This document shows, one piece after another, positions 1 through 64,000 of a stretch of 64,000 nucleotides of DNA. The DNA is taken from NCBI GenBank assembly GCA_945861565.1, contig CAMAUY010000011.1, forward strand, positions 6,444-70,443. Direction: 5' to 3'. The DNA comes from Akkermansia muciniphila (GTDB lineage Bacteria > Verrucomicrobiota > Verrucomicrobiia > Limisphaerales > UBA9464). Positions within the stretch are counted from its first letter, which is position 1. Each line of letters begins with the position of its first letter. The notes below the pieces were generated by a model. The model made no database searches, was not told the origin of the DNA, and was given only the letters and a program-made list of their open reading frames with translations. Both the position numbers and the translations under genes were made by a program.

Positions 1-1563
1 CTGGATTTGAAGGCCCTCAGCAAGCAGCAGGTATCCCGATTGGACGGGAATGTCCGCATGTTCTCAACGCAGTGGACCAATTTCGTCGAGGTGACGATTA
101 CGAACCCGCCCGCTGCGGCGGCCAGTGCTCCGCGGGGCGCCAAATTGGCGAGCAATGGAGAAGGGGGAGGCGGTACCACCGAAGGGACTACGGAAACTTT
201 GCACTTCGAGACGGGCTTTCACGTGTTAATCGTTGATATCGGCCTGACGGGACGTCAGCCCGTCGACGTCAAAAGCCTAACGACGCATGCCAAGCATGTG
301 ACGGTCCCGAACAGTGTTTCGATCAGTGGGAATCTTCTCATGGATGCGGAGGACCTTACGATAGGGGGCGACTTCTTTGCTCCGGAATTTAGTTCTGTGA
401 CGAATTTCCCCAACCTCACCTCGCTCACCAACAAGGGCTTCATCTTCACAGGGTCGAGAGATATTCACTTGGGGAGCCAGGGATCCCCGGCGATGAAGGT
501 GATCGAGAACTCGGGACGGATCATCGCGTCCGGTCAATTCTACAAATCCGATCGTTTCGTGAACCGAGGTCTTATGACCAACAGTGGTCAGCAGGAGATC
601 GGAATTGAGAGCAAGAGCTTGATCATGGAAAATGGAACCATGGGATCCGTGGGTGAGATCATGCTGAAGACGGATGACTTCGTGACGCTCGACAACACGC
701 TGGTCTCGGATTCCTTCCTAACGCTGGAGATCAGTTCGAGTATCACGGACACGGTTGCGCGGCGTGGTTCCACCATTTCGGCCGGCCGTGGTATTACCTT
801 GGCTCGAAAACCCCTGCGCGGTGATTTTATGGCTACAAGAGTCCAGCTTTCCTTGCCGGCGCTTTATAGGTCGGCGACCTTGGATTGGGCGGGAAGTGAC
901 CTGGGGGTAAATGTCACTGGTTTTAGCAATAATGCTGCCGTTGGAATTCTTTCTTTCCGAGGCGATACGGGCACGAGGTTCGACGTCTCTCGGTCTTCCG
1001 GTCCCGGTGCCATCTACGTCGATATGCTCGATATCGGTACGAACATGCTCCAGGAGCTCGAGTCGTTCTTTAGAATCGCGCCGAATTTTACCATCTATTA
1101 CGCAGCGGCGACGAATGAACTGGCCGAAGTTCTCGACGGAGAACTCGACGGGAGACTTCGTTGGGTTTCTGCGTTCCTGGGACCTTACAGCACGGTCGAG
1201 GTTGCTCTTGAGAACGGTGAAACCGTGAAGGTCAACAAAGGCGTCGCGGAAAGTTTGGAGTTGGATTACGACGGGGACGGTACACCCAACGGATTGGATC
1301 CGTACCCTTTTGAGACTCCCGTCGTGAAGATTGATTCGATCTCTGTCGTGAACAAGCCGCCCCAGACTGCGATTGTCGTTTGGACGGCGGCTCCAATGTC
1401 CTCCTATATACTCGAAAGTATTAGCACTTTAAAATCGACGAATTGGGTTACGGTGAAGTCGATCTCTAATCCGGCCACGGCCCCCGCCCCGCTCTCGGTC
1501 GAGGACGTGGTGCCTCCTTCCAGCTTCGAGAAGTACTATCGCTTGCGCTTGGTTCTTCCGTAG
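1..1563 (+). CDS. C-terminal part of a large secreted repeat protein (5' end outside window)
   Basis: Frame 1 is open from base 1, so the gene continues upstream. It has degenerate beta-helix-like repeats (GNLLMDAEDLTIGG, NKGFIFTGSRDIHLG, ENSGRIIASG), a thrombospondin-type-3-like motif DYDGDGTPNGLDPYP, and a ~75-aa C-terminal module ending YYRLRL. A terminator follows. Confidence 0.6.
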   Translation: MDLKALSKQQVSRLDGNVRMFSTQWTNFVEVTITNPPAAAASAPRGAKLASNGEGGGGTTEGTTETLHFETGFHVLIVDIGLTGRQPVDVKSLTTHAKHVTVPNSVSISGNLLMDAEDLTIGGDFFAPEFSSVTNFPNLTSLTNKGFIFTGSRDIHLGSQGSPAMKVIENSGRIIASGQFYKSDRFVNRGLMTNSGQQEIGIESKSLIMENGTMGSVGEIMLKTDDFVTLDNTLVSDSFLTLEISSSITDTVARRGSTISAGRGITLARKPLRGDFMATRVQLSLPALYRSATLDWAGSDLGVNVTGFSNNAAVGILSFRGDTGTRFDVSRSSGPGAIYVDMLDIGTNMLQELESFFRIAPNFTIYYAAATNELAEVLDGELDGRLRWVSAFLGPYSTVEVALENGETVKVNKGVAESLELDYDGDGTPNGLDPYPFETPVVKIDSISVVNKPPQTAIVVWTAAPMSSYILESISTLKSTNWVTVKSISNPATAPAPLSVEDVVPPSSFEKYYRLRLVLP

Positions 1564-1601
1564 TTGTCGGCGCTCAATCGCTGGCTGTATTTCGGCCAAC
1601 A

Positions 1602-1629
1602 GCCGTGCTATCAGAGCACGGCCTTTTTT
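1602..1629 (+). terminator. Rho-independent terminator
   Basis: GCCGTGCT-atcag-AGCACGGC hairpin followed by CTTTTTTG, 39 bp after the stop at 1563. Confidence 0.75.
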
Positions 1630-1704
1630 GTCCACGGAATTGGGAAAAGCGCGGACTTCGCTTCTGACGAATAACGAGTCGAAGGACGGCACGGATCACC
1701 TTCC

Positions 1705-2295
1705 ATGATTGCGATTGGTATAACCGGCGGGATCGGAATGGGTAAATCCACGGCTTCGGCGTGGTTGAGTTCGCAGGGAGAATCCGTTTGCGACACGGAT
1801 GTTCTGGCCCGGGATTTGGTTGAGCCCGGCCAGCCGGCGTTGAGGGAGATCACGGATCGATTTGGGCCCAATGCCTTGGAGTCGGATGGCCGGCTTAATC
1901 GACGATGGCTCGCCGAACGGGTTTTCAGCGATGGTTCAGCCCGCGATGAGCTTGAGCAGATCCTGCACCCGAGGATTCACGCGCAATGGAAATTGTGGCT
2001 GACACAGATCCGTCAACAGGGAGCCGCCCGGGCGTTCGTGGTTATCCCGTTGCTTTTTGAAAAGGGCTACGAATCGGGGTTCGACCAGGTTGTTTGCCTC
2101 GGGTGTACGCCTGGAACGCAGCGACGACGGTTGCTTGAAAGGGGTTGGAATGACTCGCAAATATCGCAACGAAATGCCGCCCAATTGACGACCGATTTCA
2201 AAATGGCTCGTTCCAATTTTGTCGTCTGGACGGAAGGGCTCCTGCAGCTTCATGAAGCTCAATGGCCTCTCGTCGTCGCGCGGCTCGCGGGCTGA
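1705..2295 (+). CDS. coaE: Dephospho-CoA kinase
   Basis: N-terminus MIAIGITGGIGMGKST (P-loop), ~196 aa, CoaE-typical layout. Confidence 0.9.
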   Translation: MIAIGITGGIGMGKSTASAWLSSQGESVCDTDVLARDLVEPGQPALREITDRFGPNALESDGRLNRRWLAERVFSDGSARDELEQILHPRIHAQWKLWLTQIRQQGAARAFVVIPLLFEKGYESGFDQVVCLGCTPGTQRRRLLERGWNDSQISQRNAAQLTTDFKMARSNFVVWTEGLLQLHEAQWPLVVARLAG

Positions 2296-2306
2296 TGGCC
2301 ACTGGA

Positions 2307-2876
2307 TTATTTGCTTCCGGGCTTCACTGCGGGTGTTGCCGCGAGATCCGCTGGGAGTTGCTCCGGGGAAAATGTTTCAACCTCCAGCGCAATCAGCGAG
2401 AACGTCGGAACTCCCAACGCTACTTTTCCGTTGGAACGATCCACGATCATGCCCACTCCGACCACGGTGCCGCCGTGACGGCGAACAATCTCCATGGTTT
2501 CGTTCACACGGCCTCCCTTTGTCACAACGTCTTCCACCACCAGGCAACGCTCGCCCGGTCCGATTTTGAATCCCCGGCGGAGGACCAAGTTTCCGCAGTC
2601 ATCCTTTTCGGCAAAGAGGAACCGGCATCCCAACTGGCGTGCTACCTCCTGCCCAATCACCAACCCACCCAGTGCTGGGGCGATGACAGTTCTCGGCTGC
2701 AGATGTCGAACCTTGGCGCTGAGCGCAGCTCCGAATCGCTCGACCAGCGGCATTTCCTGCAGCGCGAGGGCGCATTGAAAAAACTGCCGGCTGTGCAGAC
2801 CGCTTCGCAGGACAAAATGGCCGTCCAGCAGGGCACCCGTATGGCGGAATAACTGCAGTGCATCGGTCGTTGTCAT
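2307..2876 (-). CDS. pyrE: Orotate phosphoribosyltransferase
   Basis: 189 aa. PRPP-binding motif CLVVEDVVTKGGRV and the GHFVLRSGLHS N-terminal region typical of PyrE. Confidence 0.88.
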   Translation of the reverse strand: MTTTDALQLFRHTGALLDGHFVLRSGLHSRQFFQCALALQEMPLVERFGAALSAKVRHLQPRTVIAPALGGLVIGQEVARQLGCRFLFAEKDDCGNLVLRRGFKIGPGERCLVVEDVVTKGGRVNETMEIVRRHGGTVVGVGMIVDRSNGKVALGVPTFSLIALEVETFSPEQLPADLAATPAVKPGSK

Positions 2877-2925
2877 TGACGGCCGAGCCTACGAGGCCAT
2901 CCGACTGCGACAAGCTTGAATCCCT

Positions 2926-3594
2926 TCATATCTTTGCTGCGGACGGGCAGAGGGTTTTAAGTTCGCAGCCCGGACAGTCCGGCTTTCTTGCCTTGCACCG
3001 GCGCCGACCGTGCCAGATCAGCCAATGGCTGAAAGCAGTCCAATATTCCACGGAAACGAGCCGCCGAAGAGCTTGCTCAATTTTCACTGGAGATGATTCG
3101 GAAGTCAGCCCGAGGCGCTGTGCGAGTCGGGCGACGTGTGTATCGACCACAATACCCAGATTCAGTCCAAAGGCGGTTCCGAGCAAAACATTCGCTGTCT
3201 TGCGACCCACGCCCGCGAGAGCGGTTAACTCGGCCATCGTCCGTGGCACCTCTCCTCCGTGCCGGTCAACCAGTGCTCGACAGCAGGCCTGAATGTTTCG
3301 GGCTTTACTGCGATATAACCCGATGCGCCGGATGTCTTCGGCCAACTGGGAGGGATCTGTCTCCGCAAAATCGCGGGGCGTTCGGTACTGGTGGAACAAG
3401 TCGGCGGTTACGACATTGACTTGCCGGTCGGTCGATTGGGCGGAGAGAATTGTCGCGATGAGGAGCTCGAACGGTGAGCGGTGCTTGAGTTCGCAGTGAG
3501 CATCGGGGTAACTGACCCCGAGCACCGCAATGATCTGGGCGCTCCTTTCTTGGCGATCGAGGTGAGATTCGCGAAGCATGCGGCGGCTGGCCAA
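2926..3594 (-). CDS. nth: Endonuclease III
   Basis: HhH-GPD core (LTALAGVGRKTANVLL) and a C-terminal 4Fe-4S cluster loop CKARKPDCPGCELKTLCP. Confidence 0.9.
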   Translation of the reverse strand: MASRRMLRESHLDRQERSAQIIAVLGVSYPDAHCELKHRSPFELLIATILSAQSTDRQVNVVTADLFHQYRTPRDFAETDPSQLAEDIRRIGLYRSKARNIQACCRALVDRHGGEVPRTMAELTALAGVGRKTANVLLGTAFGLNLGIVVDTHVARLAQRLGLTSESSPVKIEQALRRLVSVEYWTAFSHWLIWHGRRRCKARKPDCPGCELKTLCPSAAKI

Positions 3595-3633
3595 TGATAA
3601 GCCGAGACGGGGCGAACGGGCGGGCCTGGCGAT

Positions 3634-5079
3634 TCAGCGGTCCTTCGGGCTTGCGTCCCGGTAGGCCTCGGCGAGAAGTGTTATCGGGTGGACAATACGC
3701 AGGTTCAAGCCTCGTTGGCGGCACCCGTTTTGGATTTGAAGCAGGCAACCGGGATTGCCGGTAGCGACCGTGGTGGCTCCGGTTGTAACGATATGATCGA
3801 CTTTGCGATCGAGGAGTTGTCCTGCCATCTCGGGCTGCGTGAGATTGTAGATGCCGGCGCTCCCGCAGCACCATGTGGATTCGGGGAGCTCGATCAGTTG
3901 GACTCCAGGAATCGCCTTCAATATCTGTCTCGGCTGGTTGGTGATCTTCTGCCCATGACAGAGGTGGCACGCCTCGTGGTAGGTCACCCGCTGGGCCACC
4001 ACCGCAGATGTCACCGGCAGTTGCACGCCAATTTCCACCAACCACTCGTGGATGTCTTTTACCTTGCGGTCCCATTCGGCCGCGCGAGTCGCGTAGAGGG
4101 GGTCGCCGGCGAGCAAATGGGAATAATGCTTGAGATGCGATCCGCATCCAGCTGCATTGGTGATGATTGCGTTATATTGCTCGGGCGGAAATTGGTCGAT
4201 CGCTTTTCGGGCGAGAGTTTGGGCCAGTTCCCACTCTCCGTTATGAGCGTGCAGCGAGCCGCAGCATCCCTGCTCGGGAGGCGTATGGACTTCGCACCCG
4301 CTCTGGGCCAGGACCTCGACCGTGTCTCGGTTGACATCGCTAAAAATCAAGTCCTGGGCGCAACCCGTCAGCATCGCAACCCGGTATCGTGCTTTCCCGC
4401 GGGATGGCGTCACCGGTGAGATCAAGTCCGAAGAGAAGTTTGGTTGGATCGTCGGAGTCATGGCCTCAAGTTCCCTGAGGCGGCGGGGAAGGAGATTGAG
4501 GATGCCGCTTCGGCGCACGAGCGTTTGCAGGCCGAGTTGCTGCCAAAGCCGCAGGAGAGAGCCCACCCACTGGAGCCGGGCGTTTTCCATGAAAAGCCAC
4601 CGTAATGTAAATCCCCGGATGAGCGATCGCCGTGGCGAGTTCAAGACTCCAACGCGCTCGGCTTCAGCACGCGCGTGCTCGAAAAGTTCAGCGTAATTGA
4701 CGCCGGCGGGACAGGCTGTCATGCAGGCAAGACAGCCCAGACAGAAATACATTTCGTCGGCAAATGCCTTGGTCGGTTCAAGGCGATCGTCCGCGATGGC
4801 GCGCATCAGTGCGATGCGTCCCCGTGGACTGTTCCGTTCGAGTTGGGTTGCGTCATAGGTGGGACAGGTCGGCAGGCACAGGCCGCAGTGCATGCACTGT
4901 TGGACCACCGAGTAGTCAAGATCCTTGAGGTGAGATCGGACGCCGGACATCGTGTGTTGGAGAGTGGCGGTCTCGACGGGAGGTGTCGCTAGGAAAATCG
5001 GCTTAACCTCATCTTGTGGTTGTTTGACGGAGCGTGAATGTCTGGTACGGTGTTTTGGGACTTCAGATTGTGTGGGCAA
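3634..5079 (-). CDS. GlcF/heterodisulfide-reductase-like (Fe-S) oxidoreductase
   Basis: Two ferredoxin-type motifs (CMHCGLCLPTCPTY, CLGCLACMTACPAG) followed by two cysteine-rich CCG-type halves. No glcD/glcE neighbour. ATG at 4950 is an alternative start that removes a 43-aa basic extension. Confidence 0.7.
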   Translation of the reverse strand: MPTQSEVPKHRTRHSRSVKQPQDEVKPIFLATPPVETATLQHTMSGVRSHLKDLDYSVVQQCMHCGLCLPTCPTYDATQLERNSPRGRIALMRAIADDRLEPTKAFADEMYFCLGCLACMTACPAGVNYAELFEHARAEAERVGVLNSPRRSLIRGFTLRWLFMENARLQWVGSLLRLWQQLGLQTLVRRSGILNLLPRRLRELEAMTPTIQPNFSSDLISPVTPSRGKARYRVAMLTGCAQDLIFSDVNRDTVEVLAQSGCEVHTPPEQGCCGSLHAHNGEWELAQTLARKAIDQFPPEQYNAIITNAAGCGSHLKHYSHLLAGDPLYATRAAEWDRKVKDIHEWLVEIGVQLPVTSAVVAQRVTYHEACHLCHGQKITNQPRQILKAIPGVQLIELPESTWCCGSAGIYNLTQPEMAGQLLDRKVDHIVTTGATTVATGNPGCLLQIQNGCRQRGLNLRIVHPITLLAEAYRDASPKDR

Positions 5080-5417
5080 ATTTTTCCAAGACGAAGCCTT
5101 GGGTAACGGCCGATGCCGGCGGCTTGGTCATTACCCTTCTGCCGTCGCAGTTCACACCCCGCCGCTGTGGTTTGGAATTTGATTCGCAGTGCCGTTGGCC
5201 TTTGTTCTCGGAGCTAAAAATATCCGTCCGGACCGCCGGGCGGGAGTTCTTGGTCTGCGCGGAGGTTGTTGCGTGCGACCCGGTCGACGGTGGAATGTGG
5301 CGGGTAGCCATCTTTTTCCTTCAGATTTCGAGCCGCCCCTCTCAGATTCAATGGCTGGTTGCCTAGCGCCTTCCGGGCGACTCCGATGCGGCACCGGCTG
5401 TGAAGCTTGTATTTATT

Positions 5418-6506
5418 ATGGAATTACTTCGAGGAATTTTGAAAGCCGCCGTCGATGGCGGTGCATCCGACATCCACATCAAGGTCGGTGCTCCGGTCAT
5501 TGTTCGAATCAATCGCCAGTTGATTGCGGTTGATGCGCCGTCACCGACCACGGCATGGCTCGACAACGTGGTCGAGAAAATGGTCCCGTCGCATGCAAAA
5601 AAGCGGCTGGAGGAGGATCGGGAAGTTGACTTCAGTTACTTCGAGCAGGGCATTGGACGGTTCCGCACGAACATTTTTCAGCAGCGGGGAAGCTTCGCTC
5701 TGGCGATGCGTTACGTGAAGACGCAGGTGCCGAGCTTTGAAGAGTTGGGACTTTTGCCCATCATCAAGGAAATCGCCAAGGCTCCGCGCGGCATCGTCCT
5801 CGTGGCCGGAACGACTGGCTGCGGAAAGTCGACGACTCTGGCCGCGATGATCGAGCACATTAATGCCAGCTTCAAGAAGCACATTATCACTCTCGAAGAT
5901 CCAATTGAATTTGTCTTTGACGATAACCAAAGCGTGATCGAACAGCGGGAAATCGGGCTGGACAGTGCCAGCTTTGAGCAGGGGCTCAAACACGTGCTCC
6001 GCCAGGATCCCGACATCATCATGGTCGGTGAGATGCGAGATTCCATTTCCTTTCAGGCCGCCATGAGCGCTGCCGATACGGGACATTTGGTTCTCTCAAC
6101 GTTGCATACGCAGAATGCCGCGCAATCGATCGGACGAATTCTCGATTTCTTCCGTCCCGAAGAGCGGGAACAAATCCGGCGCCAGTTGGCTGCAACGCTC
6201 CGGGCCGTCATTTGCCAACGAATGGTTGGAACCATCTCCGGAGGGGTGACTCCGGCACTGGAGATCTTGATTAACACCCCGACGGTAAGAAAAATGCTGG
6301 AAGAAAACCGCCTGGAAAAAATCGGAGCGGCCATCGAAACGGCTCGTGACGACGGCATGCAGACGTTTAATCAGGCGATGTACGATCTCGTGAAGGAGCG
6401 CAAAATCTCCGAGAAAGAGGCCCTCACCAAAGCGAGCAATCCGCAGGCGCTTGAAATGATGTTCAAGGGAATTTTCCTCGACGAAGGACGCCGGATTCTC
6501 TCCTAG
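5418..6506 (+). CDS. pilT: Type IV pilus retraction ATPase PilT family
   Basis: MELLRGILKAAVDGGASDIHIKVG N-terminus, Walker A GTTGCGKST, PilT-type core. The listed ORF begins at GTG 5400. ATG 5418 fits the family N-terminus better. Confidence 0.85.
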   Translation: MELLRGILKAAVDGGASDIHIKVGAPVIVRINRQLIAVDAPSPTTAWLDNVVEKMVPSHAKKRLEEDREVDFSYFEQGIGRFRTNIFQQRGSFALAMRYVKTQVPSFEELGLLPIIKEIAKAPRGIVLVAGTTGCGKSTTLAAMIEHINASFKKHIITLEDPIEFVFDDNQSVIEQREIGLDSASFEQGLKHVLRQDPDIIMVGEMRDSISFQAAMSAADTGHLVLSTLHTQNAAQSIGRILDFFRPEEREQIRRQLAATLRAVICQRMVGTISGGVTPALEILINTPTVRKMLEENRLEKIGAAIETARDDGMQTFNQAMYDLVKERKISEKEALTKASNPQALEMMFKGIFLDEGRRILS

Positions 6507-6519
6507 CGGCCCGCAAGCA

Positions 6520-7794
6520 TCACGCCGCAGCGGCAGATTGCTTCCGAACCAGCATCGGCTTGGCTTCCCCCCGGACGACTGCCCGATTGATCCTGACGCC
6601 TATGACGTCTCCAGAACCGGGAAGTTCGAACATCACGTCTCTCATCAATCGTTCCATCATGGCACGCAGGGCCCGGGCCCCCGTCCCTTTCCGGATGGCT
6701 TGAGTGGCAAGCTCACGGACGGCATCCGGCGTCAGCACCAGATTTGCTCCATCCAATGACAACAGCCGGGAGAATTGCTTCACCAGAGCGTTCTTCGGTT
6801 CGGTGAGAATCTGCACCAGCTGATCTTCCGATAGCTCGTCCAAAATCGTCACAACGGGAAGACGGCCGATAAACTCAGGGATGAAACCGTAGGTCAGCAG
6901 ATCTTCGGGCTCGATTTTATGAAGAATTTCCTGCGTCGTTACCTTGGCGGCTTCGATGGATTCCGGACCCGCGGAAAATCCCATGACGCGCCGGCCAAGG
7001 CGCCGTTGAATCACGCGGTCAATGCCCACAAACGCTCCGCCACAAATGAACAAGATATTGGTTGTATCGACCTTGATGTACTCCTGCTGAGGATGTTTGC
7101 GCCCCCCCTGCGGCGGCACACTGCAGAGGGTCCCTTCTAAAATCTTCAGCAAACCCTGCTGAACTCCTTCGCCGCTCACGTCCCGGGTAATTGACACATT
7201 TTCCGTCTTGCGCGCGATCTTGTCGATTTCGTCAATGTACACGATTCCAACCTGTGCCCGCTTGACGTCGTAGTCGGCATTGTGCAGCAGGCGGAGGATG
7301 ATGTTTTCAACGTCCTCCCCCACGTATCCAGCCTCCGTGATCGAGGTGGCATCGGCGATCGCAAAGGGAACATCCAGCATTCGCGCCAACGTTCGGGCCA
7401 GCATCGTCTTCCCCGAACCCGTCGGCCCCACCACCAGCACGTTGCTTTTTTCCAGTTCAACACCGCTTTCGGTGAGCGCGGGAGTTTCGGCCCCCACGCC
7501 ATTCGACAAGATCCGCTTGTAGTGGTTGTAAACCGCGACCGCGAGTGTTCGTTTGGCCTCGTCCTGGCCAATGACAAACTGATCCAGATGGGCTTTGATC
7601 GCAGCAGGCTTCGGGACTGTCAGCGAGTGAACCTGCTTCTGGACGTCCTGTTTCAGTTCCTTATCGAGGAGCGTCTTGCAAGTCACCACGCAGGTATCAC
7701 AGATGTACACTCCGGGACCGGCGATCAGCTTTTTCACCTCGGCACGCGACTTGCCGCAAAAGCTGCACATCGTGATCTGGGATGCTCTGGCCAT
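6520..7794 (-). CDS. clpX: ATP-dependent Clp protease ATP-binding subunit ClpX
   Basis: N-terminal C4 zinc finger (CSFCGK...CDTC), Walker A GPTGSGKT, full-length ClpX-like, directly downstream of clpP. Confidence 0.95.
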
Positions 7795-7824
7795 AGGCGG
7801 GCAAAAAGTGGAAGGGGCGGGTGA

Positions 7825-8472
7825 TCAGGGAACCTTTGGCGCGTCGGTCGCGACCAGGGTGGGAATTTCCCGACGACTTGCAACGACCTCATCGACCAGT
7901 CCAAATGATTTGGCGTCCTCGGCGCTCATAAAATTGTCACGGTCGCAGGCCTTCTCGACCGTGGCATAGGGCTGGCCGGTGTGTTTACTGAGAATGGCAT
8001 TGAGACGCTGTTTGAGCTTCAGCATATAGTTCACTCGGATTTCAACATCGCTTGCCTGGCCTTCCGCACCACCGAGGACTTGGTGAATCATGATGTTGGC
8101 ATTCGGCAGGGCAAATCGTTTTCCCTTCGTGCCCCCCGCCAGAAGGACGGCTCCCATGCTCGCGGCCTGCCCGATACAGTAGGTGTTCACGTCGCAGGTT
8201 AGCCATTGCATCGTATCGTAAATCGCCAAGCCTGCGGTGACGCTACCACCCGGCGAATTGATGTAAAAATGAATGTCCTTCTTCGGATCATTCATCTGGA
8301 GGAAGAGAAACTGCGCGACAATCACATTCGCCACCATGTCATCCACCGGCGTGCCGAGGAAGATTATCCGGTCCACCAGCAGTCGCGAGTAAAGGTCATA
8401 ACCCCGCTCCCCACGGCCAGTCTGTTCAATGACGTATGGAATAGAGAAATTTTGGATGAGCTCGTTTTTCAA
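7825..8472 (-). CDS. clpP: ATP-dependent Clp protease proteolytic subunit
   Basis: [20 protein letters not shown], catalytic Ser context GQAASMG, His context MIHQ. TTG start as listed. Confidence 0.93.
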
Positions 8473-8550
8473 GGCACACCAAGGCTAGGAGGGGCACTCG
8501 GGACCGTCAAGGAGGCCCCCCTGCCCATGAACCGACTCCATTTCGCAATT

Positions 8551-8640
8551 CGAGGACGAAGAACGAGGACGAGGACGAGGACGACGACGAAGACGAGGAC
8601 GATTGGAAGGACCCCATTTGCGGCGCTTTCGTCCTCGTCC
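8551..8640. repeat. Purine-rich (GAC/GAG)n tract plus inverted repeat upstream of clpP
   Basis: 8551-8602 is cgaggacgaagaacgaggacgaggacgaggacgacgacgaagacgaggacga. GACGAGGACGA (8592-8602) pairs perfectly with TCGTCCTCGTC (8629-8639). An alternative 12-bp register uses 8567-8578. Confidence 0.8.
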
Positions 8641-8750
8641 GTCGATGGCGACGACCCTCACACCGACCTATGCACCGGAACGCACGGAGCGCGGTTCATG
8701 GCGCCCATGGCGCGCACTGTCAGATTTGGCGGACCCTCTCTTTAGGGAAG

Positions 8751-9248
8751 TTATCGGGTGGAAAACGTGACCTCCCCCGTTCGCCGGCCAGCCTTCAACT
8801 GTAGCCGGTATTTGACGCCCGCCTGCAACGGCTCCGGGTCGCGGCTTCCGGGCGCGGGTTTCATCCACGGAACCGACATGCCATAGACGATGATTTTTGA
8901 TGGAAACGAACGCGCCAGACCGCCCTTCAGGTGCCATAGGATCCGTCTGCCATTCGTCGTTTCCTCCGTTACCAGCACAGAGCTCAAACGGTAACGGGTA
9001 TCGAGGGAAAATACCACCGGACACACTCCGTTGGTTGATGTCGCAGCCGGGTCGGCGTTCCTGGATCGCGTGATAATCCTTGTCGCCCGCACCGATGGGA
9101 TGATTTCAATCGGGGTCGGGCTCAGCCAGTCCGTGAAGAAAATCACGTAAAACGGAATCAATCCAAGAAACAGCCACAGCAGTTTCCTCCGCCGAGAGAT
9201 ATTTGGCGCCGAAGGCACGGGGCGTTGAGCTCGTTGCGGAAAAGTCAT
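8751..9248 (-). CDS. Hypothetical membrane-anchored protein
   Basis: 165-aa ORF with one N-terminal TM segment (LLWLFLGLIPFYVIFF). No recognisable family. Confidence 0.4.
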   Translation of the reverse strand: MTFPQRAQRPVPSAPNISRRRKLLWLFLGLIPFYVIFFTDWLSPTPIEIIPSVRATRIITRSRNADPAATSTNGVCPVVFSLDTRYRLSSVLVTEETTNGRRILWHLKGGLARSFPSKIIVYGMSVPWMKPAPGSRDPEPLQAGVKYRLQLKAGRRTGEVTFSTR

Positions 9249-9318
9249 GATGAATTGGAATGGATCGAAAGGGATAAAGACCCCGTTTCTCGTTCTGATT
9301 CACGTTCAGGAGGTCGGG

Positions 9319-10104
9319 TTATTGACTGATGACGGGATTATTCCTCGTTTCGGGTGTCACCGCCCAGAGATTGACCGGGGAAAGGGTCTGTCCAAACCGG
9401 AAATACTGCATGCTTCCATCGATCATCGCATAGTTCGAACCGCCACCACGGCCCGTCCGCAGCGCGTTTCCGTGGCGGTTTTGGCGTAATTGAGCGATAT
9501 CGTCGAATTGGTCGAAGTCCATGTGAAAATGGAATGAAAAATCGTCCTTCTCACCGAAGAGACACGTGGCCGACGGTTCGGAAATGTCCGAATCGCGAAT
9601 GCTCAAGAGATTGGATCCGGTGGACCGAAACCCGGGCCACTGCTCCGGTGGCACGATTTTCTGGAAGTAATCATTCCAGCCGTTAATCAGATAGCTGCGT
9701 CTGGCGAACTCGGCCGGATGGGTTTGCGCCGTACCGAGGCTGGCTCCGGGAGTGGATCCTCGCGGGTCGCTCGGGCAACGGAAAATTGCGATGTTTGTGG
9801 ACTTGGAGCCGGGAAAAAGAAGGGGGAGTAGGACACTCGGCCAACGATTCGTTTGCACCCGAGGAATGAAGCGTCCCTGGTTGTCATCGACGTAAAGTCG
9901 CACGGCCATGCCGAGTTGCCGTTCATTGCTCATGCATGAGATTTTTTGCGCAGCCCCCTTGGCCCGCCCTAGGGCCGGCATCAGCATTGACAGCAAAATA
10001 CTGATGATTCCGATGACAACCAGCAATTCGACGAGCGTAAAGCCATGCGGGTCGCCCTGTCGGCCGCGTTCCACGGAATGCGATTTCTTGCCTATGCGAT
10101 GCAT
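9319..10104 (-). CDS. Prepilin-type N-terminal cleavage/methylation domain protein (DUF1559-like pseudopilin)
   Basis: GFTLVELLVVIGIISILLSMLMPAL signature. C-terminal RHGN...AMIDGS resembles the H-X-DG end of PVC pseudopilin-like proteins. Confidence 0.75.
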   Translation of the reverse strand: MHRIGKKSHSVERGRQGDPHGFTLVELLVVIGIISILLSMLMPALGRAKGAAQKISCMSNERQLGMAVRLYVDDNQGRFIPRVQTNRWPSVLLPLLFPGSKSTNIAIFRCPSDPRGSTPGASLGTAQTHPAEFARRSYLINGWNDYFQKIVPPEQWPGFRSTGSNLLSIRDSDISEPSATCLFGEKDDFSFHFHMDFDQFDDIAQLRQNRHGNALRTGRGGGSNYAMIDGSMQYFRFGQTLSPVNLWAVTPETRNNPVISQ

Positions 10105-10373
10105 AAGACACGATTGAGCGTAGCATTGTTACGGGAATCGAAAGTGAGGGCAAAATCGAAATCGACCACGCTCTCTACGGCAATCTGGCGGGAAAACATC
10201 TTTCGATAGGGACATTCGAAAGATAATCAGAAATCTTGCCATCTCCTCATCTCCGTGGAAGGGTCCGCATTGAAGTGTGTCCCCGATGGGCAAAACAAAT
10301 TCAAAAAAAACATTGACCCTCTCTGGGTCCTGTGGCAAAACAACTCCACACACGGAAACAAACTAAACAACTT

Positions 10374-11027
10374 ATGAGCACCAAAGCGTATCTTTCCGCT
10401 ATCGTTCTCGCGATCTCCGGCACTGCATTTGCAGCTGACGTGGTCTCGGCGAACATTGTCGGTTACATCACGGTGACGGCCCCCAAGGCTCTCTTCACCA
10501 TCATCGCGAACCAGTTGGACAACGGTAAAGGCAACAAGGTTGCGGACCTGATTCCGTCTGCCCTGAACGGAACTGTACTCTACAAGTACGGTGCGGCTGG
10601 TTACGAACTTAACACCGCTGAAACAATTGGCGCAGTGACAACGTGGGATGATCCCGCAGCGACCCTGAAGCCCGGCGAGGCTTGCTTCGTGCTCAGTCCG
10701 AACGGTGCGCAGTCGTTCACTTTTGCCGGCGACGTCAAGGGTATCAATGGAGAAAGCTCCTTCGCTCCGACCCTCGTTAAGAAGGCCTTCACTTTGGTTA
10801 GCTCGGTTGTTCCGGTTGAGACTAAGGCTAAAGACCTTGGTCTTCCGGTCGTGAATGGTGATGTTATCTACACCTATCTCAACCCAGGTGGGTATGTCCT
10901 GAATACCTTCGAGGCCGGAGTTGGTTTCGATAGTCCGGACGATTTGATCAAGGTCGGCCAGGGGTTCTTCGTGAACTCTGCCGCCGATGCGAACAGAGTT
11001 TGGAACCGTGTTTTCAACGTCAACTAA
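10374..11027 (+). CDS. Secreted protein with internal duplication
   Basis: Signal peptide MSTKAYLSAIVLAISGTAFA/AD. Two similar halves (SANIVGY...KPGEACFV and ...GDVIYTY...KVGQGFFV). The listed ORF starts at GTG 10332. ATG 10374 gives a proper signal peptide. Confidence 0.55.
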   Translation: MSTKAYLSAIVLAISGTAFAADVVSANIVGYITVTAPKALFTIIANQLDNGKGNKVADLIPSALNGTVLYKYGAAGYELNTAETIGAVTTWDDPAATLKPGEACFVLSPNGAQSFTFAGDVKGINGESSFAPTLVKKAFTLVSSVVPVETKAKDLGLPVVNGDVIYTYLNPGGYVLNTFEAGVGFDSPDDLIKVGQGFFVNSAADANRVWNRVFNVN

Positions 11028-11048
11028 AAAATCAGACAGGATTAAAAC

Positions 11049-11639
11049 ATGAACAAAGCAATTATCGTTTCCCTCACGCTGGCCTCTTCGGCCGCGGCGT
11101 TCGGTCAGGGTGCGCTCCAGGTGGATAGCCTCGTCGGTTCTGTAATCAAAATGCAGAGGTCAGATGGTACGGACCTAGTCTCCGGTACCGCCCAGGTTTA
11201 CCGCTTCGATGCAGCTGCAGCGGGTGGTATTGGTGCCACTATTGGTACTGCTGCTGCTATCAGCGCGAGCGGCCGTTTCCGCAACACCGGTGCTACCACT
11301 ATTGGAGGTGTATTGCCAGGTAACACCCTCGGACTCATTGTCCGCGCTTGGGATGGTGGAGACGGAACCTTCGCGGGAGCCGCTGAAAACGGTACGTCCA
11401 AGAATTGGACCTCGAAGCCGCTCGGTGGTACCGATGCAGGCGGTAACTTGGTGTTCACACCTAAGTTGGATGGATTTGAATCCTTCAAGTTGTCCAAGAC
11501 CTCTGTGACAGGGACCTCGGGCACGACCTCGGGCACGACCTCGGGCACGACCAGCGGAACAAATGTTATTCCTGAGCCCTCCACGATCGCCCTCGGCGTT
11601 CTGGGTGCTGCGGCTTTGGTTCTCCGTCGCCGCAAGTAA
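11049..11639 (+). CDS. PEP-CTERM sorting-domain protein
   Basis: Signal peptide, then C-terminal IPEPSTIALGVLGAAALVLRRRK (PEP motif, TM segment, basic tail). Confidence 0.8.
   Translation: MNKAIIVSLTLASSAAAFGQGALQVDSLVGSVIKMQRSDGTDLVSGTAQVYRFDAAAAGGIGATIGTAAAISASGRFRNTGATTIGGVLPGNTLGLIVRAWDGGDGTFAGAAENGTSKNWTSKPLGGTDAGGNLVFTPKLDGFESFKLSKTSVTGTSGTTSGTTSGTTSGTNVIPEPSTIALGVLGAAALVLRRRK
11511..11554 (+). repeat. 12-bp tandem repeat encoding (GTTS)n
   Basis: ggcacgacctcg occurs twice exactly, plus a diverged third copy and a partial leading copy. It encodes GTSGTTSGTTSGTTSG just before the PEP-CTERM anchor. Confidence 0.85.
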
Positions 11640-11655
11640 TTGCAAGAATCTTCAG

Positions 11656-11688
11656 AGGCCGCTTCACGTGAGTGAAGCGGCCTTTTTT
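11656..11688 (+). terminator. Rho-independent terminator
   Basis: AGGCCGCTTCAC-gtga-GTGAAGCGGCCT perfect 12-bp stem followed by TTTTTT. Confidence 0.85.
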
Positions 11689-11733
11689 CTAGATTTGACA
11701 ATGGGTCCTCAGGGGCTAAACGGGAATGTAAGT

Positions 11734-11808
11734 GGCGTGTTCGTCTATCGGTTAGGACACGGCCCTCTCAAGGCTGAAAGACGGGTTCGATTCCCGTACG
11801 CGCTACCA
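11734..11808 (+). tRNA. tRNA-Glu(CTC)
   Basis: Hand-folded cloverleaf: acceptor GGCGTGT/ACGCGCT (two G-U pairs), anticodon loop CTCTCAA, T-arm ACGGG-TTCGATT-CCCGT, encoded CCA. Confidence 0.85.
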
Positions 11809-12064
11809 TCCCCTGAAAACATCGGTTTTACAGGAGTTTTCTCAGTAGTCACAGAAATTCAGGCACGCACATAGTCACAAAAGTGGGTGTTGCCACCGGA
11901 AGTTTTAAAGCGGATTTTCCTCCGAATCAAGGCGTTCCCTCTCCTTCGGGTCGGCATCAAAATGGGGCCTTCAACGCTGCGATCAATTTCGGTGAAGCGA
12001 ATACGCCCACAGACTCTTCAGGCACTTCCCGAGTGGTCGACCTACTTCGCCGTCACCCTGCGCC

Positions 12065-12142
12065 CTTGGATCGGCCGAAGTTGCGCGGCAACGATGGCCC
12101 GCCTCTCTTCGTCAGAGAACCCGACCGACCGCGTGCGGCATC
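12065..12142. repeat. Copy A of a ~75-bp duplicated segment (decayed 3' gene fragment)
   Basis: The first 40 bp differ at 2 positions from 12965-13004. On the minus strand it reads FSDEERRAIVAAQLRPIQ, compared with GDERRAIVAAQLRAIQ at the C-terminus of the 12921-13313 gene. The upstream part is out of frame. Confidence 0.8.
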
Positions 12143-12289
12143 TCGTAGTGGCGTTTGCTCGCGCACGGCCAGTTTGATTTCTGGCGGCATATCCGCATGG
12201 GCCCAACAGAACTAGGGGTGGTCAATGATTTCGTTGAGACTAGATCCCGGCTTTCTTTTCAATCTGCCGTATGCGACTGTGGCTTGGAT

Positions 12290-12550
12290 ATGAGTCAACT
12301 AGTCGAAATTGAATTGCCCGACGAATTGCCCGCCGCATTGCAACGCGAGGCCTCAGAGTTGGGAGGGGAATTGCGGCTCACGGCGGCGGTCAAGTGGTAT
12401 GAACTGGGACGACTGAGCCAGGGCAAGGCGGCGGAGGTTGCCAACTTGAGTCGGTCGGCTTTCATTAGCGAGCTGGCAAGGTTCGGTGTGTCCCCCTTCC
12501 AAGAAACGGCTGCGGAGATTCTGGATGCCGCCCGGGACTTCCCGAAATGA
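12290..12550 (+). CDS. UPF0175-family antitoxin-like protein
   Basis: 86 aa. AVKWYELGRLSQGKAAEVANLSRSAFISELARFGVSPF is typical of UPF0175. ATGA overlap with the next ORF. Confidence 0.7.
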   Translation: MSQLVEIELPDELPAALQREASELGGELRLTAAVKWYELGRLSQGKAAEVANLSRSAFISELARFGVSPFQETAAEILDAARDFPK

Positions 12551-12873
12551 GCGAAGTCGTAACCAACACTTCTCCGTTGATCGTGCTGGCAAAGGCGGGA
12601 CTGTTGGAGCTCTTGCCAAAACTGTTCTCCGAGATCGTGGTTCCAACAGCCGTACGCGATGAAATCATGGCTGGCTCCGATGGCGACGCCATGAAAAAAG
12701 CGTTGCCGATCCACCGTTGGCTGCGCGTGGTGGAGTTGACTCCGCCGTTATCACCGCTGGCAGCGATGCAGTTGGGACGAGGCGAGGCAGAGGCCGTCGA
12801 ATACGCCCGACGACACGGCGATTGCACCCGTAGTGTCCAAAAATTCGAACGATTCGAAACTTGTTGGAATTGA
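12547..12873 (+). pseudogene. DUF3368 (PIN-like) toxin, 3'-truncated
   Basis: MSEVVTNTSPLIVLAKAGLLELLPKLF...LGRGEAEAVEYA matches the family N-terminal two-thirds. After about residue 92 the sequence becomes unrelated and stops at 108 aa. The family is usually about 150 aa. Confidence 0.6.
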
Positions 12874-12920
12874 ATGAGTTTTTGAAGTAGTCAGTCGCAA
12901 CAACGGTTGAGCTCGGGATT

Positions 12921-13313
12921 TCATTTTCCAGACTGATCCTGCTGCTTTGCCTTCAGCTTACGCTCTTGGATCGCCCGAAGCTGCGCGGCAACGATGGCCC
13001 GCCTTTCGTCGCCAGACACCCCGACCGCCTCCGGCATCGCCTTCGCCGGCACAACCGTTCCCGACGCTGCGGACGCAGATGGTGGCGCTTTCCTGGACCC
13101 TTCCCAAATCTCCTTAAGCCGCTGAAGAAGCTGGCGGGTCGTCAGGAAACGCACCTTTTCGGAGGTTCCGCAGACGCTTTCGAACAGCGCCTGAATATTG
13201 CGCCGCTTCACCGTCGCGTCGCAGACGAGGACGATCTCCTCGTAGCCCGCATCCTGATCCCCCTGCAAATCCTTGAAGATTGGTAGATTTGAGTTTTTTG
13301 ACCATTCGACCAT
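12921..13313 (-). CDS. Hypothetical protein (start uncertain)
   Basis: Open frame reading MVEWSKNSNLPIFKDLQGDQ...VLVCDATVKRRNIQALFESV...ERRAIVAAQLRAIQERKLKAKQQ. No family recognised. Its 5' end contains a 50-bp repeat and its 3' end is duplicated at 12065-12142. The listed ORF extends to 13472. Confidence 0.4.
   Translation of the reverse strand: MVEWSKNSNLPIFKDLQGDQDAGYEEIVLVCDATVKRRNIQALFESVCGTSEKVRFLTTRQLLQRLKEIWEGSRKAPPSASAASGTVVPAKAMPEAVGVSGDERRAIVAAQLRAIQERKLKAKQQDQSGK
12965..13038. repeat. Copy B of the ~75-bp duplicated segment
   Basis: See 12065-12142. This copy lies inside the intact ORF. Confidence 0.8.
13254..13303. repeat. 50-bp repeat, copy 1
   Basis: ctgatccccctgcaaatccttgaagattggtagatttgagttttttgacc versus 14630-14679 ctgatcgccctgtaaatcgttgaatatcggtaggttcgagttttttgacc. 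Same orientation, 8 mismatches. Confidence 0.85.
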
Positions 13314-13513
13314 CCTCGACGGCACGGAGCGCGGACTTTTCAGTCCGCAGTTGGGACGGATGGGGGCGGGTTGGAAAACCTGCGCTCCGTACAACCGGCA
13401 TCCCGCGCGGGGTTCGTGGTTTGACGCAGCCGGATTGACGGTTTTGTGATCCGGACTCCAACCCCGCTCCATCGGTCGGCGATGTCAAACTCAAGACATC
13501 GGCCCCGGAGGGT

Positions 13514-13930
13514 TCACGACGGCAGCTTTAGCTCCAGCCACTTCAAATCCGGCACATCCTCAAAATCCTTGGCGTTGGAAGTCAGAATGGTGAAATCCCT
13601 TTCGACCGCCTGGGCCGCAAGCCAGAGATCCTGGATTCGAAATTCGGCTCCACGACCACTCTCAGTCAGGCTGGCAGCCAAGGCGCCGAAGATCTCACCG
13701 GTGTTGCCGGTGATGCGCAGCATCGGCTTCCGCAACATCCGACGCAAAGCAGCGGCCGCGCGCTGCCGGGACTTGGCCTCCCTCATCAACCCCATGCCGA
13801 ACCGGATCTCGGCAATATTGACGGGCGACAAATACACGGGCGCCTGCCGTGTGATCGCGTGGATGTCGGCGGCAGTGAGTCGGCCACGCTCAATCGCGAT
13901 CCACAAGCTGGTATCGATCAGGTAGCCCAT
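13514..13930 (-). CDS. vapC: PIN-domain toxin VapC
   Basis: MGYLIDTSLWI (first acidic residue), AEI, QDLWLAAQA and TSNAKDF motifs. 138 aa. Overlaps the upstream antitoxin by 13 bp. Confidence 0.85.
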   Translation of the reverse strand: MGYLIDTSLWIAIERGRLTAADIHAITRQAPVYLSPVNIAEIRFGMGLMREAKSRQRAAAALRRMLRKPMLRITGNTGEIFGALAASLTESGRGAEFRIQDLWLAAQAVERDFTILTSNAKDFEDVPDLKWLELKLPS

Positions 13931-14193
13931 GGATCACGCAGTTGCTTTAGGGTTCCGCGCCGCGCTTTCCTGACATGGTCCACCGCCTTCACCAGCGAGT
14001 CCGCAGTCTGGTCATCCAGCGTCCGGCACAGGTCGCCAAGCACTGTCAAGGCCGTCTGCTCCGGTGGCTCCGGCACCAGGCGCGCAACCGCGCGCTGATT
14101 GCGAATGAGCACAATCTCCTCCCCGTCCGACTCCACACTATCTATGACGGCACTGAAGTTGCGGGCGACCTCGGTGACGGTCAGCGTCTTCAT
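13918..14193 (-). CDS. Phd/YefM-family antitoxin
   Basis: MKTLTVTEVARNFSAVIDSVESDGEEIVLIRNQRAVARLVP is typical of the Phd/YefM N-terminal domain. Coupled to vapC. Confidence 0.8.
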   Translation of the reverse strand: MKTLTVTEVARNFSAVIDSVESDGEEIVLIRNQRAVARLVPEPPEQTALTVLGDLCRTLDDQTADSLVKAVDHVRKARRGTLKQLRDPWAT

Positions 14194-14197
14194 GGGT

Positions 14198-14589
14198 TCA
14201 AGGAATCAGATAGTATCTGATCTGGCAAGCCACGACTGGCGGTCCGCGGGATCCCGGACGGCGCATCGGCACGAAAGTGCGGGCAGACAAGAGTGAATTG
14301 CAGGGCCCGGGGGACGAGGAGTTCGCGCCGTGGATCCTCGGGCTGACGCTCTGGCATGCGCCCCAATATGGAGTGCGTTGGGCAGTCTCGGGCGCCACGC
14401 CGCTTTCCGGCGTCCCGTCTTCCAACCGCTCGCCAACCGGAAAGCCGCGTGGCGTCCCGCCCACTCTCACGGACTTCCCGCCGCAATCCACTTGAGAATC
14501 CGGTTCTCCGTCACGAGATATTCGTTGCGCAGGAGGAGTTCCTGATCAACCGAACCGGAGAGGGTCGCCAGCATTCGTTTCCAATTCAT
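14198..14589 (-). mobile_element. Remnant of an rve/DDE-type IS transposase gene (N-terminus only, decayed)
   Basis: ATG at 14589 opens MNWKRMLATLSGSVDQELLLRNEYLVTENRILK, an N-terminus I recognise from integrase-core transposases of PVC and cyanobacterial genomes. A stop occurs after 40 codons (14467). Downstream frames carry only faint similarity, and no catalytic domain is present. Confidence 0.5.
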
Positions 14590-14629
14590 CGACGAGACTT
14601 AACGGCGGCAACGGGCTGCGAGCAATCTT

Positions 14630-14679
14630 CTGATCGCCCTGTAAATCGTTGAATATCGGTAGGTTCGAGTTTTTTGACC
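14630..14679. repeat. 50-bp repeat, copy 2
   Basis: See 13254-13303. It lies 40 bp upstream (minus strand) of the transposase-remnant ATG. Confidence 0.85.
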
Positions 14680-14773
14680 CTACGGGTTCCTGATTCGCTC
14701 GCTTCCTGCGCAGGACAGCCCGGAGCTTTTCTTTTTCTTACCGCCACTGGGCCGGCAATTAGTGAAGCCCACT

Positions 14774-15289
14774 TTAGGCGAGGTGATGTGCCGGTGTGAG
14801 ATGTGTCTCCGCCAGCCGCTGGGCGAATGCATTGCCGGGGAAGATTCCTGGCAGTGAGAGAAACGGCATATTGTTGATCCAGTCCTCGTCGTCTTCCATC
14901 GGTACGAGTGTTGTTTCCCCTCGCCAGACCATGTGTTGGCGCATGTTGTTCATCGAGCCAACCGCCACACGCGGATTGCCGGCCGCAAAAAGGATCGGCG
15001 CCGACTTCCATCCGGCGAGCGCCGGTGCGTCCACAAGCGAAAATCCAAGCCGAAGTCGAAACAGCTTCTCGAAGTTGTCGTCCTTGCCCAACTCCTTTCC
15101 TGGAAAGACAAACGTGTAAAGCGTGGTCGTGTTCGTCACCAATGCGACCGAAGGGCGGTCTGGTTTGTCGCCGAAATCGACCCGCCATTGCCCCAGCCAA
15201 TGCACAGGCGGCTCGCTGGCGCGCCCGGAGGGTTTGATGCGCCAGCACTTTTGAACCTGTGCGGAGAGGATGATTTCAATGGCGTCCAT
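14774..15289 (-). CDS. Conserved hypothetical protein
   Basis: 171-aa ORF. LGQWRVDF...TLYTFVFPGKELGKDDNFEKLFRLRLGFSL...VGSMNNMRQHM resembles a DUF-type family of unknown function (possibly DUF6933, from unverified memory). Confidence 0.5.
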   Translation of the reverse strand: MDAIEIILSAQVQKCWRIKPSGRASEPPVHWLGQWRVDFGDKPDRPSVALVTNTTTLYTFVFPGKELGKDDNFEKLFRLRLGFSLVDAPALAGWKSAPILFAAGNPRVAVGSMNNMRQHMVWRGETTLVPMEDDEDWINNMPFLSLPGIFPGNAFAQRLAETHLTPAHHLA

Positions 15290-15525
15290 ATTCTCGTGGG
15301 CTGCAATTTAGACGATTTCAACGATCGACCTCAGCGGCCCTTTGTTAAGGTTCATCAAGTCCTCGGTTCATCCCGCCGGCTACATCGAAGAATGACTGCG
15401 GGAATTTCCCGTGGTCGCGGTATACCCAGCAGGTGATGCAATCCATTAAATCCTTCAGGTGCTGTCCAGTGACCCACTCTTTCGAGTGAACCTGGAGCAA
15501 GAAATCGAAGCATCCAGAAGAACAT

Positions 15526-15798
15526 TCATGCGGCTGGAAGCGCCATTTTCTGGGCGTATTCCAAAATGGCAACCGCTTGTCCACGCGTCACGTCGGGAAA
15601 ACAATCCAGGTATTCGTCGAGGCTAAGGCCGCTTTCCAGATTGGTAAAAAGGCTGTCTACCGGCACACGCGTTCCTCTGAAGCAGGGCGCGCCGCTCAAT
15701 CGTTCTGGGTCGACCCAGATGGGAACATCCGGCGGGAAATTATATGTCGGCGCTGATTTCATCCGGTCGCAATTTATCGGATTCAACCGAGTTGTCAC
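15526..15798 (-). CDS. DUF433 domain protein (antitoxin-like)
   Basis: DPERLSGAPCFRGTRVPVDSLFTNLESGLSLDEYLDCFPDVTRGQAVAILEYA is the DUF433 signature. An alternative start is ATG 15762. Confidence 0.75.
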   Translation of the reverse strand: MTTRLNPINCDRMKSAPTYNFPPDVPIWVDPERLSGAPCFRGTRVPVDSLFTNLESGLSLDEYLDCFPDVTRGQAVAILEYAQKMALPAA

Positions 15799-15892
15799 GC
15801 GCTGTAATTCTTCAGGCTGTTCCTGGAAAATTCCAAATCATCGAGGGAAGAGTTCTCCGATGTAACCCGTCTTCCACGGCACCGCCAGATTC

Positions 15893-16123
15893 TCAAGGCT
15901 TGGGCGCGCTTTGGAGCAGCGCCAAGAATTCCGCTGCTTTACCCGCATCGAAGCCGCGCTTGATTTGAAGCTTCTCGGCGAGTTCCGCAAGGATAGGTTC
16001 GCAGGTGACAGACAGACATTTCCCCTGGCGGGCGGCTTGAGCGCACTGGTGCGGATTCCCCAGCCAGCCAACCGCGGAAAACAGGATGTTGGTGTCGAAA
16101 ACGACGCGAGGAATCCCATTCAC
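15893..16123 (-). pseudogene. PIN_3-type toxin, N-terminal half only
   Basis: VVFDTNILFSAVGWLGNP...ILAELAEKL matches the first half of PIN-family TA toxins (usually ~135-150 aa). It stops at 76 aa, before the C-terminal acidic motifs. Confidence 0.6.
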
Positions 16124-16404
16124 GATTCGTGGAGGATGTCGTCCACAAAACCCTCGCGCTGAACCTCAGTCATCGTGTCCCAATCCAAACCGCGCGCGGA
16201 GGCCAGGCGGCGCATGTCTTTCTCGCCGTCACGAGCGGTCGACCGGCATCCTCGATGCGTATCGGCAGAAAATGAACAAGGTACCAGCCGCCGAAGTGCC
16301 GCTGGCGCGATTCGTATTCTTTTTCCAGAAATACCGCCAGTTTGGGGAGGAGCAGGAGTTTCAGGACGTGGTTTGAGCACACCCTCTCGCCTCTGAATAA
16401 ATCC

Positions 16405-16704
16405 TCAGTCGTGCTCGCGGTAGATGTCAGAGCGAGAAATCGAGGAAGGAAGAACTGGATCATTTCCTGCCACCGAATTAATCAGGCCATCAAAATCTTT
16501 CGCAGCGACTGGTTGGGAGGAGTTCACCGGGAGGGTGGACGCTGCGAGATCTTGTAGGAACGTGCCCAGGGTTAGATTGCGAACGTGCGCCTGAGCGCGA
16601 AGCATTTCCGCCGTTTGCTCATCCAGTTCAATCATCGTCACGGCCACGGTCGCAGCCTCCAAAACCTCGTGATCAAGGGAAACCGACAATTCGCGCTCAT
16701 CCAC
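16405..16704 (-). CDS. Antitoxin-like small protein
   Basis: 99 aa. TMIELDEQTAEMLRAQAHVRNLTLGTFLQDLA looks like an RHH/antitoxin-type N-terminal domain. The 285 bp downstream contain only broken frames. Confidence 0.45.
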   Translation of the reverse strand: MDERELSVSLDHEVLEAATVAVTMIELDEQTAEMLRAQAHVRNLTLGTFLQDLAASTLPVNSSQPVAAKDFDGLINSVAGNDPVLPSSISRSDIYREHD

Positions 16705-16755
16705 ATCTGCGCGGAGGAAGACGCGACAGCGTGTGGGCTTGCGGGGTTACGGTTT

Positions 16756-17442
16756 TCATAGGATTTGGGCGTGCCCCGCGGACAAGCCGCCGTCCACAGC
16801 GAAGGCTTGCCCTGTGATCCAGGAGGCTTGTTCGGAGGCGAGAAAGGCGGCCATGTTGGCGATATCTTCGGGCTGTCCCAAGCGTCCCAGCGGGTGGAGA
16901 GCGGTGAGTCGCGCGGTCCGTTCACGATCGCGCAAAATCGCCGCAATCAGCGGCGTTTCGATGAAGCCCGGGCAGATGCAATTCACGCGAATCCCGCGCC
17001 CCGCATAGTCGAGAGCCATGTTTCGGGTGAGCGCGACGATTGCGCCCTTGCTCGCCGTGTAGGCGGCACGCTCGCGAAAACCAAGGATGCCGACGACCGA
17101 AGCGATATGGACGATGCTTCCGCCCGGAACCATTTTGGGCAGCGCATGTTTGGACACAAGGAAAGCCCCGCGAACATTGACCGCTTGGATGCGATCCCAG
17201 GTCTCGGCCTCTTCCTCTTCGACGGTGTGGCGAACCGCGATGCCGGCGCTGTTCACGACGACGTCAATGCGCGGAAGAGGTGCAAGGGCTTTGACGATGG
17301 AACCTTCCTCGCGGACATCGCAGGGCGATGTTGCCGATGCGATATCGAGCGCCGTGACGGTAAAGCCATCGTCGGCCAACCGCTGAGCGATGGCGGCACC
17401 GATTCCAGAGGCGCTGCCGGTGACAATGGCGACCTTATTCAT
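16756..17442 (-). CDS. SDR-family oxidoreductase
   Basis: MNKVAIVTGSASGIGAAIA (TGxxxGxG), NSAG, and YTASKGA catalytic motif. ATG 17442 is preferred over the longer listed ORF. Confidence 0.85.
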   Translation of the reverse strand: MNKVAIVTGSASGIGAAIAQRLADDGFTVTALDIASATSPCDVREEGSIVKALAPLPRIDVVVNSAGIAVRHTVEEEEAETWDRIQAVNVRGAFLVSKHALPKMVPGGSIVHIASVVGILGFRERAAYTASKGAIVALTRNMALDYAGRGIRVNCICPGFIETPLIAAILRDRERTARLTALHPLGRLGQPEDIANMAAFLASEQASWITGQAFAVDGGLSAGHAQIL

Positions 17443-17647
17443 GTGAGAGGAAGAAACCATGAAGCTGACCACGCGGGCAACGGGAGACTGTAAACCGGGA
17501 AGTTTGGGGTGACAAAGATGGAACATTCCACAATTTCGGCGCGAGTGACTTCGTCATTCCTACGATTAAACCGACTGGCCGTGGCGAAGCTCTTTCCTGA
17601 ACATAGTCACTAGACTAAAGCCAGGCGTTAGCCTAGTAGGTGTCGTT

Positions 17648-18670
17648 ATGGTTCGCATTCTTCAAGTGATATTTGCAGTTGTTTTACTTCACGGATCAGC
17701 GCGTGGGTCGCTCCAGATCGAGTTCGACTACACTTACGACACCGCAAATTTTTTCTCGGCTGAACATTCCGATCGGCGCATAACGTTGGAACGTGCCGCC
17801 GAGCTCTTTGAGTCTCGGATATTGGATGACTTCGCGGCTATCAATCCGGCGGGCGGAGATACTTGGACTCTGTCGTTCCCGCATCCTTCCACCGGGGAAA
17901 TCGTTTTTCTGCAGGACCTCAGCCTTCCGAAGAGCACCATCCGCATTTTTGTAGGGGCACGTGATCTTCCGGGCAATGTTTTGGGGTACTCGGAGTTCAA
18001 CTACTCGTGGTCGGCGGCTACATCCGGATTTTTCAACATGTTTTCTGCCCGGACCAGTACAACTAACTTCGATTCGCTGGGCGGGTCTATTTCGTTCGAC
18101 ACGAATACCCCCTTCTATTTCGACGAAGACCCATCCACGCTGGAGCCGTTTTTTGGTCAGAACGACTTCTATTCGCTTGCGGTGCACGAAATTGGACACT
18201 TGCTCGGAATCTCTGCAAGCGTGTCGGCATTTCACGCGGCCACGAAAAGCGGAGAATTTGTAGGTGCCGCGGCGAGCACTTTCTTCGGAGGGCCTGTTCC
18301 GCTGGCGCCCGATCTGACGCACGTTAAGCAGGGCACCGTTTCCCATGGGCAAGAGTCTGCAATGATGCTCGCAAACCAGGGGGTTCGCCGAACGTTCTCA
18401 GAGCTGGACTTTGCAATTCTGCAGGACATTGGCTACGAGATTAAATTGCCCGAACCGGTCTTTCGCCTGCTGGTGCCAGTTCCCCAGCCAGATGGAAAAT
18501 TGGTCCTCAGTTGGACTGGGGGAGGGGGTCCGTTCCAGATTCAATCCCGTGCGTCGATGCTCGCTCCTTGGATGAACCTGGGTACCAGTACTTCGGACCG
18601 AAATTCAATCGTTGATGCGACGGCTGCGCATGCTTTCTTCCGGGTCGTCGACCTGGGACGTCACCCATGA
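17648..18670 (+). CDS. Secreted HExxH metallopeptidase-like protein
   Basis: Signal peptide and zincin motif AVHEIGHLLGI. The third metzincin His is not in the canonical position. It has a ~70-aa C-terminal module ending FFRVVD. Confidence 0.6.
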   Translation: MVRILQVIFAVVLLHGSARGSLQIEFDYTYDTANFFSAEHSDRRITLERAAELFESRILDDFAAINPAGGDTWTLSFPHPSTGEIVFLQDLSLPKSTIRIFVGARDLPGNVLGYSEFNYSWSAATSGFFNMFSARTSTTNFDSLGGSISFDTNTPFYFDEDPSTLEPFFGQNDFYSLAVHEIGHLLGISASVSAFHAATKSGEFVGAAASTFFGGPVPLAPDLTHVKQGTVSHGQESAMMLANQGVRRTFSELDFAILQDIGYEIKLPEPVFRLLVPVPQPDGKLVLSWTGGGGPFQIQSRASMLAPWMNLGTSTSDRNSIVDATAAHAFFRVVDLGRHP

Positions 18671-18806
18671 CGGAGGTAGGAGTTGGTGGCGCCCGAAGAC
18701 TTCCGGTGGTTGACGTTAGCGCCCGTGTCCGGTCTGAAAATTGGACTCGACGCTGAGAATCGGGACGGATCTCGGTCCGCGACGGCAGGTCGACACTGTG
18801 TCGGGC

Positions 18807-19430
18807 CTATCCAACCTCTTCACCCAGTTCGACATTCCAGTACGCGAGATCGATGAAATGCCGCCAACTGTCATGCACGGGCACGCCAAGGTTGATCTGG
18901 ACGAATGGCCGCCACTTCGGTCGTTTCGGTTTTCGGATTAGACGCAGGCTTGCTTCCGACGGGGTGCGATTCGCCTTTCGGGTATTGCACGGTATGCAGG
19001 AGCAAACAATATTTTCCCAAGTGGTGGGACCGCCGCGGTCTCGGGGTTGAACGTGATCAAGATTTAAATCCTTCCGATCGAGCGTCCGGCCGCAGTATTG
19101 GCACGTGTTTTGGTCTCGCTCAAAAATGTTGTGCCGGGTGAACTTGACTTCCTTTTTTGGAAGGCGATCAAACACGGCCAACAGGATCACTCGAGGGATG
19201 CGCAGTCGAAGCGAGACCGTCCGGATCTTTTCCTCATCACCTGGATTTCGGGTGGAAAAGTCTCGCCACTGGTGAAAATCAAAAATCTTGAACTCTCCGT
19301 CCCCCGGTGAAAAGACAACGTGGGCGTGACCTTCGAAGAGGAGAGAGAGCGCGCGGCGGACAGAACAGACGTTTACCGCCTGCCAAAGGCGGTTCAAAAC
19401 GAGCACCTGTTGATTGAGAACGGATATCAT
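18807..19430 (-). CDS. HNH endonuclease
   Basis: CQYCGRTLDRKDLNLDHVQPRDRGGPTTWENIVCSCIPCNTRKANRTP. ATG 19430 (MISVLNQQVLVLNRLW) is preferred over the listed TTG 19643. Confidence 0.8.
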   Translation of the reverse strand: MISVLNQQVLVLNRLWQAVNVCSVRRALSLLFEGHAHVVFSPGDGEFKIFDFHQWRDFSTRNPGDEEKIRTVSLRLRIPRVILLAVFDRLPKKEVKFTRHNIFERDQNTCQYCGRTLDRKDLNLDHVQPRDRGGPTTWENIVCSCIPCNTRKANRTPSEASLRLIRKPKRPKWRPFVQINLGVPVHDSWRHFIDLAYWNVELGEEVG

Positions 19431-19539
19431 GAATCCCGCCAGACAACTGGGGGAAGCGATATCCAAGAATGGGCTGTGTGTCAATCTGTTGCGTCGCAGG
19501 ATTAAAGCTCTGTCGATTGCGGGCGCAGAGGAATGTCGG

Positions 19540-20511
19540 TTACCGGGAGGGTTCCAAGGGTGAAGGTTTTCTTCCCCACCCAAGGATTTTGGCAACGGCA
19601 TTGCGAACCTCGTCGCCGGTAAAGAACAGCGGGTACGTTGCAACGCAGACCAAGAACTCTGGAACGTTTAGAAGGACGGCAATCTGAAGATGAAAGATGG
19701 CGGCCGAGATGGCGGCCCAGAGTCGGAACCGGCGGATGGCGAAGGCAAATGGGAGCCAGAATTCGAAGACGACGACAAAAATTGTCATCGCGAGATGCAC
19801 CCACGAGGGAAGTGGGAGACGCGCAAACCAGTACGCAGGCGGCGTAGCCCACATATTGCAAAACGTGTACTTCATCATTCCGGCGTCGCGCCAGGCCGGA
19901 TCGAACATCTTGAATACGGCAGCCCCGCCATAGAGGAACATAATTTGCAGGGTCATCAGTCGGGCACCCCAGCGCCAAACCCTCACCTTTTGAGCCCCCG
20001 GAGTTCGAGTGAGAGCGGTAAGGGACCAAACTCGGTCCAAGTCGGCGAGGCACGAGGTTCCGAGGAAAAGAATGGTGAGCCGGTCATAGGCACAATCTCT
20101 TACACCGATGCTCAGGAAGTAGTAGTAAAGAAAAAGAGCGAGAATGACCGGGGTCACGATTCGGGTCATGAATCCGACCGTGAAGGAGGTGACCAGGATG
20201 ATAAAAAACCAGAACAGGATCCCAGCGCCCACAGGAGGCAGCGCAATGTCAGGAATGCGGAATGGGTTGTAGATTCCCTGATTGGAAAACTCCAAGGTAA
20301 CCGATCCCATAAAGCTTATTAGGAAATAAGCCAGTATGTATAGGCCGAAAAGGATTCGGAACAGGGCAAAGGCATAGCCGGAGTCCTTGGCAAACCAATA
20401 CTCATTCCATCGAGTCGTCCATTTCTGGAGAAAACGCACTTGGTTGAGAGCGTGAGCGGGCACGGCAGCCTTTGCTGGTTCACTGCCGGAAGGCATTTCG
20501 GTCGCAGTCAT
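19540..20511 (-). CDS. HTTM-domain (vitamin-K-dependent gamma-carboxylase-like) membrane protein, paralog 1
   Basis: Polytopic. Carries FALFRILFG, DLDRVWSL and QIMFLYGGAAVFK motifs typical of HTTM. ATG 20511 overlaps the upstream stop as ATGA. Confidence 0.75.
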   Translation of the reverse strand: MTATEMPSGSEPAKAAVPAHALNQVRFLQKWTTRWNEYWFAKDSGYAFALFRILFGLYILAYFLISFMGSVTLEFSNQGIYNPFRIPDIALPPVGAGILFWFFIILVTSFTVGFMTRIVTPVILALFLYYYFLSIGVRDCAYDRLTILFLGTSCLADLDRVWSLTALTRTPGAQKVRVWRWGARLMTLQIMFLYGGAAVFKMFDPAWRDAGMMKYTFCNMWATPPAYWFARLPLPSWVHLAMTIFVVVFEFWLPFAFAIRRFRLWAAISAAIFHLQIAVLLNVPEFLVCVATYPLFFTGDEVRNAVAKILGWGRKPSPLEPSR

Positions 20512-21056
20512 CGGGTAAGAAGGAGGTCCTCCCAAAAGATCGACTCTAGAGTATTGGTGGCGGTCGGGTCGTTGCGAAGGCTATCCCAACCGTGCGGGCT
20601 TGACGGCCAGGAATCGATTCGGAGGCCGACGCGAGAGATGGGGCGATCCGGGTGGTGACGGTTGTGGTAGCGCCAGACTTTTTCTCCGAGGTTCATCATC
20701 GCGTCGATATGAATCTTCGGGTTCACACTGGACGCATGTTTGGTAGCTCGCAAGCGCATGAATTGGTCTCCTTTCTTGTGCGGGACGAGCTCATCGGTGG
20801 GAAGTGGAATCCAGTTAGTGGGGCTCAGGGCAGCGCCTCTGGGCAGTCCCCAAAGCGTGAACTGGCTGTTCGTTGCGGTAAAGGTGGCAAACATTCCGAA
20901 CAGCTGAAAGGTACTGATTGCCTCCCGTGGCAGGGGGAGTTTGACGGGCATCCCTGGGGCGACGCTGCGCAATAGAACCGAAACGTTGGCGTAAATGACG
21001 CTGCCTGCGATGGCAGAGAGCACCATCATGCGTTGTTTTTTTCGAAAAACGGACAT
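20508..21056 (-). CDS. HTTM-partner protein, paralog 1 (N-terminal TM anchor, unknown family)
   Basis: 182 aa from ATG 21056, which is the first start after the DUF4340 stop. Alignable over its full length with 27558-28088 (LPRE, FGMFA, FTLWG, WIPLPTDE, LGEKVWRYHNRHHPDRP). Confidence 0.65.
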   Translation of the reverse strand: MSVFRKKQRMMVLSAIAGSVIYANVSVLLRSVAPGMPVKLPLPREAISTFQLFGMFATFTATNSQFTLWGLPRGAALSPTNWIPLPTDELVPHKKGDQFMRLRATKHASSVNPKIHIDAMMNLGEKVWRYHNRHHPDRPISRVGLRIDSWPSSPHGWDSLRNDPTATNTLESIFWEDLLLTR

Positions 21057-21127
21057 GGCCCGAAAAAAAGGGTGCCAGAAATGTATCGCCCTGGAAAGGC
21101 CGAGTTGAAGGCGGCGTTGAATAGGAA

Positions 21128-22921
21128 TCAGCGCACGGGCAGCAGATGGTAAAGATCCTCGTAAAGGGTCCTGGGCAGCTTCAAATGGATGGAGAGCGGA
21201 TCGTCGTCGAAGTTTGCCAGCACGACAACCTCGGTGCCAAGGTCGGCGCCGAATCGCAGCCTCCATTGTTGCAGAGGCCCGGATCGTTCGCGGAATACGA
21301 GGGATATCTCGTGACTACGATCGGAAAACTTGTAGGCCTTCAGAAACGTAGCCTCGTCGCGGATGGTAAATCGGACCGAATTCCAGTCACTGAGGCGGTG
21401 GAGCAGCTCATCAAATGAATCTGACGGAAGGCTTGGTTCGCCCGTCTCCCAGCTACCTTCAGCCGATCTTTGAAACACCCGGGTGCGGCCGCCGCGTTGC
21501 ACGCGAATTTCCGTCACGTTGGTGGAGGCAAAATGCCAGTCACGAAGTTGGTTTGCGGTTTCGGGCAGTCGAAAATCAATTTTGGGGACCGCGTAGACTC
21601 CCGGCTCGTCCGAACGACGGACGTACAGAAGGGCAGAGTTATTGGTAAGGGGACGGCCAAACTGGATTTTGACGATCGGTTGGTTGGTGACGGATGCGAC
21701 CCGGTTGGTGACTCGTTTTCCCAAAGCGAATTCGCGATTCGGTTCAGCCAAACCGAATTTTGCGAAATCGGTCACGACGTCTGCGGGAAATTCGATGATT
21801 TCGAGGGATGCTAATTCCGCGAGCAGGTGGTCAATTCCTGAGGGATCGGCGGGAAATCTCCTGGGCAGCTGAATCCACCAATTGGTCCCCTCCCGCTCGA
21901 GAGTCGTCTCATTCGTGCCAAACCGGAAATGAATGTAGGCAGTGGCGTCGAGTGGGGGTGTGAGCTGTCGATCGCGGAACGCAGACAGCGGTGCATCCAA
22001 TGATGTTAGTGTTTTGTTTGGAACTAAATACACATTTGTTTGGAGCAGATTCCGGACGTACCGCCAGGACGGCTGATTGGTGGGTGAACGTCCAATTTGC
22101 AGTCGCACCAGATCATCCGTTCCCTCGCCGGCCGCAAATTCGATGGCTGGCGGCTGTAGACCGAATGCAGCGGCATCAACCATGGGGGCATCGGTTACAA
22201 ACTCAGCGATCCTGGCATTTTTCAATTCATTGAGTAACAGTTCCAGGCGGGCACCATCAGCTCGGGCAGCCAGCGGACGGGTCAGTCGCCAGACTCCGGT
22301 GGATGGATCCCGTTCGGCCTTTAAATCGGTTTGACCTCGAATTTCGATGCGGTTCACTTGGGCATCCCGAAGGCTGAGCAGGGAACGATCCCGCCAGTCG
22401 TTCGCGTTGGCGGGCAGGGCATCCAATAGAGCGGTATCGGCGACGAACAGCCCGTCGGATCCCATCCGTTGGAAGTAGAAACGATTCCCCACCGGCGACG
22501 GGCTACCGAGATTTAGGACCGTGCGATCGGTTACGGATTCGATCGTCAAAAGGGCCTGGGGAGGTTGCAGGCCGAAGGCGGCGAGGCCGCCGGGCTGGGC
22601 CGCAATCTCGGCAGCACTGACATGTGCGGTCGGTTCGAGCTTCTTGAGGGCGTCGATCATTCGGTCAATTCCGACGGTTTGAGCGGGCTGAGAGACGGGG
22701 TATTTGAGCCACCAGCCCTTGCTATCCCGTTCGACTCGCATGACCTGATTGCTGCGCTGCAATTCAAGTGAGCGCACACTGGCAAGCTCCAAGGGCCGGA
22801 ACGCTGCGTGCCCGCCGTGCGTCGCCCGGATCCGGATCGGGGCTCGAAGCTCGACGAATTTCAAATAGCTGGCCAGCGCGATGGCAACGAGCAGGAGGAT
22901 CCATGTGTGGCGAGAATTCAT
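21128..22921 (-). CDS. DUF4340 domain protein
   Basis: 597 aa with an N-terminal TM (WILLLVAIALASYL). Repetitive beta-rich body, in the usual position downstream of a GldG-like gene. Confidence 0.65.
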   Translation of the reverse strand: MNSRHTWILLLVAIALASYLKFVELRAPIRIRATHGGHAAFRPLELASVRSLELQRSNQVMRVERDSKGWWLKYPVSQPAQTVGIDRMIDALKKLEPTAHVSAAEIAAQPGGLAAFGLQPPQALLTIESVTDRTVLNLGSPSPVGNRFYFQRMGSDGLFVADTALLDALPANANDWRDRSLLSLRDAQVNRIEIRGQTDLKAERDPSTGVWRLTRPLAARADGARLELLLNELKNARIAEFVTDAPMVDAAAFGLQPPAIEFAAGEGTDDLVRLQIGRSPTNQPSWRYVRNLLQTNVYLVPNKTLTSLDAPLSAFRDRQLTPPLDATAYIHFRFGTNETTLEREGTNWWIQLPRRFPADPSGIDHLLAELASLEIIEFPADVVTDFAKFGLAEPNREFALGKRVTNRVASVTNQPIVKIQFGRPLTNNSALLYVRRSDEPGVYAVPKIDFRLPETANQLRDWHFASTNVTEIRVQRGGRTRVFQRSAEGSWETGEPSLPSDSFDELLHRLSDWNSVRFTIRDEATFLKAYKFSDRSHEISLVFRERSGPLQQWRLRFGADLGTEVVVLANFDDDPLSIHLKLPRTLYEDLYHLLPVR

Positions 22922-22946
22922 ACAGGAGGACGAGGGGCATCCAGGC

Positions 22947-24446
22947 TCATGCGCGTCGTCGGAGCCAAACGATGATACCCAGGAGGAGTACCGATCCGGG
23001 AAGGACCATGAGGAAAAGCCAGCGCAGGATGGTGAGCTGAGTCGGAGTCAATCGAAGGGTGTACTCGTGGATAGGTTTGGGACCAATGGCGAGGAATTGC
23101 TGGCGATCGAGAAGCCAGTTCACGGCCAAGCCGGCGAAATCCCGATTGGATGCACTCTCAATTAATTGGTTTCCAAAACAGAATGAGTCTCCCACGACCA
23201 CGATGCGAGACGCACCACGGTTGGCGGTCACGCCGGCCAGTCCGCCTTTTTCAGCCGCGGCGGCGATTGGGATCATCTGCCCCTGAATGTCGATGCGGGA
23301 ATCATAGTAGGCGGTTCCATCGCGAATCCTGGATTTGGTCTGACCGGCATTACTGGTGAAGAGGAGCTGTTCCACCTTGGGAGGGTCCGCTGGCATGAAT
23401 TTTTCGGGGATCTTACCCACCGTTCGGGGCAGTAGGAGTTGAACCTTATGATGCCCGTGCGCCAAAGAGTTCACGACCGGGTGGGCACCGAACTCCCCTA
23501 CTAGAACATCGGAGCCGCCGGTGGTCTGTTGCCCATCAGCCACGACACTGGGTCGGACGGCGATGCCCCAACGGATGAGAAATTCCTCCAGGCCCGTGGC
23601 GATGGCAAGGCTCTCCACGTTCATCAGCACGAGCAAACGGCCTCCTTGATCGAGGAAAGACCCAATTTTTCGCAGTGTGTTTGCTTCCAGGGGGCTGTTT
23701 GCGCCGGCGATCACAAGCAGTTCACAATCGGGAGGCAGTGACTCCCGCGTTGCACCCAATGTGAGGGGGTCCACGGACACGTTCCTTTCCGCCAGGAGTT
23801 CGATGAATTTGCGGTAACCGTTCTGATCACTGCTTTGCGGATCGTGTTCTCCGTGCCCTTGCAGGTAGCAGACCCGCGGGCGGATGGCCTCGCTGACGGT
23901 TAGAATCGCGGCGGTAAAGAGAGCTTCGCCCTTAAATGCCGAGCGACGGACCTCCCGACTGCCCCCTTGCAACATGCGATTGACGTCTGCGTCGTAGACG
24001 GAGAGTTCGGAGCTGCGGACGAAACGGGTTTCCTTTCCTGCCTCGAAGATCACCAGGTCCTTATCGTCCCGCCCTAGATTGTACCGGTCGCGAATCTGAA
24101 TGGCCCGTCCGGGTGCGAGGCTGTAGTCAACGACGTCGAGGGTGATTTTGGAAGACAGGCTCCGGTAGATTCGGAGCATCGCATCGACGTGACTGAAGAG
24201 CCCGATTTCCGAGTCATAAAGTACTGTGATGCGGACCTGATTGGTCAGATTTTGGAGGACCTGAAGGGTCAGCGGACTGAGGACGAATCGATCGCCGGAA
24301 GTGAGATCTTTGCGCAAGGGGTGACGAGCCGCCAAGTAGTTGAGCATGACCAGGATTGCCAGGAACAGACTGGCCGCGACGAGCACGTGGACGGCGATAC
24401 CCAGGCGGCGTCCGGACGGAAAACTGGGAGGAGGAAGATCGTCCAC
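22947..24446 (-). CDS. GldG-family ABC-transporter auxiliary protein
   Basis: N-terminal and C-terminal TM segments. LNYLAARHPLRKDLTSGDRFVLSPLTLQVLQNL...VRITVLY is the GldG-type start. Confidence 0.75.
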   Translation of the reverse strand: MDDLPPPSFPSGRRLGIAVHVLVAASLFLAILVMLNYLAARHPLRKDLTSGDRFVLSPLTLQVLQNLTNQVRITVLYDSEIGLFSHVDAMLRIYRSLSSKITLDVVDYSLAPGRAIQIRDRYNLGRDDKDLVIFEAGKETRFVRSSELSVYDADVNRMLQGGSREVRRSAFKGEALFTAAILTVSEAIRPRVCYLQGHGEHDPQSSDQNGYRKFIELLAERNVSVDPLTLGATRESLPPDCELLVIAGANSPLEANTLRKIGSFLDQGGRLLVLMNVESLAIATGLEEFLIRWGIAVRPSVVADGQQTTGGSDVLVGEFGAHPVVNSLAHGHHKVQLLLPRTVGKIPEKFMPADPPKVEQLLFTSNAGQTKSRIRDGTAYYDSRIDIQGQMIPIAAAAEKGGLAGVTANRGASRIVVVGDSFCFGNQLIESASNRDFAGLAVNWLLDRQQFLAIGPKPIHEYTLRLTPTQLTILRWLFLMVLPGSVLLLGIIVWLRRRA

Positions 24447-24450
24447 AGGA

Positions 24451-25203
24451 TTATTTCCAACGGCGGCTCTCGACCACCCGTTGAGTCAAGTAGAGAAAAA
24501 AAGCCGTCCCCGTGAGGTAGAACACGACCTGACGGGTGTCGATGATGCCGCGGGAAAAATCGAACAAATGTCGCATGACGGATGTATAGTCCAGCACGGC
24601 ACCCCATCCACTTTCCGAGGGGGAAAGGGCCGCGGATCGGAGGCTGAGAACGAAGAGGCCGACTCCGAGGAGGAAGCTGAAAATGGCGGCGATGATTTGG
24701 CTTCGGGTCAGGGAACTTGCGAAGCAACCCATGGCCATGTAGAGCGACCCTATCAGCAGAATACCGAAGAAAGTTCCGGCGGTGACCCGGGGGTCGAGTG
24801 TCGCCGGATCGCCGGTGAAGTGGCGAATGATGAAAAGGCAGCCGAGGAGTGGTAACCAGACTAGGGCGAAGAAGGCGAGCGTGCCTCCGAATTTAGCCAG
24901 AACCACCTGCCAGTCTCCGACGGGAGCAGTCATGAGGGATTCATAGGTTCCGGTGGATTTTTCCAGCGCAAACGCTCTCATGGTGATCATCGGAGCGGTG
25001 ATTAGGAGAATCACCCAAAAGTACACCGTGGCATAAAATTGCTCTGTCACGGGGGCGTCTTGTGGGATCCCGTTCAGCTTGCCGAGCATGTCCACAAAGC
25101 TGAACCCGAATAAAAAAAGCACAGCGGCGATGACCACGTATCCGATCAGCGACTTGAAGTAACCGCCGAGTTCACGTCGAATTAGTGCCAAGATCACATT
25201 CAT
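24451..25203 (-). CDS. ABC-2 type permease (GldF-like)
   Basis: MNVILALIRRELGGYFKSLIGYV and six predicted TM segments. ATG 25203 overlaps the ATPase stop as ATGA. Confidence 0.8.
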   Translation of the reverse strand: MNVILALIRRELGGYFKSLIGYVVIAAVLFLFGFSFVDMLGKLNGIPQDAPVTEQFYATVYFWVILLITAPMITMRAFALEKSTGTYESLMTAPVGDWQVVLAKFGGTLAFFALVWLPLLGCLFIIRHFTGDPATLDPRVTAGTFFGILLIGSLYMAMGCFASSLTRSQIIAAIFSFLLGVGLFVLSLRSAALSPSESGWGAVLDYTSVMRHLFDFSRGIIDTRQVVFYLTGTAFFLYLTQRVVESRRWK

Positions 25204-26168
25204 TGTCCGGGCAGGTCCTTTCCTTGCTGGCGGGTCAGGTGGATAAAAATGTCCTCCAATGAATGCCGACTCCGTGTGAGTTCGCGCAAACTCCATTCGT
25301 TGTCGCGGACGATGGCAAAGACGAGGGGCCGGAGATCGGCACCATTCCGCGGAGTAAGAGCGACGCGAAACCACTCGCCGTCCGCGGGAGCAACGTCCCA
25401 TCTTTCGATTTCAGGGAGATCTCGCCAGCACTCCCGCAGAGCCTCATGCGGCGCGGCGATTTCGGCGATTACCTGTCCGTCGAGGCTCAGTTTTCGCTTC
25501 AGATTTTCGGTAGTATCTGCCGCTAGAATTCGACCCTGGTTGAGGATTAACACCCGGCTACAGGTCATCTCCACTTCGGGAAGAATATGAGTGGAAATCA
25601 GGATGGTTGTGGTTTTTCCGAGTTCCTTGATCAGGGCACGGACGGCGCGAATCTGGTGGGGGTCCAGTCCGATGGTGGGTTCATCCAGCATGATCAGATC
25701 CGGTTCATGCACGAGAGCATCCGCCAATCCCACACGCTGCCGGTACCCTTTCGAGAGCTGTCCAGTGATGCGCCGGTGGACCTCCGTTAGTCCACATTGT
25801 TGGAGAACGATATCGACCCGATCGCGGGACCGCTGCCATCCGAGTCCCTTCAATCGGGCTCGGAATTTCAAGTACTCCCGGACCCGCATGTCCAGGTGCA
25901 AGGGATTACTTTCGGGCATGTACCCGATACGCCTTCGAACTTCGTCGGGTTCTCGGTAGACGTCGAAGCCGGCTACCCGGGCGGTTCCACCGGTCGCGGG
26001 CAGAAAACAAGCCAGAATTCGCATCGTGGTGGACTTACCGGCCCCATTGGGGCCCAGAAAGCCGACCACTTCACCGCGCCCGACTGTGAACGTGATGCCA
26101 TCCACCGCCGTGCGTCCTGGGTACCGCTTTGTGAGGTCGTGGACCTCGATCATCGGTGAGTCGATCAT
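25200..26168 (-). CDS. ABC transporter ATP-binding protein (GldA-like)
   Basis: Walker A GPNGAGKST, signature LSKGYRQR, Walker B LIMLDEP, H-loop STHIL. All motifs are canonical. Confidence 0.9.
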   Translation of the reverse strand: MIDSPMIEVHDLTKRYPGRTAVDGITFTVGRGEVVGFLGPNGAGKSTTMRILACFLPATGGTARVAGFDVYREPDEVRRRIGYMPESNPLHLDMRVREYLKFRARLKGLGWQRSRDRVDIVLQQCGLTEVHRRITGQLSKGYRQRVGLADALVHEPDLIMLDEPTIGLDPHQIRAVRALIKELGKTTTILISTHILPEVEMTCSRVLILNQGRILAADTTENLKRKLSLDGQVIAEIAAPHEALRECWRDLPEIERWDVAPADGEWFRVALTPRNGADLRPLVFAIVRDNEWSLRELTRSRHSLEDIFIHLTRQQGKDLPGQ

Positions 26169-26432
26169 GACGAAGAGCGGAACAATAGCGGGTTAAGACA
26201 CGGTCGTACAAACATGCTTTAAAAATTGCACTGACGCCCCGACCGACTGGATCGTGTCGGCTGGCATGAGTGCGAACTCCCCGTTTGACACAAATTGCAG
26301 AGATTGAGAGAAAGAGGTGAAGAGTGGGTCTCGATTAAGAACCAGCAGCGGGAGCTTGGCTCTCTCCACAGGAAATTGCTCCTCGCGGGTTAGCGGGCGA
26401 GACTGTCTCATTTAAGTCGGAAAGTTCCCTTT

Positions 26433-26945
26433 ATGCCCCTCGGCCTACATCGTCCAAAGCGTCCCCGTGTCAGCGCGGGTTTGCTGATGTACCGAGTGTG
26501 CCGGGTGGAATTGGAGGTTTTCATTGCGCACCCGGGCGGGCCTTGGTTTCCGCACCGGGATTATGACGTGTGGACCATTCCCAAGGGTGAGATCGAGCCG
26601 GGCGAGGAGACGTTTGCGGCGGCGGTTCGAGAATTCGAGGAAGAGGTTGGGATCCGACCCTGCGGGCCGTTCATTGAGTTGGGCTCGATCCTGCAAAAAG
26701 GTGGAAAAACGGTGCATGCTTGGGCATTTGAAGGCAACTGGAGTGAAACGGGTCCTCCCAAGAGCAATCATTTCTCGTTGGAGTGGCCACCGGGGTCTGG
26801 AAATTGGCAGGAGTTTCCTGAAGTGGACCGGGCGGGGTTCTTTTCCCTGGATGGAGCCAAGGAGCGGCTGAAGTTGACGCAACAACCGCTGCTCGACCGC
26901 CTCGTCGTGGCGCTCGGGACCCTGGCTGTGCATACTCGGCGCTGA
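26433..26945 (+). CDS. NUDIX hydrolase
   Basis: Nudix box GEIEPGEETFAAAVREFEEEVGI. Confidence 0.85.
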   Translation: MPLGLHRPKRPRVSAGLLMYRVCRVELEVFIAHPGGPWFPHRDYDVWTIPKGEIEPGEETFAAAVREFEEEVGIRPCGPFIELGSILQKGGKTVHAWAFEGNWSETGPPKSNHFSLEWPPGSGNWQEFPEVDRAGFFSLDGAKERLKLTQQPLLDRLVVALGTLAVHTRR

Positions 26946-27023
26946 GGGAGGGACAACCGGGCACGGGCGAACGTCGCCGGCCGATTTCGAACGTCCTTTC
27001 GCGGTTTGAGCGGGTTGGTGGGC

Positions 27024-27413
27024 CTACTCTTTCGCCCAAAAATCCAACACAAAGACATCGGCAACTAGGGCGCGGGCCAATTTGCCGAATTCCTTGTGGT
27101 CCGGGTGCACGAGATAGTCATCCCGGTCTTTCTCGCTGTTGAACGTCAAGATCCATCCGTGGGTGCAACCCTTATTCAAGCCCTCCGGGCTATTGTTTTC
27201 GCCGGCTTCCAGTTTGGCAACCTGCGGAATCTTTAGCTTCAGACCGCGGAACGCGTCTTCGAGCGTGCGAATTTCGGCCTTTGTGGCGGAATCCTTGAAC
27301 TTAAAGGCCACCACGTGGCGCAATTTGCCTTTGCCTTTCTTTGCCGGCGCGGCGGTGGCGGGGAGGGAAAGAGTGGTTCCCAAGACCAGGCCGGGAAGAA
27401 TAAATCGTTTCAT
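27024..27413 (-). CDS. Secreted Dabb (stress-responsive A/B barrel) protein
   Basis: Signal peptide MKRFILPGLVLGTTLSLPATA. LRHVVAFKFKD...HPDHKEF matches the Dabb family. Confidence 0.7.
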   Translation of the reverse strand: MKRFILPGLVLGTTLSLPATAAPAKKGKGKLRHVVAFKFKDSATKAEIRTLEDAFRGLKLKIPQVAKLEAGENNSPEGLNKGCTHGWILTFNSEKDRDDYLVHPDHKEFGKLARALVADVFVLDFWAKE

Positions 27414-27557
27414 GAACTGGCGCGAAGAATGCATTGCGCAAAACGCTATTCGATCCGGCGGTTGAGGCAAGCTCGCATCCGACGATGGGGCAGAACGGGG
27501 GTCATTTCGAGACGCCCGGCGTTGCCTCCCAGTGGCTTTTACCGGTACTTTCCTGCA

Positions 27558-28088
27558 ATGAGATTCAAGCTTCGCGGGCTGCTAGCCTTTCAATCGCTGT
27601 TGGCCCTCTTGGTTGTTGGGTCGGATGTGTTGCTCATTCCCACCCAGGTTTGGAGCACACTCGCGGGTGTCCCGACGATCTTGCCGCGGGAGATGGGGAG
27701 TCTCGTCTGTTTTGGGCTGTTTGCGAATTATTCCTCCAACAACATGGAATTCACCCTCTGGGGGCGCCCGCCGGGCGGCGGTACCAATATTTCCGAATGG
27801 CGACCGCTTCCTTCGGACGAATTCTTCCCATTCTGGAGGGGGATTCAGTATAACATGATGAAGGCGGAGGTCTCAGGCGTGAACTCGTCCGGCCAGAATC
27901 AGGCGGATGTTCATCAGGTACTGGGAAACAAAGTTCGGCGCCGGCATAACTTCTTGCATCCGGATGCTCCGGTCACCCAGATCGCCTATCGTCATATGAC
28001 GTGGCCGGCAAATTCAGGAGGATTCCACGTCGGCACCAATTCCCCGGATGCCGTTTTTCAATATCTTATTCTGACGGATGCACAATGA
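27558..28088 (+). CDS. HTTM-partner protein, paralog 2
   Basis: 176 aa with an N-terminal TM. Homologous to 20508-21056 (LPRE, FGLFA, FTLWG, WRPLPSDE, LGNKVRRRHNFLHPDAP). Confidence 0.65.
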   Translation: MRFKLRGLLAFQSLLALLVVGSDVLLIPTQVWSTLAGVPTILPREMGSLVCFGLFANYSSNNMEFTLWGRPPGGGTNISEWRPLPSDEFFPFWRGIQYNMMKAEVSGVNSSGQNQADVHQVLGNKVRRRHNFLHPDAPVTQIAYRHMTWPANSGGFHVGTNSPDAVFQYLILTDAQ

Positions 28089-29041
28089 ATTCCTCCAATC
28101 CGATATTAACTGACCGAGCGCCGCGGCAGATTTCAGGACGGCTCGGGGCAGCATTTCGAGGGTGGCACCAGTTCTGGTTTCCCCTCGACACCGGACACAG
28201 TCTGGCCGGATATCGAATTTGTTTTGGATTCTATCTGTTCTGGTACTGGGGACGCAACTGGCAGGTCGTGGACACCCTTTTCTCATCCATTGGAGTCTAT
28301 AATCCAACGGTCCTTCCGGATATGGCCCCGGGCCCGGGACTCGCGCGAGCAATCTATGCCGTTTTTCTCGCGCTTCATATTCCTTTTATTCTCGGGCTCT
28401 TCACCCGAGTGATCACTCCGCTCGTCTGGGCTGGCTATGTTTATCACTGGTTGCTCCAATTTCGCACCGGTGGCGCCGCGTTCGATAATCTGAACGTCTT
28501 TTTTCTCTTTCTCCTGTGCTTTTCTGACTTGGATCGGGTTTGGTCGATCACCGCCAGCCTGCGGCCCGCCTCTGCGGCCCGTCGTAAGGTATCGCAATTT
28601 TCCGCGCGGCTCATAGCCGTGCACATATCATTTCTATATTCCGGCACGGGATTATACAAATTGACGATGCCTGAATGGCGGGCCGGCTTGGTGCTGCCGT
28701 GGACTCTGATCGGACGGTGGGCGACTTCCGCGGGCTATTGGATTGGCGATTTATCCCTTCCGGCTGGCGCCTATACAATCGCTTCCTGGCTGGTGATCGT
28801 TATGGAGATATTCCTGCCAGTTTTTCTCTGGACCCGAAGGTATCGACTCGCGGCGTGTCTGGTGGGCGCCCTCTTTCACATCGGAGTCGCCGTGACGCTT
28901 GGGATCACCGGCTTCCTTACATGCATCGCCACTTATGTGTTGTTCTGGGAGCCGGAGGTTTTGAAAAATGCCTCGGGGCGCTGGATGGAGACGTGGCGTC
29001 CGCGGAAAGAACATGAGCCGTCCGTTAATCGCGATAATTGA
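28085..29041 (+). CDS. HTTM-domain membrane protein, paralog 2
   Basis: ATG 28085 overlaps the partner stop as ATGA. Carries GYRICFG, DLDRVWSITA, ISFLYSGTGLYK and ATYVLF motifs shared with paralog 1. Confidence 0.75.
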   Translation: MNSSNPILTDRAPRQISGRLGAAFRGWHQFWFPLDTGHSLAGYRICFGFYLFWYWGRNWQVVDTLFSSIGVYNPTVLPDMAPGPGLARAIYAVFLALHIPFILGLFTRVITPLVWAGYVYHWLLQFRTGGAAFDNLNVFFLFLLCFSDLDRVWSITASLRPASAARRKVSQFSARLIAVHISFLYSGTGLYKLTMPEWRAGLVLPWTLIGRWATSAGYWIGDLSLPAGAYTIASWLVIVMEIFLPVFLWTRRYRLAACLVGALFHIGVAVTLGITGFLTCIATYVLFWEPEVLKNASGRWMETWRPRKEHEPSVNRDN

Positions 29042-29133
29042 CGGGAACTTCCGGGAAAAAGGCTTCAGGAGTGCGGCGCGAGTTCGGTCGATCGGCAGGG
29101 AAATCAACTCCCGGTTCGCGTCCGATCGGATCC

Positions 29134-29171
29134 AAAAAAAACACCGGACCGGACGGATGTCCGGGCCGGTG
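29134..29171 (-). terminator. Rho-independent terminator (minus strand)
   Basis: 13-bp stem CACCGGACCGGAC/GTCCGGGCCGGTG with one mismatch and loop ggat. The plus strand has an A8 run before it, giving U8 after the hairpin on the minus strand, 22 bp after the DUF5069 stop. Confidence 0.75.
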
Positions 29172-29192
29172 CGGTGACAGTCTGAGGGGACG

Positions 29193-29639
29193 CTATTTCA
29201 GGACCGCCTGATGGAATTCGTACCAGTCGTCCAGATTGTTCAGATTGATGGCGTCCGGCAGAACGGAACCATCTTCGGGCAATCCGTTGGCGCTGAGGAT
29301 GCCCTTGCGGGTGTCGTCGTCGTGGATGTATCCGGCGATTGAAACGTTCAACTTGTGAATCGTGGCTTTGTCGAGTTTCACACCGGGCTGTTTACGAATC
29401 CAAGCCTCGAATTGAGGATAGGTTGGCTTGCTGTCGGCGACGAATTTCTTCGCGGCGTCGGGATTGATATTGAGGGCGGCGCACACCATGGCGTCGTAGC
29501 CTTTGCCGATGCCGGGGTATCCGGCGGCAATTTTACCGCGGGCTTCGAGGGAAACCTTCAGCCACATGCGGGGCAGGTGAAGTACACCCAGCGGGCCGGC
29601 AGTACCGGAGCTGATGAGAGGGACGTAAGTATTGCTCAT
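29193..29639 (-). CDS. DUF5069 domain protein
   Basis: GVLHLPRMWLKVSLEARGKIAAGYPGIGKGYD...NLNNLDDWYEFH is typical of DUF5069. ATG 29639 is preferred over GTG 29678. Confidence 0.7.
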   Translation of the reverse strand: MSNTYVPLISSGTAGPLGVLHLPRMWLKVSLEARGKIAAGYPGIGKGYDAMVCAALNINPDAAKKFVADSKPTYPQFEAWIRKQPGVKLDKATIHKLNVSIAGYIHDDDTRKGILSANGLPEDGSVLPDAINLNNLDDWYEFHQAVLK

Positions 29640-29870
29640 GCTAGTTTGTTGAATGTTGTCAATGGAACGGACTTTCACCCTAGTGAACGGCTGGCCACCC
29701 GGTCAAAGAGAAAGTCAACGGCGGCATCGAATGCCGGGGCGGCCCGAGGTTTGTGGAAAATGCGAAAACTCGCTGAATCTCAGTGAATGGGGTGGGTAGG
29801 ATAAAAAACGCGGGTCGGAGGATACTCGGAAGGTTGACCCTGCCCCTATCCAAATCTACTTTGTGCCACG

Positions 29871-30914
29871 ATGCCGGCTGTAGTTGTCCCAATTTCAACC
29901 CCCACTCGCACGGCTGACCCTGCGTGCGAGGCCGCTGTGTGGGAACAAATCGTCGATCCGGTCCGGCCTTTCCTCGACCGCGTATCGTATCAACTGGTGG
30001 CGCAAGTCGAGGCATTTGAGCCTGAAATTGTGGAGTATGCCCGATATGCTCTCGACAATCGAGGCAAGCAGTTGAGGTCTGCATTGATTGCCCTCGCAAG
30101 CGGGGCGGTGGGGAGGGTAACCGAGGAGCTTGTCACCGTCGCGGTCATCATTGAAATGATCCATCTTGCAACTCTGGTTCATGACGATGTCATGGACGGT
30201 GCATTGTTGCGTCGTCGTCGGTCAACGCTTGCGGCGCGCTGGGGCAACGAAGTATCGGTACTGCTGGGAGACTGTCTTTTCGCCCATGCGCTCAAGCTTG
30301 CGGCAGGTTTTTCAACGACGGAAGTCTGTCGGGCGGTGGCGGATGCGACGGGAATTGTCTGTGGGGGCGAAATTCTTCAGACCCACCGACGCGGTCGCTG
30401 GAACTTGACTCGCGCCGAGTATTTCAGAGTGCTTGCAATGAAGACGGCCGAGCTTTTTGCCCTCGCGTGTGAGCTGGGAGCGAAGTTGGGGGGTGGGACT
30501 GTCGAGCAGCAGCGGGCACTGCGCAGATATGGATTGGCCCTGGGGACGGCCTATCAGATCTACGACGACTGCCTCGATGTGTTCGGTGCGGAAGGGGAGG
30601 CAGGAAAATCACTGGGGACGGATCTAGCGAATGGGAAGCCGACCTTGCCGGTATTGATTTATCTGGAGAACGCCGGTTTGGAGGAGCGGTCGGAGTTGAT
30701 AGGGTGGCTGGAGAATTGGCACCCGGAGCTGCTTGCCGGGGTTCGAGACCGGTTGGAACGGGCGGGGGTGTTGGTGGGTTCCGCCGAGGTGATTCGAGAA
30801 TTTCTCAGCGAGGCGGTAGCGGCTGTCGAGGGGTTGCCGGCGACCCCCAGTCGGTCGGCTTTGAACCAGTTTTCGGAGTTTTTATCGCAACGAATTACCA
30901 GTTTAGGTGTCTAA
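29871..30914 (+). CDS. Polyprenyl diphosphate synthase (long-chain, IspB-like)
   Basis: First DDxxD in LVHDDVMDG, second in YQIYDDCLD. Confidence 0.85.
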   Translation: MPAVVVPISTPTRTADPACEAAVWEQIVDPVRPFLDRVSYQLVAQVEAFEPEIVEYARYALDNRGKQLRSALIALASGAVGRVTEELVTVAVIIEMIHLATLVHDDVMDGALLRRRRSTLAARWGNEVSVLLGDCLFAHALKLAAGFSTTEVCRAVADATGIVCGGEILQTHRRGRWNLTRAEYFRVLAMKTAELFALACELGAKLGGGTVEQQRALRRYGLALGTAYQIYDDCLDVFGAEGEAGKSLGTDLANGKPTLPVLIYLENAGLEERSELIGWLENWHPELLAGVRDRLERAGVLVGSAEVIREFLSEAVAAVEGLPATPSRSALNQFSEFLSQRITSLGV

Positions 30915-30920
30915 CGGTAT

Positions 30921-31568
30921 ATGGTTGCAGCCCTGTCCATGGACATTATCGCCGCCAGCGTTCTTCCGGTTCGGAGTGAGCCCGTTGTTACTGACGGTGA
31001 GGTCGACCGGGAACTGGTACGTCAGGCACGGGCGGGAGAGCTCTCGGCATACGACGACTTGGTGCGAAAGTACCAAGAACGGGTGTATGCGACGATTTAC
31101 CACATGACGGGAAATCATGAGGATGCCAGTGACTTGGCGCAGGAGTCGTTTGTCAAAGCCTGGCAGGCTCTGAAGTCATTCAAGGGCGACTCGAGTTTTT
31201 ATACGTGGGTTTACCGGATTGCGGTCAATCGAACGATTAATTTCCTCAAACAACGACGCAACCGGACTCCCCATTTTAGTCTCAACGACCTGGATTTTAG
31301 CGGGGAAAACGACCCTGACTTAGTCGCTCTCGTGTCGCAGAACACTCCGCGACGGGAGGTGGGGCTCATCGAGCTTCAGACCCGATTGAACGAGGCCATC
31401 CAGAAACTGTCTGAGGAGCATCGTATGGTGGTCACAATGCACGATATCCAAGGGATACCGCATGACGAAATCGCCGCGGTGATGAACTGTAATCCGGGTA
31501 CCGTGCGATCACGGTTGCACTACGCCCGGCAGCAGTTGCAGGCATGGCTGGCGGACTGGGTCCGTTAA
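30921..31568 (+). CDS. ECF-type RNA polymerase sigma-70 factor
   Basis: Region 2 (YDDLVRKYQERVYATIYHMTGNHEDASDLAQESFVKAW) and region 4 (IAAVMNCNPGTVRSRLHYARQQL). Confidence 0.88.
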   Translation: MVAALSMDIIAASVLPVRSEPVVTDGEVDRELVRQARAGELSAYDDLVRKYQERVYATIYHMTGNHEDASDLAQESFVKAWQALKSFKGDSSFYTWVYRIAVNRTINFLKQRRNRTPHFSLNDLDFSGENDPDLVALVSQNTPRREVGLIELQTRLNEAIQKLSEEHRMVVTMHDIQGIPHDEIAAVMNCNPGTVRSRLHYARQQLQAWLADWVR

Positions 31569-31612
31569 GCAGGGGATGCCTACGGTGGAATGGGAGAGAT
31601 TCACAAAGTATT

Positions 31613-32218
31613 ATGCCTTTTGAAAACGAGGAATTGACGGGTGGTTTCGACGGTTTGCGTCGGTTGATGGTCCTTAAGCGGCGGGAGATTCCACCACCGG
31701 GTTTTTTCAATAACTTTGCGTCCAAAGTGATTTTTCAGATCGAAGCTGAGGAGTTGGTGCGGGAGGAAGTACCTTGGTGGCGTCGGTCGCTTGGATTGAG
31801 TACCGCTCGAATTCTGGCCGGTGCCAATCTGCTCACCCTCTGCGGGCTCACGTTCGTGGGGGTGAGCCTGTATCTAGTGCTGTCGGGTGACGTTGAACCG
31901 CCTGTAAATGCGGGAACGGGGCAGAGCCTTTCGAGGTCGGCAGATGCGGCCGGTTTTGGTACGGTTGCGGGGGGGGTAGCTGGGCGCGCTCGAACGAGTG
32001 ATCTTTCTCGGATTTTTACTTTTTCCCCTGCCGCGGAACCTTCTGATCTCAATTCTGCCGGGGATGCGCCGGGTGCGGGCAACTTGATTTCAGGCGACGC
32101 TATCGTCGCGGAAAAAGAGCGGGAGGATGCCCGTGGGCTGTTCAAACTTGGGGGAAACCGAGCTTTGAATGCCGAGCCGGTCGCCATCCCGACCTACCGT
32201 ATGATTTTCCCCCGCTGA
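31613..32218 (+). CDS. Putative membrane anti-sigma factor
   Basis: Immediately downstream of the ECF sigma gene. Single TM (ILAGANLLTLCGLTFVGVSLYLVL). No zinc-binding anti-sigma motif seen, so the function is inferred from position only. Confidence 0.4.
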   Translation: MPFENEELTGGFDGLRRLMVLKRREIPPPGFFNNFASKVIFQIEAEELVREEVPWWRRSLGLSTARILAGANLLTLCGLTFVGVSLYLVLSGDVEPPVNAGTGQSLSRSADAAGFGTVAGGVAGRARTSDLSRIFTFSPAAEPSDLNSAGDAPGAGNLISGDAIVAEKEREDARGLFKLGGNRALNAEPVAIPTYRMIFPR

Positions 32219-32271
32219 TGGCGGGTCTCTGTACGCGATGTCCGCGATTAAACAGACCGACGGGAGCGTCA

Positions 32272-33648
32272 TCAAAGGGCTCGGACAAAAAACAGCGAGA
32301 TTTTCACCGTCTCGACAGGCACTACGAGGCGGCCGGCGTCATTAATCGTCGCATTCACGGTCTGCTCGTTCCCACTGGTTGACGAAGTCAGTTCATAGAT
32401 TTCCGCATTCCGCTTCCACGTTCCCTCGTAAGAAAGATGGAGTTTTGCGAAGGGGTTGACGGCGACGGGTGCGGGTTTAGCGACGGGAGGCAACGGCTGC
32501 CCTCCGAGGCCCGGGCCGCGGGCGCCGGGGCGAAGCCCGTAACGCTGGGCTAGGGTGGGGTCGATGCCACCGGACGCGGGCCCGCCGGCTGCCTCCGCGG
32601 CGGCATTAGCCTCGGTCGTGACCGCAGCAGGAAGTGCCGGCGCGTTTATCACGAACTTGCCATCGATGTAAGCCGTCAAGGTAGTGGCCGCAAGAGCGTT
32701 GGTCAGGAGATTCCGCAGCAGGATTATTTCGGTGGCAGTAATTGTCTGCCGGCTGCGCTTTGCCGCATTCAGCGTCGCAATGGGATCGAGGCGCCATCGG
32801 CCCAGAATGCGTTCGTCATCATATTTTGGAGACTTCCCGGTCTCGATGTATTTGCGGAAGTCATCCAGATCGGTGGCGAGGAGTTCCTTGGTCAGTTCTT
32901 CGTTTTTCAGTAGGCTCTGAACTTTCGGGTTACCGGAAATCGCCATGAAGCTACCGCCCTGAGTCAGTTCCTTGAGCAGCTCCAAATCTGCGCCGATATC
33001 TTTGAACTCCTGCCGTTCGCCCAGGCGGAGGAACTGGGGATAACCGGACGCGCGCCCATGAACGAGGGGATTGTGGTAGAGAATGCCGAGGATATCCGAG
33101 ATTTTGAAGAAACTTGGCGAAGTACGGTCGAGGGCCGCAAACGTTTTGTCCCAACCGCTACCGTTCATGTCCTGGCGGATCTTATTCACGTAGCCCAGAA
33201 TACCGGGTTCATTTTCGGCGGAAGTTTGTGTGGTCAGATATCCCCCCGAATAGATCAGGCGGCCGACCGAAAGAAAAAGGACTGTCCCGGTCATCAAGCC
33301 GAGGAAGAGTCCCAGGGCCTTGTTCATCAATTCAAAGCCCTTGCGAGTCGAGTCGTCCTCTTTGTACTTGAAGTGCAATTCGACGGGTTGGTGCGCGACA
33401 AACCCAAGGCCGAAGAAAATGAGCCAGACAAAGCCGAACGCGACGAGTGACGGGAGCACCAGAAGCCAAAGCGGGTGTTCGGTACCCATTTTAGAAAAAA
33501 GCGGTGCGGTCAGTTTTCCGAGTGGGCCGGCGAGCGCGAGCGCAATAAAGGCACCCAGCATTGAGATTCCGGCACGGATCGCGCCGGTGCCAAAACCAAG
33601 GACGGCGAAGACGCCCACAATAAGGGCAGCAAGAAGCCAAACGAACAT
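32272..33648 (-). CDS. CvpA-family membrane protein with a long C-terminal extension
   Basis: N-terminal four-TM block MFVWLLAALIVGVFAVLGFGTGAIRAGISMLGAFIALALAG is CvpA-like. The remaining ~300 aa are unassigned. Confidence 0.6.
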   Translation of the reverse strand: MFVWLLAALIVGVFAVLGFGTGAIRAGISMLGAFIALALAGPLGKLTAPLFSKMGTEHPLWLLVLPSLVAFGFVWLIFFGLGFVAHQPVELHFKYKEDDSTRKGFELMNKALGLFLGLMTGTVLFLSVGRLIYSGGYLTTQTSAENEPGILGYVNKIRQDMNGSGWDKTFAALDRTSPSFFKISDILGILYHNPLVHGRASGYPQFLRLGERQEFKDIGADLELLKELTQGGSFMAISGNPKVQSLLKNEELTKELLATDLDDFRKYIETGKSPKYDDERILGRWRLDPIATLNAAKRSRQTITATEIILLRNLLTNALAATTLTAYIDGKFVINAPALPAAVTTEANAAAEAAGGPASGGIDPTLAQRYGLRPGARGPGLGGQPLPPVAKPAPVAVNPFAKLHLSYEGTWKRNAEIYELTSSTSGNEQTVNATINDAGRLVVPVETVKISLFFVRAL

Positions 33649-33810
33649 GCCGGTAACCTACGACGGTCGGAATCTTCGCGCACGTAAAAACTGCGGGTCA
33701 ATCCCGTTGAGCGGGTGCTCAATATCTGCGTTGACCGTGGAATTGCTAAGCCTAACATTGACGTCTCTTTACGGTCCTCGAATCCGGGGACGCTTCTCCT
33801 GTAGTCCGCA

Positions 33811-34971
33811 ATGAATGCAATTCTCGCCTTGGAAGATGGTTCTGTGTTTCATGGTCAGGCCTTTGGTGCCAAGGCCACGACGGTTGGGGAGGTGTGTTTT
33901 AACACGTCGATGACGGGGTATCAGGAGATTCTCACCGACCCTTCCTACAAGGGGCAGATTGTCACGATGACGTATCCCCTGATCGGCAACTATGGGGTCA
34001 ACCGGGTCGACGTGGAGTCCTGGCGGCCTCACGTTTCTGGATTTGTCATTCGCGAGTTATCCCCGGTGGTCAGCAACTGGCGGGCGGACCAGTCGCTGGA
34101 GGCTTACCTCAGCGACAATGGAATCCCCGGCATTCAGGGCGTGGATACGCGGGCTCTCACGAAGAAGCTGCGGGTGCGAGGGGCTTTGAAGGGGGTCCTT
34201 TCCTCCGAAGGGCTGTCCGATGCGGAGGCAGTGCTTCGGGCGAAGGAATGGCCGGGCCTCGTGGGTGTGGACTATGCGAACGAAGTCACCCATCGGGAGC
34301 CGTTTGTCTGGGATCCCAACGATGAGCAGAGTGCCGCGTTCGATCTCAACAAGGGGTTCTCTGCGCCAAACCCGAGAGACTATCGCAAGCCGCTGCCCGC
34401 CGCTGATATTCCGATTGTCGCATTCGACTTTGGGATGAAGTACAATATTCTGCGCTGTTTGCGGCAGCGGGGATTTCGAACTCAGGTGGTCCCGGCGACC
34501 ACTTCCGCGGCGGAGGCTCTGAAATACAAACCGGCGGGAATTTTTCTTTCCAACGGCCCGGGCGACCCGGCTGCCCTCCACTATGCGGTGCGGACCGTTC
34601 AGGAATTGGTTCAGAGCGGCATTCCCATTTTTGGGATTTGTCTGGGCCATCAAATCCTCGGCCAGGCGTTCGGAGGATCCACGTTCAAGCTAAAGTTTGG
34701 GCACCGGGGAGCGAACCAACCCGTCAAGGACTTCGAGACTGGGCGGGTCGAGATCACCTCTCAGAACCATGGTTTTGCCGTCGATGCCGACTCACTCCCA
34801 TCGGAGGTCACGGTGAATCGGATCAACTTAAATGACCGGACCGTCGAGGGGTTGCGGCACAAGAAAAAGCCCATCTTTTGTGTTCAATATCATCCGGAAG
34901 CGTCACCTGGGCCTCACGATTCAACTCCATTGTTCGATGAGTTTCGGCAGATGATCACGGGCCGTGGGTGA
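33811..34971 (+). CDS. carA: Carbamoyl-phosphate synthase small (glutaminase) subunit
   Basis: [16 protein letters not shown]...[13 protein letters not shown]-domain. GATase triad context GICLGHQ and HPE. carB is not adjacent. Confidence 0.93.
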
Positions 34972-35135
34972 AATCGACGACGGCTGACCTCGGGCAGCAA
35001 CCCTCGCTGGATCGCCCGATTCAACCAATGCGGGCAGTGCGGAACCGCTGTCGAGGCGGACCATTCGACAATTCCGCCATTCGAAGTTTGACTCACCCTA
35101 TCCAAACCGGCTAAACAGGCCGGCACCATTTGAAT

Positions 35136-35627
35136 ATGCCAAAACTGGTCGTAACCACGTCCCCTCTTTCCGGACGGACATTTGAAGTCATCGCGGAGAA
35201 GATGAGTGTCGGCCGCGTGGAGGATAACCAGGTGGTTCTTCCCGATTCGAGCATCTCAAGTCACCACTGCGAGTTGACGGCCATCGGCGACGATATTTTT
35301 GTCAAAGATTTAAACTCGACGAATGGGACGTTTATCAATGCCGAACAGATCAAGGAAGGGACCGTAAAGCCGGGTCAAACACTTCGGCTCGGTGTCGTTG
35401 AGCTCAGGATTGACACAGGTAAAAAGCAGATGGATCAGGCTCGACCGGTCGGCGTGAAGATTGGCGAAGGCAGCCCGGCGGGACCCGTTCTGGATAAGAA
35501 CAAGGCGTTCACCAAGAAGAGCAACAACGCGAACAAGATTTTTATCGCCGTGGCTGTCTTGCTTGGATTGGCAATTGTGGCATTCCTGGTGATTGCATTC
35601 TCGGGGGTTTCAAAGCCGGCCGAGTAG
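35136..35627 (+). CDS. FHA-domain protein with C-terminal TM anchor
   Basis: GR..DN.VVL.D..ISSHHCEL....DIFVKDLNSTNGTFIN FHA core. C-terminal IFIAVAVLLGLAIVAFLVIAF. Confidence 0.8.
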   Translation: MPKLVVTTSPLSGRTFEVIAEKMSVGRVEDNQVVLPDSSISSHHCELTAIGDDIFVKDLNSTNGTFINAEQIKEGTVKPGQTLRLGVVELRIDTGKKQMDQARPVGVKIGEGSPAGPVLDKNKAFTKKSNNANKIFIAVAVLLGLAIVAFLVIAFSGVSKPAE

Positions 35628-35731
35628 CGTAATTTTGGGACCGCCAGACCTTCTCGGCCCGCGTTTCGCTCGCTTTGAAGGGGCCTTGGCAGGCCTTCGG
35701 TTGTTTCCTGGCGGACCTTTTGCCCTCCGGG

Positions 35732-36844
35732 TCACCAAATATCCACCGGTCCTTTCGGCACCGGGATGGATTCACGGAGAACCGATGCGGGTCCCAGGTC
35801 AGGCAGGAAGGAGGCGACCATGGGCGCAGGTTCAAAACGCGGTAGGAGTCGCCCGGCGGTGTCGCAGAATTGGTCTCGCCATCGGAGATAGTCTGTCACG
35901 ATTTCGTCGTATTCGGCCCGAGATGTCAGTCGAACTACCCGCTTATTGAATCCGGCGGAGGGGCCGAACCGACGGGCGTACCAGGGCGCGATTTTGCGGA
36001 ACAGGATGCATCCGTGGGCTTCCCCAAAAACCTCCATCATTCGATCCAGATGGCGGCTCATGATCCGGAGGCGGTCCGTGAGAGTGGGCTCCGCCGGGAC
36101 CCTTCCCGTCGCGAGGTATTCCTTGGTGCGGCGAAAAATCCAGGGATCATAGAAGGCACCCCGGCCAATGCTCACGCCGGCACACCCGGTTTCCAACAAC
36201 ATGTGTCGTGCGGCCTCCGGCGTCGTGACGTCGCCATTTCCAATAACCGGAATTTGGCCTACAGCCTCAACCACTCTGCGGATTCCGTCGAGATTTACGG
36301 TTCCAGAGAATCCCTGCTCCCGCGTTCGGCCGTGAACGAAAACAGCCGCAACGCCGGCGGCCTCCAGTGCCCGGGAAAGTTCGGGTGCCGTCAGGTTGTC
36401 GTCATCCCAGCCGAGCCGCATTTTTGCGGTCACAGGGATCCGGACCGCCGCCACCATTCCCCGGACGAGTGCCGCCGTACGGTCAAGTTCGGTCATCATG
36501 GCCGAGCCACCGCCAACTCGGCAGACCTTGCGAACGGGGCAGCCCATATTAATGTCGATGGACGCAACGCCGATCGACTCCAGGTATTGGGAGGCGTCCC
36601 GCATTTCTTCCGGGACCGATCCGAACAATTGCACGGCGAGCGGCTGGTCCTGGGCGTTGGATTCGATCAGTTTAAGTGCTTTTGGATTTTTTTCGAGGAG
36701 CGATCGGGCGTTGACGAGATCCGTGGTAGCGAGATCGAGCCCGCCAATCTCGCGGACGACCAACCGAAACGGCAAGTTCGTGTAGCCGGCCAGCGGGGAC
36801 AGGAAGAGATTGGATCGGAGAGCGAGATTGCGGAACTGGATCAT
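35732..36844 (-). CDS. tRNA-dihydrouridine synthase
   Basis: LSPLAGYTNLPFR, DINMGCP and catalytic-Cys-region motifs of the Dus family. Confidence 0.85.
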   Translation of the reverse strand: MIQFRNLALRSNLFLSPLAGYTNLPFRLVVREIGGLDLATTDLVNARSLLEKNPKALKLIESNAQDQPLAVQLFGSVPEEMRDASQYLESIGVASIDINMGCPVRKVCRVGGGSAMMTELDRTAALVRGMVAAVRIPVTAKMRLGWDDDNLTAPELSRALEAAGVAAVFVHGRTREQGFSGTVNLDGIRRVVEAVGQIPVIGNGDVTTPEAARHMLLETGCAGVSIGRGAFYDPWIFRRTKEYLATGRVPAEPTLTDRLRIMSRHLDRMMEVFGEAHGCILFRKIAPWYARRFGPSAGFNKRVVRLTSRAEYDEIVTDYLRWRDQFCDTAGRLLPRFEPAPMVASFLPDLGPASVLRESIPVPKGPVDIW

Positions 36845-36969
36845 GGGTGCGTTCGCACGGGTTGGATGGAACCCGCGCAGAAGGACCTGCTTTCGGAGGG
36901 AGGCGTGGTAGGAAATCCGCGCCCTAGCTCATTTAACCCGCGGGTCGAGCCCGGGATGCGGAAGTGGCG

Positions 36970-37545
36970 TTAGCTACCGGGGGAATCCAAGCGCTCACCG
37001 TCCATGGCATAAATTCCGACCAGATATCCATTTTCCTTAATTCCTCCAACTTTCAGTTTGCCAACCAGCGTTACGGCCTGATCCATGACCGGTTTTACGC
37101 CCTTCCCGGTCATTTTGACACTCACCCATTCATTGATCTTCGGGACGGCTCCAAAGCAGCACATGGATTGGTCCCGCATGATCAGGAGTTCCGTCACCAA
37201 ACCTCCTTCCACCTTGAGCGGAAGCATGAACCCCTTGAGTGCGACCCTCTTGCCGTCGAAGTCCTTGACCGACTGCGGAATCTGGCTGTCTCCCTTATCG
37301 GTATCGGAATTTGCCTTGGTTTCATCCGGAACCTCGTACTTGAACGACGATAACTTGTCGAAGCCGACGACGATGAACACCGCCCCAGACGCGTCCTTGG
37401 TTGGAGCTGGGTTGGCATTGACGGGAGATTCGGCAGCACGGGCCAGCAGGCTCGAAAACAGGCCGAGGCCAGCGCCAACGGAGAGAATTGCGACGCCCCG
37501 GGCGATGGCCTGGAGAAAGACTTGGATAAATCCGCCTGAATTCAT
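36970..37545 (-). CDS. DUF3299 domain protein
   Basis: Signal/TM, then GKRVALKGFMLPLKVEGGLVTELLIMRDQSMCCFG...EWV typical of DUF3299. ATG 37545 is preferred. Confidence 0.65.
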   Translation of the reverse strand: MNSGGFIQVFLQAIARGVAILSVGAGLGLFSSLLARAAESPVNANPAPTKDASGAVFIVVGFDKLSSFKYEVPDETKANSDTDKGDSQIPQSVKDFDGKRVALKGFMLPLKVEGGLVTELLIMRDQSMCCFGAVPKINEWVSVKMTGKGVKPVMDQAVTLVGKLKVGGIKENGYLVGIYAMDGERLDSPGS

Positions 37546-37653
37546 GATCCGAACGATACATGACTGCGGAGCCCTTGGGAAGACCCTCACTACAGCAAAT
37601 CGTTGACGGTGCTTCGAGTGCCCCTCACTTTCACCGGACGCGAATACCGCGGC

Positions 37654-39810
37654 ATGAAAACCCTCCTCTTTGTTTGTACTGGCAACACCTGCCGATCGCC
37701 CATGGCGGAAGCCCTGGCGCGGCAGGCGCTGGCCGGCAAGCCCGGCTGGCGCGTGATGTCCGCCGGAGTGGGGGCAATCAACGGTCAGTACCCGAGCACC
37801 CATGCGGTGACGGCCATGCGGCAGCGTGGACTCGATATCTCATCGCACCGGGCACAAATGCTCACGGGCCGGCTGGTTCGAGAGGCGGACTACATATTGG
37901 GTTTGACTCACGGGCACGTCGACGGCGTCTGTCTTCTGTATCCGGAAGCGGCGGAGAAGACGTTTGCACTTCGGGAATTCGACGATTCCCTGGGTGCCCA
38001 TGACAAAGATATTGGGGATCCGATCGGCGGGCCGCTCGAGGGGTACATGGTATGCCGGGACCAGATTGCACAAGGGATCACGACGGCGTTGAAATTCATC
38101 GACCAACAACAATTGGGCGGTTCCAGCGCGAAGGGGGTGGTGTTTGCGGTGGGGGCGGATCATGCCGGTTACGAGCTAAAAGAGGGACTCAAGGCCCGTC
38201 TGATGGAGCTCCGCATTGAAGTGCTCGATTTGGGCACTCATTCGAAAGAATCCTGCGACTATCCGGACTATGCCCATTCGGTCGCCGAGGTCATTGCGGC
38301 GGGAGAGGCGGATTTTGGCTTGCTTTGCTGTGCGACGGGTATCGGCATGAGCATCGCGTCGAATAAGTATTACGGGGTCCGGGCGGCTCTCGTCTTCAAT
38401 GAGGAACTGGCGGCATTGGCGCGCCGTCACAATGACGCGAACATACTGTGTCTTGGGGCGAAAACGACGACTCCTGAACAGGCGGGGAAAATTCTCTCGG
38501 CCTTTCTGAATGCTGAATTTGAAGGCGGCCGTCACGAGCGCCGCGTAAACAAGTTGGAAGTTGAATCTACCATGGCCCACACCCTCGAATCCGTTGATCC
38601 TCAGATCGCCGACGTCATTAAACACGAACGCCGTCGGCAGCAGGAAAACATTGAACTTATCGCGTCGGAGAACTTTACCAGCTCGGCCGTGATGGAGACC
38701 CAAGGAAGCGTACTCACCAATAAGTACGCCGAAGGGTATCCGAAGAAACGCTGGTACGGGGGTTGTGAATTTGTGGACGTTGCCGAGCAATTGGCAATCG
38801 ACCGTGCGAAACAGTTGTTCGGCGCCGAGCACGCCAATGTCCAACCGCATTCCGGCTCCGGTGCCAACATGGCGGTTTATTTTTCCATGCTGAAGCCGGG
38901 AGACAAGATGCTCACCATGGATCTATCCCACGGCGGCCATCTGACTCACGGAAACAAGGCAAATTTCTCAGGGAAATTCTTCGAGATCATCCATTACGGG
39001 GTTCGCCGGGAGGATGAACGGATCGACTATGATCAACTGGCTCGGTTGGCTCGTGAGCATCGGCCCAAAATGATCACGGTTGGGGCGAGCGCCTATTCCC
39101 GGATCATTGACTTTAAGCGGATGGGGGAGATTGCCCGCGAAGTGGACGCGTTGATGCTGGCAGATATCGCTCATATCGCTGGCCTGGTGGCGACGGGACT
39201 GCATCCAAGCCCGGTGGCTCACGCCGATTTCGTCACGACCACCACTCATAAGACCCTGCGCGGTCCGCGCGGCGGCCTGATCTTGTGCCGGGAGAAGTAT
39301 GCGAAAACGATCGATTCGCAGGCGTTCCCTGGAATTCAGGGCGGTCCGCTGATGCATGTCATCGCGGCCAAGGCGGTTTGTTTTCTGGAGGCCTTGCAGC
39401 CCAGTTTCACCGACTATCAGCGGCAGATTATTAAGAATGCCGCCGCGCTGGCGGAAGGGATGAAGCGAAACGCATTCCGATTGGTCAGTGGCGGCACAGA
39501 CAACCACCTCATGTTGGTGGACGTTGGTGCCCGTGGGCTGACCGGCAAGCAGTGCCAACTGATGCTCGACGAAGCGGGCATCACGACCAACAAGAACACG
39601 ATCCCATTCGAAACCCGATCCCCGTTCGAAGGAAGTGGGGTTCGACTCGGCACGCCGGCGGTGACCACGCGGGGCATGAAAGAACCCGAAATGGCGGCCA
39701 TTGCGGATATGATCAGTGAAGTGCTCCTCGACATCGCCAACTCAACAACGGCCCATGAGGTGAGGCAACGTGTCCATGCGCTGACCGCTCGGTTTCCATT
39801 GCCCGACTGA
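37654..39810 (+). CDS. glyA: Tri-domain fusion: LMW protein phosphatase + ribose-5-phosphate isomerase B + serine hydroxymethyltransferase
   Basis: One uninterrupted frame of 718 aa. Residues 1-150: LMW-PTP ([21 protein letters not shown]). Residues 161-303: RpiB ([36 protein letters not shown]). Residues 307-718: SHMT ([31 protein letters not shown]). No in-frame stop at either junction. Confidence 0.8.
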
Positions 39811-39911
39811 GGAACGAAGTACGGCCGATTCGGGATTGATTCCGCGGCTGAATTCTTCCAAGGATTCCCAACGGATGACCCGATGTCCAGGTTGTCGCAA
39901 ACACTACGGCC

Positions 39912-40511
39912 ATGGTTCGCTACATCCTCCGGGGAATTACTCTGCCGCTGCAGCTGGATTTGCGAACCGGCCGGAACACCCTCGGTCGCGCTCCGACCAA
40001 TGATTTCGGGATCCCGGACGCCTCCGTTTCCAGTTTTCATTGCGAGATCGAAGTGAGCGAAAGCGGGGTGCTGGTGCGAGACCTTCAGTCGACGAATGGG
40101 ACGTTTATCGATGATCGACCGGTGACCGAAGAGGTTCTGCCTCAAGGTCAGATATTGCAGTTAGGCACGGTAACGTTTTGTCTGGAACTGGAGCGGATCG
40201 AAATCCATGTCCCCCAGCCGGTGAATCCTACGGCGGCGGCTCCCCAGGCGGTGGTCCGGGAGGACGGTCAGCTTGCCTGCACCCGCAATACCGCGTTGGT
40301 GGCGACCCACCGATGCACTCAGTGCACGCTTCCATTTCATCAATCATCGCTCCGCGGGGTGCGGATTTCGGGAGGGTCGAAGCGCGCGCTGCTTTTCTGT
40401 CCGGAATGCGATGGTGCCTGCGAAGCGATGCCCGGAATGGTCGAAGGGAAGAAGAAGTCTTTCTTCAGCTCGTTGTCTCAAACGATCCCGCTAGGGTGGC
40501 TAAAGAAGTAG
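39912..40511 (+). CDS. FHA-domain protein with C-terminal Cys-rich (zinc-ribbon-like) region
   Basis: GR...NDFGIPDASVSSFHCEIEV...VLVRDLQSTNGTFID FHA core. C-terminal CTQC...CPEC pairs. Confidence 0.75.
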   Translation: MVRYILRGITLPLQLDLRTGRNTLGRAPTNDFGIPDASVSSFHCEIEVSESGVLVRDLQSTNGTFIDDRPVTEEVLPQGQILQLGTVTFCLELERIEIHVPQPVNPTAAAPQAVVREDGQLACTRNTALVATHRCTQCTLPFHQSSLRGVRISGGSKRALLFCPECDGACEAMPGMVEGKKKSFFSSLSQTIPLGWLKK

Positions 40512-40680
40512 CCAAAGTTGTTTGATGAGTCGATTGTATCCGAACCACGGCTCCCGTCATGCTTCGAGCCGACTGGCACGCCGATTCTTCGGTCAACTGT
40601 CACTTTCTGCTTTATCGATCGATCCTCAACGGCTCAATCTTTTGTTCGCCGTGCGCGTATGATTCGTATGGTCCTACCCC

Positions 40681-41658
40681 ATGCCTGCTGCCTCTGACTT
40701 TCTGCCCGAGAAGGAAATAGACGGGATTCGGTGCCTCCTGTGTTCGGGCACTCGGCATTCCGTCCGGGATGCGTTGAAGCCGGCGGAGATCGCGACGAGT
40801 TGGGCGGTGATGGGGGTGAAATTGTCTGCCGCCGGCCGTGCCTGCTTTGCCGATTGTGGAGTGATCCGGCATCTCGCGTGCTGCACCTGTGGGTTTCAGT
40901 TTTTTGATCCGGCACCTGCGGGCGATTCGGCGTTTTACGGGGAGTTGCAACGTCAGTTTTCGGAATACTATCCGAAGACCTGTCCGGCTTTTGATCGGGC
41001 GATCGAATTTGCCCGGCGTCAGCATCTTGGCCAAGTATTCGACCTCGGCTGCGGCGCGGGTTTTTTCCTCGACCAGGCGCGGGCGGCGGGACTGAAGACG
41101 GGAGGGCTCGACCTCAATGCGACGGCGGTGGCGGATTGTCGCGCCCACGGTCACGATGTTCAACTCAGGTCGATGGCGGATTTTGCCGCACGAAATCCAA
41201 CGGATCGATTCCGTTTCATCACGGCGTTCGAAGTGGTGGAACATGTCCCGGATCCGACGGCTTTTGTGAAGGATGCCGCCAACCTGCTCCAACCGGGTGG
41301 CTGGCTCGGCGTTTCTGTACCGAACAACGATGGAGTTCACTCCTTGTGTGAACTGGAACCGCACCAATGGCCGCCACATCATTTGACGCGATGGCGAGTC
41401 GCCGACCTAGCTCGCTTAGGCCAGCAGGCCGGCCTTCGGTTGGAGGAGTCGGGAGCGGACATCCGGCACGGCTGGCACATCCGGTTTTTTATGGACCTTC
41501 AGGGCCGAATCGAAGAGGCCCTTGGGCGCCGGCCGTCGGTTCCTGGTCGCTGGTGGCCGGAAACCGTCTGCCTGCTCTACCGCGCATCGCTCATGAAACA
41601 ATGGGGACCTCACCGCGGACTAGGACTCTACGCGTTCTATCAAAAACCGGGTTCCTGA
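40681..41658 (+). CDS. Class I SAM-dependent methyltransferase
   Basis: Motif I VFDLGCGAGFFLD. N-terminal CLLC...CCTC zinc-ribbon-like segment. Confidence 0.75.
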   Translation: MPAASDFLPEKEIDGIRCLLCSGTRHSVRDALKPAEIATSWAVMGVKLSAAGRACFADCGVIRHLACCTCGFQFFDPAPAGDSAFYGELQRQFSEYYPKTCPAFDRAIEFARRQHLGQVFDLGCGAGFFLDQARAAGLKTGGLDLNATAVADCRAHGHDVQLRSMADFAARNPTDRFRFITAFEVVEHVPDPTAFVKDAANLLQPGGWLGVSVPNNDGVHSLCELEPHQWPPHHLTRWRVADLARLGQQAGLRLEESGADIRHGWHIRFFMDLQGRIEEALGRRPSVPGRWWPETVCLLYRASLMKQWGPHRGLGLYAFYQKPGS

Positions 41659-41665
41659 AGTTCGA

Positions 41666-42838
41666 TTGAAACTCCTGGTTTTCGCCCATACCCCTCCGCC
41701 GCACCATGGTCAGAGTCAGATGGTGCAACATCTGCTGGAGGGATTCAGTCACCCTGCCGGCGGCACTGGCCCCGAGATCGTCTGTTACCACGTCAACGTG
41801 CGGTTGTCAGACGATCTGGGCGATGTCGGGTCGCTCCGTCTTGGGAAAGTACTCACGTTACTGCGCTGTTGTTTCGTCGCCCTTGCGTATCGCTTTCGTC
41901 ACGGGATCCGGAATTTCTACTATGTCCCGTCGCCGCCGAAGCGTGCGTCGTTGTATCGCGATTGGATCGTGATGGCGATGCTGCGTCTTTTTTTCGATCG
42001 GGTCATCTTTCACTGGCATGCGGTGGGACTCGGCGAGTGGTTGGATGAACAGGCTCGCCCTTGGGAGCGTTGGATGAGTCACCGGCTTCTTGGCGGCGTC
42101 CAACACTCGCTGGTGCTGTCGAGATTCAGTGAGGCCGACGCGGCGCGATTATCCCCAAAACGAATCGATGTGGTCCCGAATGGCATTCCGGACCCGTGTC
42201 CGGATTACGCTCGGGGACTCGCGTCGGACCGCGCTGGACGTTGGGAGCAGATCCGCTCGGAAACCGGAACGCGGAGCGAACCGGTGACGGTACGGGTGTT
42301 ATTCCTTGCGTTGTGCACTCGGGACAAAGGGGTTCACACGGCGGTCGAAGGGATCCTCCTGGCTAACCGCCAGCTCGCCGCCAGGGGAGACCGATTGCGG
42401 TTCATGCTGACGGTTGCGGGCACGTTTGTTGATGCGATCGAAAAGGCGGATTTCGATCGGATGTGCGCGGTTGAGGGGGGGGGAACCATCCAGTTGGCTG
42501 GATTCTTAGATTCGGAGGCAAAGAGGACTACGTTCCGGCAGGCGGACGTTCTTTTATTCCCCACCTATTACGCAAACGAGGGTCAACCATTGAACATCAT
42601 CGAGGCGATGGCCTGGGGGCTCCCCGTCGTGACCACCCGTTGGCGGGCAATTCCGGAAATGTTTCCCGCCGGACAGCCAGGCCTGATCGAGCCTCGGTCG
42701 CCGGAACAAGTCGCCAACGCGCTTAGGGAAGTTGTGTGGCAGGCGGATCCAGCCGTCTTTCGGCGGAATTTTGAAGAGCGATTCCGAATCGAAGCGCACC
42801 TTGCTCGATTGAGGGCTGTTCTTCTTTTCAGCTCGTAG
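41666..42838 (+). CDS. Glycosyltransferase, GT4/GT-B type
   Basis: C-terminal EGQPLNIIEAMAWGLPVV (E-x7-E-type) motif. TTG start as listed. Confidence 0.75.
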   Translation: MKLLVFAHTPPPHHGQSQMVQHLLEGFSHPAGGTGPEIVCYHVNVRLSDDLGDVGSLRLGKVLTLLRCCFVALAYRFRHGIRNFYYVPSPPKRASLYRDWIVMAMLRLFFDRVIFHWHAVGLGEWLDEQARPWERWMSHRLLGGVQHSLVLSRFSEADAARLSPKRIDVVPNGIPDPCPDYARGLASDRAGRWEQIRSETGTRSEPVTVRVLFLALCTRDKGVHTAVEGILLANRQLAARGDRLRFMLTVAGTFVDAIEKADFDRMCAVEGGGTIQLAGFLDSEAKRTTFRQADVLLFPTYYANEGQPLNIIEAMAWGLPVVTTRWRAIPEMFPAGQPGLIEPRSPEQVANALREVVWQADPAVFRRNFEERFRIEAHLARLRAVLLFSS

Positions 42839-42914
42839 TCGGGGGCTCCTTAGCGCTCAATCGGGGTCAACGTCCGAGCTTGGAGATCGACCTCCAATTT
42901 GCGGAAATGAATCG

Positions 42915-44363
42915 GTGGCCATGAAATCAGTTCGTTCCAAAATGATAATGCCCCCCTCGGCACAGACTCGCCGGGCCTTCCTGGGGCGAGCCTCCACGGG
43001 AATAGGCAGCCTTGCTTTGGGGTGTCTGCTCGACCCGTCCCTGATCCGGGCCCGAGCTGAGGAGCGCTGGGCGGGAGTGATTCCCAGGCCTCATCTGCCC
43101 GCGCGGTGCAAGCGGGTGATTCATCTCTATCAAGCGGGCGGGCCCTCGCACCTTGAGACGTTTGATCACAAGCCCAAGCTGGCGGAAATGCATGGCAAGC
43201 CCATGCCGGAGAGCTTTACGCGTGGTCAGCAGATTGCTCAATTGCAGGGGCAGGAGCTCAAATGTTTCGGACCCCAATGGGGATTCAAACGCTACGGCCG
43301 ATCGGGTCAGGAAATGAGTGAGTTGTTCCCCCACATTGGGGCGGTGGCGGATGACCTTTGTCTCGTCCGGTCGCTGCACACGGAGCAGATCAATCACGAT
43401 CCGGCCCATACGTTCATGAACACCGGCTCCATCATCGCGGGTCGGCCCAGCATGGGCTCGTGGCTCTTGTACGGGCTTGGCTCAGAGACGGAAGATCTCC
43501 CCGGGTATGTGGTGCTGCACAGTGCGGGAAAGGGAGGTCAGATGCAACCGATTGCGGCGCGACAATGGCACAGCGGCTTTCTGCCGAGCAAGTTTCAGGG
43601 GGTAAAATTCAACGGGTCGGGAGATCCAGTACTTTACCTGGGTAATCCCCGGGGGGTCGCGACGACGGGGCAACGGGACGTGATTGACGCGGTTAACCGC
43701 CTCAATCGCCTTGAAAACGACCGGGTGCAGGATCCCGAGATCCACACGCGGATTGCCCAGTATGAGATGGCCTTCCGCATGCAAGCGAGCGTGCCCGGAC
43801 TGATGGATGTTTCCGGCGAACCGCGTCACGTCCTCGACTTGTATGGGTGCACACCGGGAGATGGTTCATTTGCGTCCAATTGTCTACTTGCCCGACGGCT
43901 GGCCGAACGGGGTGTCCGGTTCATTCAGCTCTATCACCGTGATTGGGATCATCACGGAAAGCTGAAGGAAGATATTGAACTCAAGGCCCGGGAGGTCGAC
44001 CAAGCAACGTTCGCCCTGATCAGCGACCTCAAACAAAGGGGTATGTTGGAGGACACGCTCATCCTCTGGGGCGGTGAATTCGGGCGGACACCGATGTCTC
44101 AGGGCGGCACCGGGAGGGACCACCATATCAAAGGGTTTTCAATGATGCTGGCGGGCGGCGGTATCCGGGGAGGCGTTAGCTATGGTGCGACCGACGAACT
44201 GGGCTATGCCGCGGTGGAGAACCCGGTCCATGTGCATGACCTGCATGCAACCCTGCTGCACCAATTCGGCATTGAGCACACGAAACTAACCTACCGATTC
44301 CAAGGCCGGGATTTCCGGCTGACCGATGTTTCGGGGGAAGTCGTCCGGCCAATCCTGGCATGA
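42915..44363 (+). CDS. DUF1501 domain protein (sulfatase-fold, Tat signal)
   Basis: Twin-arginine signal TRRAFLGRAS. HLETFDHKP, MNTGS and WGGEFGRTP motifs typical of DUF1501. Confidence 0.8.
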   Translation: MAMKSVRSKMIMPPSAQTRRAFLGRASTGIGSLALGCLLDPSLIRARAEERWAGVIPRPHLPARCKRVIHLYQAGGPSHLETFDHKPKLAEMHGKPMPESFTRGQQIAQLQGQELKCFGPQWGFKRYGRSGQEMSELFPHIGAVADDLCLVRSLHTEQINHDPAHTFMNTGSIIAGRPSMGSWLLYGLGSETEDLPGYVVLHSAGKGGQMQPIAARQWHSGFLPSKFQGVKFNGSGDPVLYLGNPRGVATTGQRDVIDAVNRLNRLENDRVQDPEIHTRIAQYEMAFRMQASVPGLMDVSGEPRHVLDLYGCTPGDGSFASNCLLARRLAERGVRFIQLYHRDWDHHGKLKEDIELKAREVDQATFALISDLKQRGMLEDTLILWGGEFGRTPMSQGGTGRDHHIKGFSMMLAGGGIRGGVSYGATDELGYAAVENPVHVHDLHATLLHQFGIEHTKLTYRFQGRDFRLTDVSGEVVRPILA

Positions 44364-44397
44364 GGGGAGGGCTGGTGGCAGTTCCGCGGGTCGGGAT

Positions 44398-45171
44398 TCA
44401 TTCGGCAGCATAGTTTGGCAGATAGATCTTCTGGTTGAGACATCGGGCGAGACTTTGGGCAAATGTTGCTAGCCCCTCTTTTGCGGCGTCGTCGAGGCGA
44501 TAGTGGATGTTGCCTCCAAGATATTGGCGGCGCAGTTCTGGATCGAAATCGGGATGGGTTCGAACGATCTCCGGTAGGGCCTTGAGACCGGCGTGGGCCG
44601 CGGCTTGAAGGTATTGTATTACCGCACGCTGTCGGACGGGATCGTCATCGATTCGGAGCGCCCAAACTGCGTAAACAAACGGGAGTTGGCGGGAGGTTTG
44701 CCATGCCTCGCCGAGATCCCAGAGCGTATGGGCATGCGATTGCTGACGGAACTTCAAGGCCGAGTCCCCGATGAGCAATACATTGGAAAGACTGGGGGCG
44801 GCAGAATAGTCGGTAAGTGGACGGAACGTGGGATAGATCCGACGGTCCTCCAGCAAGACTCGCAAGAGGTTGACGCTCGTGCAGGAGGCTGGATCGAGAT
44901 AGATCTCCCGGATTGATTCCAATCGTTCCCGATGGGCGAGAAAAACACTCCGGACCGGTCCGCGCGAAAGAATTCCGAATCCATCCATCACCCGGTAGCC
45001 CGGGTGCAACAATATCTCGGATACGCTCACCAGGGCCGCCTCCAGGCGATCGGCGTGCAGTTCGGCGGCGAGTTTTGCGGGGGGGAGGAACACGCATTCA
45101 GCTTCAATCCCATAGGTGAGGGGGGCGGCATTGAGGTAGGGTACGGAGCCGATCCGAAACCGGGGCTTCAT
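44398..45171 (-). CDS. mqnA: Chorismate dehydratase MqnA (futalosine pathway)
   Basis: RIGSVPYLNAAPL N-terminal signature. ATG 45171 overlaps the upstream stop as ATGA. Confidence 0.75.
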   Translation of the reverse strand: MKPRFRIGSVPYLNAAPLTYGIEAECVFLPPAKLAAELHADRLEAALVSVSEILLHPGYRVMDGFGILSRGPVRSVFLAHRERLESIREIYLDPASCTSVNLLRVLLEDRRIYPTFRPLTDYSAAPSLSNVLLIGDSALKFRQQSHAHTLWDLGEAWQTSRQLPFVYAVWALRIDDDPVRQRAVIQYLQAAAHAGLKALPEIVRTHPDFDPELRRQYLGGNIHYRLDDAAKEGLATFAQSLARCLNQKIYLPNYAAE

Positions 45172-46370
45172 GCCGTGGCGAGGTTCGTTTCCAGGGCGCG
45201 CGATGGAGCCGCATCCCCTCCCGATGCCGTCCCGGCGATCGCCATCGATTCGCTCTCTGCCCAAACGCGGAGCGGCTCGTAAAACGTATTTCGCTGAACC
45301 GGAATCCGGCCCGCCTCGCGGATGGCTTTTACGAGATCCTTTTCCGACTGCAATTGCGGCGATCGCGCCCCTGCCATGTGGAAGATGTGTTCCTCGATAA
45401 TTGTGCCGTGGATATCATCCGCTCCATAGCTCAGGGCAATTTGCGCCATTCTTAATCCCATCCCAACCCAATAGGCGGTAAGATGCGGAAAATTGTCGAG
45501 ATACAGCCGGGCGACCGCAATTGTCCGAAGGAGATCGGCCCCGGTTGGGGGCATTTTCACGGGGATTGAGTTGTTCTCCGGTTGATAGGGTAGGGGAATG
45601 AACCCCGTGAATCCGTGGGTCTCATCCTGCAGGCACCGCAGCTGCCTGAGGTGATCCACCCGATCACCGAGCGATTCGAGGTGCCCAAACAACATCGTGC
45701 AGGTGCTACGCCCACCGAGTTGATGCCAACTGCGATGGACAGCAAGATACTCTTCGGCGTTTTCTTTTCCCCGCGCGATGACCTTGCGGACGGAGGGTTG
45801 AAAAATCTCGGCACCACCACCGGTGAGGGACGCCAGCCCGGCTTCCCGCAGTTCGAGGAGCGTGTCCCGAACGGTTTTTTTTGCGAGCCAGGCGAGGTGC
45901 AGGATTTCGATGGCGGTGAAGCATTTCAACTGCAGGCGCGAATCGAGAGCCTGCAAGGCCCGGAGAAAGCCCGTGTAATGGCTGAAAGGCAGCGACGGAT
46001 GCAGTCCGCCGACGATGTGCAGTTCGGTGATGCCCAGGGAAAGGGCTGCGCGGGCTTTTTCGACCATCTGTTCGAGGGTGAGTTCGAAGCCATCGGCATC
46101 GCGTTTCTTACGGCTAAAGGCACAGAACTGGCAGCTGAGGATGCAGTAATTCGAATAGTTGAGGTAGCGGTTGAGAAGATAGGATGCCTTGAGGCCGTTG
46201 CGCCGGCGGTTTGCGATGTCGGCGAGGAGCCCGAGTGCGTTTAAATCTCGGGTCTTGAAAAGGTGGAGGGCATCGGCCTCGTCCAATCGAATACCCGCTG
46301 CGATTTTCTCCGCCAGATCCCGAATCTCACTGCGGTGAAGCACAAAGTTCACGGGCTTAATCAACATCAT
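45168..46370 (-). CDS. Radical SAM enzyme of the MqnC/MqnE family (futalosine pathway)
   Basis: CILSCQFCAF (CxxxCxxC), HIVGGLHP, GFIPLPYQPENN. I cannot separate MqnC from MqnE by eye. The start at MMLIKPV (46370) is chosen over the long listed ORF. Confidence 0.75.
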   Translation of the reverse strand: MMLIKPVNFVLHRSEIRDLAEKIAAGIRLDEADALHLFKTRDLNALGLLADIANRRRNGLKASYLLNRYLNYSNYCILSCQFCAFSRKKRDADGFELTLEQMVEKARAALSLGITELHIVGGLHPSLPFSHYTGFLRALQALDSRLQLKCFTAIEILHLAWLAKKTVRDTLLELREAGLASLTGGGAEIFQPSVRKVIARGKENAEEYLAVHRSWHQLGGRSTCTMLFGHLESLGDRVDHLRQLRCLQDETHGFTGFIPLPYQPENNSIPVKMPPTGADLLRTIAVARLYLDNFPHLTAYWVGMGLRMAQIALSYGADDIHGTIIEEHIFHMAGARSPQLQSEKDLVKAIREAGRIPVQRNTFYEPLRVWAESESMAIAGTASGGDAAPSRALETNLATA

Positions 46371-46466
46371 GAAAGCAAGGACGCCAAGTGGCACGATGTC
46401 AATCTGCCCTGCGGTCCCGTGGATTGCCTCGTTGCCTGTTCCGCCGACAGCCCCTAGCGTCGGGGC

Positions 46467-47330
46467 GTGGAAACTCCTCCGCCCCGTGTGTCGTCGGACA
46501 CGATACTGCTGCTGAACGATCGGCGGCAAAGTTGGTTTGGTGCGCTCATTATTTTTCTTGGGCTGAGCTGGTTGCAGTGGATGCAGACCGTGCGTCGCAT
46601 CGGGGCCTTCACATTGATCACCGTGGGCGTTGTCGTGACAAAATGGGGAGTGGCCGCGCGAGTGATCCGTCCAGAAATTCGTGAGCAAATTACCCGCTGC
46701 GGCCTCCGGTTGTTCCCGACGGTTGCTTTTCTTGGATTTGCCCTAGGCTTCGTAATTATCGGCCAGACGGTCGCCCTATTGTCGAAGGTTGGGGCCACCA
46801 ATTTGTCTGGAGTACTCATGGTGACGGTGGTGGTCCGCGAACTCGGTCCGCTGACGGCGGCATTGCTGGTGCTGGGGCGGGTGGGGACCGCAGCAGTAAT
46901 CGAACTGGGCACGGCGCGGGCTCTCGGGGAAGTGGAGGCACTGGAGGCACTGGGGATCGATCCAATTCACTATTTGGTCGTTCCTCGATTCCTCGGACTT
47001 ACCGTTTCAATCTTCTGTCTTGCCGTGTATCTGATCCTGGCGGCGCTTGGCAGTGGTTGGATCTTTGGTTTCCTTCAGGATCTGCCCATGAAACCCGCCG
47101 AGTATTTCGGCCAGATTGCCGCGGCGCTCCGCTGGGAGGATTTCCTGCTCCTGACCTTGAAAACCCTGGCTTACGGATCCCTACTGTCGCTGATCGTGTG
47201 CTATCATGGGCTGGCGCAACCTCTGCGTCTGGAGGAGGTTTCCCGTGCGACGGCCCGCACCGTGGCGCAGGCGGTGGTGGGGTGTGTCTTGGTGGATGGA
47301 GTCTTCATTGTACTGTATCTCCTGCTGTGA
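46467..47330 (+). CDS. MlaE-family ABC transporter permease
   Basis: VVRELGPLTAALLVLGRVGTAAVIELGTARALGEVEALEALGIDP is the MlaE/YrbE signature. Confidence 0.8.
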   Translation: METPPPRVSSDTILLLNDRRQSWFGALIIFLGLSWLQWMQTVRRIGAFTLITVGVVVTKWGVAARVIRPEIREQITRCGLRLFPTVAFLGFALGFVIIGQTVALLSKVGATNLSGVLMVTVVVRELGPLTAALLVLGRVGTAAVIELGTARALGEVEALEALGIDPIHYLVVPRFLGLTVSIFCLAVYLILAALGSGWIFGFLQDLPMKPAEYFGQIAAALRWEDFLLLTLKTLAYGSLLSLIVCYHGLAQPLRLEEVSRATARTVAQAVVGCVLVDGVFIVLYLLL

Positions 47331-47332
47331 CC

Positions 47333-48133
47333 ATGGGTGACATATCCCGCGATGCGGCCGGTGCGAAGCTTAAGCCTGTCCTCGAACTGGTGAATGCAGC
47401 CATCGCCCGCCCGGAGGAGCCGGAATTGGCGCTGATGTCGGATGTTCAGTTTCGCGTGGAGGCGGGAGATTTCAGCGTCGTGGCGGGTCTGCAGGGTTCG
47501 GGAAAAACCATCCTACTGGAAGTGGCGGCGGGTCTGCAACCGCTCCTCCGTGGTCATTTAAGACTCTTTGGCGAAACGGTGACACGAGCGGAGGGAGACT
47601 CGTTCCGTTCCATTCGCCGCCGAATCGGGGTGGTTTTTGAGGGAAGTGGCCGGTTGTTTCAGCGCCTGACGGTGGAGGAGAATGTGTCGCTGCCCCTGCG
47701 TTATCATCAGGATGTCGAACTTGAGGCCGTGGCGACTGAGATAGGGGAGGTGATGGAAGTTTGTGGGATTGGTCACCTGGTAGGAATTCCGGCGAGCCGT
47801 CTGGCCAGGGGCTGGCAACTCCGGGTGGCCCTCGCGCGGGCACTTGCACTGAAACCTGAATTATTACTGCTCGACAATCCGCTCGCTGGGCTCGATTCCG
47901 TTCACACGCTTTGGTGGCGGACCTTTCTCCTCGACTTGGTGCGGGGACATCCGTACTTCGGCGGAGTTGCCCGAACCCTGGTGGTGATGTGCGATGACCT
48001 GCGGCCTTGGATGCGTTTGGGAAAGCGCTTTTCACTCGTGAGCGAAGGCCGCTGGCGGACTCTGGGGGACCAAGCTGCCGTCCTCGAGGATGCGGATCCG
48101 ATTGTGCGCGCTTTGTTGCTGGAGGGTTTCTGA
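47333..48133 (+). CDS. MlaF-like ABC ATPase with degenerate catalytic motifs
   Basis: Walker A GLQGSGKT is intact. Q-loop reads VVFEGSG (E for Q), signature RLARGW (for LSGGx), Walker B LLLLDNP (N for catalytic E), H-loop VVMCDD (C for H). Confidence 0.75.
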   Translation: MGDISRDAAGAKLKPVLELVNAAIARPEEPELALMSDVQFRVEAGDFSVVAGLQGSGKTILLEVAAGLQPLLRGHLRLFGETVTRAEGDSFRSIRRRIGVVFEGSGRLFQRLTVEENVSLPLRYHQDVELEAVATEIGEVMEVCGIGHLVGIPASRLARGWQLRVALARALALKPELLLLDNPLAGLDSVHTLWWRTFLLDLVRGHPYFGGVARTLVVMCDDLRPWMRLGKRFSLVSEGRWRTLGDQAAVLEDADPIVRALLLEGF

Positions 48134-48317
48134 TGCCCGCCAAATGCCAAAAAAAACTATGCAAACCCGATCAAACATTCCATTTCTCAAACTCCGTCCC
48201 GGAGCGATACCGGCATTTTTATGACCCATCCTCAACCCCTCGCGCTTCACTCCCGCGGATTTTGGCATCGCTTTTTCTTTGCCGCATCCACACGGCGTGA
48301 CGGCTAATGGCACTAAT

Positions 48318-49436
48318 ATGGCCTTGCAGGATCTCACTCCGCAATTGCGCACGCGGCTTGGCCGCGTGGAACGACTGGTGGGGCTATTCGTCAGCAGCGC
48401 CGCCGTGCTGCTCCTTGCCGGCTTCATCTATTTCCTGCGCCACACAGCAGCGAAAAAGGGATGGTTTGTTCAAAAAGTACCTTATTACACGATGATCGCA
48501 GATGGAACCGGGATTCAGGTTGGTTCCGAGGTGAAGATCATGGGTTTTAAGATCGGCCAGGTAACTCGGCTTGAGCCGATGCCCCTTGAGGCGGCATGGG
48601 AGCGGTCGCAGGGTTGGAACGTCTATGTGGGATTGGAGGTCCGGGAGCCCTACTACGGCTACATCCTTACGGACTCGAGCGTGCGCCTCGGAGCTGGCGA
48701 TTTCCTGGGAGGTCGTTCGCTGGACGTGATTCCGGGTAGAATAGGCGAGGTCACGGTCCAACGCCTTGCGAACGGGAAGATGGGGCACCTTCACGAAAAG
48801 TTTTCCGAGGTCTTCACCCGGGACCGGACGAAGGCGACCAATGAGTTCAGGCAGTACCTAGAGCTGAAGAAGGATGCGCCCGGCTACTTTCTCCTCGCCA
48901 ATGAACAGCCACCCCTGGCTGAGAAGCTCACCGCGATTGCCACCGATGTCCACGCATCGCTCCCAAGCGTCCTGGCCATGACGAATTCCGTCAATGTCGC
49001 CCTCAGTAATCTGAATTCCATCACGGCTCAGTTGGATCGGACGATGCCGATTTTGAGTAATGTTCTGACGCAAACGGAACTGCTAATCACTGAATTGCGG
49101 CCGCTCACTCAAAAGCCGGGTGGCATCGGTGACCTGCTGGTGCCGACCAATCTCAATGCACAGCTGGGAATCGTGCTGGCAAACGTGAATACGAGATCCG
49201 AACTGGTCGGCCCAACGCTCAGTAACCTCAATAGCCTCGTTTCTCAAATCGGGATCACCGTCAGCAACGTAAACTATCAGCTCGACCGCGATACCAACCT
49301 GATCGGCAATGTCAGCCGACTGGCGGACAAGACGACGTCCCTGGCGGAATCCACGGATACGCTGCTTCGCCGCCACTGGTTGTTCCGCAGCGCTTTTAAG
49401 ACCAACAAGACGGAACTGAAACAACGCGGCCGGTAG
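48318..49436 (+). CDS. MCE/MlaD-domain protein
   Basis: N-terminal TM, then GIQVGSEVKIMGFKIGQVTRLEP (MCE domain) and a long helical C-terminal region. Confidence 0.75.
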   Translation: MALQDLTPQLRTRLGRVERLVGLFVSSAAVLLLAGFIYFLRHTAAKKGWFVQKVPYYTMIADGTGIQVGSEVKIMGFKIGQVTRLEPMPLEAAWERSQGWNVYVGLEVREPYYGYILTDSSVRLGAGDFLGGRSLDVIPGRIGEVTVQRLANGKMGHLHEKFSEVFTRDRTKATNEFRQYLELKKDAPGYFLLANEQPPLAEKLTAIATDVHASLPSVLAMTNSVNVALSNLNSITAQLDRTMPILSNVLTQTELLITELRPLTQKPGGIGDLLVPTNLNAQLGIVLANVNTRSELVGPTLSNLNSLVSQIGITVSNVNYQLDRDTNLIGNVSRLADKTTSLAESTDTLLRRHWLFRSAFKTNKTELKQRGR

Positions 49437-49486
49437 CCTGCGCATACTCCAGTCTGTGGGCGGTTTGGATTGCGTCCTGTCTTGGG

Positions 49487-50416
49487 TTGGTCGAGCGTGC
49501 ACCGGTGGATTCGCCGAATATTCCGCGTCGCCTCCGACTCTTGTTGGTGGATGGCCATGCGTATGCCTATCGGTCGTTCTTCGCGATCCGCTCGTTGAAC
49601 GCTCCGGAGGGTTTCCCCACCAACGCGATCTTCGGATTCATCAAGAGCCTGCAGAGACTCGAGGTCGCCTTGCAGCCCTCGCACCGATTGGTTCTTTGGG
49701 ACGCGGGTCTCGCTGCCGATCGCCAGACGGCTCTGCCGGGCTATAAGGCCAACCGCCCCCCCACACCGGAGGCGCTGGAGACGCAGTTCCCCCAGATCGA
49801 AGAGTGGCTGGTGTCCGCAGGTTGGGGCAGCCACAAAGTGGCGGGGACCGAAGCCGATGATTGGATTGCCACTTACGCGTATCGCGCCGACCAAGCGGGT
49901 TGGGAAACGATCATCGCCAGTGCGGATAAAGATTTTCTCCAGCTCGTTGGGAACCGGGTCGGTCTGGTAAATCCCAATGACAAGTCGGGCAAGATCTGGA
50001 GGGCGGCGGACGTGCAGGCCAAGACGGGCGTCCGTCCGGATCAGATTGTCGATTGGCTCAGTTTGGTGGGTGATAGCGCGGACAATATTCCCGGAGTGCC
50101 GGGGGTTGGGCCGAAAACTGCGACGGACCTTTTGCTCCGCTTTGGGACGGCGGCAGAATTGCTGGCGCGAACGGCGGAGTTGAAATCGGAGAATCAGCGG
50201 GCGTCCGTGCAGGGAGCATCGGAGGCGGTTTGCCGGAACCAAAAGTTGATTCGCCTCAAGCACGATATGGAAGATGGCCCGGTCTGGGAGGACCTCGTGC
50301 CTAAACCGCCCAACGTAAGGGAATTGCGGGAGAAATATCGGCGTTGGGGTTTCAAGAGCCTTTTGGCGGAACTCAGTCCGGAAGCGGGCACTCAAACTCA
50401 GGGAAATCTCTTCTAG
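49487..50416 (+). CDS. Stand-alone 5'-3' exonuclease (Pol I N-terminal-domain type)
   Basis: LLLVDGHAYAYRSFFA, EADD, GDSADNIPGVPGVGPKTA (H3TH) motifs. 309 aa with no polymerase domain. Confidence 0.85.
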   Translation: MVERAPVDSPNIPRRLRLLLVDGHAYAYRSFFAIRSLNAPEGFPTNAIFGFIKSLQRLEVALQPSHRLVLWDAGLAADRQTALPGYKANRPPTPEALETQFPQIEEWLVSAGWGSHKVAGTEADDWIATYAYRADQAGWETIIASADKDFLQLVGNRVGLVNPNDKSGKIWRAADVQAKTGVRPDQIVDWLSLVGDSADNIPGVPGVGPKTATDLLLRFGTAAELLARTAELKSENQRASVQGASEAVCRNQKLIRLKHDMEDGPVWEDLVPKPPNVRELREKYRRWGFKSLLAELSPEAGTQTQGNLF

Positions 50417-50768
50417 TCAGATCGTGGGTCGGCAGGCAAACCGGGCGGCCCGCTGGAGTCCGCCCGCTTTTGTTTGCGGCGCAGAAAATCAGGCTCCGAA
50501 TTTCGCCTCCTTTTTCAGGAGCGCCCACCCCGCTGCGCGATGCTGATTCATGGAAGAAACTTTCTATCAGTTTCTTAAGAGCTTCACGAGCGGGTGATAC
50601 GCGACCCCGCGGTACGTGTTCTTGGTGGCGCGGCCGACGAGATCCAGGACATCATCGATCGCTTTGTCGGGAGCGGGCCCGTCTGGAAGGCTCAGTCTTT
50701 TGATCGGCCGAAGGGTTTTAAAAAACCGGGGCATTTTGAAAACCTACGCAACTTCCTGCGAATCAAAT

Positions 50769-50844
50769 TGGCGACCCTAACGGGATTCGAACCCGTGTTA
50801 CTGCCGTGAAAGGGCGGTGTCCTAGGCCTCTAGACGATAGGGTC
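50769..50844 (-). tRNA. tRNA-Glu(TTC)
   Basis: The reverse complement GACCCTATCGTCTAGAGGCCTAGGACACCGCCCTTTCACGGCAGTAACACGGGTTCGAATCCCGTTAGGGTCGCCA aligns closely with canonical bacterial tRNA-Glu(UUC). Confidence 0.9.
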
Positions 50845-50894
50845 GCAAGCTGCGTGAGTTTAGGGCCAGGGCCCTTAATGTCACGCGAGATTCA

Positions 50895-50969
50895 TGGTGG
50901 GTTGGCAGGGATTTGAACCCTGGACCAACGGCTTAAAAGGCCGCTGCTCTACCGCTGAGCTACCAACCC
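50895..50969 (-). tRNA. tRNA-Lys(TTT)
   Basis: Reverse complement: GGGTTGG TA GCTC AGCGGTA GAGC A GCGGC CTTTTAA GCCGT TGGTC CAGGG TTCAAAT CCCTG CCAACCC A CCA. Confidence 0.9.
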
Positions 50970-51216
50970 GGTCAAAAACAGGGCCGCGAAAATAGCCGGG
51001 AGGGCTTGAGGTGCAAGTGGTTATTTCCACTTGTTTTTAGATTGGGTGCAATTTTCTCTTGCGGACCGCACGGGTCGCATCAACTTTAGCACGTAACTCC
51101 GGGAGCTTCTTAAGGACTAATCCCTATTTTTCCCGCCGGTGTTGGCTGTGCCACTCACGGTCGCCGGCTGAGACGGTTTCTCCGGGAGTAGAATTTCATT
51201 TTGATTCCCCTTTGTC

Positions 51217-53130
51217 ATGGCAAGAGCTCCTAAGAAGAATTTATCGGAACCACAGAAAGCCCCCGCCCGCCCCGCTCGCCCGAAGCGGGTTACCGAGGTG
51301 GAAGATGAGAAGTTTGCCGCATCGCTTTCAGCTGCCGCTTCTAAGGTTAAGACCACGAGCGGCAAGTCCGTCCCACCCACGGGTGAGGAAGTGATTTCCT
51401 CGGGGAGGCGAAAGGCTGCCCCCCGACGTATCTCCGTCCCGGTCGTGCCCAAAGGACCCAAGGAGCCAGAGATGCAGGCGGTCGATCCAAGACCTCCCCG
51501 CCCGGTGTCCGATATCATCGGCGCCCCAGAATCGGAATCACCGCCGGGGCCGTTTCCGTCCCCGATCGTTTTTGCCGCATTGGCACCGGCACCCTTACCG
51601 GCACCCCCGGCACCCCCGGCACCCTTGGTACCCTTGGTACCCTTGCCGGCACCCATACGGGTTTCACTGTCTCCGCCCCGGGTTGAACCGGTGGATCCGA
51701 AGTCGCCGAGCTCACCGCGACTTTCCGGCTATCAGGCGCGATCGGCACGGGTTGCGGAGGTTCGGCGGGCGCTGCCCGCCTCGTCTTCGACCGAACCCCT
51801 GGCGATGTCCGATGGAGGAAGTGATGAGAGCAGCAGTCCGGGGCCGATTCCGGTGGTGACGCCTCGTGCGTTGAATCTTCACGATTTGCAGCCGATGCCC
51901 ATCGCGGCCCTGAATGAGGTGGCGCGCGAGTTTTCGATCGAGAACTTCGGCACGCTCAAGCGGCAGGAGATCATTTTCCAGGTGCTGCAGCGCAACTTAC
52001 AGGCGGGGGGTGCGATTTACACGCGGGGAATTCTTGAAGTAATGTCCGAAGGTTTTGGCTTCCTTCGTTCCCCGGCGTTCAACTATCTCCCCTGTCCGGA
52101 AGACATTTACGTATCGCCCTCGCAGATCCGACGGTTTGACCTGCAGACGGGCGATGATGTTGCCGGACAGATCCGGCCGCCAAAAGAAAAGGAGAAATTT
52201 TACGCGCTACTGAAAGTGGAAAAGGTGGCGGGGATTGATCCGGATAAGGCGAAAGAAAAGGCTCATTTCGAAAATCTGACTCCCCTGTTTCCAAATAAGC
52301 GGTTCATTCTGGAGACGACCGCCGAGGAGTTGTCGACTCGCGTGGTGGACCTCGTGTGTCCGATTGGCAAGGGGACTCGAGGACTGATCGTGGCGCCGCC
52401 GCGTACCGGCAAGACGGTGTTGATGCAAAAACTCGCGAATGCGATCCTGAAGAACAATCCCGAAACCTCCCTGATTATTCTATTGATCGACGAGCGCCCG
52501 GAGGAAGTGACCGACATGGAGCGAAGTTGCAGAGGGGCGGAGGTGGTCAGCTCGACCTTTGACGAACCTCCGGAGCGCCACGTCCAGGTTGCCGAGATGG
52601 TAATCGAAAAAGCCCGTCGGATGGTTGAGCACAAGAAAGACGTTATCATTCTCCTGGATTCGATCACACGGCTCGCGCGGGCTTATAACACCGTGCAGCC
52701 GCACTCTGGAAAAATATTGTCAGGCGGTGTTGACGCCAACGCCTTGCACAAACCGAAGCGCTTTTTTGGTGCGGCTCGAAATATTGAAGAGGGTGGATCC
52801 CTGACAATCATTGCGACCGCTCTCGTGGACACGGGCAGCCGGATGGATGAAGTGATCTTTGAGGAATTCAAGGGGACGGGGAATATGGAAGTGCACCTGG
52901 ACCGAGCGTTGGTGGAGCGTCGCATTTTTCCGTCGATCAACATTGAACGGAGCGGCACGCGGAAGGAGGAGTTGCTCTATCATCCGGACGAGTGCAGTCG
53001 AGTGGTCATGCTTCGGCGTGCCTTGACTGGAGTTCCGGCGGTTGAGGCGATGGACCTGCTCCTGGGCAAGCTCAAGAAGACGCCGAGCAACATCATGTTC
53101 CTCCTTCAGATGGGAGTTAACGCACGGTGA
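51217..53130 (+). CDS. rho: Transcription termination factor Rho with a ~218-aa N-terminal extension
   Basis: From about residue 219 it is canonical Rho: LNLHDLQ...N-terminal domain, RNA-binding GFGFLR, Walker A PPRTGKT, and the C-terminus. Residues 1-218 are basic and proline-rich low complexity. Confidence 0.9.
51577..51654 (+). repeat. Short tandem repeats encoding a PAP/LVP-rich tract in rho
   Basis: ggcaccccc x2 and ggtaccctt x2, flanked by related ggcaccctt/ccggcaccc units. They encode [26 protein letters not shown]. Confidence 0.8.
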
Positions 53131-53140
53131 TGGCCGGCCG

Positions 53141-53893
53141 ATGAAACCGCGGTTGGATCAGGCGCTGGTGGATCGCGGTCTAGCCGAGAGCCGTTCGAAA
53201 GCACAACGCCTAATCCTCGCCGGCAAGGTTCGCATCAATGGGCAGGCTGCCGGAAAGCCCGGGCAACCCTTGCGGGTGGGCGACGTCCTCGAGCTTGTCG
53301 CGAGAGAAAAGTATGTCAGCCGCGGTGGAAACAAGCTCGAACACGGGCTCGACCATTTTGGGATTTCACCGACCGGGATGCGGGTGCTGGATCTTGGGGC
53401 GAGCACGGGGGGATTCACCGATTGTCTGTTGCAACGCGGGGCGGTTCGGGCCTGGGCGGTGGACGTCGGCCATGGGCAATTGGCGTGGACGCTCCGGCAA
53501 GATCCCCGGGTGGTGGTGCGTGAGCGGACGAATGCCCGCCATTTGACGCCGGACTTTTTTGCACCCGAGGGTGCGGGATTTGACCTTGTCGTGGCAGATT
53601 GCTCGTTCATTTCACTGCGGCGGATATTGCCACCGGTAGGGCCGTTATTGGCGAGGGGCGGCCGGGTGCTGGCGCTGATTAAGCCCCAGTTTGAGGCAGG
53701 TCGCGAGGAAGCGGACCGGGGTGCGGGTGTCATCGTTGATCCCGAGGTGCATCAGCGGGTGCTTCGGGAATTAGAAGAGTTTGTACGCCGGCACTTGGCT
53801 CCGTTAGGGTGGACAGGAGTTACGGAATCCCCTCTTCTCGGGCCGGCTGGCAATCGGGAGTTCCTGGTCCTGCTCGAACAATCAAGCCCTTGA
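53141..53893 (+). CDS. tlyA: TlyA-family rRNA 2'-O-methyltransferase
   Basis: S4-like N-terminus RLDQALVDRGLAESRSKAQRLI, then YVSRGGNKL and LDLGASTGGFTDCLL. Confidence 0.88.
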   Translation: MKPRLDQALVDRGLAESRSKAQRLILAGKVRINGQAAGKPGQPLRVGDVLELVAREKYVSRGGNKLEHGLDHFGISPTGMRVLDLGASTGGFTDCLLQRGAVRAWAVDVGHGQLAWTLRQDPRVVVRERTNARHLTPDFFAPEGAGFDLVVADCSFISLRRILPPVGPLLARGGRVLALIKPQFEAGREEADRGAGVIVDPEVHQRVLRELEEFVRRHLAPLGWTGVTESPLLGPAGNREFLVLLEQSSP

Positions 53894-54774
53894 AAAAGAT
53901 TGCCAAAAGACTGCGTCGCATCGGCTTTATCGCCAATGCCGAAAAAGCCGACTGCGCGAGTCTGGTCCGCCGGGCGGGCCGTCTGCTGGAACGGCATGGA
54001 TGCACGATAATCTGCGAGGCTGCGACGGCCGAACTGTTGCGGAATCGGTGGCCGACGGCCGCCACGTTGGATGCGCTGGCGCGGCAGTGTGATCTGCTCC
54101 TGGTGTTTGGAGGTGACGGCACCATGTTGCGGATCGGGCGACAGGTGGCGGGGTTGTCCACGCCGATTCTTGGCATTAATGCGGGGAATCTGGGATTCCT
54201 GACGGCCGTCTCTCCGGAGAGTTTGTCCGAGGCAATCCGGATGTTGATATTGGGAAATTTCACCATCGAGGAGCGAGCGCTGCTGGATGCCTTTGTCGAA
54301 CAAGACCGAAAGCAGGTGCAGTTGCCGGCCTTGAATGATTTTGTACTCAGCCGTGGATTGGCCTCTCGGCTAATCGAACTGGAAGTCTCGGTCAATCGGG
54401 AATTGCTGACTCGCTACCGTTGCGATGGGTTAATTGTTAGCTCGCCAACGGGTTCAACCGCTTATTCCCTCGCGGCGGGGGGGGCGATTGTCAGTCCGGA
54501 TGCCGAGGTCATGCTACTGACTCCGATCTGCCCGCACACGTTGAGCATCCGACCTCTGATCGTGGGAATGAATGCGGTGGTTCAGGTACGACTCTTGAGC
54601 GTGCGTTTGATCGGCATTTTGGCGGCCGATGGCCAGGAGCAGATCGAGCTGAACGCCGGGGATACGGTGACCGTCCGGCGCAGCCAGAGGAAAGTCCGGT
54701 TGCTGCGTCTGGAAGGTTCGACTTTTTTTGGCACGTTGCGGGAGAAGTTTGGCTGGAGCGGGGGCAATGTTTAG
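53890..54774 (+). CDS. nadK: NAD kinase
   Basis: GGDGTML, NxGxLGFL and later NAD-kinase motifs. The TTG at 53890 overlaps the tlyA stop and gives a family-typical N-terminus (KKIAKRLRRIGFIAN). Confidence 0.85.
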   Translation: MKKIAKRLRRIGFIANAEKADCASLVRRAGRLLERHGCTIICEAATAELLRNRWPTAATLDALARQCDLLLVFGGDGTMLRIGRQVAGLSTPILGINAGNLGFLTAVSPESLSEAIRMLILGNFTIEERALLDAFVEQDRKQVQLPALNDFVLSRGLASRLIELEVSVNRELLTRYRCDGLIVSSPTGSTAYSLAAGGAIVSPDAEVMLLTPICPHTLSIRPLIVGMNAVVQVRLLSVRLIGILAADGQEQIELNAGDTVTVRRSQRKVRLLRLEGSTFFGTLREKFGWSGGNV

Positions 54775-54783
54775 GATCCGGTC

Positions 54784-55803
54784 ATGGTACGTCTGAAGGA
54801 AATTGCAACGGTCGCCGGCGTGTCGGTAATGACCGTCTCGAAGGCGTTACGCGACAAAGCCGATATCGCGGTAGGGACCCGCGAGCGGATCCGCTTGTTG
54901 GCCCAACGAATGGGATACGTTCCGGATGCTGCGGCTCGCGGCATGCGCAGTCGAAAGACCCTGTTGTTGGGGCTGGTAATTCCCGCCACCACAGATCCGA
55001 TATTTGCTCGGATGATGCTCGCCATCGAGGAGCGCGCCCACGAGTTGGGGTATGATTTGTTGCTCGCGCATTCTTTGGGAACCGTGGCGCGGGAGGAGGC
55101 CGCAATCCGGCGATTGCTGGCCAGGAAGGTGGATGGACTGTTCATTTCGCCGGTTTACCGGATGGAATCTGTGTCCGCGATTTACGACGAGATCCACCGG
55201 CAGAAACTGCCCGCCGTGATCCTGGGCCACCGGGCTCCTTTCTGTCGGGAGTTTATTTCCGTGGAGACGGACGATATTGGGGCGAGTGCCGGGATTACCC
55301 GCTATCTCGCATCGCTTGGGCATCGGCGGATCGCCTTTTTTTCGGGTCCACTCGCGGCTCCCTGGGCGCAGGAACGTTATGAAGGTTATCGTCGGGCGTT
55401 GCGGGAGGCGAATTTGCCCCTGGAGAACAGTCTGATATACCGGGCGGGGAGCACCATTGAAGAGGGGGTTTCGGCGACGCTTAAATTCTTGCAAGAATCT
55501 TCGCAGGCAACGGCGATTCAGGCCGCCAACGATCTGGTCGCGGTCGGGATCGGAGACACCCTTCTCAACCAGGGTTTCCAGCTTCCCGCCCATCTTTCGC
55601 TGGCTGGATTTGGCAACCTCTTGGTCGCGGAATACTTTCGGGTTCCCCTCACCACGGTCCGGCAGCCCAAATTGCGGTTGGGAATTGCGGCGATGGAGGC
55701 GATGGTCAAATTGCTTCGTGGAGAGTCGACCGTGAGCCGTCGTCTCCCGGCCGAGATCATTGTCCGTTCCAGTACGGGTGCCCCGCCCGCCACGGTGAGC
55801 TAA
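54784..55803 (+). CDS. LacI-family transcriptional regulator
   Basis: HTH LKEIATVAGVSVMTVSKALRD plus a periplasmic-binding-fold sensor domain. Confidence 0.88.
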   Translation: MVRLKEIATVAGVSVMTVSKALRDKADIAVGTRERIRLLAQRMGYVPDAAARGMRSRKTLLLGLVIPATTDPIFARMMLAIEERAHELGYDLLLAHSLGTVAREEAAIRRLLARKVDGLFISPVYRMESVSAIYDEIHRQKLPAVILGHRAPFCREFISVETDDIGASAGITRYLASLGHRRIAFFSGPLAAPWAQERYEGYRRALREANLPLENSLIYRAGSTIEEGVSATLKFLQESSQATAIQAANDLVAVGIGDTLLNQGFQLPAHLSLAGFGNLLVAEYFRVPLTTVRQPKLRLGIAAMEAMVKLLRGESTVSRRLPAEIIVRSSTGAPPATVS

Positions 55804-55886
55804 CGAAGCCCATTTTTTCACGAACGGCGTATTCCGATCATCTCTGCAGTTGACACCATCCGATGGGTGGATAGATCGTAGAACGA

Positions 55887-57266
55887 ATGCACACCCCGTC
55901 CCCAAAACTTTCGACTCGTCGAGATTTCATCGCCAACACTGGAAAACTGGCCGCGGCCTCGGCCCTGGCAGGAGTTGCTTTACCCTATGTTCACGCGGCT
56001 GGCAGCGATATGGTACAGATCGCCTTGGTCGGTTGCGGTGGCCGTGGCACGGGCGCAGCCGGCAACGCGATGTCAACCAAGAGCGGTCAGACCCGGCTGG
56101 TTGCGATGGCGGACGTATTTGAAAATCGGCTCAAGGACAGCTTTAGCGGGTTGAAGGGGCAGTTCCGCGACAAAGTACAGGTCCCGGACGACTATAAGTT
56201 TATCGGTTTCGACGGCTACAAAAGCGCCATCGACACCCTTCGGAAGGGGGACGTGGCCATTTTTGCGACGCCGCCGGGATTTCGTTGGGTGCATTTCCAA
56301 TACGCAATCGAGAAGGGCGTGAATGTGTTCATGGAAAAGCCGGTGGTGGTGGACGGTCCGGGCGGCCGGCGAATGTTCAAACTGGCGGAAGAGGCCACGG
56401 CGAAGAACCTCAAGGTGGGTGTTGGGCTAATGTGCCGTCACTGCAAGACCCGCCAAGAGCTGTTTCGTCGAGTGAAGGAGGGAGAGATCGGCGAAATCAT
56501 TGCCATGCGGGCCTACCGGATGCACGGGCCGGTGGGTTCGGCGTTCACCAATCCGCGGCCAGCGGATAAGACGAACGAGTTGCTTTGGCAGATTTCCCGA
56601 TTCCACAGCTTCCTCTGGGCGAGCGGCGGCTGCTTCTCCGACTTTTATATTCATAACATCGACGAATCGTGCTGGATTAAGGATGCGTGGCCGGTCCAGG
56701 CCCAGGCTTCCGGCGGACGCATGTATCGGGGTGAGGCGATTGATCAGAATTTCGACAATTATTCGGTGGAGTATACCTTTGGTGACGGCACCAAGCTATT
56801 CCTATACGGGCGGACAATGCCTGGCGTGCACGATGAATTCGCCAGTTATGCGCACGGAAGCAAGGGCCTGGCGGTGATTTCGTCCGAGGGTCATTGGCCC
56901 TCCAAGGCCCGGATCTATAAAGGCCATCGGCTGGACAATGCAGAAATCGCATGGCGTGCACCCAAAGAAGGCCCCGAACTCAATCCGTATGTAGTGGAAT
57001 GGGATGACCTCCTCGACGCGATCCGGAATGACAAGCCGTATAATGAGGTCAAGCGGGGTGTGCAGGCCAGCCTGGTAACCGCGATGGGGCGCATGGCGGC
57101 CCACACCGGTCAGATCGTCAAGTACGATGATATCTTAAACAGCGATCATGAATTCGCTCCCGGATTGGACAAATTAACGATGGATTCCCCGGCACCGGTT
57201 CTGGCAGATGCCTCGGGCGCCTATCCAATTCCGCAGCCGGGAAAGAAAAAGATGCGCGAGTACTAG
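55887..57266 (+). CDS. Gfo/Idh/MocA-family oxidoreductase with Tat signal
   Basis: TRRDFIANTGKLAAASALAG twin-arginine signal. Rossmann motif IALVGCGGRG. Confidence 0.85.
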   Translation: MHTPSPKLSTRRDFIANTGKLAAASALAGVALPYVHAAGSDMVQIALVGCGGRGTGAAGNAMSTKSGQTRLVAMADVFENRLKDSFSGLKGQFRDKVQVPDDYKFIGFDGYKSAIDTLRKGDVAIFATPPGFRWVHFQYAIEKGVNVFMEKPVVVDGPGGRRMFKLAEEATAKNLKVGVGLMCRHCKTRQELFRRVKEGEIGEIIAMRAYRMHGPVGSAFTNPRPADKTNELLWQISRFHSFLWASGGCFSDFYIHNIDESCWIKDAWPVQAQASGGRMYRGEAIDQNFDNYSVEYTFGDGTKLFLYGRTMPGVHDEFASYAHGSKGLAVISSEGHWPSKARIYKGHRLDNAEIAWRAPKEGPELNPYVVEWDDLLDAIRNDKPYNEVKRGVQASLVTAMGRMAAHTGQIVKYDDILNSDHEFAPGLDKLTMDSPAPVLADASGAYPIPQPGKKKMREY

Positions 57267-57304
57267 GCCAAGCGAATCGTTCTACCTGCTTTCCGTCAGC
57301 ACTT

Positions 57305-57346
57305 CGAGAGGGCCGATCTTCGGGTCGCCCTCTCGTTTTTCTTTTT
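57305..57346 (+). terminator. Rho-independent terminator
   Basis: CGAGAGGGCCGATC-ttcg-GGGTCGCCCTCTCG hairpin (one bulge, TTCG loop) followed by TTTTTCTTTTT. Confidence 0.85.
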
Positions 57347-57417
57347 GTGGGAAGACAAACGCACAACGGGCGCGTAAAACTCGCGTTTTGAATCCGGCTC
57401 CGCCAGCACCCCTAAGC

Positions 57418-57627
57418 TACGGCACGGTCACGTTTGGGGACCGTGAGGCCTGGTTGTTGCGTGAAAACACCGACGACCACCACCTCGTGAAGGTCGCCCG
57501 CAAGGTTGCCGAGACGCTCGCGCACTGGGACATTCCGCACCTCATTGTCGGGGGGGTAGCGGTGCAGGAGCACGGCTACCCGCGCTTTACAATTGATGTG
57601 GATGTCGTGGTGCCAGACGTGCTCGCG
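57418..57627 (+). pseudogene. Fragment of a nucleotidyltransferase-fold protein
   Basis: LIVGGVAVQEHGYPRFTIDVDVVV (G-G...D-x-D minimal NTase-like pattern). It has no start codon of its own and runs in frame into an unrelated domain. Confidence 0.45.
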
Positions 57628-57639
57628 GCAGCACCGACA

Positions 57640-57942
57640 GGTGCCCGGACCACGCCAGTTGGATATTACAATGGTTCACAAAAGCCGGCTGGCGTTGACA
57701 TGGCGAACGGGTACGGGCTCTACGACATGTCTGGCAACGTGTGGGAGTGGTGTTGGGATTGGTATGGCACGTATTCTACCGGAAGCCAGACGGATCCGCG
57801 AGGTGTGGCTTCAGGCTCCAACCGCGTGTTACGCGGGGGCAATTGGAACAACGACACGAACAACCTCCGAGTTGCCAATCGCAACAACAACACGCCGTCG
57901 AATCGCGACAACAACATCGGGTTTCGTTGCGTCCTAGCCCAG
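57640..57942 (+). pseudogene. C-terminal fragment of an FGE/SUMF1-type domain
   Basis: TTPVGYY...GLYDMSGNVWEWCWDWY...RVLRGGNW...IGFRCVLA is only the last ~100 aa of the formylglycine-generating-enzyme fold. Confidence 0.6.
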
Positions 57943-59044
57943 TGCCAGCACCTGACGGTGCTGGGCTGGCCCGGCTGGAATCCCGACCGTTTCCGGACAC
58001 GACGGATTCGGCGAACCACAAAAAGCCGCCTGGTGCCGGTAGAGAACCCGAAAACACTGGGCGGCTCCCTCCTCCACGAGAGGGAGAACGCACGCGAAGA
58101 CGCGAAGGAGGGAGGGGACTGATCCGCAGGATTTTGCTTCCTCAGATCTTCGCGGCTTCGCGTGATGAAATTTATCGATTGTATGAACAAGTATATGGCT
58201 TCAACCCTCATTTTGGAGAAGCGAGATAAACACCCGCTCTCACCTGGAAGAAAGGGCTTGGGTCTGGAGATTCGCCATTCTGAGGTGGCAAAATGCAACA
58301 ACTTCTCACGGCTCGCGCTTACCCTACTGCTTGATGAGGCCCCCAGGCATCGTGGCGATGTCGACCAGTGAAATGGGCGTATGACCAGGCTCATCCAAAA
58401 ACTCAGACGAATTCCCGCCTTGCCCCTCATCAGGGTGGCCCACTCCGGAGCCGCGGAGCGGCGTCTGAACGCAGCCCACGGCGTCAGGCGTGGGTTCTCT
58501 GAGAGACCGCGCACAAGCCCTGAAAGGGCGACAGAGGAGTTGGCATTTGACGCATTGTCCCGTGGCTCCGTCGCCCCTGGCGGGGCTTGCATTATGTTCG
58601 AACGTTGTCCCACGGTTCGCGCCGTGGGCTTCGGTCTTTCGCCGCTCCGCGGCTTTGCTAAACGCCCATTATTCTTCCGGGACACGCACGCCAGAAAATG
58701 GCCAAACTCGTGGGGCAGACCTCGAAGAGTTTTCTGCTTCTTAGGGCCGGCACCATGCCAGCGTTGATCCTTTTCGCAGGGCTGCGGAGAGCGTCGTTCT
58801 AAATCTGGATCTTTACCAGCGGAAGGCGCTTGCAACCCACGTCCAAACGACTCGCGGAAGAGAGCTCTTGAATCGAATCATTGCGATGCTACAGAGATTT
58901 GGAAGATTCTGAAGGCTCTGAAGTTCCAGTCGCCAATTTTCAGATCGACAAAGTTTCCGACGAAGGCGAGCCAGAGGGGGCCAAAATGAAAACTCCTGCA
59001 ACAGAATGCTTGGATGCCCGCCGGATTGCCACTTCACTCTCAGC

Positions 59045-61516
59045 ATGCACGTCGTCCGGATTGCCACCCTCGCCGTCCCCTTGTTCCTGCCATTCCTGGC
59101 CATGGCCCGTCTGACGCCGGAGCGTCTCGCTCAATTGCCACCGCCCGTAATTCGACCGGTTGATTTTGTCGCCGATATCCAACCGATTCTCGAAGCCAGT
59201 TGCGTGAAGTGCCATGGTCGTGGAAAGGCGAATGGAGGCTTCCGGCTTGATAATCGTGAGGCATTTCTACAACCGAGCGATTCCGGTCCGGCCGTGGCTG
59301 TCGGCGATAGTGCCAGCAGCCATCTGATCGAGTTGGTGTCGGGACTGGATCCGGAGAGCGTGATGCCACAGAAGGGCACCAAACTGACGCGTGAGCAGGT
59401 CAGCCTCGTGCGCGCCTGGATTGACCAAGGATTAAAATGGGATGCTTCGGTTTCGTTTGCCCGGCCGCCGGCAAATAATCTGACGCCTCGGAAGCCGAGT
59501 TTGCCGATTTCGGAGACGGAAAAACATCCGATCGACCAGTGGATACAGCCCTATTTCGCATCCCATGGTGTCTCGCCGGCCGGCGTGGTGGATGACAGGG
59601 CATGGTTGCGTCGGGTTACGCTGGATTCTGTCGGGTTGCTGCCGGACCCGGCCGAAGCGGAGGCGTTCGTGCGGGATTCAGCACCGGATAAGAAGCTCAG
59701 GACGGTGCGTCGACTTTTGGCGGACAAGCACCGGTACGCGCAGCACTGGTTGACCTTTTGGAACGATCTGCTTCGAAACGACTACCGGGGAACGGGTTAT
59801 ATCGATGGAGGGCGGAAGCAGATCACGGAATGGCTTTATTCGGCCTTGCGGGACAATGTTCCCTACAACCAATTTGTGAAGGAACTGGTGAATCCGTCAC
59901 CGGCGAGCGAGGGGTTTAGCAAGGGAATTGTTTGGCGCGGTGCGGTCAACGCCTCAATGACGCCTCCGATGCAGGCGGCGCAGAATATTTCGCAGGTTTT
60001 CATGGGGGTAAATCTGAAATGCGCTTCGTGCCATGACAGTTTCATCGATGATTGGCAATTGAGTGAATCCTATGGCCTGGCCGGGATTTACGCCGATGGG
60101 CCGTTGGAGATGGTGCTGTGTGACAAGCCCTTGGGTAAAACGGCTCCCCTCCGGTTCTTGTTCCCTGAGCTTGGGGTGGTCAACCCGACAGGTTCGCGGG
60201 CTGATCGGTTGAAACAGATCGCGGATATAATAACCAGGCCCGAAAATGGCCGTCTTTCGAGGACGATTGTGAATCGCCTGTGGGCGAGACTCTTAGGACG
60301 AGGCCTGGTGGAACCTCTCGATGTGATGCAGAACGAGGCCTGGAATCCGGATCTTCTCGATTGGTTGGCGGAGGATCTCGTGGCGAATTCCTGGAATCTT
60401 AAACGAACGATTGAGCTTGTGCTGACGTCGACCGCCTATGCCCTACCGACGGTTCCGTCCTCCGCCCAGGAGGAAAAACGGTATGTGTTTCGAGGACCCG
60501 CCGTCCGGCGCCTATCGGCCGAACAGTTCCGCGACGCGCTCGGTCAATTGACGGGGGTATGGGGAGGGCGACAGGAGGGGAATTTGCAACGAGAACTGTC
60601 TCTGGGATTGGATCTGCCGCCTTTGCCGACGACGGCATTCTGGGTTTGGAACAACATCCATGCGGCGGACTCTGCGCCAACGGGAAGCGTGTTTTTCCGT
60701 AAAACTTTCGAACTTTCTGTGATGCCGCAGGAGGCGACGCTGTGGATCAACGTGGACGACGACGCCCGTCTTTTTGTGAATGGCGAAGCCGTTGCGTTAA
60801 GCGCAAAGCCTTCCAAGAACCAGTTTGTTCGGGCGGAGATTCTCCCGAAGTTGCGCGCCGGTGCCAATGTGATCGCGATCGAAGGGGTGAATGGGGGAGA
60901 TAAGCCAAATTCGGCGGGTTTGCTGGTGTATGCGAAGATCCGCACCAACCCCGGTGCGACAGGGTCTGATGCCGTGCTGGATTTCGCTTCGGATGCGACC
61001 TGGCTGGCTGCCACCAATGCAGGGAATGCGTGGACGGCGGCTGACTTTGGAGCAAGCCAGTGGCGAGCGGCCGTGATTCTGGGCGACGCCAACCTCGACC
61101 CGTGGAAGGCGGGTCCATTGCTGGCGGCAGCGGTGACGCGACAAGGTGGATTTGGTGGCCAGTTCCGCGCCAGTCTTGGCTCGTCTGATCCATTGCTTTC
61201 TGCACTCGGCCGCCCCAACCGGGAGCAGGTTCAAACGGTACGACAATCGACAGCGACAACGTTGCAGATGCTGGAACTGACGAATGGAAGCACCCTGGCA
61301 CGACTATTAAGAGAGGGGGCAAAGCAGCTAATTGCGACCACACCCGATAGCCGTCAGCTGGCAGAATTGATCTTTCGGCGGGGACTGGGGCGCTCACCGG
61401 CCGAATCGGAGCTGCAATTGTCGTCGGAAATGCTCAGTAACGCTCCTCAGACCGAAGCGGTGGAGGATTTATTGTGGAGTGTGGCGATGCTCCCGGAGTT
61501 TCAAATCATTCTCTGA
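59045..61516 (+). CDS. PSCyt1 / DUF1549 / DUF1553 protein
   Basis: Signal peptide. Cytochrome-like CVKCHG. DUF1549 region (HPIDQWIQ...RRVTLDSVGLLPDPAE). DUF1553 region (CASCHDSFIDDW...). ATG 59045 is preferred. Confidence 0.8.
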   Translation: MHVVRIATLAVPLFLPFLAMARLTPERLAQLPPPVIRPVDFVADIQPILEASCVKCHGRGKANGGFRLDNREAFLQPSDSGPAVAVGDSASSHLIELVSGLDPESVMPQKGTKLTREQVSLVRAWIDQGLKWDASVSFARPPANNLTPRKPSLPISETEKHPIDQWIQPYFASHGVSPAGVVDDRAWLRRVTLDSVGLLPDPAEAEAFVRDSAPDKKLRTVRRLLADKHRYAQHWLTFWNDLLRNDYRGTGYIDGGRKQITEWLYSALRDNVPYNQFVKELVNPSPASEGFSKGIVWRGAVNASMTPPMQAAQNISQVFMGVNLKCASCHDSFIDDWQLSESYGLAGIYADGPLEMVLCDKPLGKTAPLRFLFPELGVVNPTGSRADRLKQIADIITRPENGRLSRTIVNRLWARLLGRGLVEPLDVMQNEAWNPDLLDWLAEDLVANSWNLKRTIELVLTSTAYALPTVPSSAQEEKRYVFRGPAVRRLSAEQFRDALGQLTGVWGGRQEGNLQRELSLGLDLPPLPTTAFWVWNNIHAADSAPTGSVFFRKTFELSVMPQEATLWINVDDDARLFVNGEAVALSAKPSKNQFVRAEILPKLRAGANVIAIEGVNGGDKPNSAGLLVYAKIRTNPGATGSDAVLDFASDATWLAATNAGNAWTAADFGASQWRAAVILGDANLDPWKAGPLLAAAVTRQGGFGGQFRASLGSSDPLLSALGRPNREQVQTVRQSTATTLQMLELTNGSTLARLLREGAKQLIATTPDSRQLAELIFRRGLGRSPAESELQLSSEMLSNAPQTEAVEDLLWSVAMLPEFQIIL

Positions 61517-61792
61517 TTTCGGTGAATAATCGCATTTTTTCAGGCATATTGGCCGTCAGTGAGTTCACAGGGTGCCTCGAAATGTCACGAAATGGGGCGG
61601 GGTAGGGCCGGTATTTTTGTGGATTGATCCATGGGAGTGCAAAATCCCGTTGACAGTACCATCTTAGGCCGACTATTCCTTAGTGCTCTTGGTGAGAGTT
61701 GCCGGTGCCCGGTTTCGGTTTCCACAGCTCTGAGAGTTGCGGGGATCGAAGCTTTTTTGTCGTCTGATCGCGGCAGGAAGGTTCGGGACGAA

Positions 61793-61868
61793 GCCCACGT
61801 AGCTCAGTTGGTAGAGCACGTCCTTGGTAAGGACGAGGTCATCGGTTCAAACCCGATCGTGGGCTCCA
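61793..61868 (+). tRNA. tRNA-Thr(GGT)
   Basis: GCCCACG TA GCTC AGTTGGTA GAGC A CGTCC TTGGTAA GGACG AGGTC ATCGG TTCAAAC CCGAT CGTGGGC T CCA. Classic position upstream of tuf. Confidence 0.9.
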
Positions 61869-61918
61869 CGGTGACTTTTACATAACAGAACAAACGAGAA
61901 CAGTTAACTGCTAAGAAA

Positions 61919-63106
61919 ATGGCCAAAGAGAATTTTCAACGGACGAAGCCGCACATGAATGTCGGCACTATCGGTCACGTCGACCATGGTAAATCCACCC
62001 TGACGGCGGCATTGGTCGCTGTGCAGAATCGTAAGGGCTTGGCCCCAGCCATCTCTTATGCGGATATCACTAAGGGTGGTACCGTGCGCGATGATACCAA
62101 GACGGTGACGATCGCTGTGTCGCACGTCGAGTATGAGAGTACGAGGAGGCACTACGCACACGTGGATTGCCCGGGACATGCCGACTATGTGAAGAACATG
62201 ATCACCGGTGCCGCTCAAATGGACGGCGCCATTCTGGTGGTGAGTGCGGCGGATGGGCCGATGCCACAGACGCGCGAGCACATCCTACTGGCCCGCCAGG
62301 TGGGCGTGCCGAGCATGGTTGTCTTTCTGAACAAGGTAGACCTCGCGGACGTGGACCTACTCGAGTTAATCGAGATGGAAATTCGCGATTTGCTCACCAA
62401 GTACGGTTTCCCTGGGGAGACGACTCCGATCGTCCGAGGATCGGCTACGGCGGCGCTCGAGGGCAAGCCGGAGGGTGAAAAAGCCATTGCCGACCTTCTG
62501 GAGGCTTTGGACAGCTTCATCCCGGAGCCTGTCCGTGAAAATGACAAGCCCTTCCTGATGTGCATCGAAGACGTCTTCAATATTGAGGGCCGCGGCACAG
62601 TTGTTACGGGCCGTGTCGAACGCGGAACACTCAAGAAGATGGAGGAAGTTGAAATCGTCGGGATCAAGGACACCCGCAAGACGACGGCGACCGATATCGA
62701 AATGTTCCGCAAGCTGCTCGATAGCGCAACGTCAGGAGACAACGTCGGAGTGCTGCTTCGTGGCACAAAGAAAGAGGAAGTGGAGCGTGGAATGGTGCTG
62801 GCCAAGCCGGGGTCAATCAAGCCCCACACTCATTTCAAGGCTGAGGTTTACGTCCTAACCAAAGATGAAGGCGGGCGTCATACGCCGTTTTTCACCAACT
62901 ACCGCCCGCAGTTCTATTTCCGGACTTCCGACATTACGGGAACCGTGGCTCTGCCGCAGGGTGTCGAAATGGTGATGCCTGGCGACAACGTTTCGGTTGA
63001 GATTACGCTGATCCAGCCCGTCGCGATGGAGAAAGGTCTCCGATTTGCTATCCGTGAAGGCGGGCGCACGATCGGCGCCGGCCGTGTGTCGGACGTTCTC
63101 ACTTAA
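61919..63106 (+). CDS. tuf: Elongation factor Tu
   Basis: [21 protein letters not shown] and a full-length EF-Tu match. Confidence 0.97.
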
Positions 63107-63196
63107 TCGGCCGTTTCGAATGGACGCGAGGAATCCGACCGCGAGAAGGTTGGATTGCCGTGTCCGTTGATGATGGAAAACAGATTTCATTTTAAC

Positions 63197-63272
63197 AGGG
63201 CGTTAGCTCAATTGGTAGAGTAGCGGTCTCCAAAACCGTTGGTTGGGGGTTCGAGTCCCTCACGCCCTGCCA
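63197..63272 (+). tRNA. tRNA-Trp(CCA)
   Basis: AGGGCGT...anticodon loop CTCCAAA...ACGCCCT G CCA. Confidence 0.9.
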
Positions 63273-63280
63273 AACCTCGC

Positions 63281-63370
63281 GGAGGGGTGGCAGAGTGGTC
63301 TAATGCGGCGGTCTTGAAAACCGCTGTGGGCTAACGCCCACCGGGGGTTCGAATCCCTCCCCCTCCGCCA
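63281..63370 (+). tRNA. tRNA-Ser(TGA)
   Basis: 90 nt. Acceptor GGAGGGG/CCCCTCC, anticodon loop CTTGAAA, long variable arm TGTGGGCTAACGCCCACC, encoded CCA. Confidence 0.85.
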
Positions 63371-63385
63371 GAAATTGAAAATTTT

Positions 63386-63652
63386 GTGAACTGGACTCCT
63401 TTACTTATTTGGGTGGTAGTTGTCGGCGCCCTGTTCTTCTTTTTTTGGCAAAAAGGGTACATTGACCGCTTGGCTAAGTATGTTGGCGAAACTCGGGAAG
63501 AGATGAAGAAATGTCAGTGGCCGACTCGCGAAGAGCTTTGGCAATCGACCGTTTTAATCTTCTTGATCATCGGGTTCCTTGGATTGTTCACGCTGGTGGC
63601 AGATTTTGTAATCCTGGGGGCCGTGCGCGTCTTAATGGCCGTCGGTGCTTGA
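63386..63652 (+). CDS. secE: Preprotein translocase subunit SecE
   Basis: ETREEMKKCQWPTREELWQSTVLIFLIIGFLGLF is the SecE core. Located between the tRNA-Trp/Ser genes and nusG. Confidence 0.85.
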   Translation: MNWTPLLIWVVVVGALFFFFWQKGYIDRLAKYVGETREEMKKCQWPTREELWQSTVLIFLIIGFLGLFTLVADFVILGAVRVLMAVGA

Positions 63653-63677
63653 ACCGCAGTCAAACTGAATCCCACTT

Positions 63678-64000
63678 ATGAAAGCCCAGTGGTTCGTCCT
63701 CCATACGCTCGCCGGTCAGGAACAAAAGGTGCGCGACAGCATCCTCAAGCGGCTGAAGACCGACGAGATGGAACCTTACATCAAGGAGGTTTTGCTCCCG
63801 ATGGAAAAGGTGGTCGAGGTGCGGGGCGGCAAGAAAACCGTCACGTCGCGCAAATTACATCCCGGGTACGTGTACGTCGAGCTGGAGCTCTTGGACGAAA
63901 ACAATCGGCCGCTGGAACGGCCATGGTATTTCATCAAGGACATCCAGGGGGTGATTGGATTTGTCGGCGGCGAACGTCCCATGGAAGTCACCGCCGATGA
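63678..64000 (+). CDS. nusG: Transcription antitermination factor NusG (3' end outside window)
   Basis: Own translation from ATG 63678: MKAQWFVLHTLAGQEQKVRDSI...HPGYVYVELEL...IQGVIGFVGG. This frame runs off the window end and is not in the ORF track. Confidence 0.88.
   Translation, partial: MKAQWFVLHTLAGQEQKVRDSILKRLKTDEMEPYIKEVLLPMEKVVEVRGGKKTVTSRKLHPGYVYVELELLDENNRPLERPWYFIKDIQGVIGFVGGERPMEVTAD

Follow-up and report, generated by a model that had tools for sequence, protein, structure and literature searches.

A conserved gene pair encoding a small anchored protein and an HTTM membrane protein is a candidate split carboxylase-like enzyme

The window considered here, the whole 64-kb stretch of DNA that was analyzed, harbors two modules of the same composition, in which a gene encoding a small membrane-anchored protein (hereafter the partner) is followed by a gene encoding an HTTM membrane protein. 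Module 1 lies on the minus strand and encodes the partner P1 (182 aa; 21056..20508), an open reading frame without a Pfam or NCBIfam family, and the HTTM subunit H1 (323 aa; 20511..19540), whose relatives carry PF05090 and whose structural model resembles human GGCX. Module 2 lies on the plus strand and encodes P2 (176 aa; 27558..28088), a P1 paralogue that scores 145 bits against the partner HMM, and H2 (318 aa; 28085..29041), the paralogue of H1. In both modules the ATG of the HTTM gene overlaps the TGA of the partner gene as ATGA (module 1, 20511..20508 on the minus strand, junction CCGATGACTG; module 2, 28085..28088 on the plus strand, junction CACAATGAATTCC), an arrangement that reads as a signature of translational coupling. 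Pairwise comparison yielded 33% identity over 160 aa for P1 and P2 (E 8e-29) and 36% identity over 288 aa for H1 and H2 (E 7e-64), in agreement with the original prediction of two paralogous two-component units. Its coordinates, both overlaps and the six motifs common to H1 and H2 (GxYNP, GxxTRxxTP, DLDRVWSxTA, FLYxG, RRxRL and ATYxLF; 6/6) likewise proved correct in each detail checked. Profile HMMs of both families, run over the whole window, returned exactly two partner and two HTTM matches, and these were paired. Modules 1 and 2 are old paralogues, each of which evolved as one unit.

Between the modules lies a minus-strand cluster (21128..26168) encoding an ABC ATPase, an ABC-2 permease, a GldG-like protein and a DUF4340 protein, whose families were assigned by profile and which we treat as genomic context only. 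This four-gene block had been described as having an ATGA coupling of its own, and the translations bear this out: the ATPase stop codon TGA (25202..25200) overlaps a permease ATG at 25203 by 4 bp, and the same 4-bp overlap is called for the Pedosphaera orthologues of the two genes (4778-4781). The label "GldA/F/G-type" given to the cluster holds as loose homology but not as class assignment, with all three proteins scoring below the NCBIfam equivalog cut-offs (GldA, 317.7 vs 402.6; GldF, 140.7 vs 288.5; GldG, 50.2 vs 389.85); they are homologues rather than equivalogs. The gap between the DUF4340 gene and P1 measures 71 bp (21057..21127) and holds no stable or conserved terminator (hairpin z = -0.56, and a T-run absent from relatives). 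Downstream of H1, an HNH gene begins after about 109 bp, provided that the Met at 19430 is its start. On the other side, NUDIX and Dabb genes are found between the cluster and module 2, which points away from the cluster, and a polyprenyl synthetase gene is located about 0.8 kb from module 2.

The partners define a family of their own. P1 has a basic N-terminus (MSVFRKKQR), an N-terminal TM helix and, after it, about 150 aa forming an alpha/beta domain; in the AF2 model (pLDDT 91.4) the helix comprises residues 2-32, and the domain should face the periplasm. Neither P1 nor P2 was assigned to a family by Pfam, even with the threshold relaxed to E 10, or by NCBIfam, which should include the SdpA family and gave no relevant match at E <= 1. 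Similarly, a Foldseek search of the PDB with the partner model returned no significant fold match, with no GGCX chain among the matches listed. We found 125 representatives of the family among 1.84 billion clusters. The family motifs are FGVFsxYxxxN, RxNRLHP and WPxSxxGY, and the periplasmic domain holds several invariant polar and basic positions. The DUF5819 Pfam model matched none of the 84 family members scanned at E <= 0.01 (0/84) and neither P1 nor P2 at E 10, and an hhalign comparison of the partner alignment with five DUF5819 proteins, collinear in position over 42 columns, was not significant (probability 3.5%, E 0.012). Nor did hhalign detect significant similarity of the partner to residues 364-523 of GGCX (E 0.23; as good a score came from 257 of 3000 shuffles). 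Two representatives of the family contain an ICMT/PEMT-type domain. One metagenome locus (L024) encodes a natural ICMT-partner fusion followed by an overlapping HTTM gene, a physical connection of the partner with polytopic membrane enzymes. Judged by these profile comparisons, the partner family is not recognizably SdpA or DUF5819 and appears to be new and previously undescribed.

The assignment of the second protein of each module to HTTM, another element of the original prediction, was supported by profile and structure searches. H2 exceeded the Pfam cut-off for HTTM (PF05090; 52.4 bits against 27.7). H1 alone matched no HTTM model in Pfam even at E 10, but its relatives at 37-44% identity carry PF05090, and the profile of the subfamily to which these HTTM proteins belong matches human GGCX at E 1e-11. 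When the AF2 model of H1 (pLDDT 87) was searched with Foldseek, all 15 matches at E <= 0.001 were GGCX chains (best E 8.5e-9, TM-score 0.69). The match spans GGCX residues 58-318, and both H1 and H2 terminate shortly beyond it, near the position of GGCX residue 320; both are devoid of the ninth TM helix, the 374-418 motif and the luminal substrate-binding domain of GGCX. Within the shared region, H1 K201, W207, E250, F273 and F286 and H2 K192, W198, E241, F264 and F277 are equivalent to GGCX K218, W223, D263, F286 and F299. The equivalents of K218, W223, D263 (as Glu), F286/H287 and F299 are invariant in a 17-sequence subfamily alignment, and that of A214 is invariant in a six-protein alignment. 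The lysine codons are located at 19909..19911 on the minus strand in H1 and, by alignment, at 28658..28660 on the plus strand in H2. According to the literature, Lys218 is the catalytic base of GGCX, W223, F286 and F299 form its naphthoquinone pocket, and Asn159/His160 form the Glu/CO2 pocket required for carboxylation. The latter two residues are not kept, being replaced by D139/C140 in H1 and G130/A131 in H2, with N-T as the subfamily consensus. On the basis of sequence profiles and the model, H1 and H2 can be classed as HTTM / gamma-carboxylase-type membrane proteins.

Pairing of the two genes extends well beyond the window. At every subfamily locus with a readable downstream gene, the partner gene is found directly upstream of the HTTM gene and in the same orientation. 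This holds for both window modules and for 16 distinct places elsewhere: in the genome scan, Pedosphaera sp. (L004 = L006, with both modules), a MAG (L005), and loci from Planctomycetota (L007), Vicinamibacterales (L008), Melainabacteria (L009) and a second Verrucomicrobia genome (L010); among metagenome contigs, L001, L015/16/17, L018, L024, L025, L029, L030 and L031. One contig (P0018) carries two tandem pairs, as judged by the same layout and gene sizes. Partner-HTTM junctions are usually tight: the two genes overlap by 4-23 bp or are separated by at most about 50 bp, and only L030 departs from this (about 180 bp). The identity matrices of the partner and HTTM proteins correlate at r = 0.93, and at 0.63 when only pairs below 60% identity are taken (Mantel p = 2e-4). 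Conservation of the pairing in related genomes had been proposed as a check, and the pairing was indeed present across Verrucomicrobiota, Planctomycetota, Acidobacteriota and Melainabacteria in addition to the metagenome contigs. The partner+HTTM pair is thus a real autonomous unit kept in at least four bacterial phyla. Among loci with listed neighbors, no third gene (a substrate, an SdpC-like precursor or an immunity gene) is conserved beside the pair; PADLOC returned no match and no plasmid copies were found. One of the metagenome loci, L018, also carries an ABC ATPase gene about 2 kb from the pair; this gene is unrelated and is encoded on the opposite strand. A more distant HTTM-DCC1 gene (L011) is found beside a gene of the fatty-acid hydroxylase/desaturase family.

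Taken together, we give somewhat better than even chances to the interpretation that each module encodes a split, quinol-dependent, carboxylase-like membrane enzyme of two subunits, in which we infer that the partner and the HTTM protein form a physical complex. The HTTM protein would be the catalytic membrane core, with a binding pocket for a reduced naphthoquinone, presumably menaquinol, formed by the equivalents of GGCX Trp223, Phe286 and Phe299. The invariant lysine (H1 K201, H2 K192) would deprotonate the quinol and thereby start its oxygenation. The partner, made first and translationally coupled to the HTTM protein, would insert its single helix N-in, C-out beside the core, and its periplasmic domain would cover the outer face of the core, sealing the active site and selecting the substrate. 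It may thus take the role of GGCX helix 9 and the luminal domain, as predicted for DUF5819 in the HTTM pairs of Firmicutes and Actinobacteria; given the lack of similarity to DUF5819, to GGCX 364-523 and to PDB folds, this substitute role is suggested by position and topology only. The strong base generated by quinol oxygenation would then drive modification of the substrate, either by carboxylation or by another reaction that depends on proton abstraction. Since Asn159/His160 are not kept, classical gamma-carboxylation of Glu is unlikely; more likely is an epoxidase-coupled reaction with some other substrate, from the envelope or a lipid.

A narrower version of the split-enzyme explanation, rather than a true alternative to it, is that the modules act as epoxidase-only redox modules, converting menaquinol to its epoxide without carboxylation and coupling this to modification of membrane lipids or isoprenoids. 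We consider this possible, though doubtful. It would account for the loss of the GGCX 374-418 segment and the Asn159/His160 pocket in proteins that end near residue 320, and both the missing segment and the Glu at D263 are common to H1/H2 and to viral enzymes for which a similar coupling has been proposed. The ICMT/PEMT-type domain (a lipid or prenyl-cysteine carboxyl methyltransferase) in two partner-family representatives, the desaturase-family neighbor of the distant HTTM-DCC1 gene and the polyprenyl synthetase gene near module 2 are also consistent with it. However, none of the loci examined has a desaturase or VKOR gene linked to the pair, and the viral proteins have no partner subunit, whereas the modules always encode a conserved periplasmic domain; the invariant polar and basic positions of this ever-present domain point to a specific extracytoplasmic substrate. 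Loss of the Glu/CO2-pocket residues could also be read as loss of catalysis altogether, with the HTTM fold serving as a non-catalytic membrane scaffold or chaperone, a maturation factor without quinone chemistry. The function of nearly all bacterial HTTM proteins is untested, which leaves space for such a role, but among proteins only 30-45% identical neither the catalytic Lys nor the aromatic residues of the quinone pocket vary. Such invariance is hard to explain without ligand chemistry, and we regard the scaffold as the least probable of all the explanations weighed here.

Two other explanations take their cue from gene order. The pair could act as an SdpA/SdpB-type system, maturing and exporting a secreted toxic peptide or protein. 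It has the same architecture, with a small protein encoded ahead of an HTTM protein; SdpA and SdpB are needed to process SdpC to the SDP toxin; and RHS-like, Big-domain or CHAT/caspase genes are found beside some loci. H2 does match the SdpB model (TIGR04033) weakly (E 6e-9), but its 35.9 bits fall far below the cut-off of 178.4, H1 has no match and neither partner has an NCBIfam match, so the SdpA/SdpB analogy of the original prediction fails as a statement of family membership. Most loci have unrelated housekeeping neighbors, and the absence of a conserved precursor or immunity gene, of a PADLOC match and of plasmid copies further argues against this explanation, which we consider improbable. 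Slightly less probable still is that module 1 provides accessory subunits of the ABC/GldG-like/DUF4340 exporter, co-transcribed with it and modifying or handing over its cargo. Module 1 is co-oriented with the cluster across a gap of only 71 bp without a stable or conserved terminator, and the arrangement is kept in two relatives (L004 = L006, and L005). These are the only loci with the cluster beside the pair, and at 75-94% amino-acid identity they are so close that shared synteny says little. Elsewhere, none of the four cluster proteins has a homologue within 8 kb at the Planctomycetota, Vicinamibacterales, Melainabacteria and second Verrucomicrobia loci; at these four loci outside the close relatives (L007-L010) the window ABC ATPase has no relative at E <= 1e-5 within 8 kb. 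The cluster is also absent from all metagenome loci with listed genes, and in the window itself module 2 is separated from it by the NUDIX and Dabb genes and points away. The flanking of the ABC cluster by the modules is a lineage-specific local accident, and the cluster is no conserved part of the module. The functional tie of module 1 to the exporter was consequently not upheld, as the cluster accompanies the pair in close relatives only, and a misleading lead is removed.

Genetic or biochemical evidence on bacterial HTTM proteins that we found in the literature concerns only SdpB and MloH, and here a whole HTTM subfamily is always accompanied by a dedicated anchored subunit of a family absent from databases. 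Retention of the quinol-activating residues together with loss of the glutamate pocket makes the pair a concrete two-gene unit for probing new vitamin-K-type chemistry in environmental bacteria. The results also suggest that an HTTM core with a variable small cap subunit is a general design. As a tentative and rather speculative extension, the partner family might define an unrecognized, widespread class of split menaquinol-dependent carboxylases/epoxidases in Gram-negative phyla, in which an interchangeable small subunit sets substrate specificity and envelope proteins or lipids are modified post-translationally. There would then be four sequence-unrelated partner types (SdpA, DUF5819, the L012/L013 type and the present family). 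Such systems would be a bacterial counterpart of vitamin K biology, with the two diverged modules acting on two different substrates.

Several known systems resemble the modules in part. Human GGCX has the same membrane-core fold, with K218, W223, F286/H287, F299 and A214 kept and D263 as Glu in the modules. Whereas GGCX unites the core with a ninth helix and a large propeptide-binding luminal domain in one chain of 758 aa, the modules have a short HTTM core and a separate, sequence-unrelated small protein encoded upstream of it; N159/H160 are not conserved in the modules, for which no Gla-type substrate is known. Closest in layout are the DUF5819+HTTM(-DCC1) pairs of Bacillota and Actinomycetota. 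There, in the same gene order, the HTTM gene is immediately preceded by that of a small protein, anchored by an N-terminal TM helix and carrying some 150 aa as an outside domain, frequently with an overlap at the canonical loci (L019-L023); the Lys, Trp and Phe of the vitamin K pocket are kept in the HTTM protein. An AlphaFold 3 prediction in a 2026 preprint places the products of such adjacent genes in a complex resembling the whole of GGCX (bioRxiv 10.64898/2026.08.19.745780), so the earlier statement that no such arrangement was known to be characterized is out of date, although the partner family described here is a different one. It has no QNWxLFAPDP motif, the modules have no DCC1-like thiol-disulfide oxidoreductase, fused or adjacent, and they are hosted by Verrucomicrobiota, Planctomycetota, Acidobacteriota and Melainabacteria, not by Gram-positives. 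SdpA/SdpB of Bacillus subtilis (paralogues YitP/YitO) similarly combine, within a single operon, a small protein with a membrane protein of the HTTM family, and SdpC processing requires both (literature), but the modules have no SdpC-like third gene or immunity operon. The giant-virus gamma-carboxylase-like epoxidases (VKE/VKED; PMC13486548), with their proposed coupling to membrane lipid/isoprenoid modification, share a truncated HTTM core without 374-418, with K218 kept and a Glu at D263; unlike the modules, they occur with a desaturase and VKOR, either fused to them or next to them, and have no anchored partner. Finally, MloH, from the malonomycin pathway, is one fused chain encoded within a biosynthetic gene cluster, whereas the modules are split and in no such cluster. 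Secondary citations of Law et al. 2018 describe MloH as a bacterial HTTM-type enzyme with a non-Glu substrate, which shows that HTTM-type chemistry can be re-targeted.

The two modules were recovered at the nucleotide level. In module 1, the gene for the small, single-TM anchored protein (the partner) P1 (182 aa) lies at 21056..20508 on the minus strand, ahead of the HTTM gene H1 (323 aa, 20511..19540, minus strand); in module 2, partner gene P2 (176 aa, 27558..28088, plus strand) precedes the HTTM gene H2 (318 aa, 28085..29041, plus strand). These coordinates were obtained from the ORF table and by direct extraction, which also confirmed that an ATGA start/stop overlap forms the junction of both P1/H1 and P2/H2. 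The predicted paralogy was borne out, with P1 and P2 sharing 33% identity over 160 aligned residues (E 8e-29) and H1 and H2 36% over 288 (E 7e-64), and all six motifs that the original prediction had listed for the HTTM pair occur in both H1 and H2. HMMs from the two families found exactly 2 partner and 2 HTTM matches in the 64 kb window, all paired. Base composition is uniform over the module and ABC region. A recent inverted duplication as the origin of modules 1 and 2 is ruled out by their divergence, as their 29–34% identity is the same distance as that between modules of different phyla. This divergence, together with the greater proximity of H1 to the proteins of a metagenome contig (L001) and a Planctomycetota locus (L007) (41%) than to H2, points to old paralogues or separate acquisitions.

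The large subunit was related to human vitamin-K-dependent gamma-carboxylase (GGCX) by both sequence and structure. H2 scores above threshold against Pfam HTTM (52.4 bits); H1 alone has no match to that model, and H1 relatives (37–44% identity) carry PF05090. Searched against the PDB, a 17-member subfamily profile gave human GGCX as its sole match (E 1e-11, GGCX residues 58–318), and the AF2 model of H1 (pLDDT 87) retrieved only GGCX chains with Foldseek (E 8.5e-9, TM-score 0.69). Residue equivalences were read from the HMM alignment and compared with the published description of the GGCX active site. The catalytic base K218 corresponds to K201 in H1 and K192 in H2, W223 to W207 and W198, D263 to E250 and E241, F286/H287 to F273/H274 and F264/H265, and F299 to F286 and F277. 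None of these positions, with Glu at that of D263, varies across the 17 aligned subfamily sequences, and the equivalent of A214 (A197 in H1) is invariant in a six-protein alignment. GGCX Asn159 and His160, which hold the substrate glutamate and help to trap CO2, are not kept (D139/C140 in H1, G130/A131 in H2). The C-termini of H1 and H2 come shortly past the stretch aligned to GGCX 58–318, and the two proteins are therefore without helix 9, the conserved 374–418 motif and the luminal domain.

The partner had no match in Pfam or NCBIfam for either P1 or P2, even at permissive thresholds. With the partner profile, a word-indexed search returned 4 proteins, and HMMER, run exhaustively on 1.84 billion cluster representatives, returned 125 relatives at E <= 0.001, the majority of them 160–220 aa long. 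All 10 relatives looked up were unnamed or annotated as "hypothetical protein", 9 of them coming from metagenome assemblies only. Among 84 members scanned, the sole domains seen were ICMT/PEMT, in 2 N-terminally extended members. The family profile matched no PDB sequence, and searches of PADLOC and plasmids with the partner gave no match. The AF2 model of P1 (pLDDT 91.4) consists of a TM helix (residues 2–32), a short helix (44–56) in which the conserved FGVF motif lies, and a sheet of three strands packed with helices; Foldseek found no significant match to it in the PDB, with no GGCX chain among the matches listed. The basic N-terminus suggests, by the positive-inside rule, an N-in, C-out orientation. 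Four very long proteins from the profile search (P0024, P0042, P0128 and P0140, up to 5236 aa) contain up to 21 short stretches matching the profile. P0042 and P0140 were scanned and gave unrelated families, with zero stretches passing alone, and all four look like repeat or composition artefacts rather than family members.

Pairing of the two genes is kept in related genomes, as had been anticipated. A genome scan with a narrow alignment (10 loci), HMM searches and contig look-ups were combined, and in every locus with a readable downstream gene the partner gene lies directly upstream of a subfamily HTTM gene in the same orientation. Scanned loci included both modules of a Pedosphaera sp. (L004 and L006, which are one contig), an Akkermansia muciniphila-labelled MAG (L005), Planctomycetota (L007), Vicinamibacterales (L008), Melainabacteria (L009) and a second Verrucomicrobia MAG (L010); paired metagenome contigs were L001, L015-17, L018, L024, L025, L029, L030 and L031. 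Readable loci did not include L026, L027 and L028, in which the contig ends ahead of an identifiable downstream gene. Junctions are usually tight, with 4–23 bp overlaps or gaps up to ~50 bp and recurrent 4-bp overlaps, the sole exception being L030 (~180 bp). Across 15 modules, pairwise identities of partner and HTTM proteins are correlated (r = 0.93; 0.63 below 60% HTTM identity, Mantel p = 2e-4), which fits partner and HTTM protein evolving as a unit, with shared phylogeny adding to the correlation.

Several individual loci are of separate interest. The contig (JGI 3300047160) of P0018, a protein from the partner profile search, carries two tandem pairs of 166 aa + 308 aa and then 217 aa + 318 aa, judged from layout and sizes only; if its small genes belong to the partner family, whole-module duplication would have occurred more than once. 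The H2 orthologue of the Pedosphaera sp. MAG from Lake Baikal (L004:878-1933, minus strand) is interrupted by an in-frame stop, which leaves the adjacent ORFs 878-1639 and 1640-1933; the gene is either a pseudogene or wrongly assembled. Closest to the window among the MAGs is L005 (CAMDJH010000018.1), with 88–94% amino-acid identity and the same synteny, followed by the Pedosphaera sp. from Lake Baikal, and the species label "Akkermansia muciniphila" of L005 looks wrong.

We then considered the genomic context. The flanking genes are those originally described: an ABC ATPase, ABC-2 permease, GldG-like protein (ABC_transp_aux) and DUF4340 protein (three DUF4340 repeats) form the ABC cluster at 21128..26168 on the minus strand, and an HNH protein gene comes after H1. 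The ATPase gene, with its stop, runs 4 bp into the permease gene (ATG at 25203), an overlap also called in the Pedosphaera orthologues, and NUDIX and Dabb genes separate the cluster from module 2. The designation "GldA/F/G-type" holds only in a loose sense, as all three "Gld" proteins are homologues that fall below the NCBIfam equivalog cut-offs. The proposed link between module and exporter found no support in the comparison. Homologues of the four cluster proteins occur beside the pair in L004/L006 and L005 alone, close relatives whose proteins are 75–94% identical to those of the window, and no relative of the window ABC ATPase or of the other three cluster proteins was found at a distance of up to 8 kb from the pair in L007-L010. 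Neighbours there were instead sulfatase, UvrD, TonB-dependent receptor, glutamate dehydrogenase, RecJ, EF-Tu, PanE, class A PBP (PBP1) and amidase genes; contexts in the metagenome loci were different again, CinA and CHAT/caspase genes occurred among further neighbours, and in L018 an unrelated ABC ATPase gene lies ~2 kb off, on the other strand. No conserved third gene was found beside the pair in the loci examined, and by the comparative evidence the ABC cluster is not part of the module. A terminator in the 71-bp gap between DUF4340 and P1 was considered and rejected, the hairpin being weak (z = -0.56) and the T-run absent from relatives. Module 1 is possibly co-transcribed with the cluster in the window lineage, which would be a local arrangement.

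Other genes near the pair deserve mention. A polyprenyl synthetase gene (29871-30914, plus strand; Pfam 205.8 bits) lies ~0.8 kb downstream of module 2, with an unclassified 160-aa gene (29193-29678, minus strand) in between; the closeness of a quinone side-chain synthase to a putative quinol-dependent enzyme may have a meaning or be due to chance. The 340-aa product of 17648-18670 (plus strand) has a signal-like segment at its N-terminus and an HExxH motif (AVHEIGHLLG) but no Pfam match at E <= 1e-5, and may be an unclassified secreted metalloprotease. Two independent metagenome contigs (L030:597-12477 and L031:1-9145) share a larger arrangement, in the order giant protein (with RHS-like similarity in L030), partner, HTTM, secreted protein and a further conserved gene. 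The secreted proteins, 43% identical between contigs and with faint Big-domain matches, are possible substrates within that sub-clade.

On balance, we favour reading each module as a split, GGCX-like two-subunit enzyme; complex formation between partner and HTTM protein, the use of a quinol and the chemistry itself are inferences. In such an enzyme, the HTTM core would bind a reduced naphthoquinone, and its invariant Lys would start quinol oxygenation. The co-translated partner would insert beside the core, cap its periplasmic face and supply a substrate site there, and the strong base arising from oxygenation would modify an envelope or lipid substrate. With Asn159/His160 missing in H1 and H2, classical Glu carboxylation is unlikely, and the reaction is more probably epoxidase-coupled and directed at a different substrate. 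In L024, a natural fusion gene (994-2289, 431 aa) joins a membrane methyltransferase domain of ICMT/PEMT type to a partner domain; it overlaps by 4 bp an HTTM gene (2286-3170) that is followed by a convergent SAM methyltransferase gene. A second representative, P0054, has part of this fusion. The fused gene and its overlapping HTTM gene hint at a carboxyl- or lipid-related substrate. The module offers a clean, testable handle on the biology of bacterial HTTM proteins.

Assignment of the partner to a known family was weighed against three candidates. Membership of SdpA/SdpB fails both on score, which is below family level, and on the missing SdpC-type gene; of the original interpretation, the module itself holds up, but neither the exporter link nor SdpAB membership is supported. 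Homology of the partner to GGCX 364–523 was examined with a GGCX sequence checked against the PDB and rejected (hhalign E 0.23, HMM 0.2 bits, 257/3000 shuffles scoring equally). A divergent DUF5819 was the third candidate, and canonical DUF5819+HTTM(+DCC1) loci retrieved from Macrococcus, Bacillus, Streptomyces and Virgibacillus plasmids do have the same gene order and overlaps as the partner+HTTM pairs. Comparison with five DUF5819 proteins was not significant (hhalign probability 3.5%, E 0.012, 42 collinear columns), and none of the 84 scanned members matched DUF5819 or SdpA. No sequence similarity was detected between the DUF5819 profile and GGCX, or between either family and GGCX 364–523. 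Small ORFs of ~160 aa overlapping HTTM-DCC1 gene starts in an Opitutaceae MAG (L012:2452-2934) and an Oligoflexales MAG (L013:514-1005) share 39% identity; as neither DUF5819 nor the family of P1 and P2 is matched by them, they represent a further partner family rather than a bridge between the two.

The proposed GGCX-like enzyme can be set beside known systems. MloH shows that chemistry of this type can be turned to substrates other than Glu. Truncated cores of giant viruses keep K218 and have Glu at D263, and are proposed to be epoxidases in lipid modification (PMC13486548); the Glu is common to these enzymes and H1/H2. A Flavobacteriales MAG (L011) carries a fatty-acid hydroxylase/sterol-desaturase-family gene (6782-7525) just upstream of an HTTM-DCC1 gene (7860-9209), echoing the epoxidase-desaturase linkage of giant viruses (PMC13486548). 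In a 2026 preprint, AlphaFold 3 applied to adjacent DUF5819 and HTTM-DCC1 proteins of Melghirimyces predicted a complex resembling whole GGCX, in which the helix of DUF5819 overlays one of GGCX, the DUF5819 domain takes the clamp-domain position and the vitamin K site is lined with conserved Lys, Trp and Phe residues (bioRxiv 10.64898/2026.08.19.745780). The theme of an anchored small protein with an HTTM core is thus known and recurrent; in contrast to the DUF5819 pairs, what is new is this particular family of partners, which is found in Gram-negative phyla and comes without DCC1.

What the first reader, a model, noticed from the sequence alone, without database searches (positions are those of the whole stretch)
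37654..39810. Single 718-aa reading frame fusing LMW phosphatase, RpiB and serine hydroxymethyltransferase
Seen in sequence: there is no in-frame stop between the three domains. Junction 1 reads ...[28 protein letters not shown], and the RpiB part lacks its own Met. Junction 2 reads ...[27 protein letters not shown]. The RpiB family normally ends a few residues after RH..R(V/I), so a stop codon appears to have been lost. Only 'ST' separates RpiB from the SHMT Met at 38572. Established knowledge: in Bacillus the separate genes ywlE (LMW arginine phosphatase), ywlF (rpiB) and glyA are neighbours. The fusion therefore preserves a conserved gene order. I do not know of a tri-functional polypeptide of this kind.
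Basis: partly seen in the sequence, partly recalled or inferred. Interest (0 to 1): 0.6.

Follow-up and report, generated by a model that had tools for sequence, protein, structure and literature searches.

The report
Known phosphatase-RpiB-SHMT fusion gene
One real gene here joins a small protein phosphatase, ribose-5-phosphate isomerase B and serine hydroxymethyltransferase into a single 718-residue protein, but this fusion is the normal form of these genes in Verrucomicrobia and was already pointed out in 2008, so it is genuine but not new.

Summary
It holds three complete domains: LMW phosphatase (5-142), RpiB (165-301) and SHMT (311-687).

It is not an assembly error. The same uninterrupted three-domain frame is present in 31 of 31 genomes of the same order (13 families), in 80 of the 80 best loci kept from a scan of species-representative genomes (Limisphaerales/Pedosphaera MAGs, one titled "chromosome: 1"), and in more than 110 protein clusters. 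All catalytic motifs of the three domains are invariant in 114 homologues.

In the held assembly (93% complete) I found no RpiA and no second SHMT or RpiB.

In every sampled relative where I located the break, RpiB-SHMT stays fused and only the phosphatase junction varies. That junction is fused, separated by an in-frame stop, or out of frame, and has changed state at least 6 times on a 66-row tree.

The phosphatase domain is YwlE-like (arginine phosphatase). The genome encodes McsB and a McsA-like protein.

Hou et al. 2008 (PMC2474590) already described this domain composition (Minf_1669); I found no biochemical study. This scan has noted the same fusion 55 times on other DNA.

The parts
37654..39810 (+). 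Whole fusion gene, 718 codons plus TGA stop
   Evidence: Open frame. Full-length uninterrupted matches in 31/31 genomes of the order and in the 80 kept loci.
37654..38112 (+). Residues 1-153: YwlE-like low-molecular-weight phosphatase domain. P-loop C8-T-G-N-T12-C-R14-S15; general-acid motif D122-P-I-G-G.
   Evidence: Pfam LMWPc 5-142. Best solved relative is arginine phosphatase YwlE 4PIC, 1.2e-29, with an identical P-loop. C8, R14 and S15 are conserved in all 110 homologues that cover the N-terminus, and D122 and P123 in all 115.
38113..38139 (+). Linker 1 (residues 154-162, ~QQQLGGSSA): variable, predicted flexible
   Evidence: pLDDT below 50 at 154-160. Between fixed anchors, segment length is 16-25 residues in 114 homologues and only 27% contain a Met. 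Relatives carry a stop plus a new ATG at this position.
38140..38559 (+). Residues 163-302: ribose-5-phosphate isomerase B domain (D169 H170, C226, T228, H259 N260, R293 H294 R297)
   Evidence: Pfam LacAB_rpiB 165-301. TIGR01120 rpiB 167 bits against a cut-off of 138.65. Best PDB match 1O1X RpiB, 1.3e-42, aligned to within two residues of that chain's C-terminus. Motifs invariant or near-invariant.
38560..38583 (+). Linker 2 (residues 303-310, VESTMAHT), containing the relic SHMT Met307 (ATG 38572-38574)
   Evidence: pLDDT below 50 at 300-307. Segment length 10-15 residues; a Met is present in 76 of 114 homologues. No Shine-Dalgarno enrichment upstream of it.
38584..39807 (+). Residues 311-718: serine hydroxymethyltransferase (GlyA) domain, with PLP lysine K533 in [14 protein letters not shown]
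   Evidence: Pfam SHMT 311-687, 4.2e-164. NF000586 636 bits against a cut-off of 335. Foldseek TM-score 0.9 (normalised to target length) and 57-62% identity to bacterial SHMT crystal structures. Catalytic motifs invariant.

Best explanation
This is a genuine, vertically inherited housekeeping gene of a Verrucomicrobiota bacterium (Limisphaerales/Pedosphaerales, 'subdivision 3'). It encodes one polypeptide of roughly 78 kDa (estimated from 718 residues) with three independently folding catalytic modules joined by two short flexible linkers.

- The N-terminal module is a YwlE-type low-molecular-weight phosphatase, most likely a protein phospho-arginine phosphatase that opposes the McsA/McsB arginine kinase encoded elsewhere in the genome.
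- The middle module is RpiB, the only ribose-5-phosphate isomerase found in the held assembly.
- The C-terminal module is SHMT/GlyA, the only copy found.

The gene arose by stepwise fusion of neighbours in a phosphatase-rpiB-glyA string, an order also seen as separate genes in relatives and, from general knowledge, in Bacillus (ywlE-ywlF-glyA). RpiB-SHMT appears to be the older and more stable joint. The phosphatase joined by loss of its stop codon and a spacer of a few codons, a step that has happened or been reversed several times in the phylum.

Shown: the frame, the domains, the conserved catalytic residues, the conservation of the fusion, and the lability of junction 1. Inferred: that all three activities are real, that the product is one chain which probably assembles through the usual RpiB and SHMT dimer interfaces, and that the benefit is fixed co-expression of pentose-phosphate and one-carbon supply, with the phosphatase riding along.
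For: - **Frame and domains:**
- **Conservation:** uninterrupted matches to query residues 1-717 in 31/31 genomes of the order at 65-95% identity; 80 of the 80 best loci kept from a scan of one genome per species, including OZ260084.1, titled 'chromosome: 1'; more than 110 protein clusters of 713-750 aa carrying all three Pfam domains, including cultured Pedosphaera parvula (P0083).
- **Catalytic motifs:** those of all three domains are invariant in 114-115 homologues.
- **Single copy:** no RpiA (PF06026) and no second SHMT or RpiB match in the own genome, which is 93% complete.
- **Structure model:** AlphaFold2 gives three confident domains, with pLDDT below 50 at the two linkers (154-160 and 300-307) and at four SHMT loops.
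- **Relatives with stops:** in 10 of 10 relatives with in-frame stops the stop is at junction 1, followed 1-17 codons later (mostly 2-6) by the ATG of RpiB-SHMT.
- **Bi-domain relatives:** 14 of 21 RpiB-SHMT loci have the phosphatase gene directly upstream in another frame.
- **Tree:** the fused state needs at least 6 changes.
- **Phosphatase identity:** best PDB hits are YwlE arginine phosphatases, with P-loop CTGNTCRS and a DPxGG motif.
- **Kinase partner:** the own genome has McsB (NF002194, 388 bits against a cut-off of 385) beside a McsA-like gene. McsB is in 31/31 relatives and 295/301 of the phylum sample. The one family with no McsB match (f53) lacks a close YwlE-like gene in the three genomes checked.
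Against: - There is no direct evidence of the protein's size or of any activity.
- The residue at the YwlE Thr11 position, said to set arginine versus tyrosine specificity, is Thr here but varies among the fusion proteins (T 51, I 35, V 24), so an arginine-phosphatase role is not uniformly predicted.
- pTM is 0.59, so the model says nothing about how the domains pack.
- The McsA-like protein scores below the NCBIfam cut-off (145.7 against 210).
- The co-absence of McsB and the phosphatase rests on very few independent lineages.
Confidence: 0.9

Rival explanations
1. Assembly or sequencing artefact. Three separate genes were merged in this MAG because indels or base errors removed stop codons at one or both junctions.
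For: The window comes from a fragmented assembly of 262 contigs. Some relatives do have an in-frame stop at junction 1. Reads could not be inspected.
Against: The same uninterrupted frame is present in two other assemblies of the same genus (95% and 89% identity), in 31/31 genomes of the order, in the 80 kept loci from independent projects including a record titled 'chromosome: 1', and in a cultured isolate. The RpiB part has no start codon of its own here, and a Met is present in the junction-1 segment in only 27% of homologues. Linker lengths vary in whole codons.
Confidence: 0.02
2. One gene, more than one protein. Besides or instead of the full chain, translation restarts at the relic Met307 (or near junction 1), so free SHMT (or RpiB-SHMT) is also made.
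For: A Met is kept in the otherwise variable junction-2 linker in 76 of 114 homologues.
Against: The Met is missing in a third of homologues. Anti-Shine-Dalgarno pairing upstream of the junction-2 Met (mean -2.3 kcal/mol) is no stronger than for 1788 other internal Met codons (mean -3.0). No promoter-like site lies inside the gene. The test has little power, because the true start codons of these genes also lack a Shine-Dalgarno signal (mean -0.5).
Confidence: 0.1
3. The N-terminal domain is not an arginine phosphatase tied to McsB. It is an ordinary LMW tyrosine phosphatase, a small-molecule phosphatase, or an arsenate reductase that merely shares an operon history with rpiB and glyA.
For: The specificity position varies (T/I/V) among the fusion proteins. 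LMW phosphatases and ArsC also score: Wzb 6e-16, ArsC 2.4e-14. The 2008 paper read the fusion as a link between the serine and pentose phosphate pathways and did not assign the phosphatase a substrate.
Against: The top solved relatives are YwlE proteins, with an identical P-loop and a DPxGG motif rather than DPYY (the DPYY contrast is from general knowledge). NCBIfam ArsC, Wzb and Etp models are all far below their cut-offs. From general knowledge, thioredoxin-coupled ArsC needs a Cys82/Cys89 pair; this stretch has only one Cys (C92), so the pair is absent. McsB is nearly universal in the phylum, and the family that lacks it also lacks a close YwlE-like gene.
Confidence: 0.3

Closest known systems
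Minf_1669 of Methylacidiphilum infernorum V4 (Hou et al. 2008, Biol Direct 3:26; PMC2474590)
   Same: [quoted passage not shown] This is the same three-domain composition in the same phylum. Uninterrupted three-domain matches at 53-55% identity occur in other families of the window's class, some with 2.3 Mb genomes.
   Different: It comes from a different order. The paper interpreted it only as a link between the serine and pentose phosphate pathways in a methanotroph. The window's organism shows that the fusion is general housekeeping in non-methanotrophic relatives. No biochemistry exists for either.
ywlE-ywlF(rpiB)-(ywlG)-glyA gene string of Bacillus subtilis; ptpB-glyA neighbourhood of Staphylococcus aureus
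   Same: Same three functions in the same order on one strand (Bacillus order from general knowledge; S. aureus ptpB next to glyA from PMC8001253). The same unfused, tightly packed order is seen in Verrucomicrobiota relatives L149 and L150.
   Different: There they are separate genes and separate polypeptides. Here the stops and starts between them are gone.
YwlE / PtpB protein arginine phosphatases (PDB 4PIC, 4KK3, 1ZGG)
   Same: Best sequence match for residues 4-149 (1.2e-29), with identical CTGNTCRS P-loop including the Thr, and a DPxGG acid motif. A McsB kinase and a McsA-like protein are present in the genome.
   Different: It is fused to two metabolic enzymes. Phospho-arginine activity is untested. 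The specificity residue is not conserved across the fusion family.
Two-domain RpiB-SHMT proteins (~555-580 aa) of other Verrucomicrobiota families
   Same: Same junction 2 and the same domains, at 54-64% identity over residues ~160-717. In 14 of 21 sampled loci a phosphatase gene sits directly upstream.
   Different: They lack the covalently attached phosphatase. The difference is a stop codon with a short spacer, or a frame offset, at junction 1.

Membership tests
LMW phosphatase superfamily (Pfam PF01451), YwlE-type arginine phosphatase subgroup | P-loop C-X5-R-(S/T) with the catalytic Cys and Arg | tested here: met
   C8-TGNTC-R14-S15. Conserved in all 110 homologues that have the N-terminus.
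LMW phosphatase superfamily (Pfam PF01451), YwlE-type arginine phosphatase subgroup | General-acid Asp in a D-P motif; YwlE-type DPxGG rather than the DPYY of tyrosine phosphatases (contrast from general knowledge) | tested here: met
   D122-P123-I-G-G aligns with DPFGG of 4PIC and 4KK3. D122, P123 and I124 are invariant in 115 homologues.
LMW phosphatase superfamily (Pfam PF01451), YwlE-type arginine phosphatase subgroup | Thr at the YwlE Thr11 position of the P-loop (reported from memory as the determinant of phospho-arginine specificity) | tested here: inconclusive
   It is Thr12 in the window protein, but T 51 / I 35 / V 24 across the fusion homologues.
LMW phosphatase superfamily (Pfam PF01451), YwlE-type arginine phosphatase subgroup | A cognate protein arginine kinase (McsB, with McsA) in the same genome | tested here: met
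   McsB at G000 C10, 368 aa, NF002194 388.1 bits against a cut-off of 385. The adjacent 167-aa McsA-like ORF scores below its cut-off. McsB is in 31/31 relatives.
LMW phosphatase superfamily (Pfam PF01451), YwlE-type arginine phosphatase subgroup | Hydrolysis of phospho-arginine on proteins | not testable with these tools
   Needs an enzyme assay.
RpiB (TIGR01120 / PF02502) | Score above the curated equivalog cut-off over the full domain | tested here: met
   TIGR01120 167.1 bits against a cut-off of 138.65. NF004051 179.4 against 135. Profile covered 3-140 of 143.
RpiB (TIGR01120 / PF02502) | Catalytic Cys in C-x-T-G-x-G, the Asp-His pair at the N-terminus, the H-N motif and the C-terminal R-H-x-R-R (residue roles from general knowledge of E. 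coli and T. maritima RpiB) | tested here: met
   D169 H170, C226, T228 (Thr in 109 of 115), H259 N260, R293 H294 R296 R297 are present and conserved.
Serine hydroxymethyltransferase (PF00464 / NF000586) | Full-length match above the cut-off | tested here: met
   NF000586 636 bits against a cut-off of 335, profile covered 1-403 of 404. Pfam profile covered 1-399 of 399. Foldseek TM-score 0.9 (normalised to target length) against SHMT crystal structures.
Serine hydroxymethyltransferase (PF00464 / NF000586) | PLP-binding Lys in [11 protein letters not shown], plus the Tyr/Glu loop, the His-stacking motif and Asp (roles from general knowledge) | tested here: met
   H532 K533 R539; Y358 E360 Y368; H429; D504 H507; R664. 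All invariant in 115 homologues.
Verrucomicrobial phosphatase-RpiB-SHMT fusion proteins (type: Minf_1669) | All three domains in one uninterrupted frame, in the order LMWPc-RpiB-SHMT | tested here: met
   The same architecture is precomputed for more than 110 homologous clusters.
Verrucomicrobial phosphatase-RpiB-SHMT fusion proteins (type: Minf_1669) | Translated as a single polypeptide | not testable with these tools
   No conserved internal start, but no protein-level data either.

The most novel reading that the evidence does not exclude
The phosphatase is attached on purpose, not as a passenger. On this reading it acts in cis (or within the oligomer) to keep SHMT and RpiB free of arginine phosphorylation, shielding these single-copy, essential enzymes from McsB marking and Clp-dependent degradation under stress. 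The hint is that the phosphatase-SHMT link persists even where RpiB has left: a phosphatase gene lies directly upstream of glyA in L151, and a direct 575-aa phosphatase-SHMT fusion exists in a 0.9 Mb genome that still has McsB.
Probability: 0.1. Interest if true: 0.55.

Novelty: already known. Interest (0 to 1): 0.2.

Why it matters
For this window it settles an annotation question. The gene should be called as one 718-codon CDS starting at 37654, with three EC-type functions, rather than split or named after a single domain. The nearest database cluster representative (P0002, 702 aa) starts at Met17 and so lacks the phosphatase P-loop. The databases name these proteins only 'ribose 5-phosphate isomerase B' or 'glycine hydroxymethyltransferase'.

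More generally, the family is a natural 'Rosetta stone' linking an arginine-phosphatase-like enzyme with pentose-phosphate and one-carbon metabolism. It is widespread in an abundant soil and freshwater phylum, and I found no biochemical study of it. That makes it a modest opportunity, not a discovery.

Tried and rejected
1. **Read-level check of the junctions.** Conservation across independent assemblies was used instead.
2. **Conserved neighbourhood.** DusB, DUF3299 and the FHA protein next to the gene are kept only in the two same-genus genomes: 2 of 82 loci with enough upstream flank and 2 of 85 with enough downstream flank. The local context says nothing about function.
3. **Internal translation start.** No Shine-Dalgarno enrichment lies before the junction-2 Met relative to other internal Met codons. 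The test is weak because true starts also lack the signal.
4. **Promoter and terminator scan.** There are no promoter-like sites. Seven weak terminator-like hairpins were found against 2.9 +/- 2.2 expected, none convincing and none at a junction.
5. **Fold search for a solved multi-domain relative.** None of the 50 best listed PDB chains covers more than the SHMT part (TM-score normalised to query length at most 0.54).
6. **Arsenate reductase reading of the N-domain.** Rejected, because the ArsC models are far below their cut-offs and the second Cys pair is missing.
7. **Literature.** Searches for rpiB+glyA+fused, Minf_1669, and Akkermansia+RpiB+SHMT found only the 2008 genome paper.
8. **Distribution outside the phylum.** Not examined, because no handle outside the phylum was available.

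Full report
**Observation**

The frame from ATG 37654 to TGA 39808-39810 on the + strand is open for 718 codons. The Met on the SHMT side is residue 307, ATG at 38572-38574.

Pfam finds LMWPc at 5-142, LacAB_rpiB at 165-301 and SHMT at 311-687, each over essentially the whole profile. NCBIfam places the RpiB and SHMT parts above curated cut-offs (TIGR01120 167.1/138.65; NF000586 636/335). An upstream in-frame TTG at 37603 is possible. Homologues, however, begin MK(T/K/S)(I/L)LF(V/I)CTGN, which fixes the start at 37654.

**Artefact or real**

A search of 31 genomes of the same order (13 families, 22 genera) found a match to query residues 1-717 without any stop in every one, at 65-95% identity. 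These include two other assemblies of the same genus.

A scan of one genome per species kept its 80 best loci, all full length and uninterrupted. They are titled Limisphaerales, Pedosphaera or 'Verrucomicrobia subdivision 3', and one record is titled 'chromosome: 1' (OZ260084.1).

The large protein collection holds more than 110 clusters of 713-750 aa with all three Pfam domains, including the cultured Pedosphaera parvula (P0083, 723 aa).

An error shared by this many independent assemblies is not credible.

**State of the three domains**

In an alignment of 114-115 three-domain homologues, every catalytic motif I checked is invariant or nearly so:
- Phosphatase: P-loop C8...R14-S15 and the D122-P123 acid motif.
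- RpiB: D169-H170, C226, T228, H259-N260, R293-H294-x-R296-R297.
- SHMT: Y358/E360/Y368, H429, D504/H507, H532-K533 (the PLP lysine), R539 and R664.

The RpiB part aligns with Thermotoga RpiB (1O1X) to within two residues of that protein's C-terminus. Only about four residues separate the end of RpiB homology from Met307.

An AlphaFold2 model built on the alignment has mean pLDDT 82, with three well-formed domains. Confidence falls below 50 at 154-160 and 300-307, which are the two linkers. It also falls in four SHMT loops that I suspect lie at the dimer interface. pTM is 0.59, so domain packing is not predicted.

Foldseek against the PDB finds only SHMT-sized matches (TM-score 0.9 normalised to target length, 57-62% identity) among the 50 listed. 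None of them spans more than one domain.

**Role in the genome**

The held assembly is 93% complete. It has no RpiA (PF06026) and no second match to the RpiB or SHMT parts. The only other hit is a distant LMW phosphatase paralogue on contig 19. The fusion therefore appears to supply the cell's only ribose-5-phosphate isomerase and only SHMT. This fits the strong conservation.

**How the fusion arose**

In a sample of 300 other genomes from the phylum, at least 149 have RpiB and SHMT in one frame (matches starting near residue 160 or residue 1, reaching 691-718). Uninterrupted three-domain frames occur in at least eight further families of two classes.

Ten relatives whose full-length match contained stops were read directly. 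In all ten the stop ends the phosphatase gene and is followed 1-17 codons later (mostly 2-6) by the ATG of an RpiB-SHMT gene. Junction 2 is fused in all ten.

Of the 21 two-domain loci fetched with flanks, 14 have the phosphatase gene directly upstream in another frame.

A tree of the RpiB-SHMT part (66 rows, chosen from genomes in which junction 2 is fused) needs 7 changes of the three-domain state. Well-supported branches force at least 6. Close sister pairs differ within two families: L121 against L139, and L123 against L142.

Other states also exist:
- Three separate, overlapping or closely spaced genes in the same order (L149, L150).
- A phosphatase gene directly upstream of glyA with rpiB elsewhere (L151).
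- A direct 575-aa phosphatase-SHMT fusion in a 0.9 Mb genome (L148).
- All three genes dispersed (G084).

So the gene string is old, the RpiB-SHMT joint looks the more stable, and the phosphatase joint opens and closes easily.

Both linkers vary in length by whole codons. A Met is present in only 27% of junction-1 segments and 67% of junction-2 segments. Pairing to the anti-Shine-Dalgarno sequence before the junction-2 Met is no better than before 1788 other internal Met codons. The true starts also lack the signal, so this test is weak.

**The phosphatase**

The best solved relatives are the arginine phosphatases YwlE (4PIC 1.2e-29; 4KK3, 1ZGG). They share the P-loop CTGNTCRS and a DPxGG motif.

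The own genome encodes McsB (368 aa, above the NF002194 cut-off) next to a McsA-like zinc-finger protein that scores below its cut-off. McsB is present in 31/31 genomes of the order and in 295/301 of the phylum sample, including the 0.9 Mb genomes.

The six genomes without McsB all belong to one family (f53). In the three of them that I checked there is no match in one and only distant LMW phosphatase hits (at most 32% identity) in two. The same holds for one genome each from two families with very weak McsB matches. This co-absence rests on few independent lineages.

Against a uniform arginine-phosphatase role, the P-loop position equivalent to YwlE Thr11 is Thr here but Ile or Val in about half of the fusion proteins.

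**What is known**

Hou et al. [quoted passage not shown] No other paper in the searchable library mentions Minf_1669 or this domain combination. McsB in Methylacidiphilum is mentioned in PMC8024496. The S. aureus arginine phosphatase gene ptpB lies beside glyA (PMC8001253).

After I had reached this reading, a look-up showed that this scan has noted the same fusion 55 times in at least 51 other genomes, with the same verdict.

**Verdict**

It is an ordinary orthologue of a family that has been in print since 2008 and is present in the databases in large numbers. I found no biochemical study of it. Interest is low for this window. The one open question worth an experiment is whether the phosphatase is a passenger or acts on its fused partners.

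Noticed in passing
L148 280-2007 (-) (G120, a 0.9 Mb single-contig genome of the same class): A 575-aa ORF fuses the LMW phosphatase directly to SHMT with no RpiB domain. rpiB lies about 47 kb away. The genome keeps McsB despite its small size.
   Followed up: partly
L014-L023 (ten phylum relatives): The phosphatase gene and the RpiB-SHMT gene lie in the same reading frame, separated only by one to three stop codons and a few codons. This is the state one mutation away from the three-domain fusion.
   Followed up: yes
G000 contig C10, L013 1150-2782 (-) (outside the window): A McsA-like (167 aa) plus McsB (368 aa) protein arginine kinase pair in this Verrucomicrobiota genome, with no Clp ATPase gene in the 3.5 kb fetched. 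McsB is found in 295 of 301 genomes sampled from the phylum, although the system is usually described for Gram-positive bacteria.
   Followed up: partly
Family f53 of the phylum sample (G103, G109, G130, G139, G184, G235): These are the only six genomes with no McsB match. In the three checked there is also no close YwlE-like phosphatase (no match in one, distant hits in two), while RpiB-SHMT stays fused.
   Followed up: partly
Protein P0002 (cluster representative nearest the window protein): The database gene call is 702 aa and starts at Met17 (MAEALARQ...). This cuts off the catalytic P-loop (C8...R14) of the phosphatase domain and is probably a start-codon miscall.
   Followed up: partly
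window 39912-40511 (+) and 36970-37545 (-): The FHA-domain gene downstream and the DUF3299 gene upstream (divergent, 108-bp spacer) are neighbours of the fusion gene only within this genus: 2 of 85 and 2 of 82 related loci respectively.
   Followed up: yes
Record titles of L033, L035, L038, L040, L061, L064, L084, L096 and others: Several public MAGs that carry a 70-75% identical copy of this verrucomicrobial gene are titled Akkermansia muciniphila, Bifidobacteriaceae, Proteobacteria, Limnocylindria, Acidoferrum and the like. These are probably mislabelled or mis-binned records.
   Followed up: no
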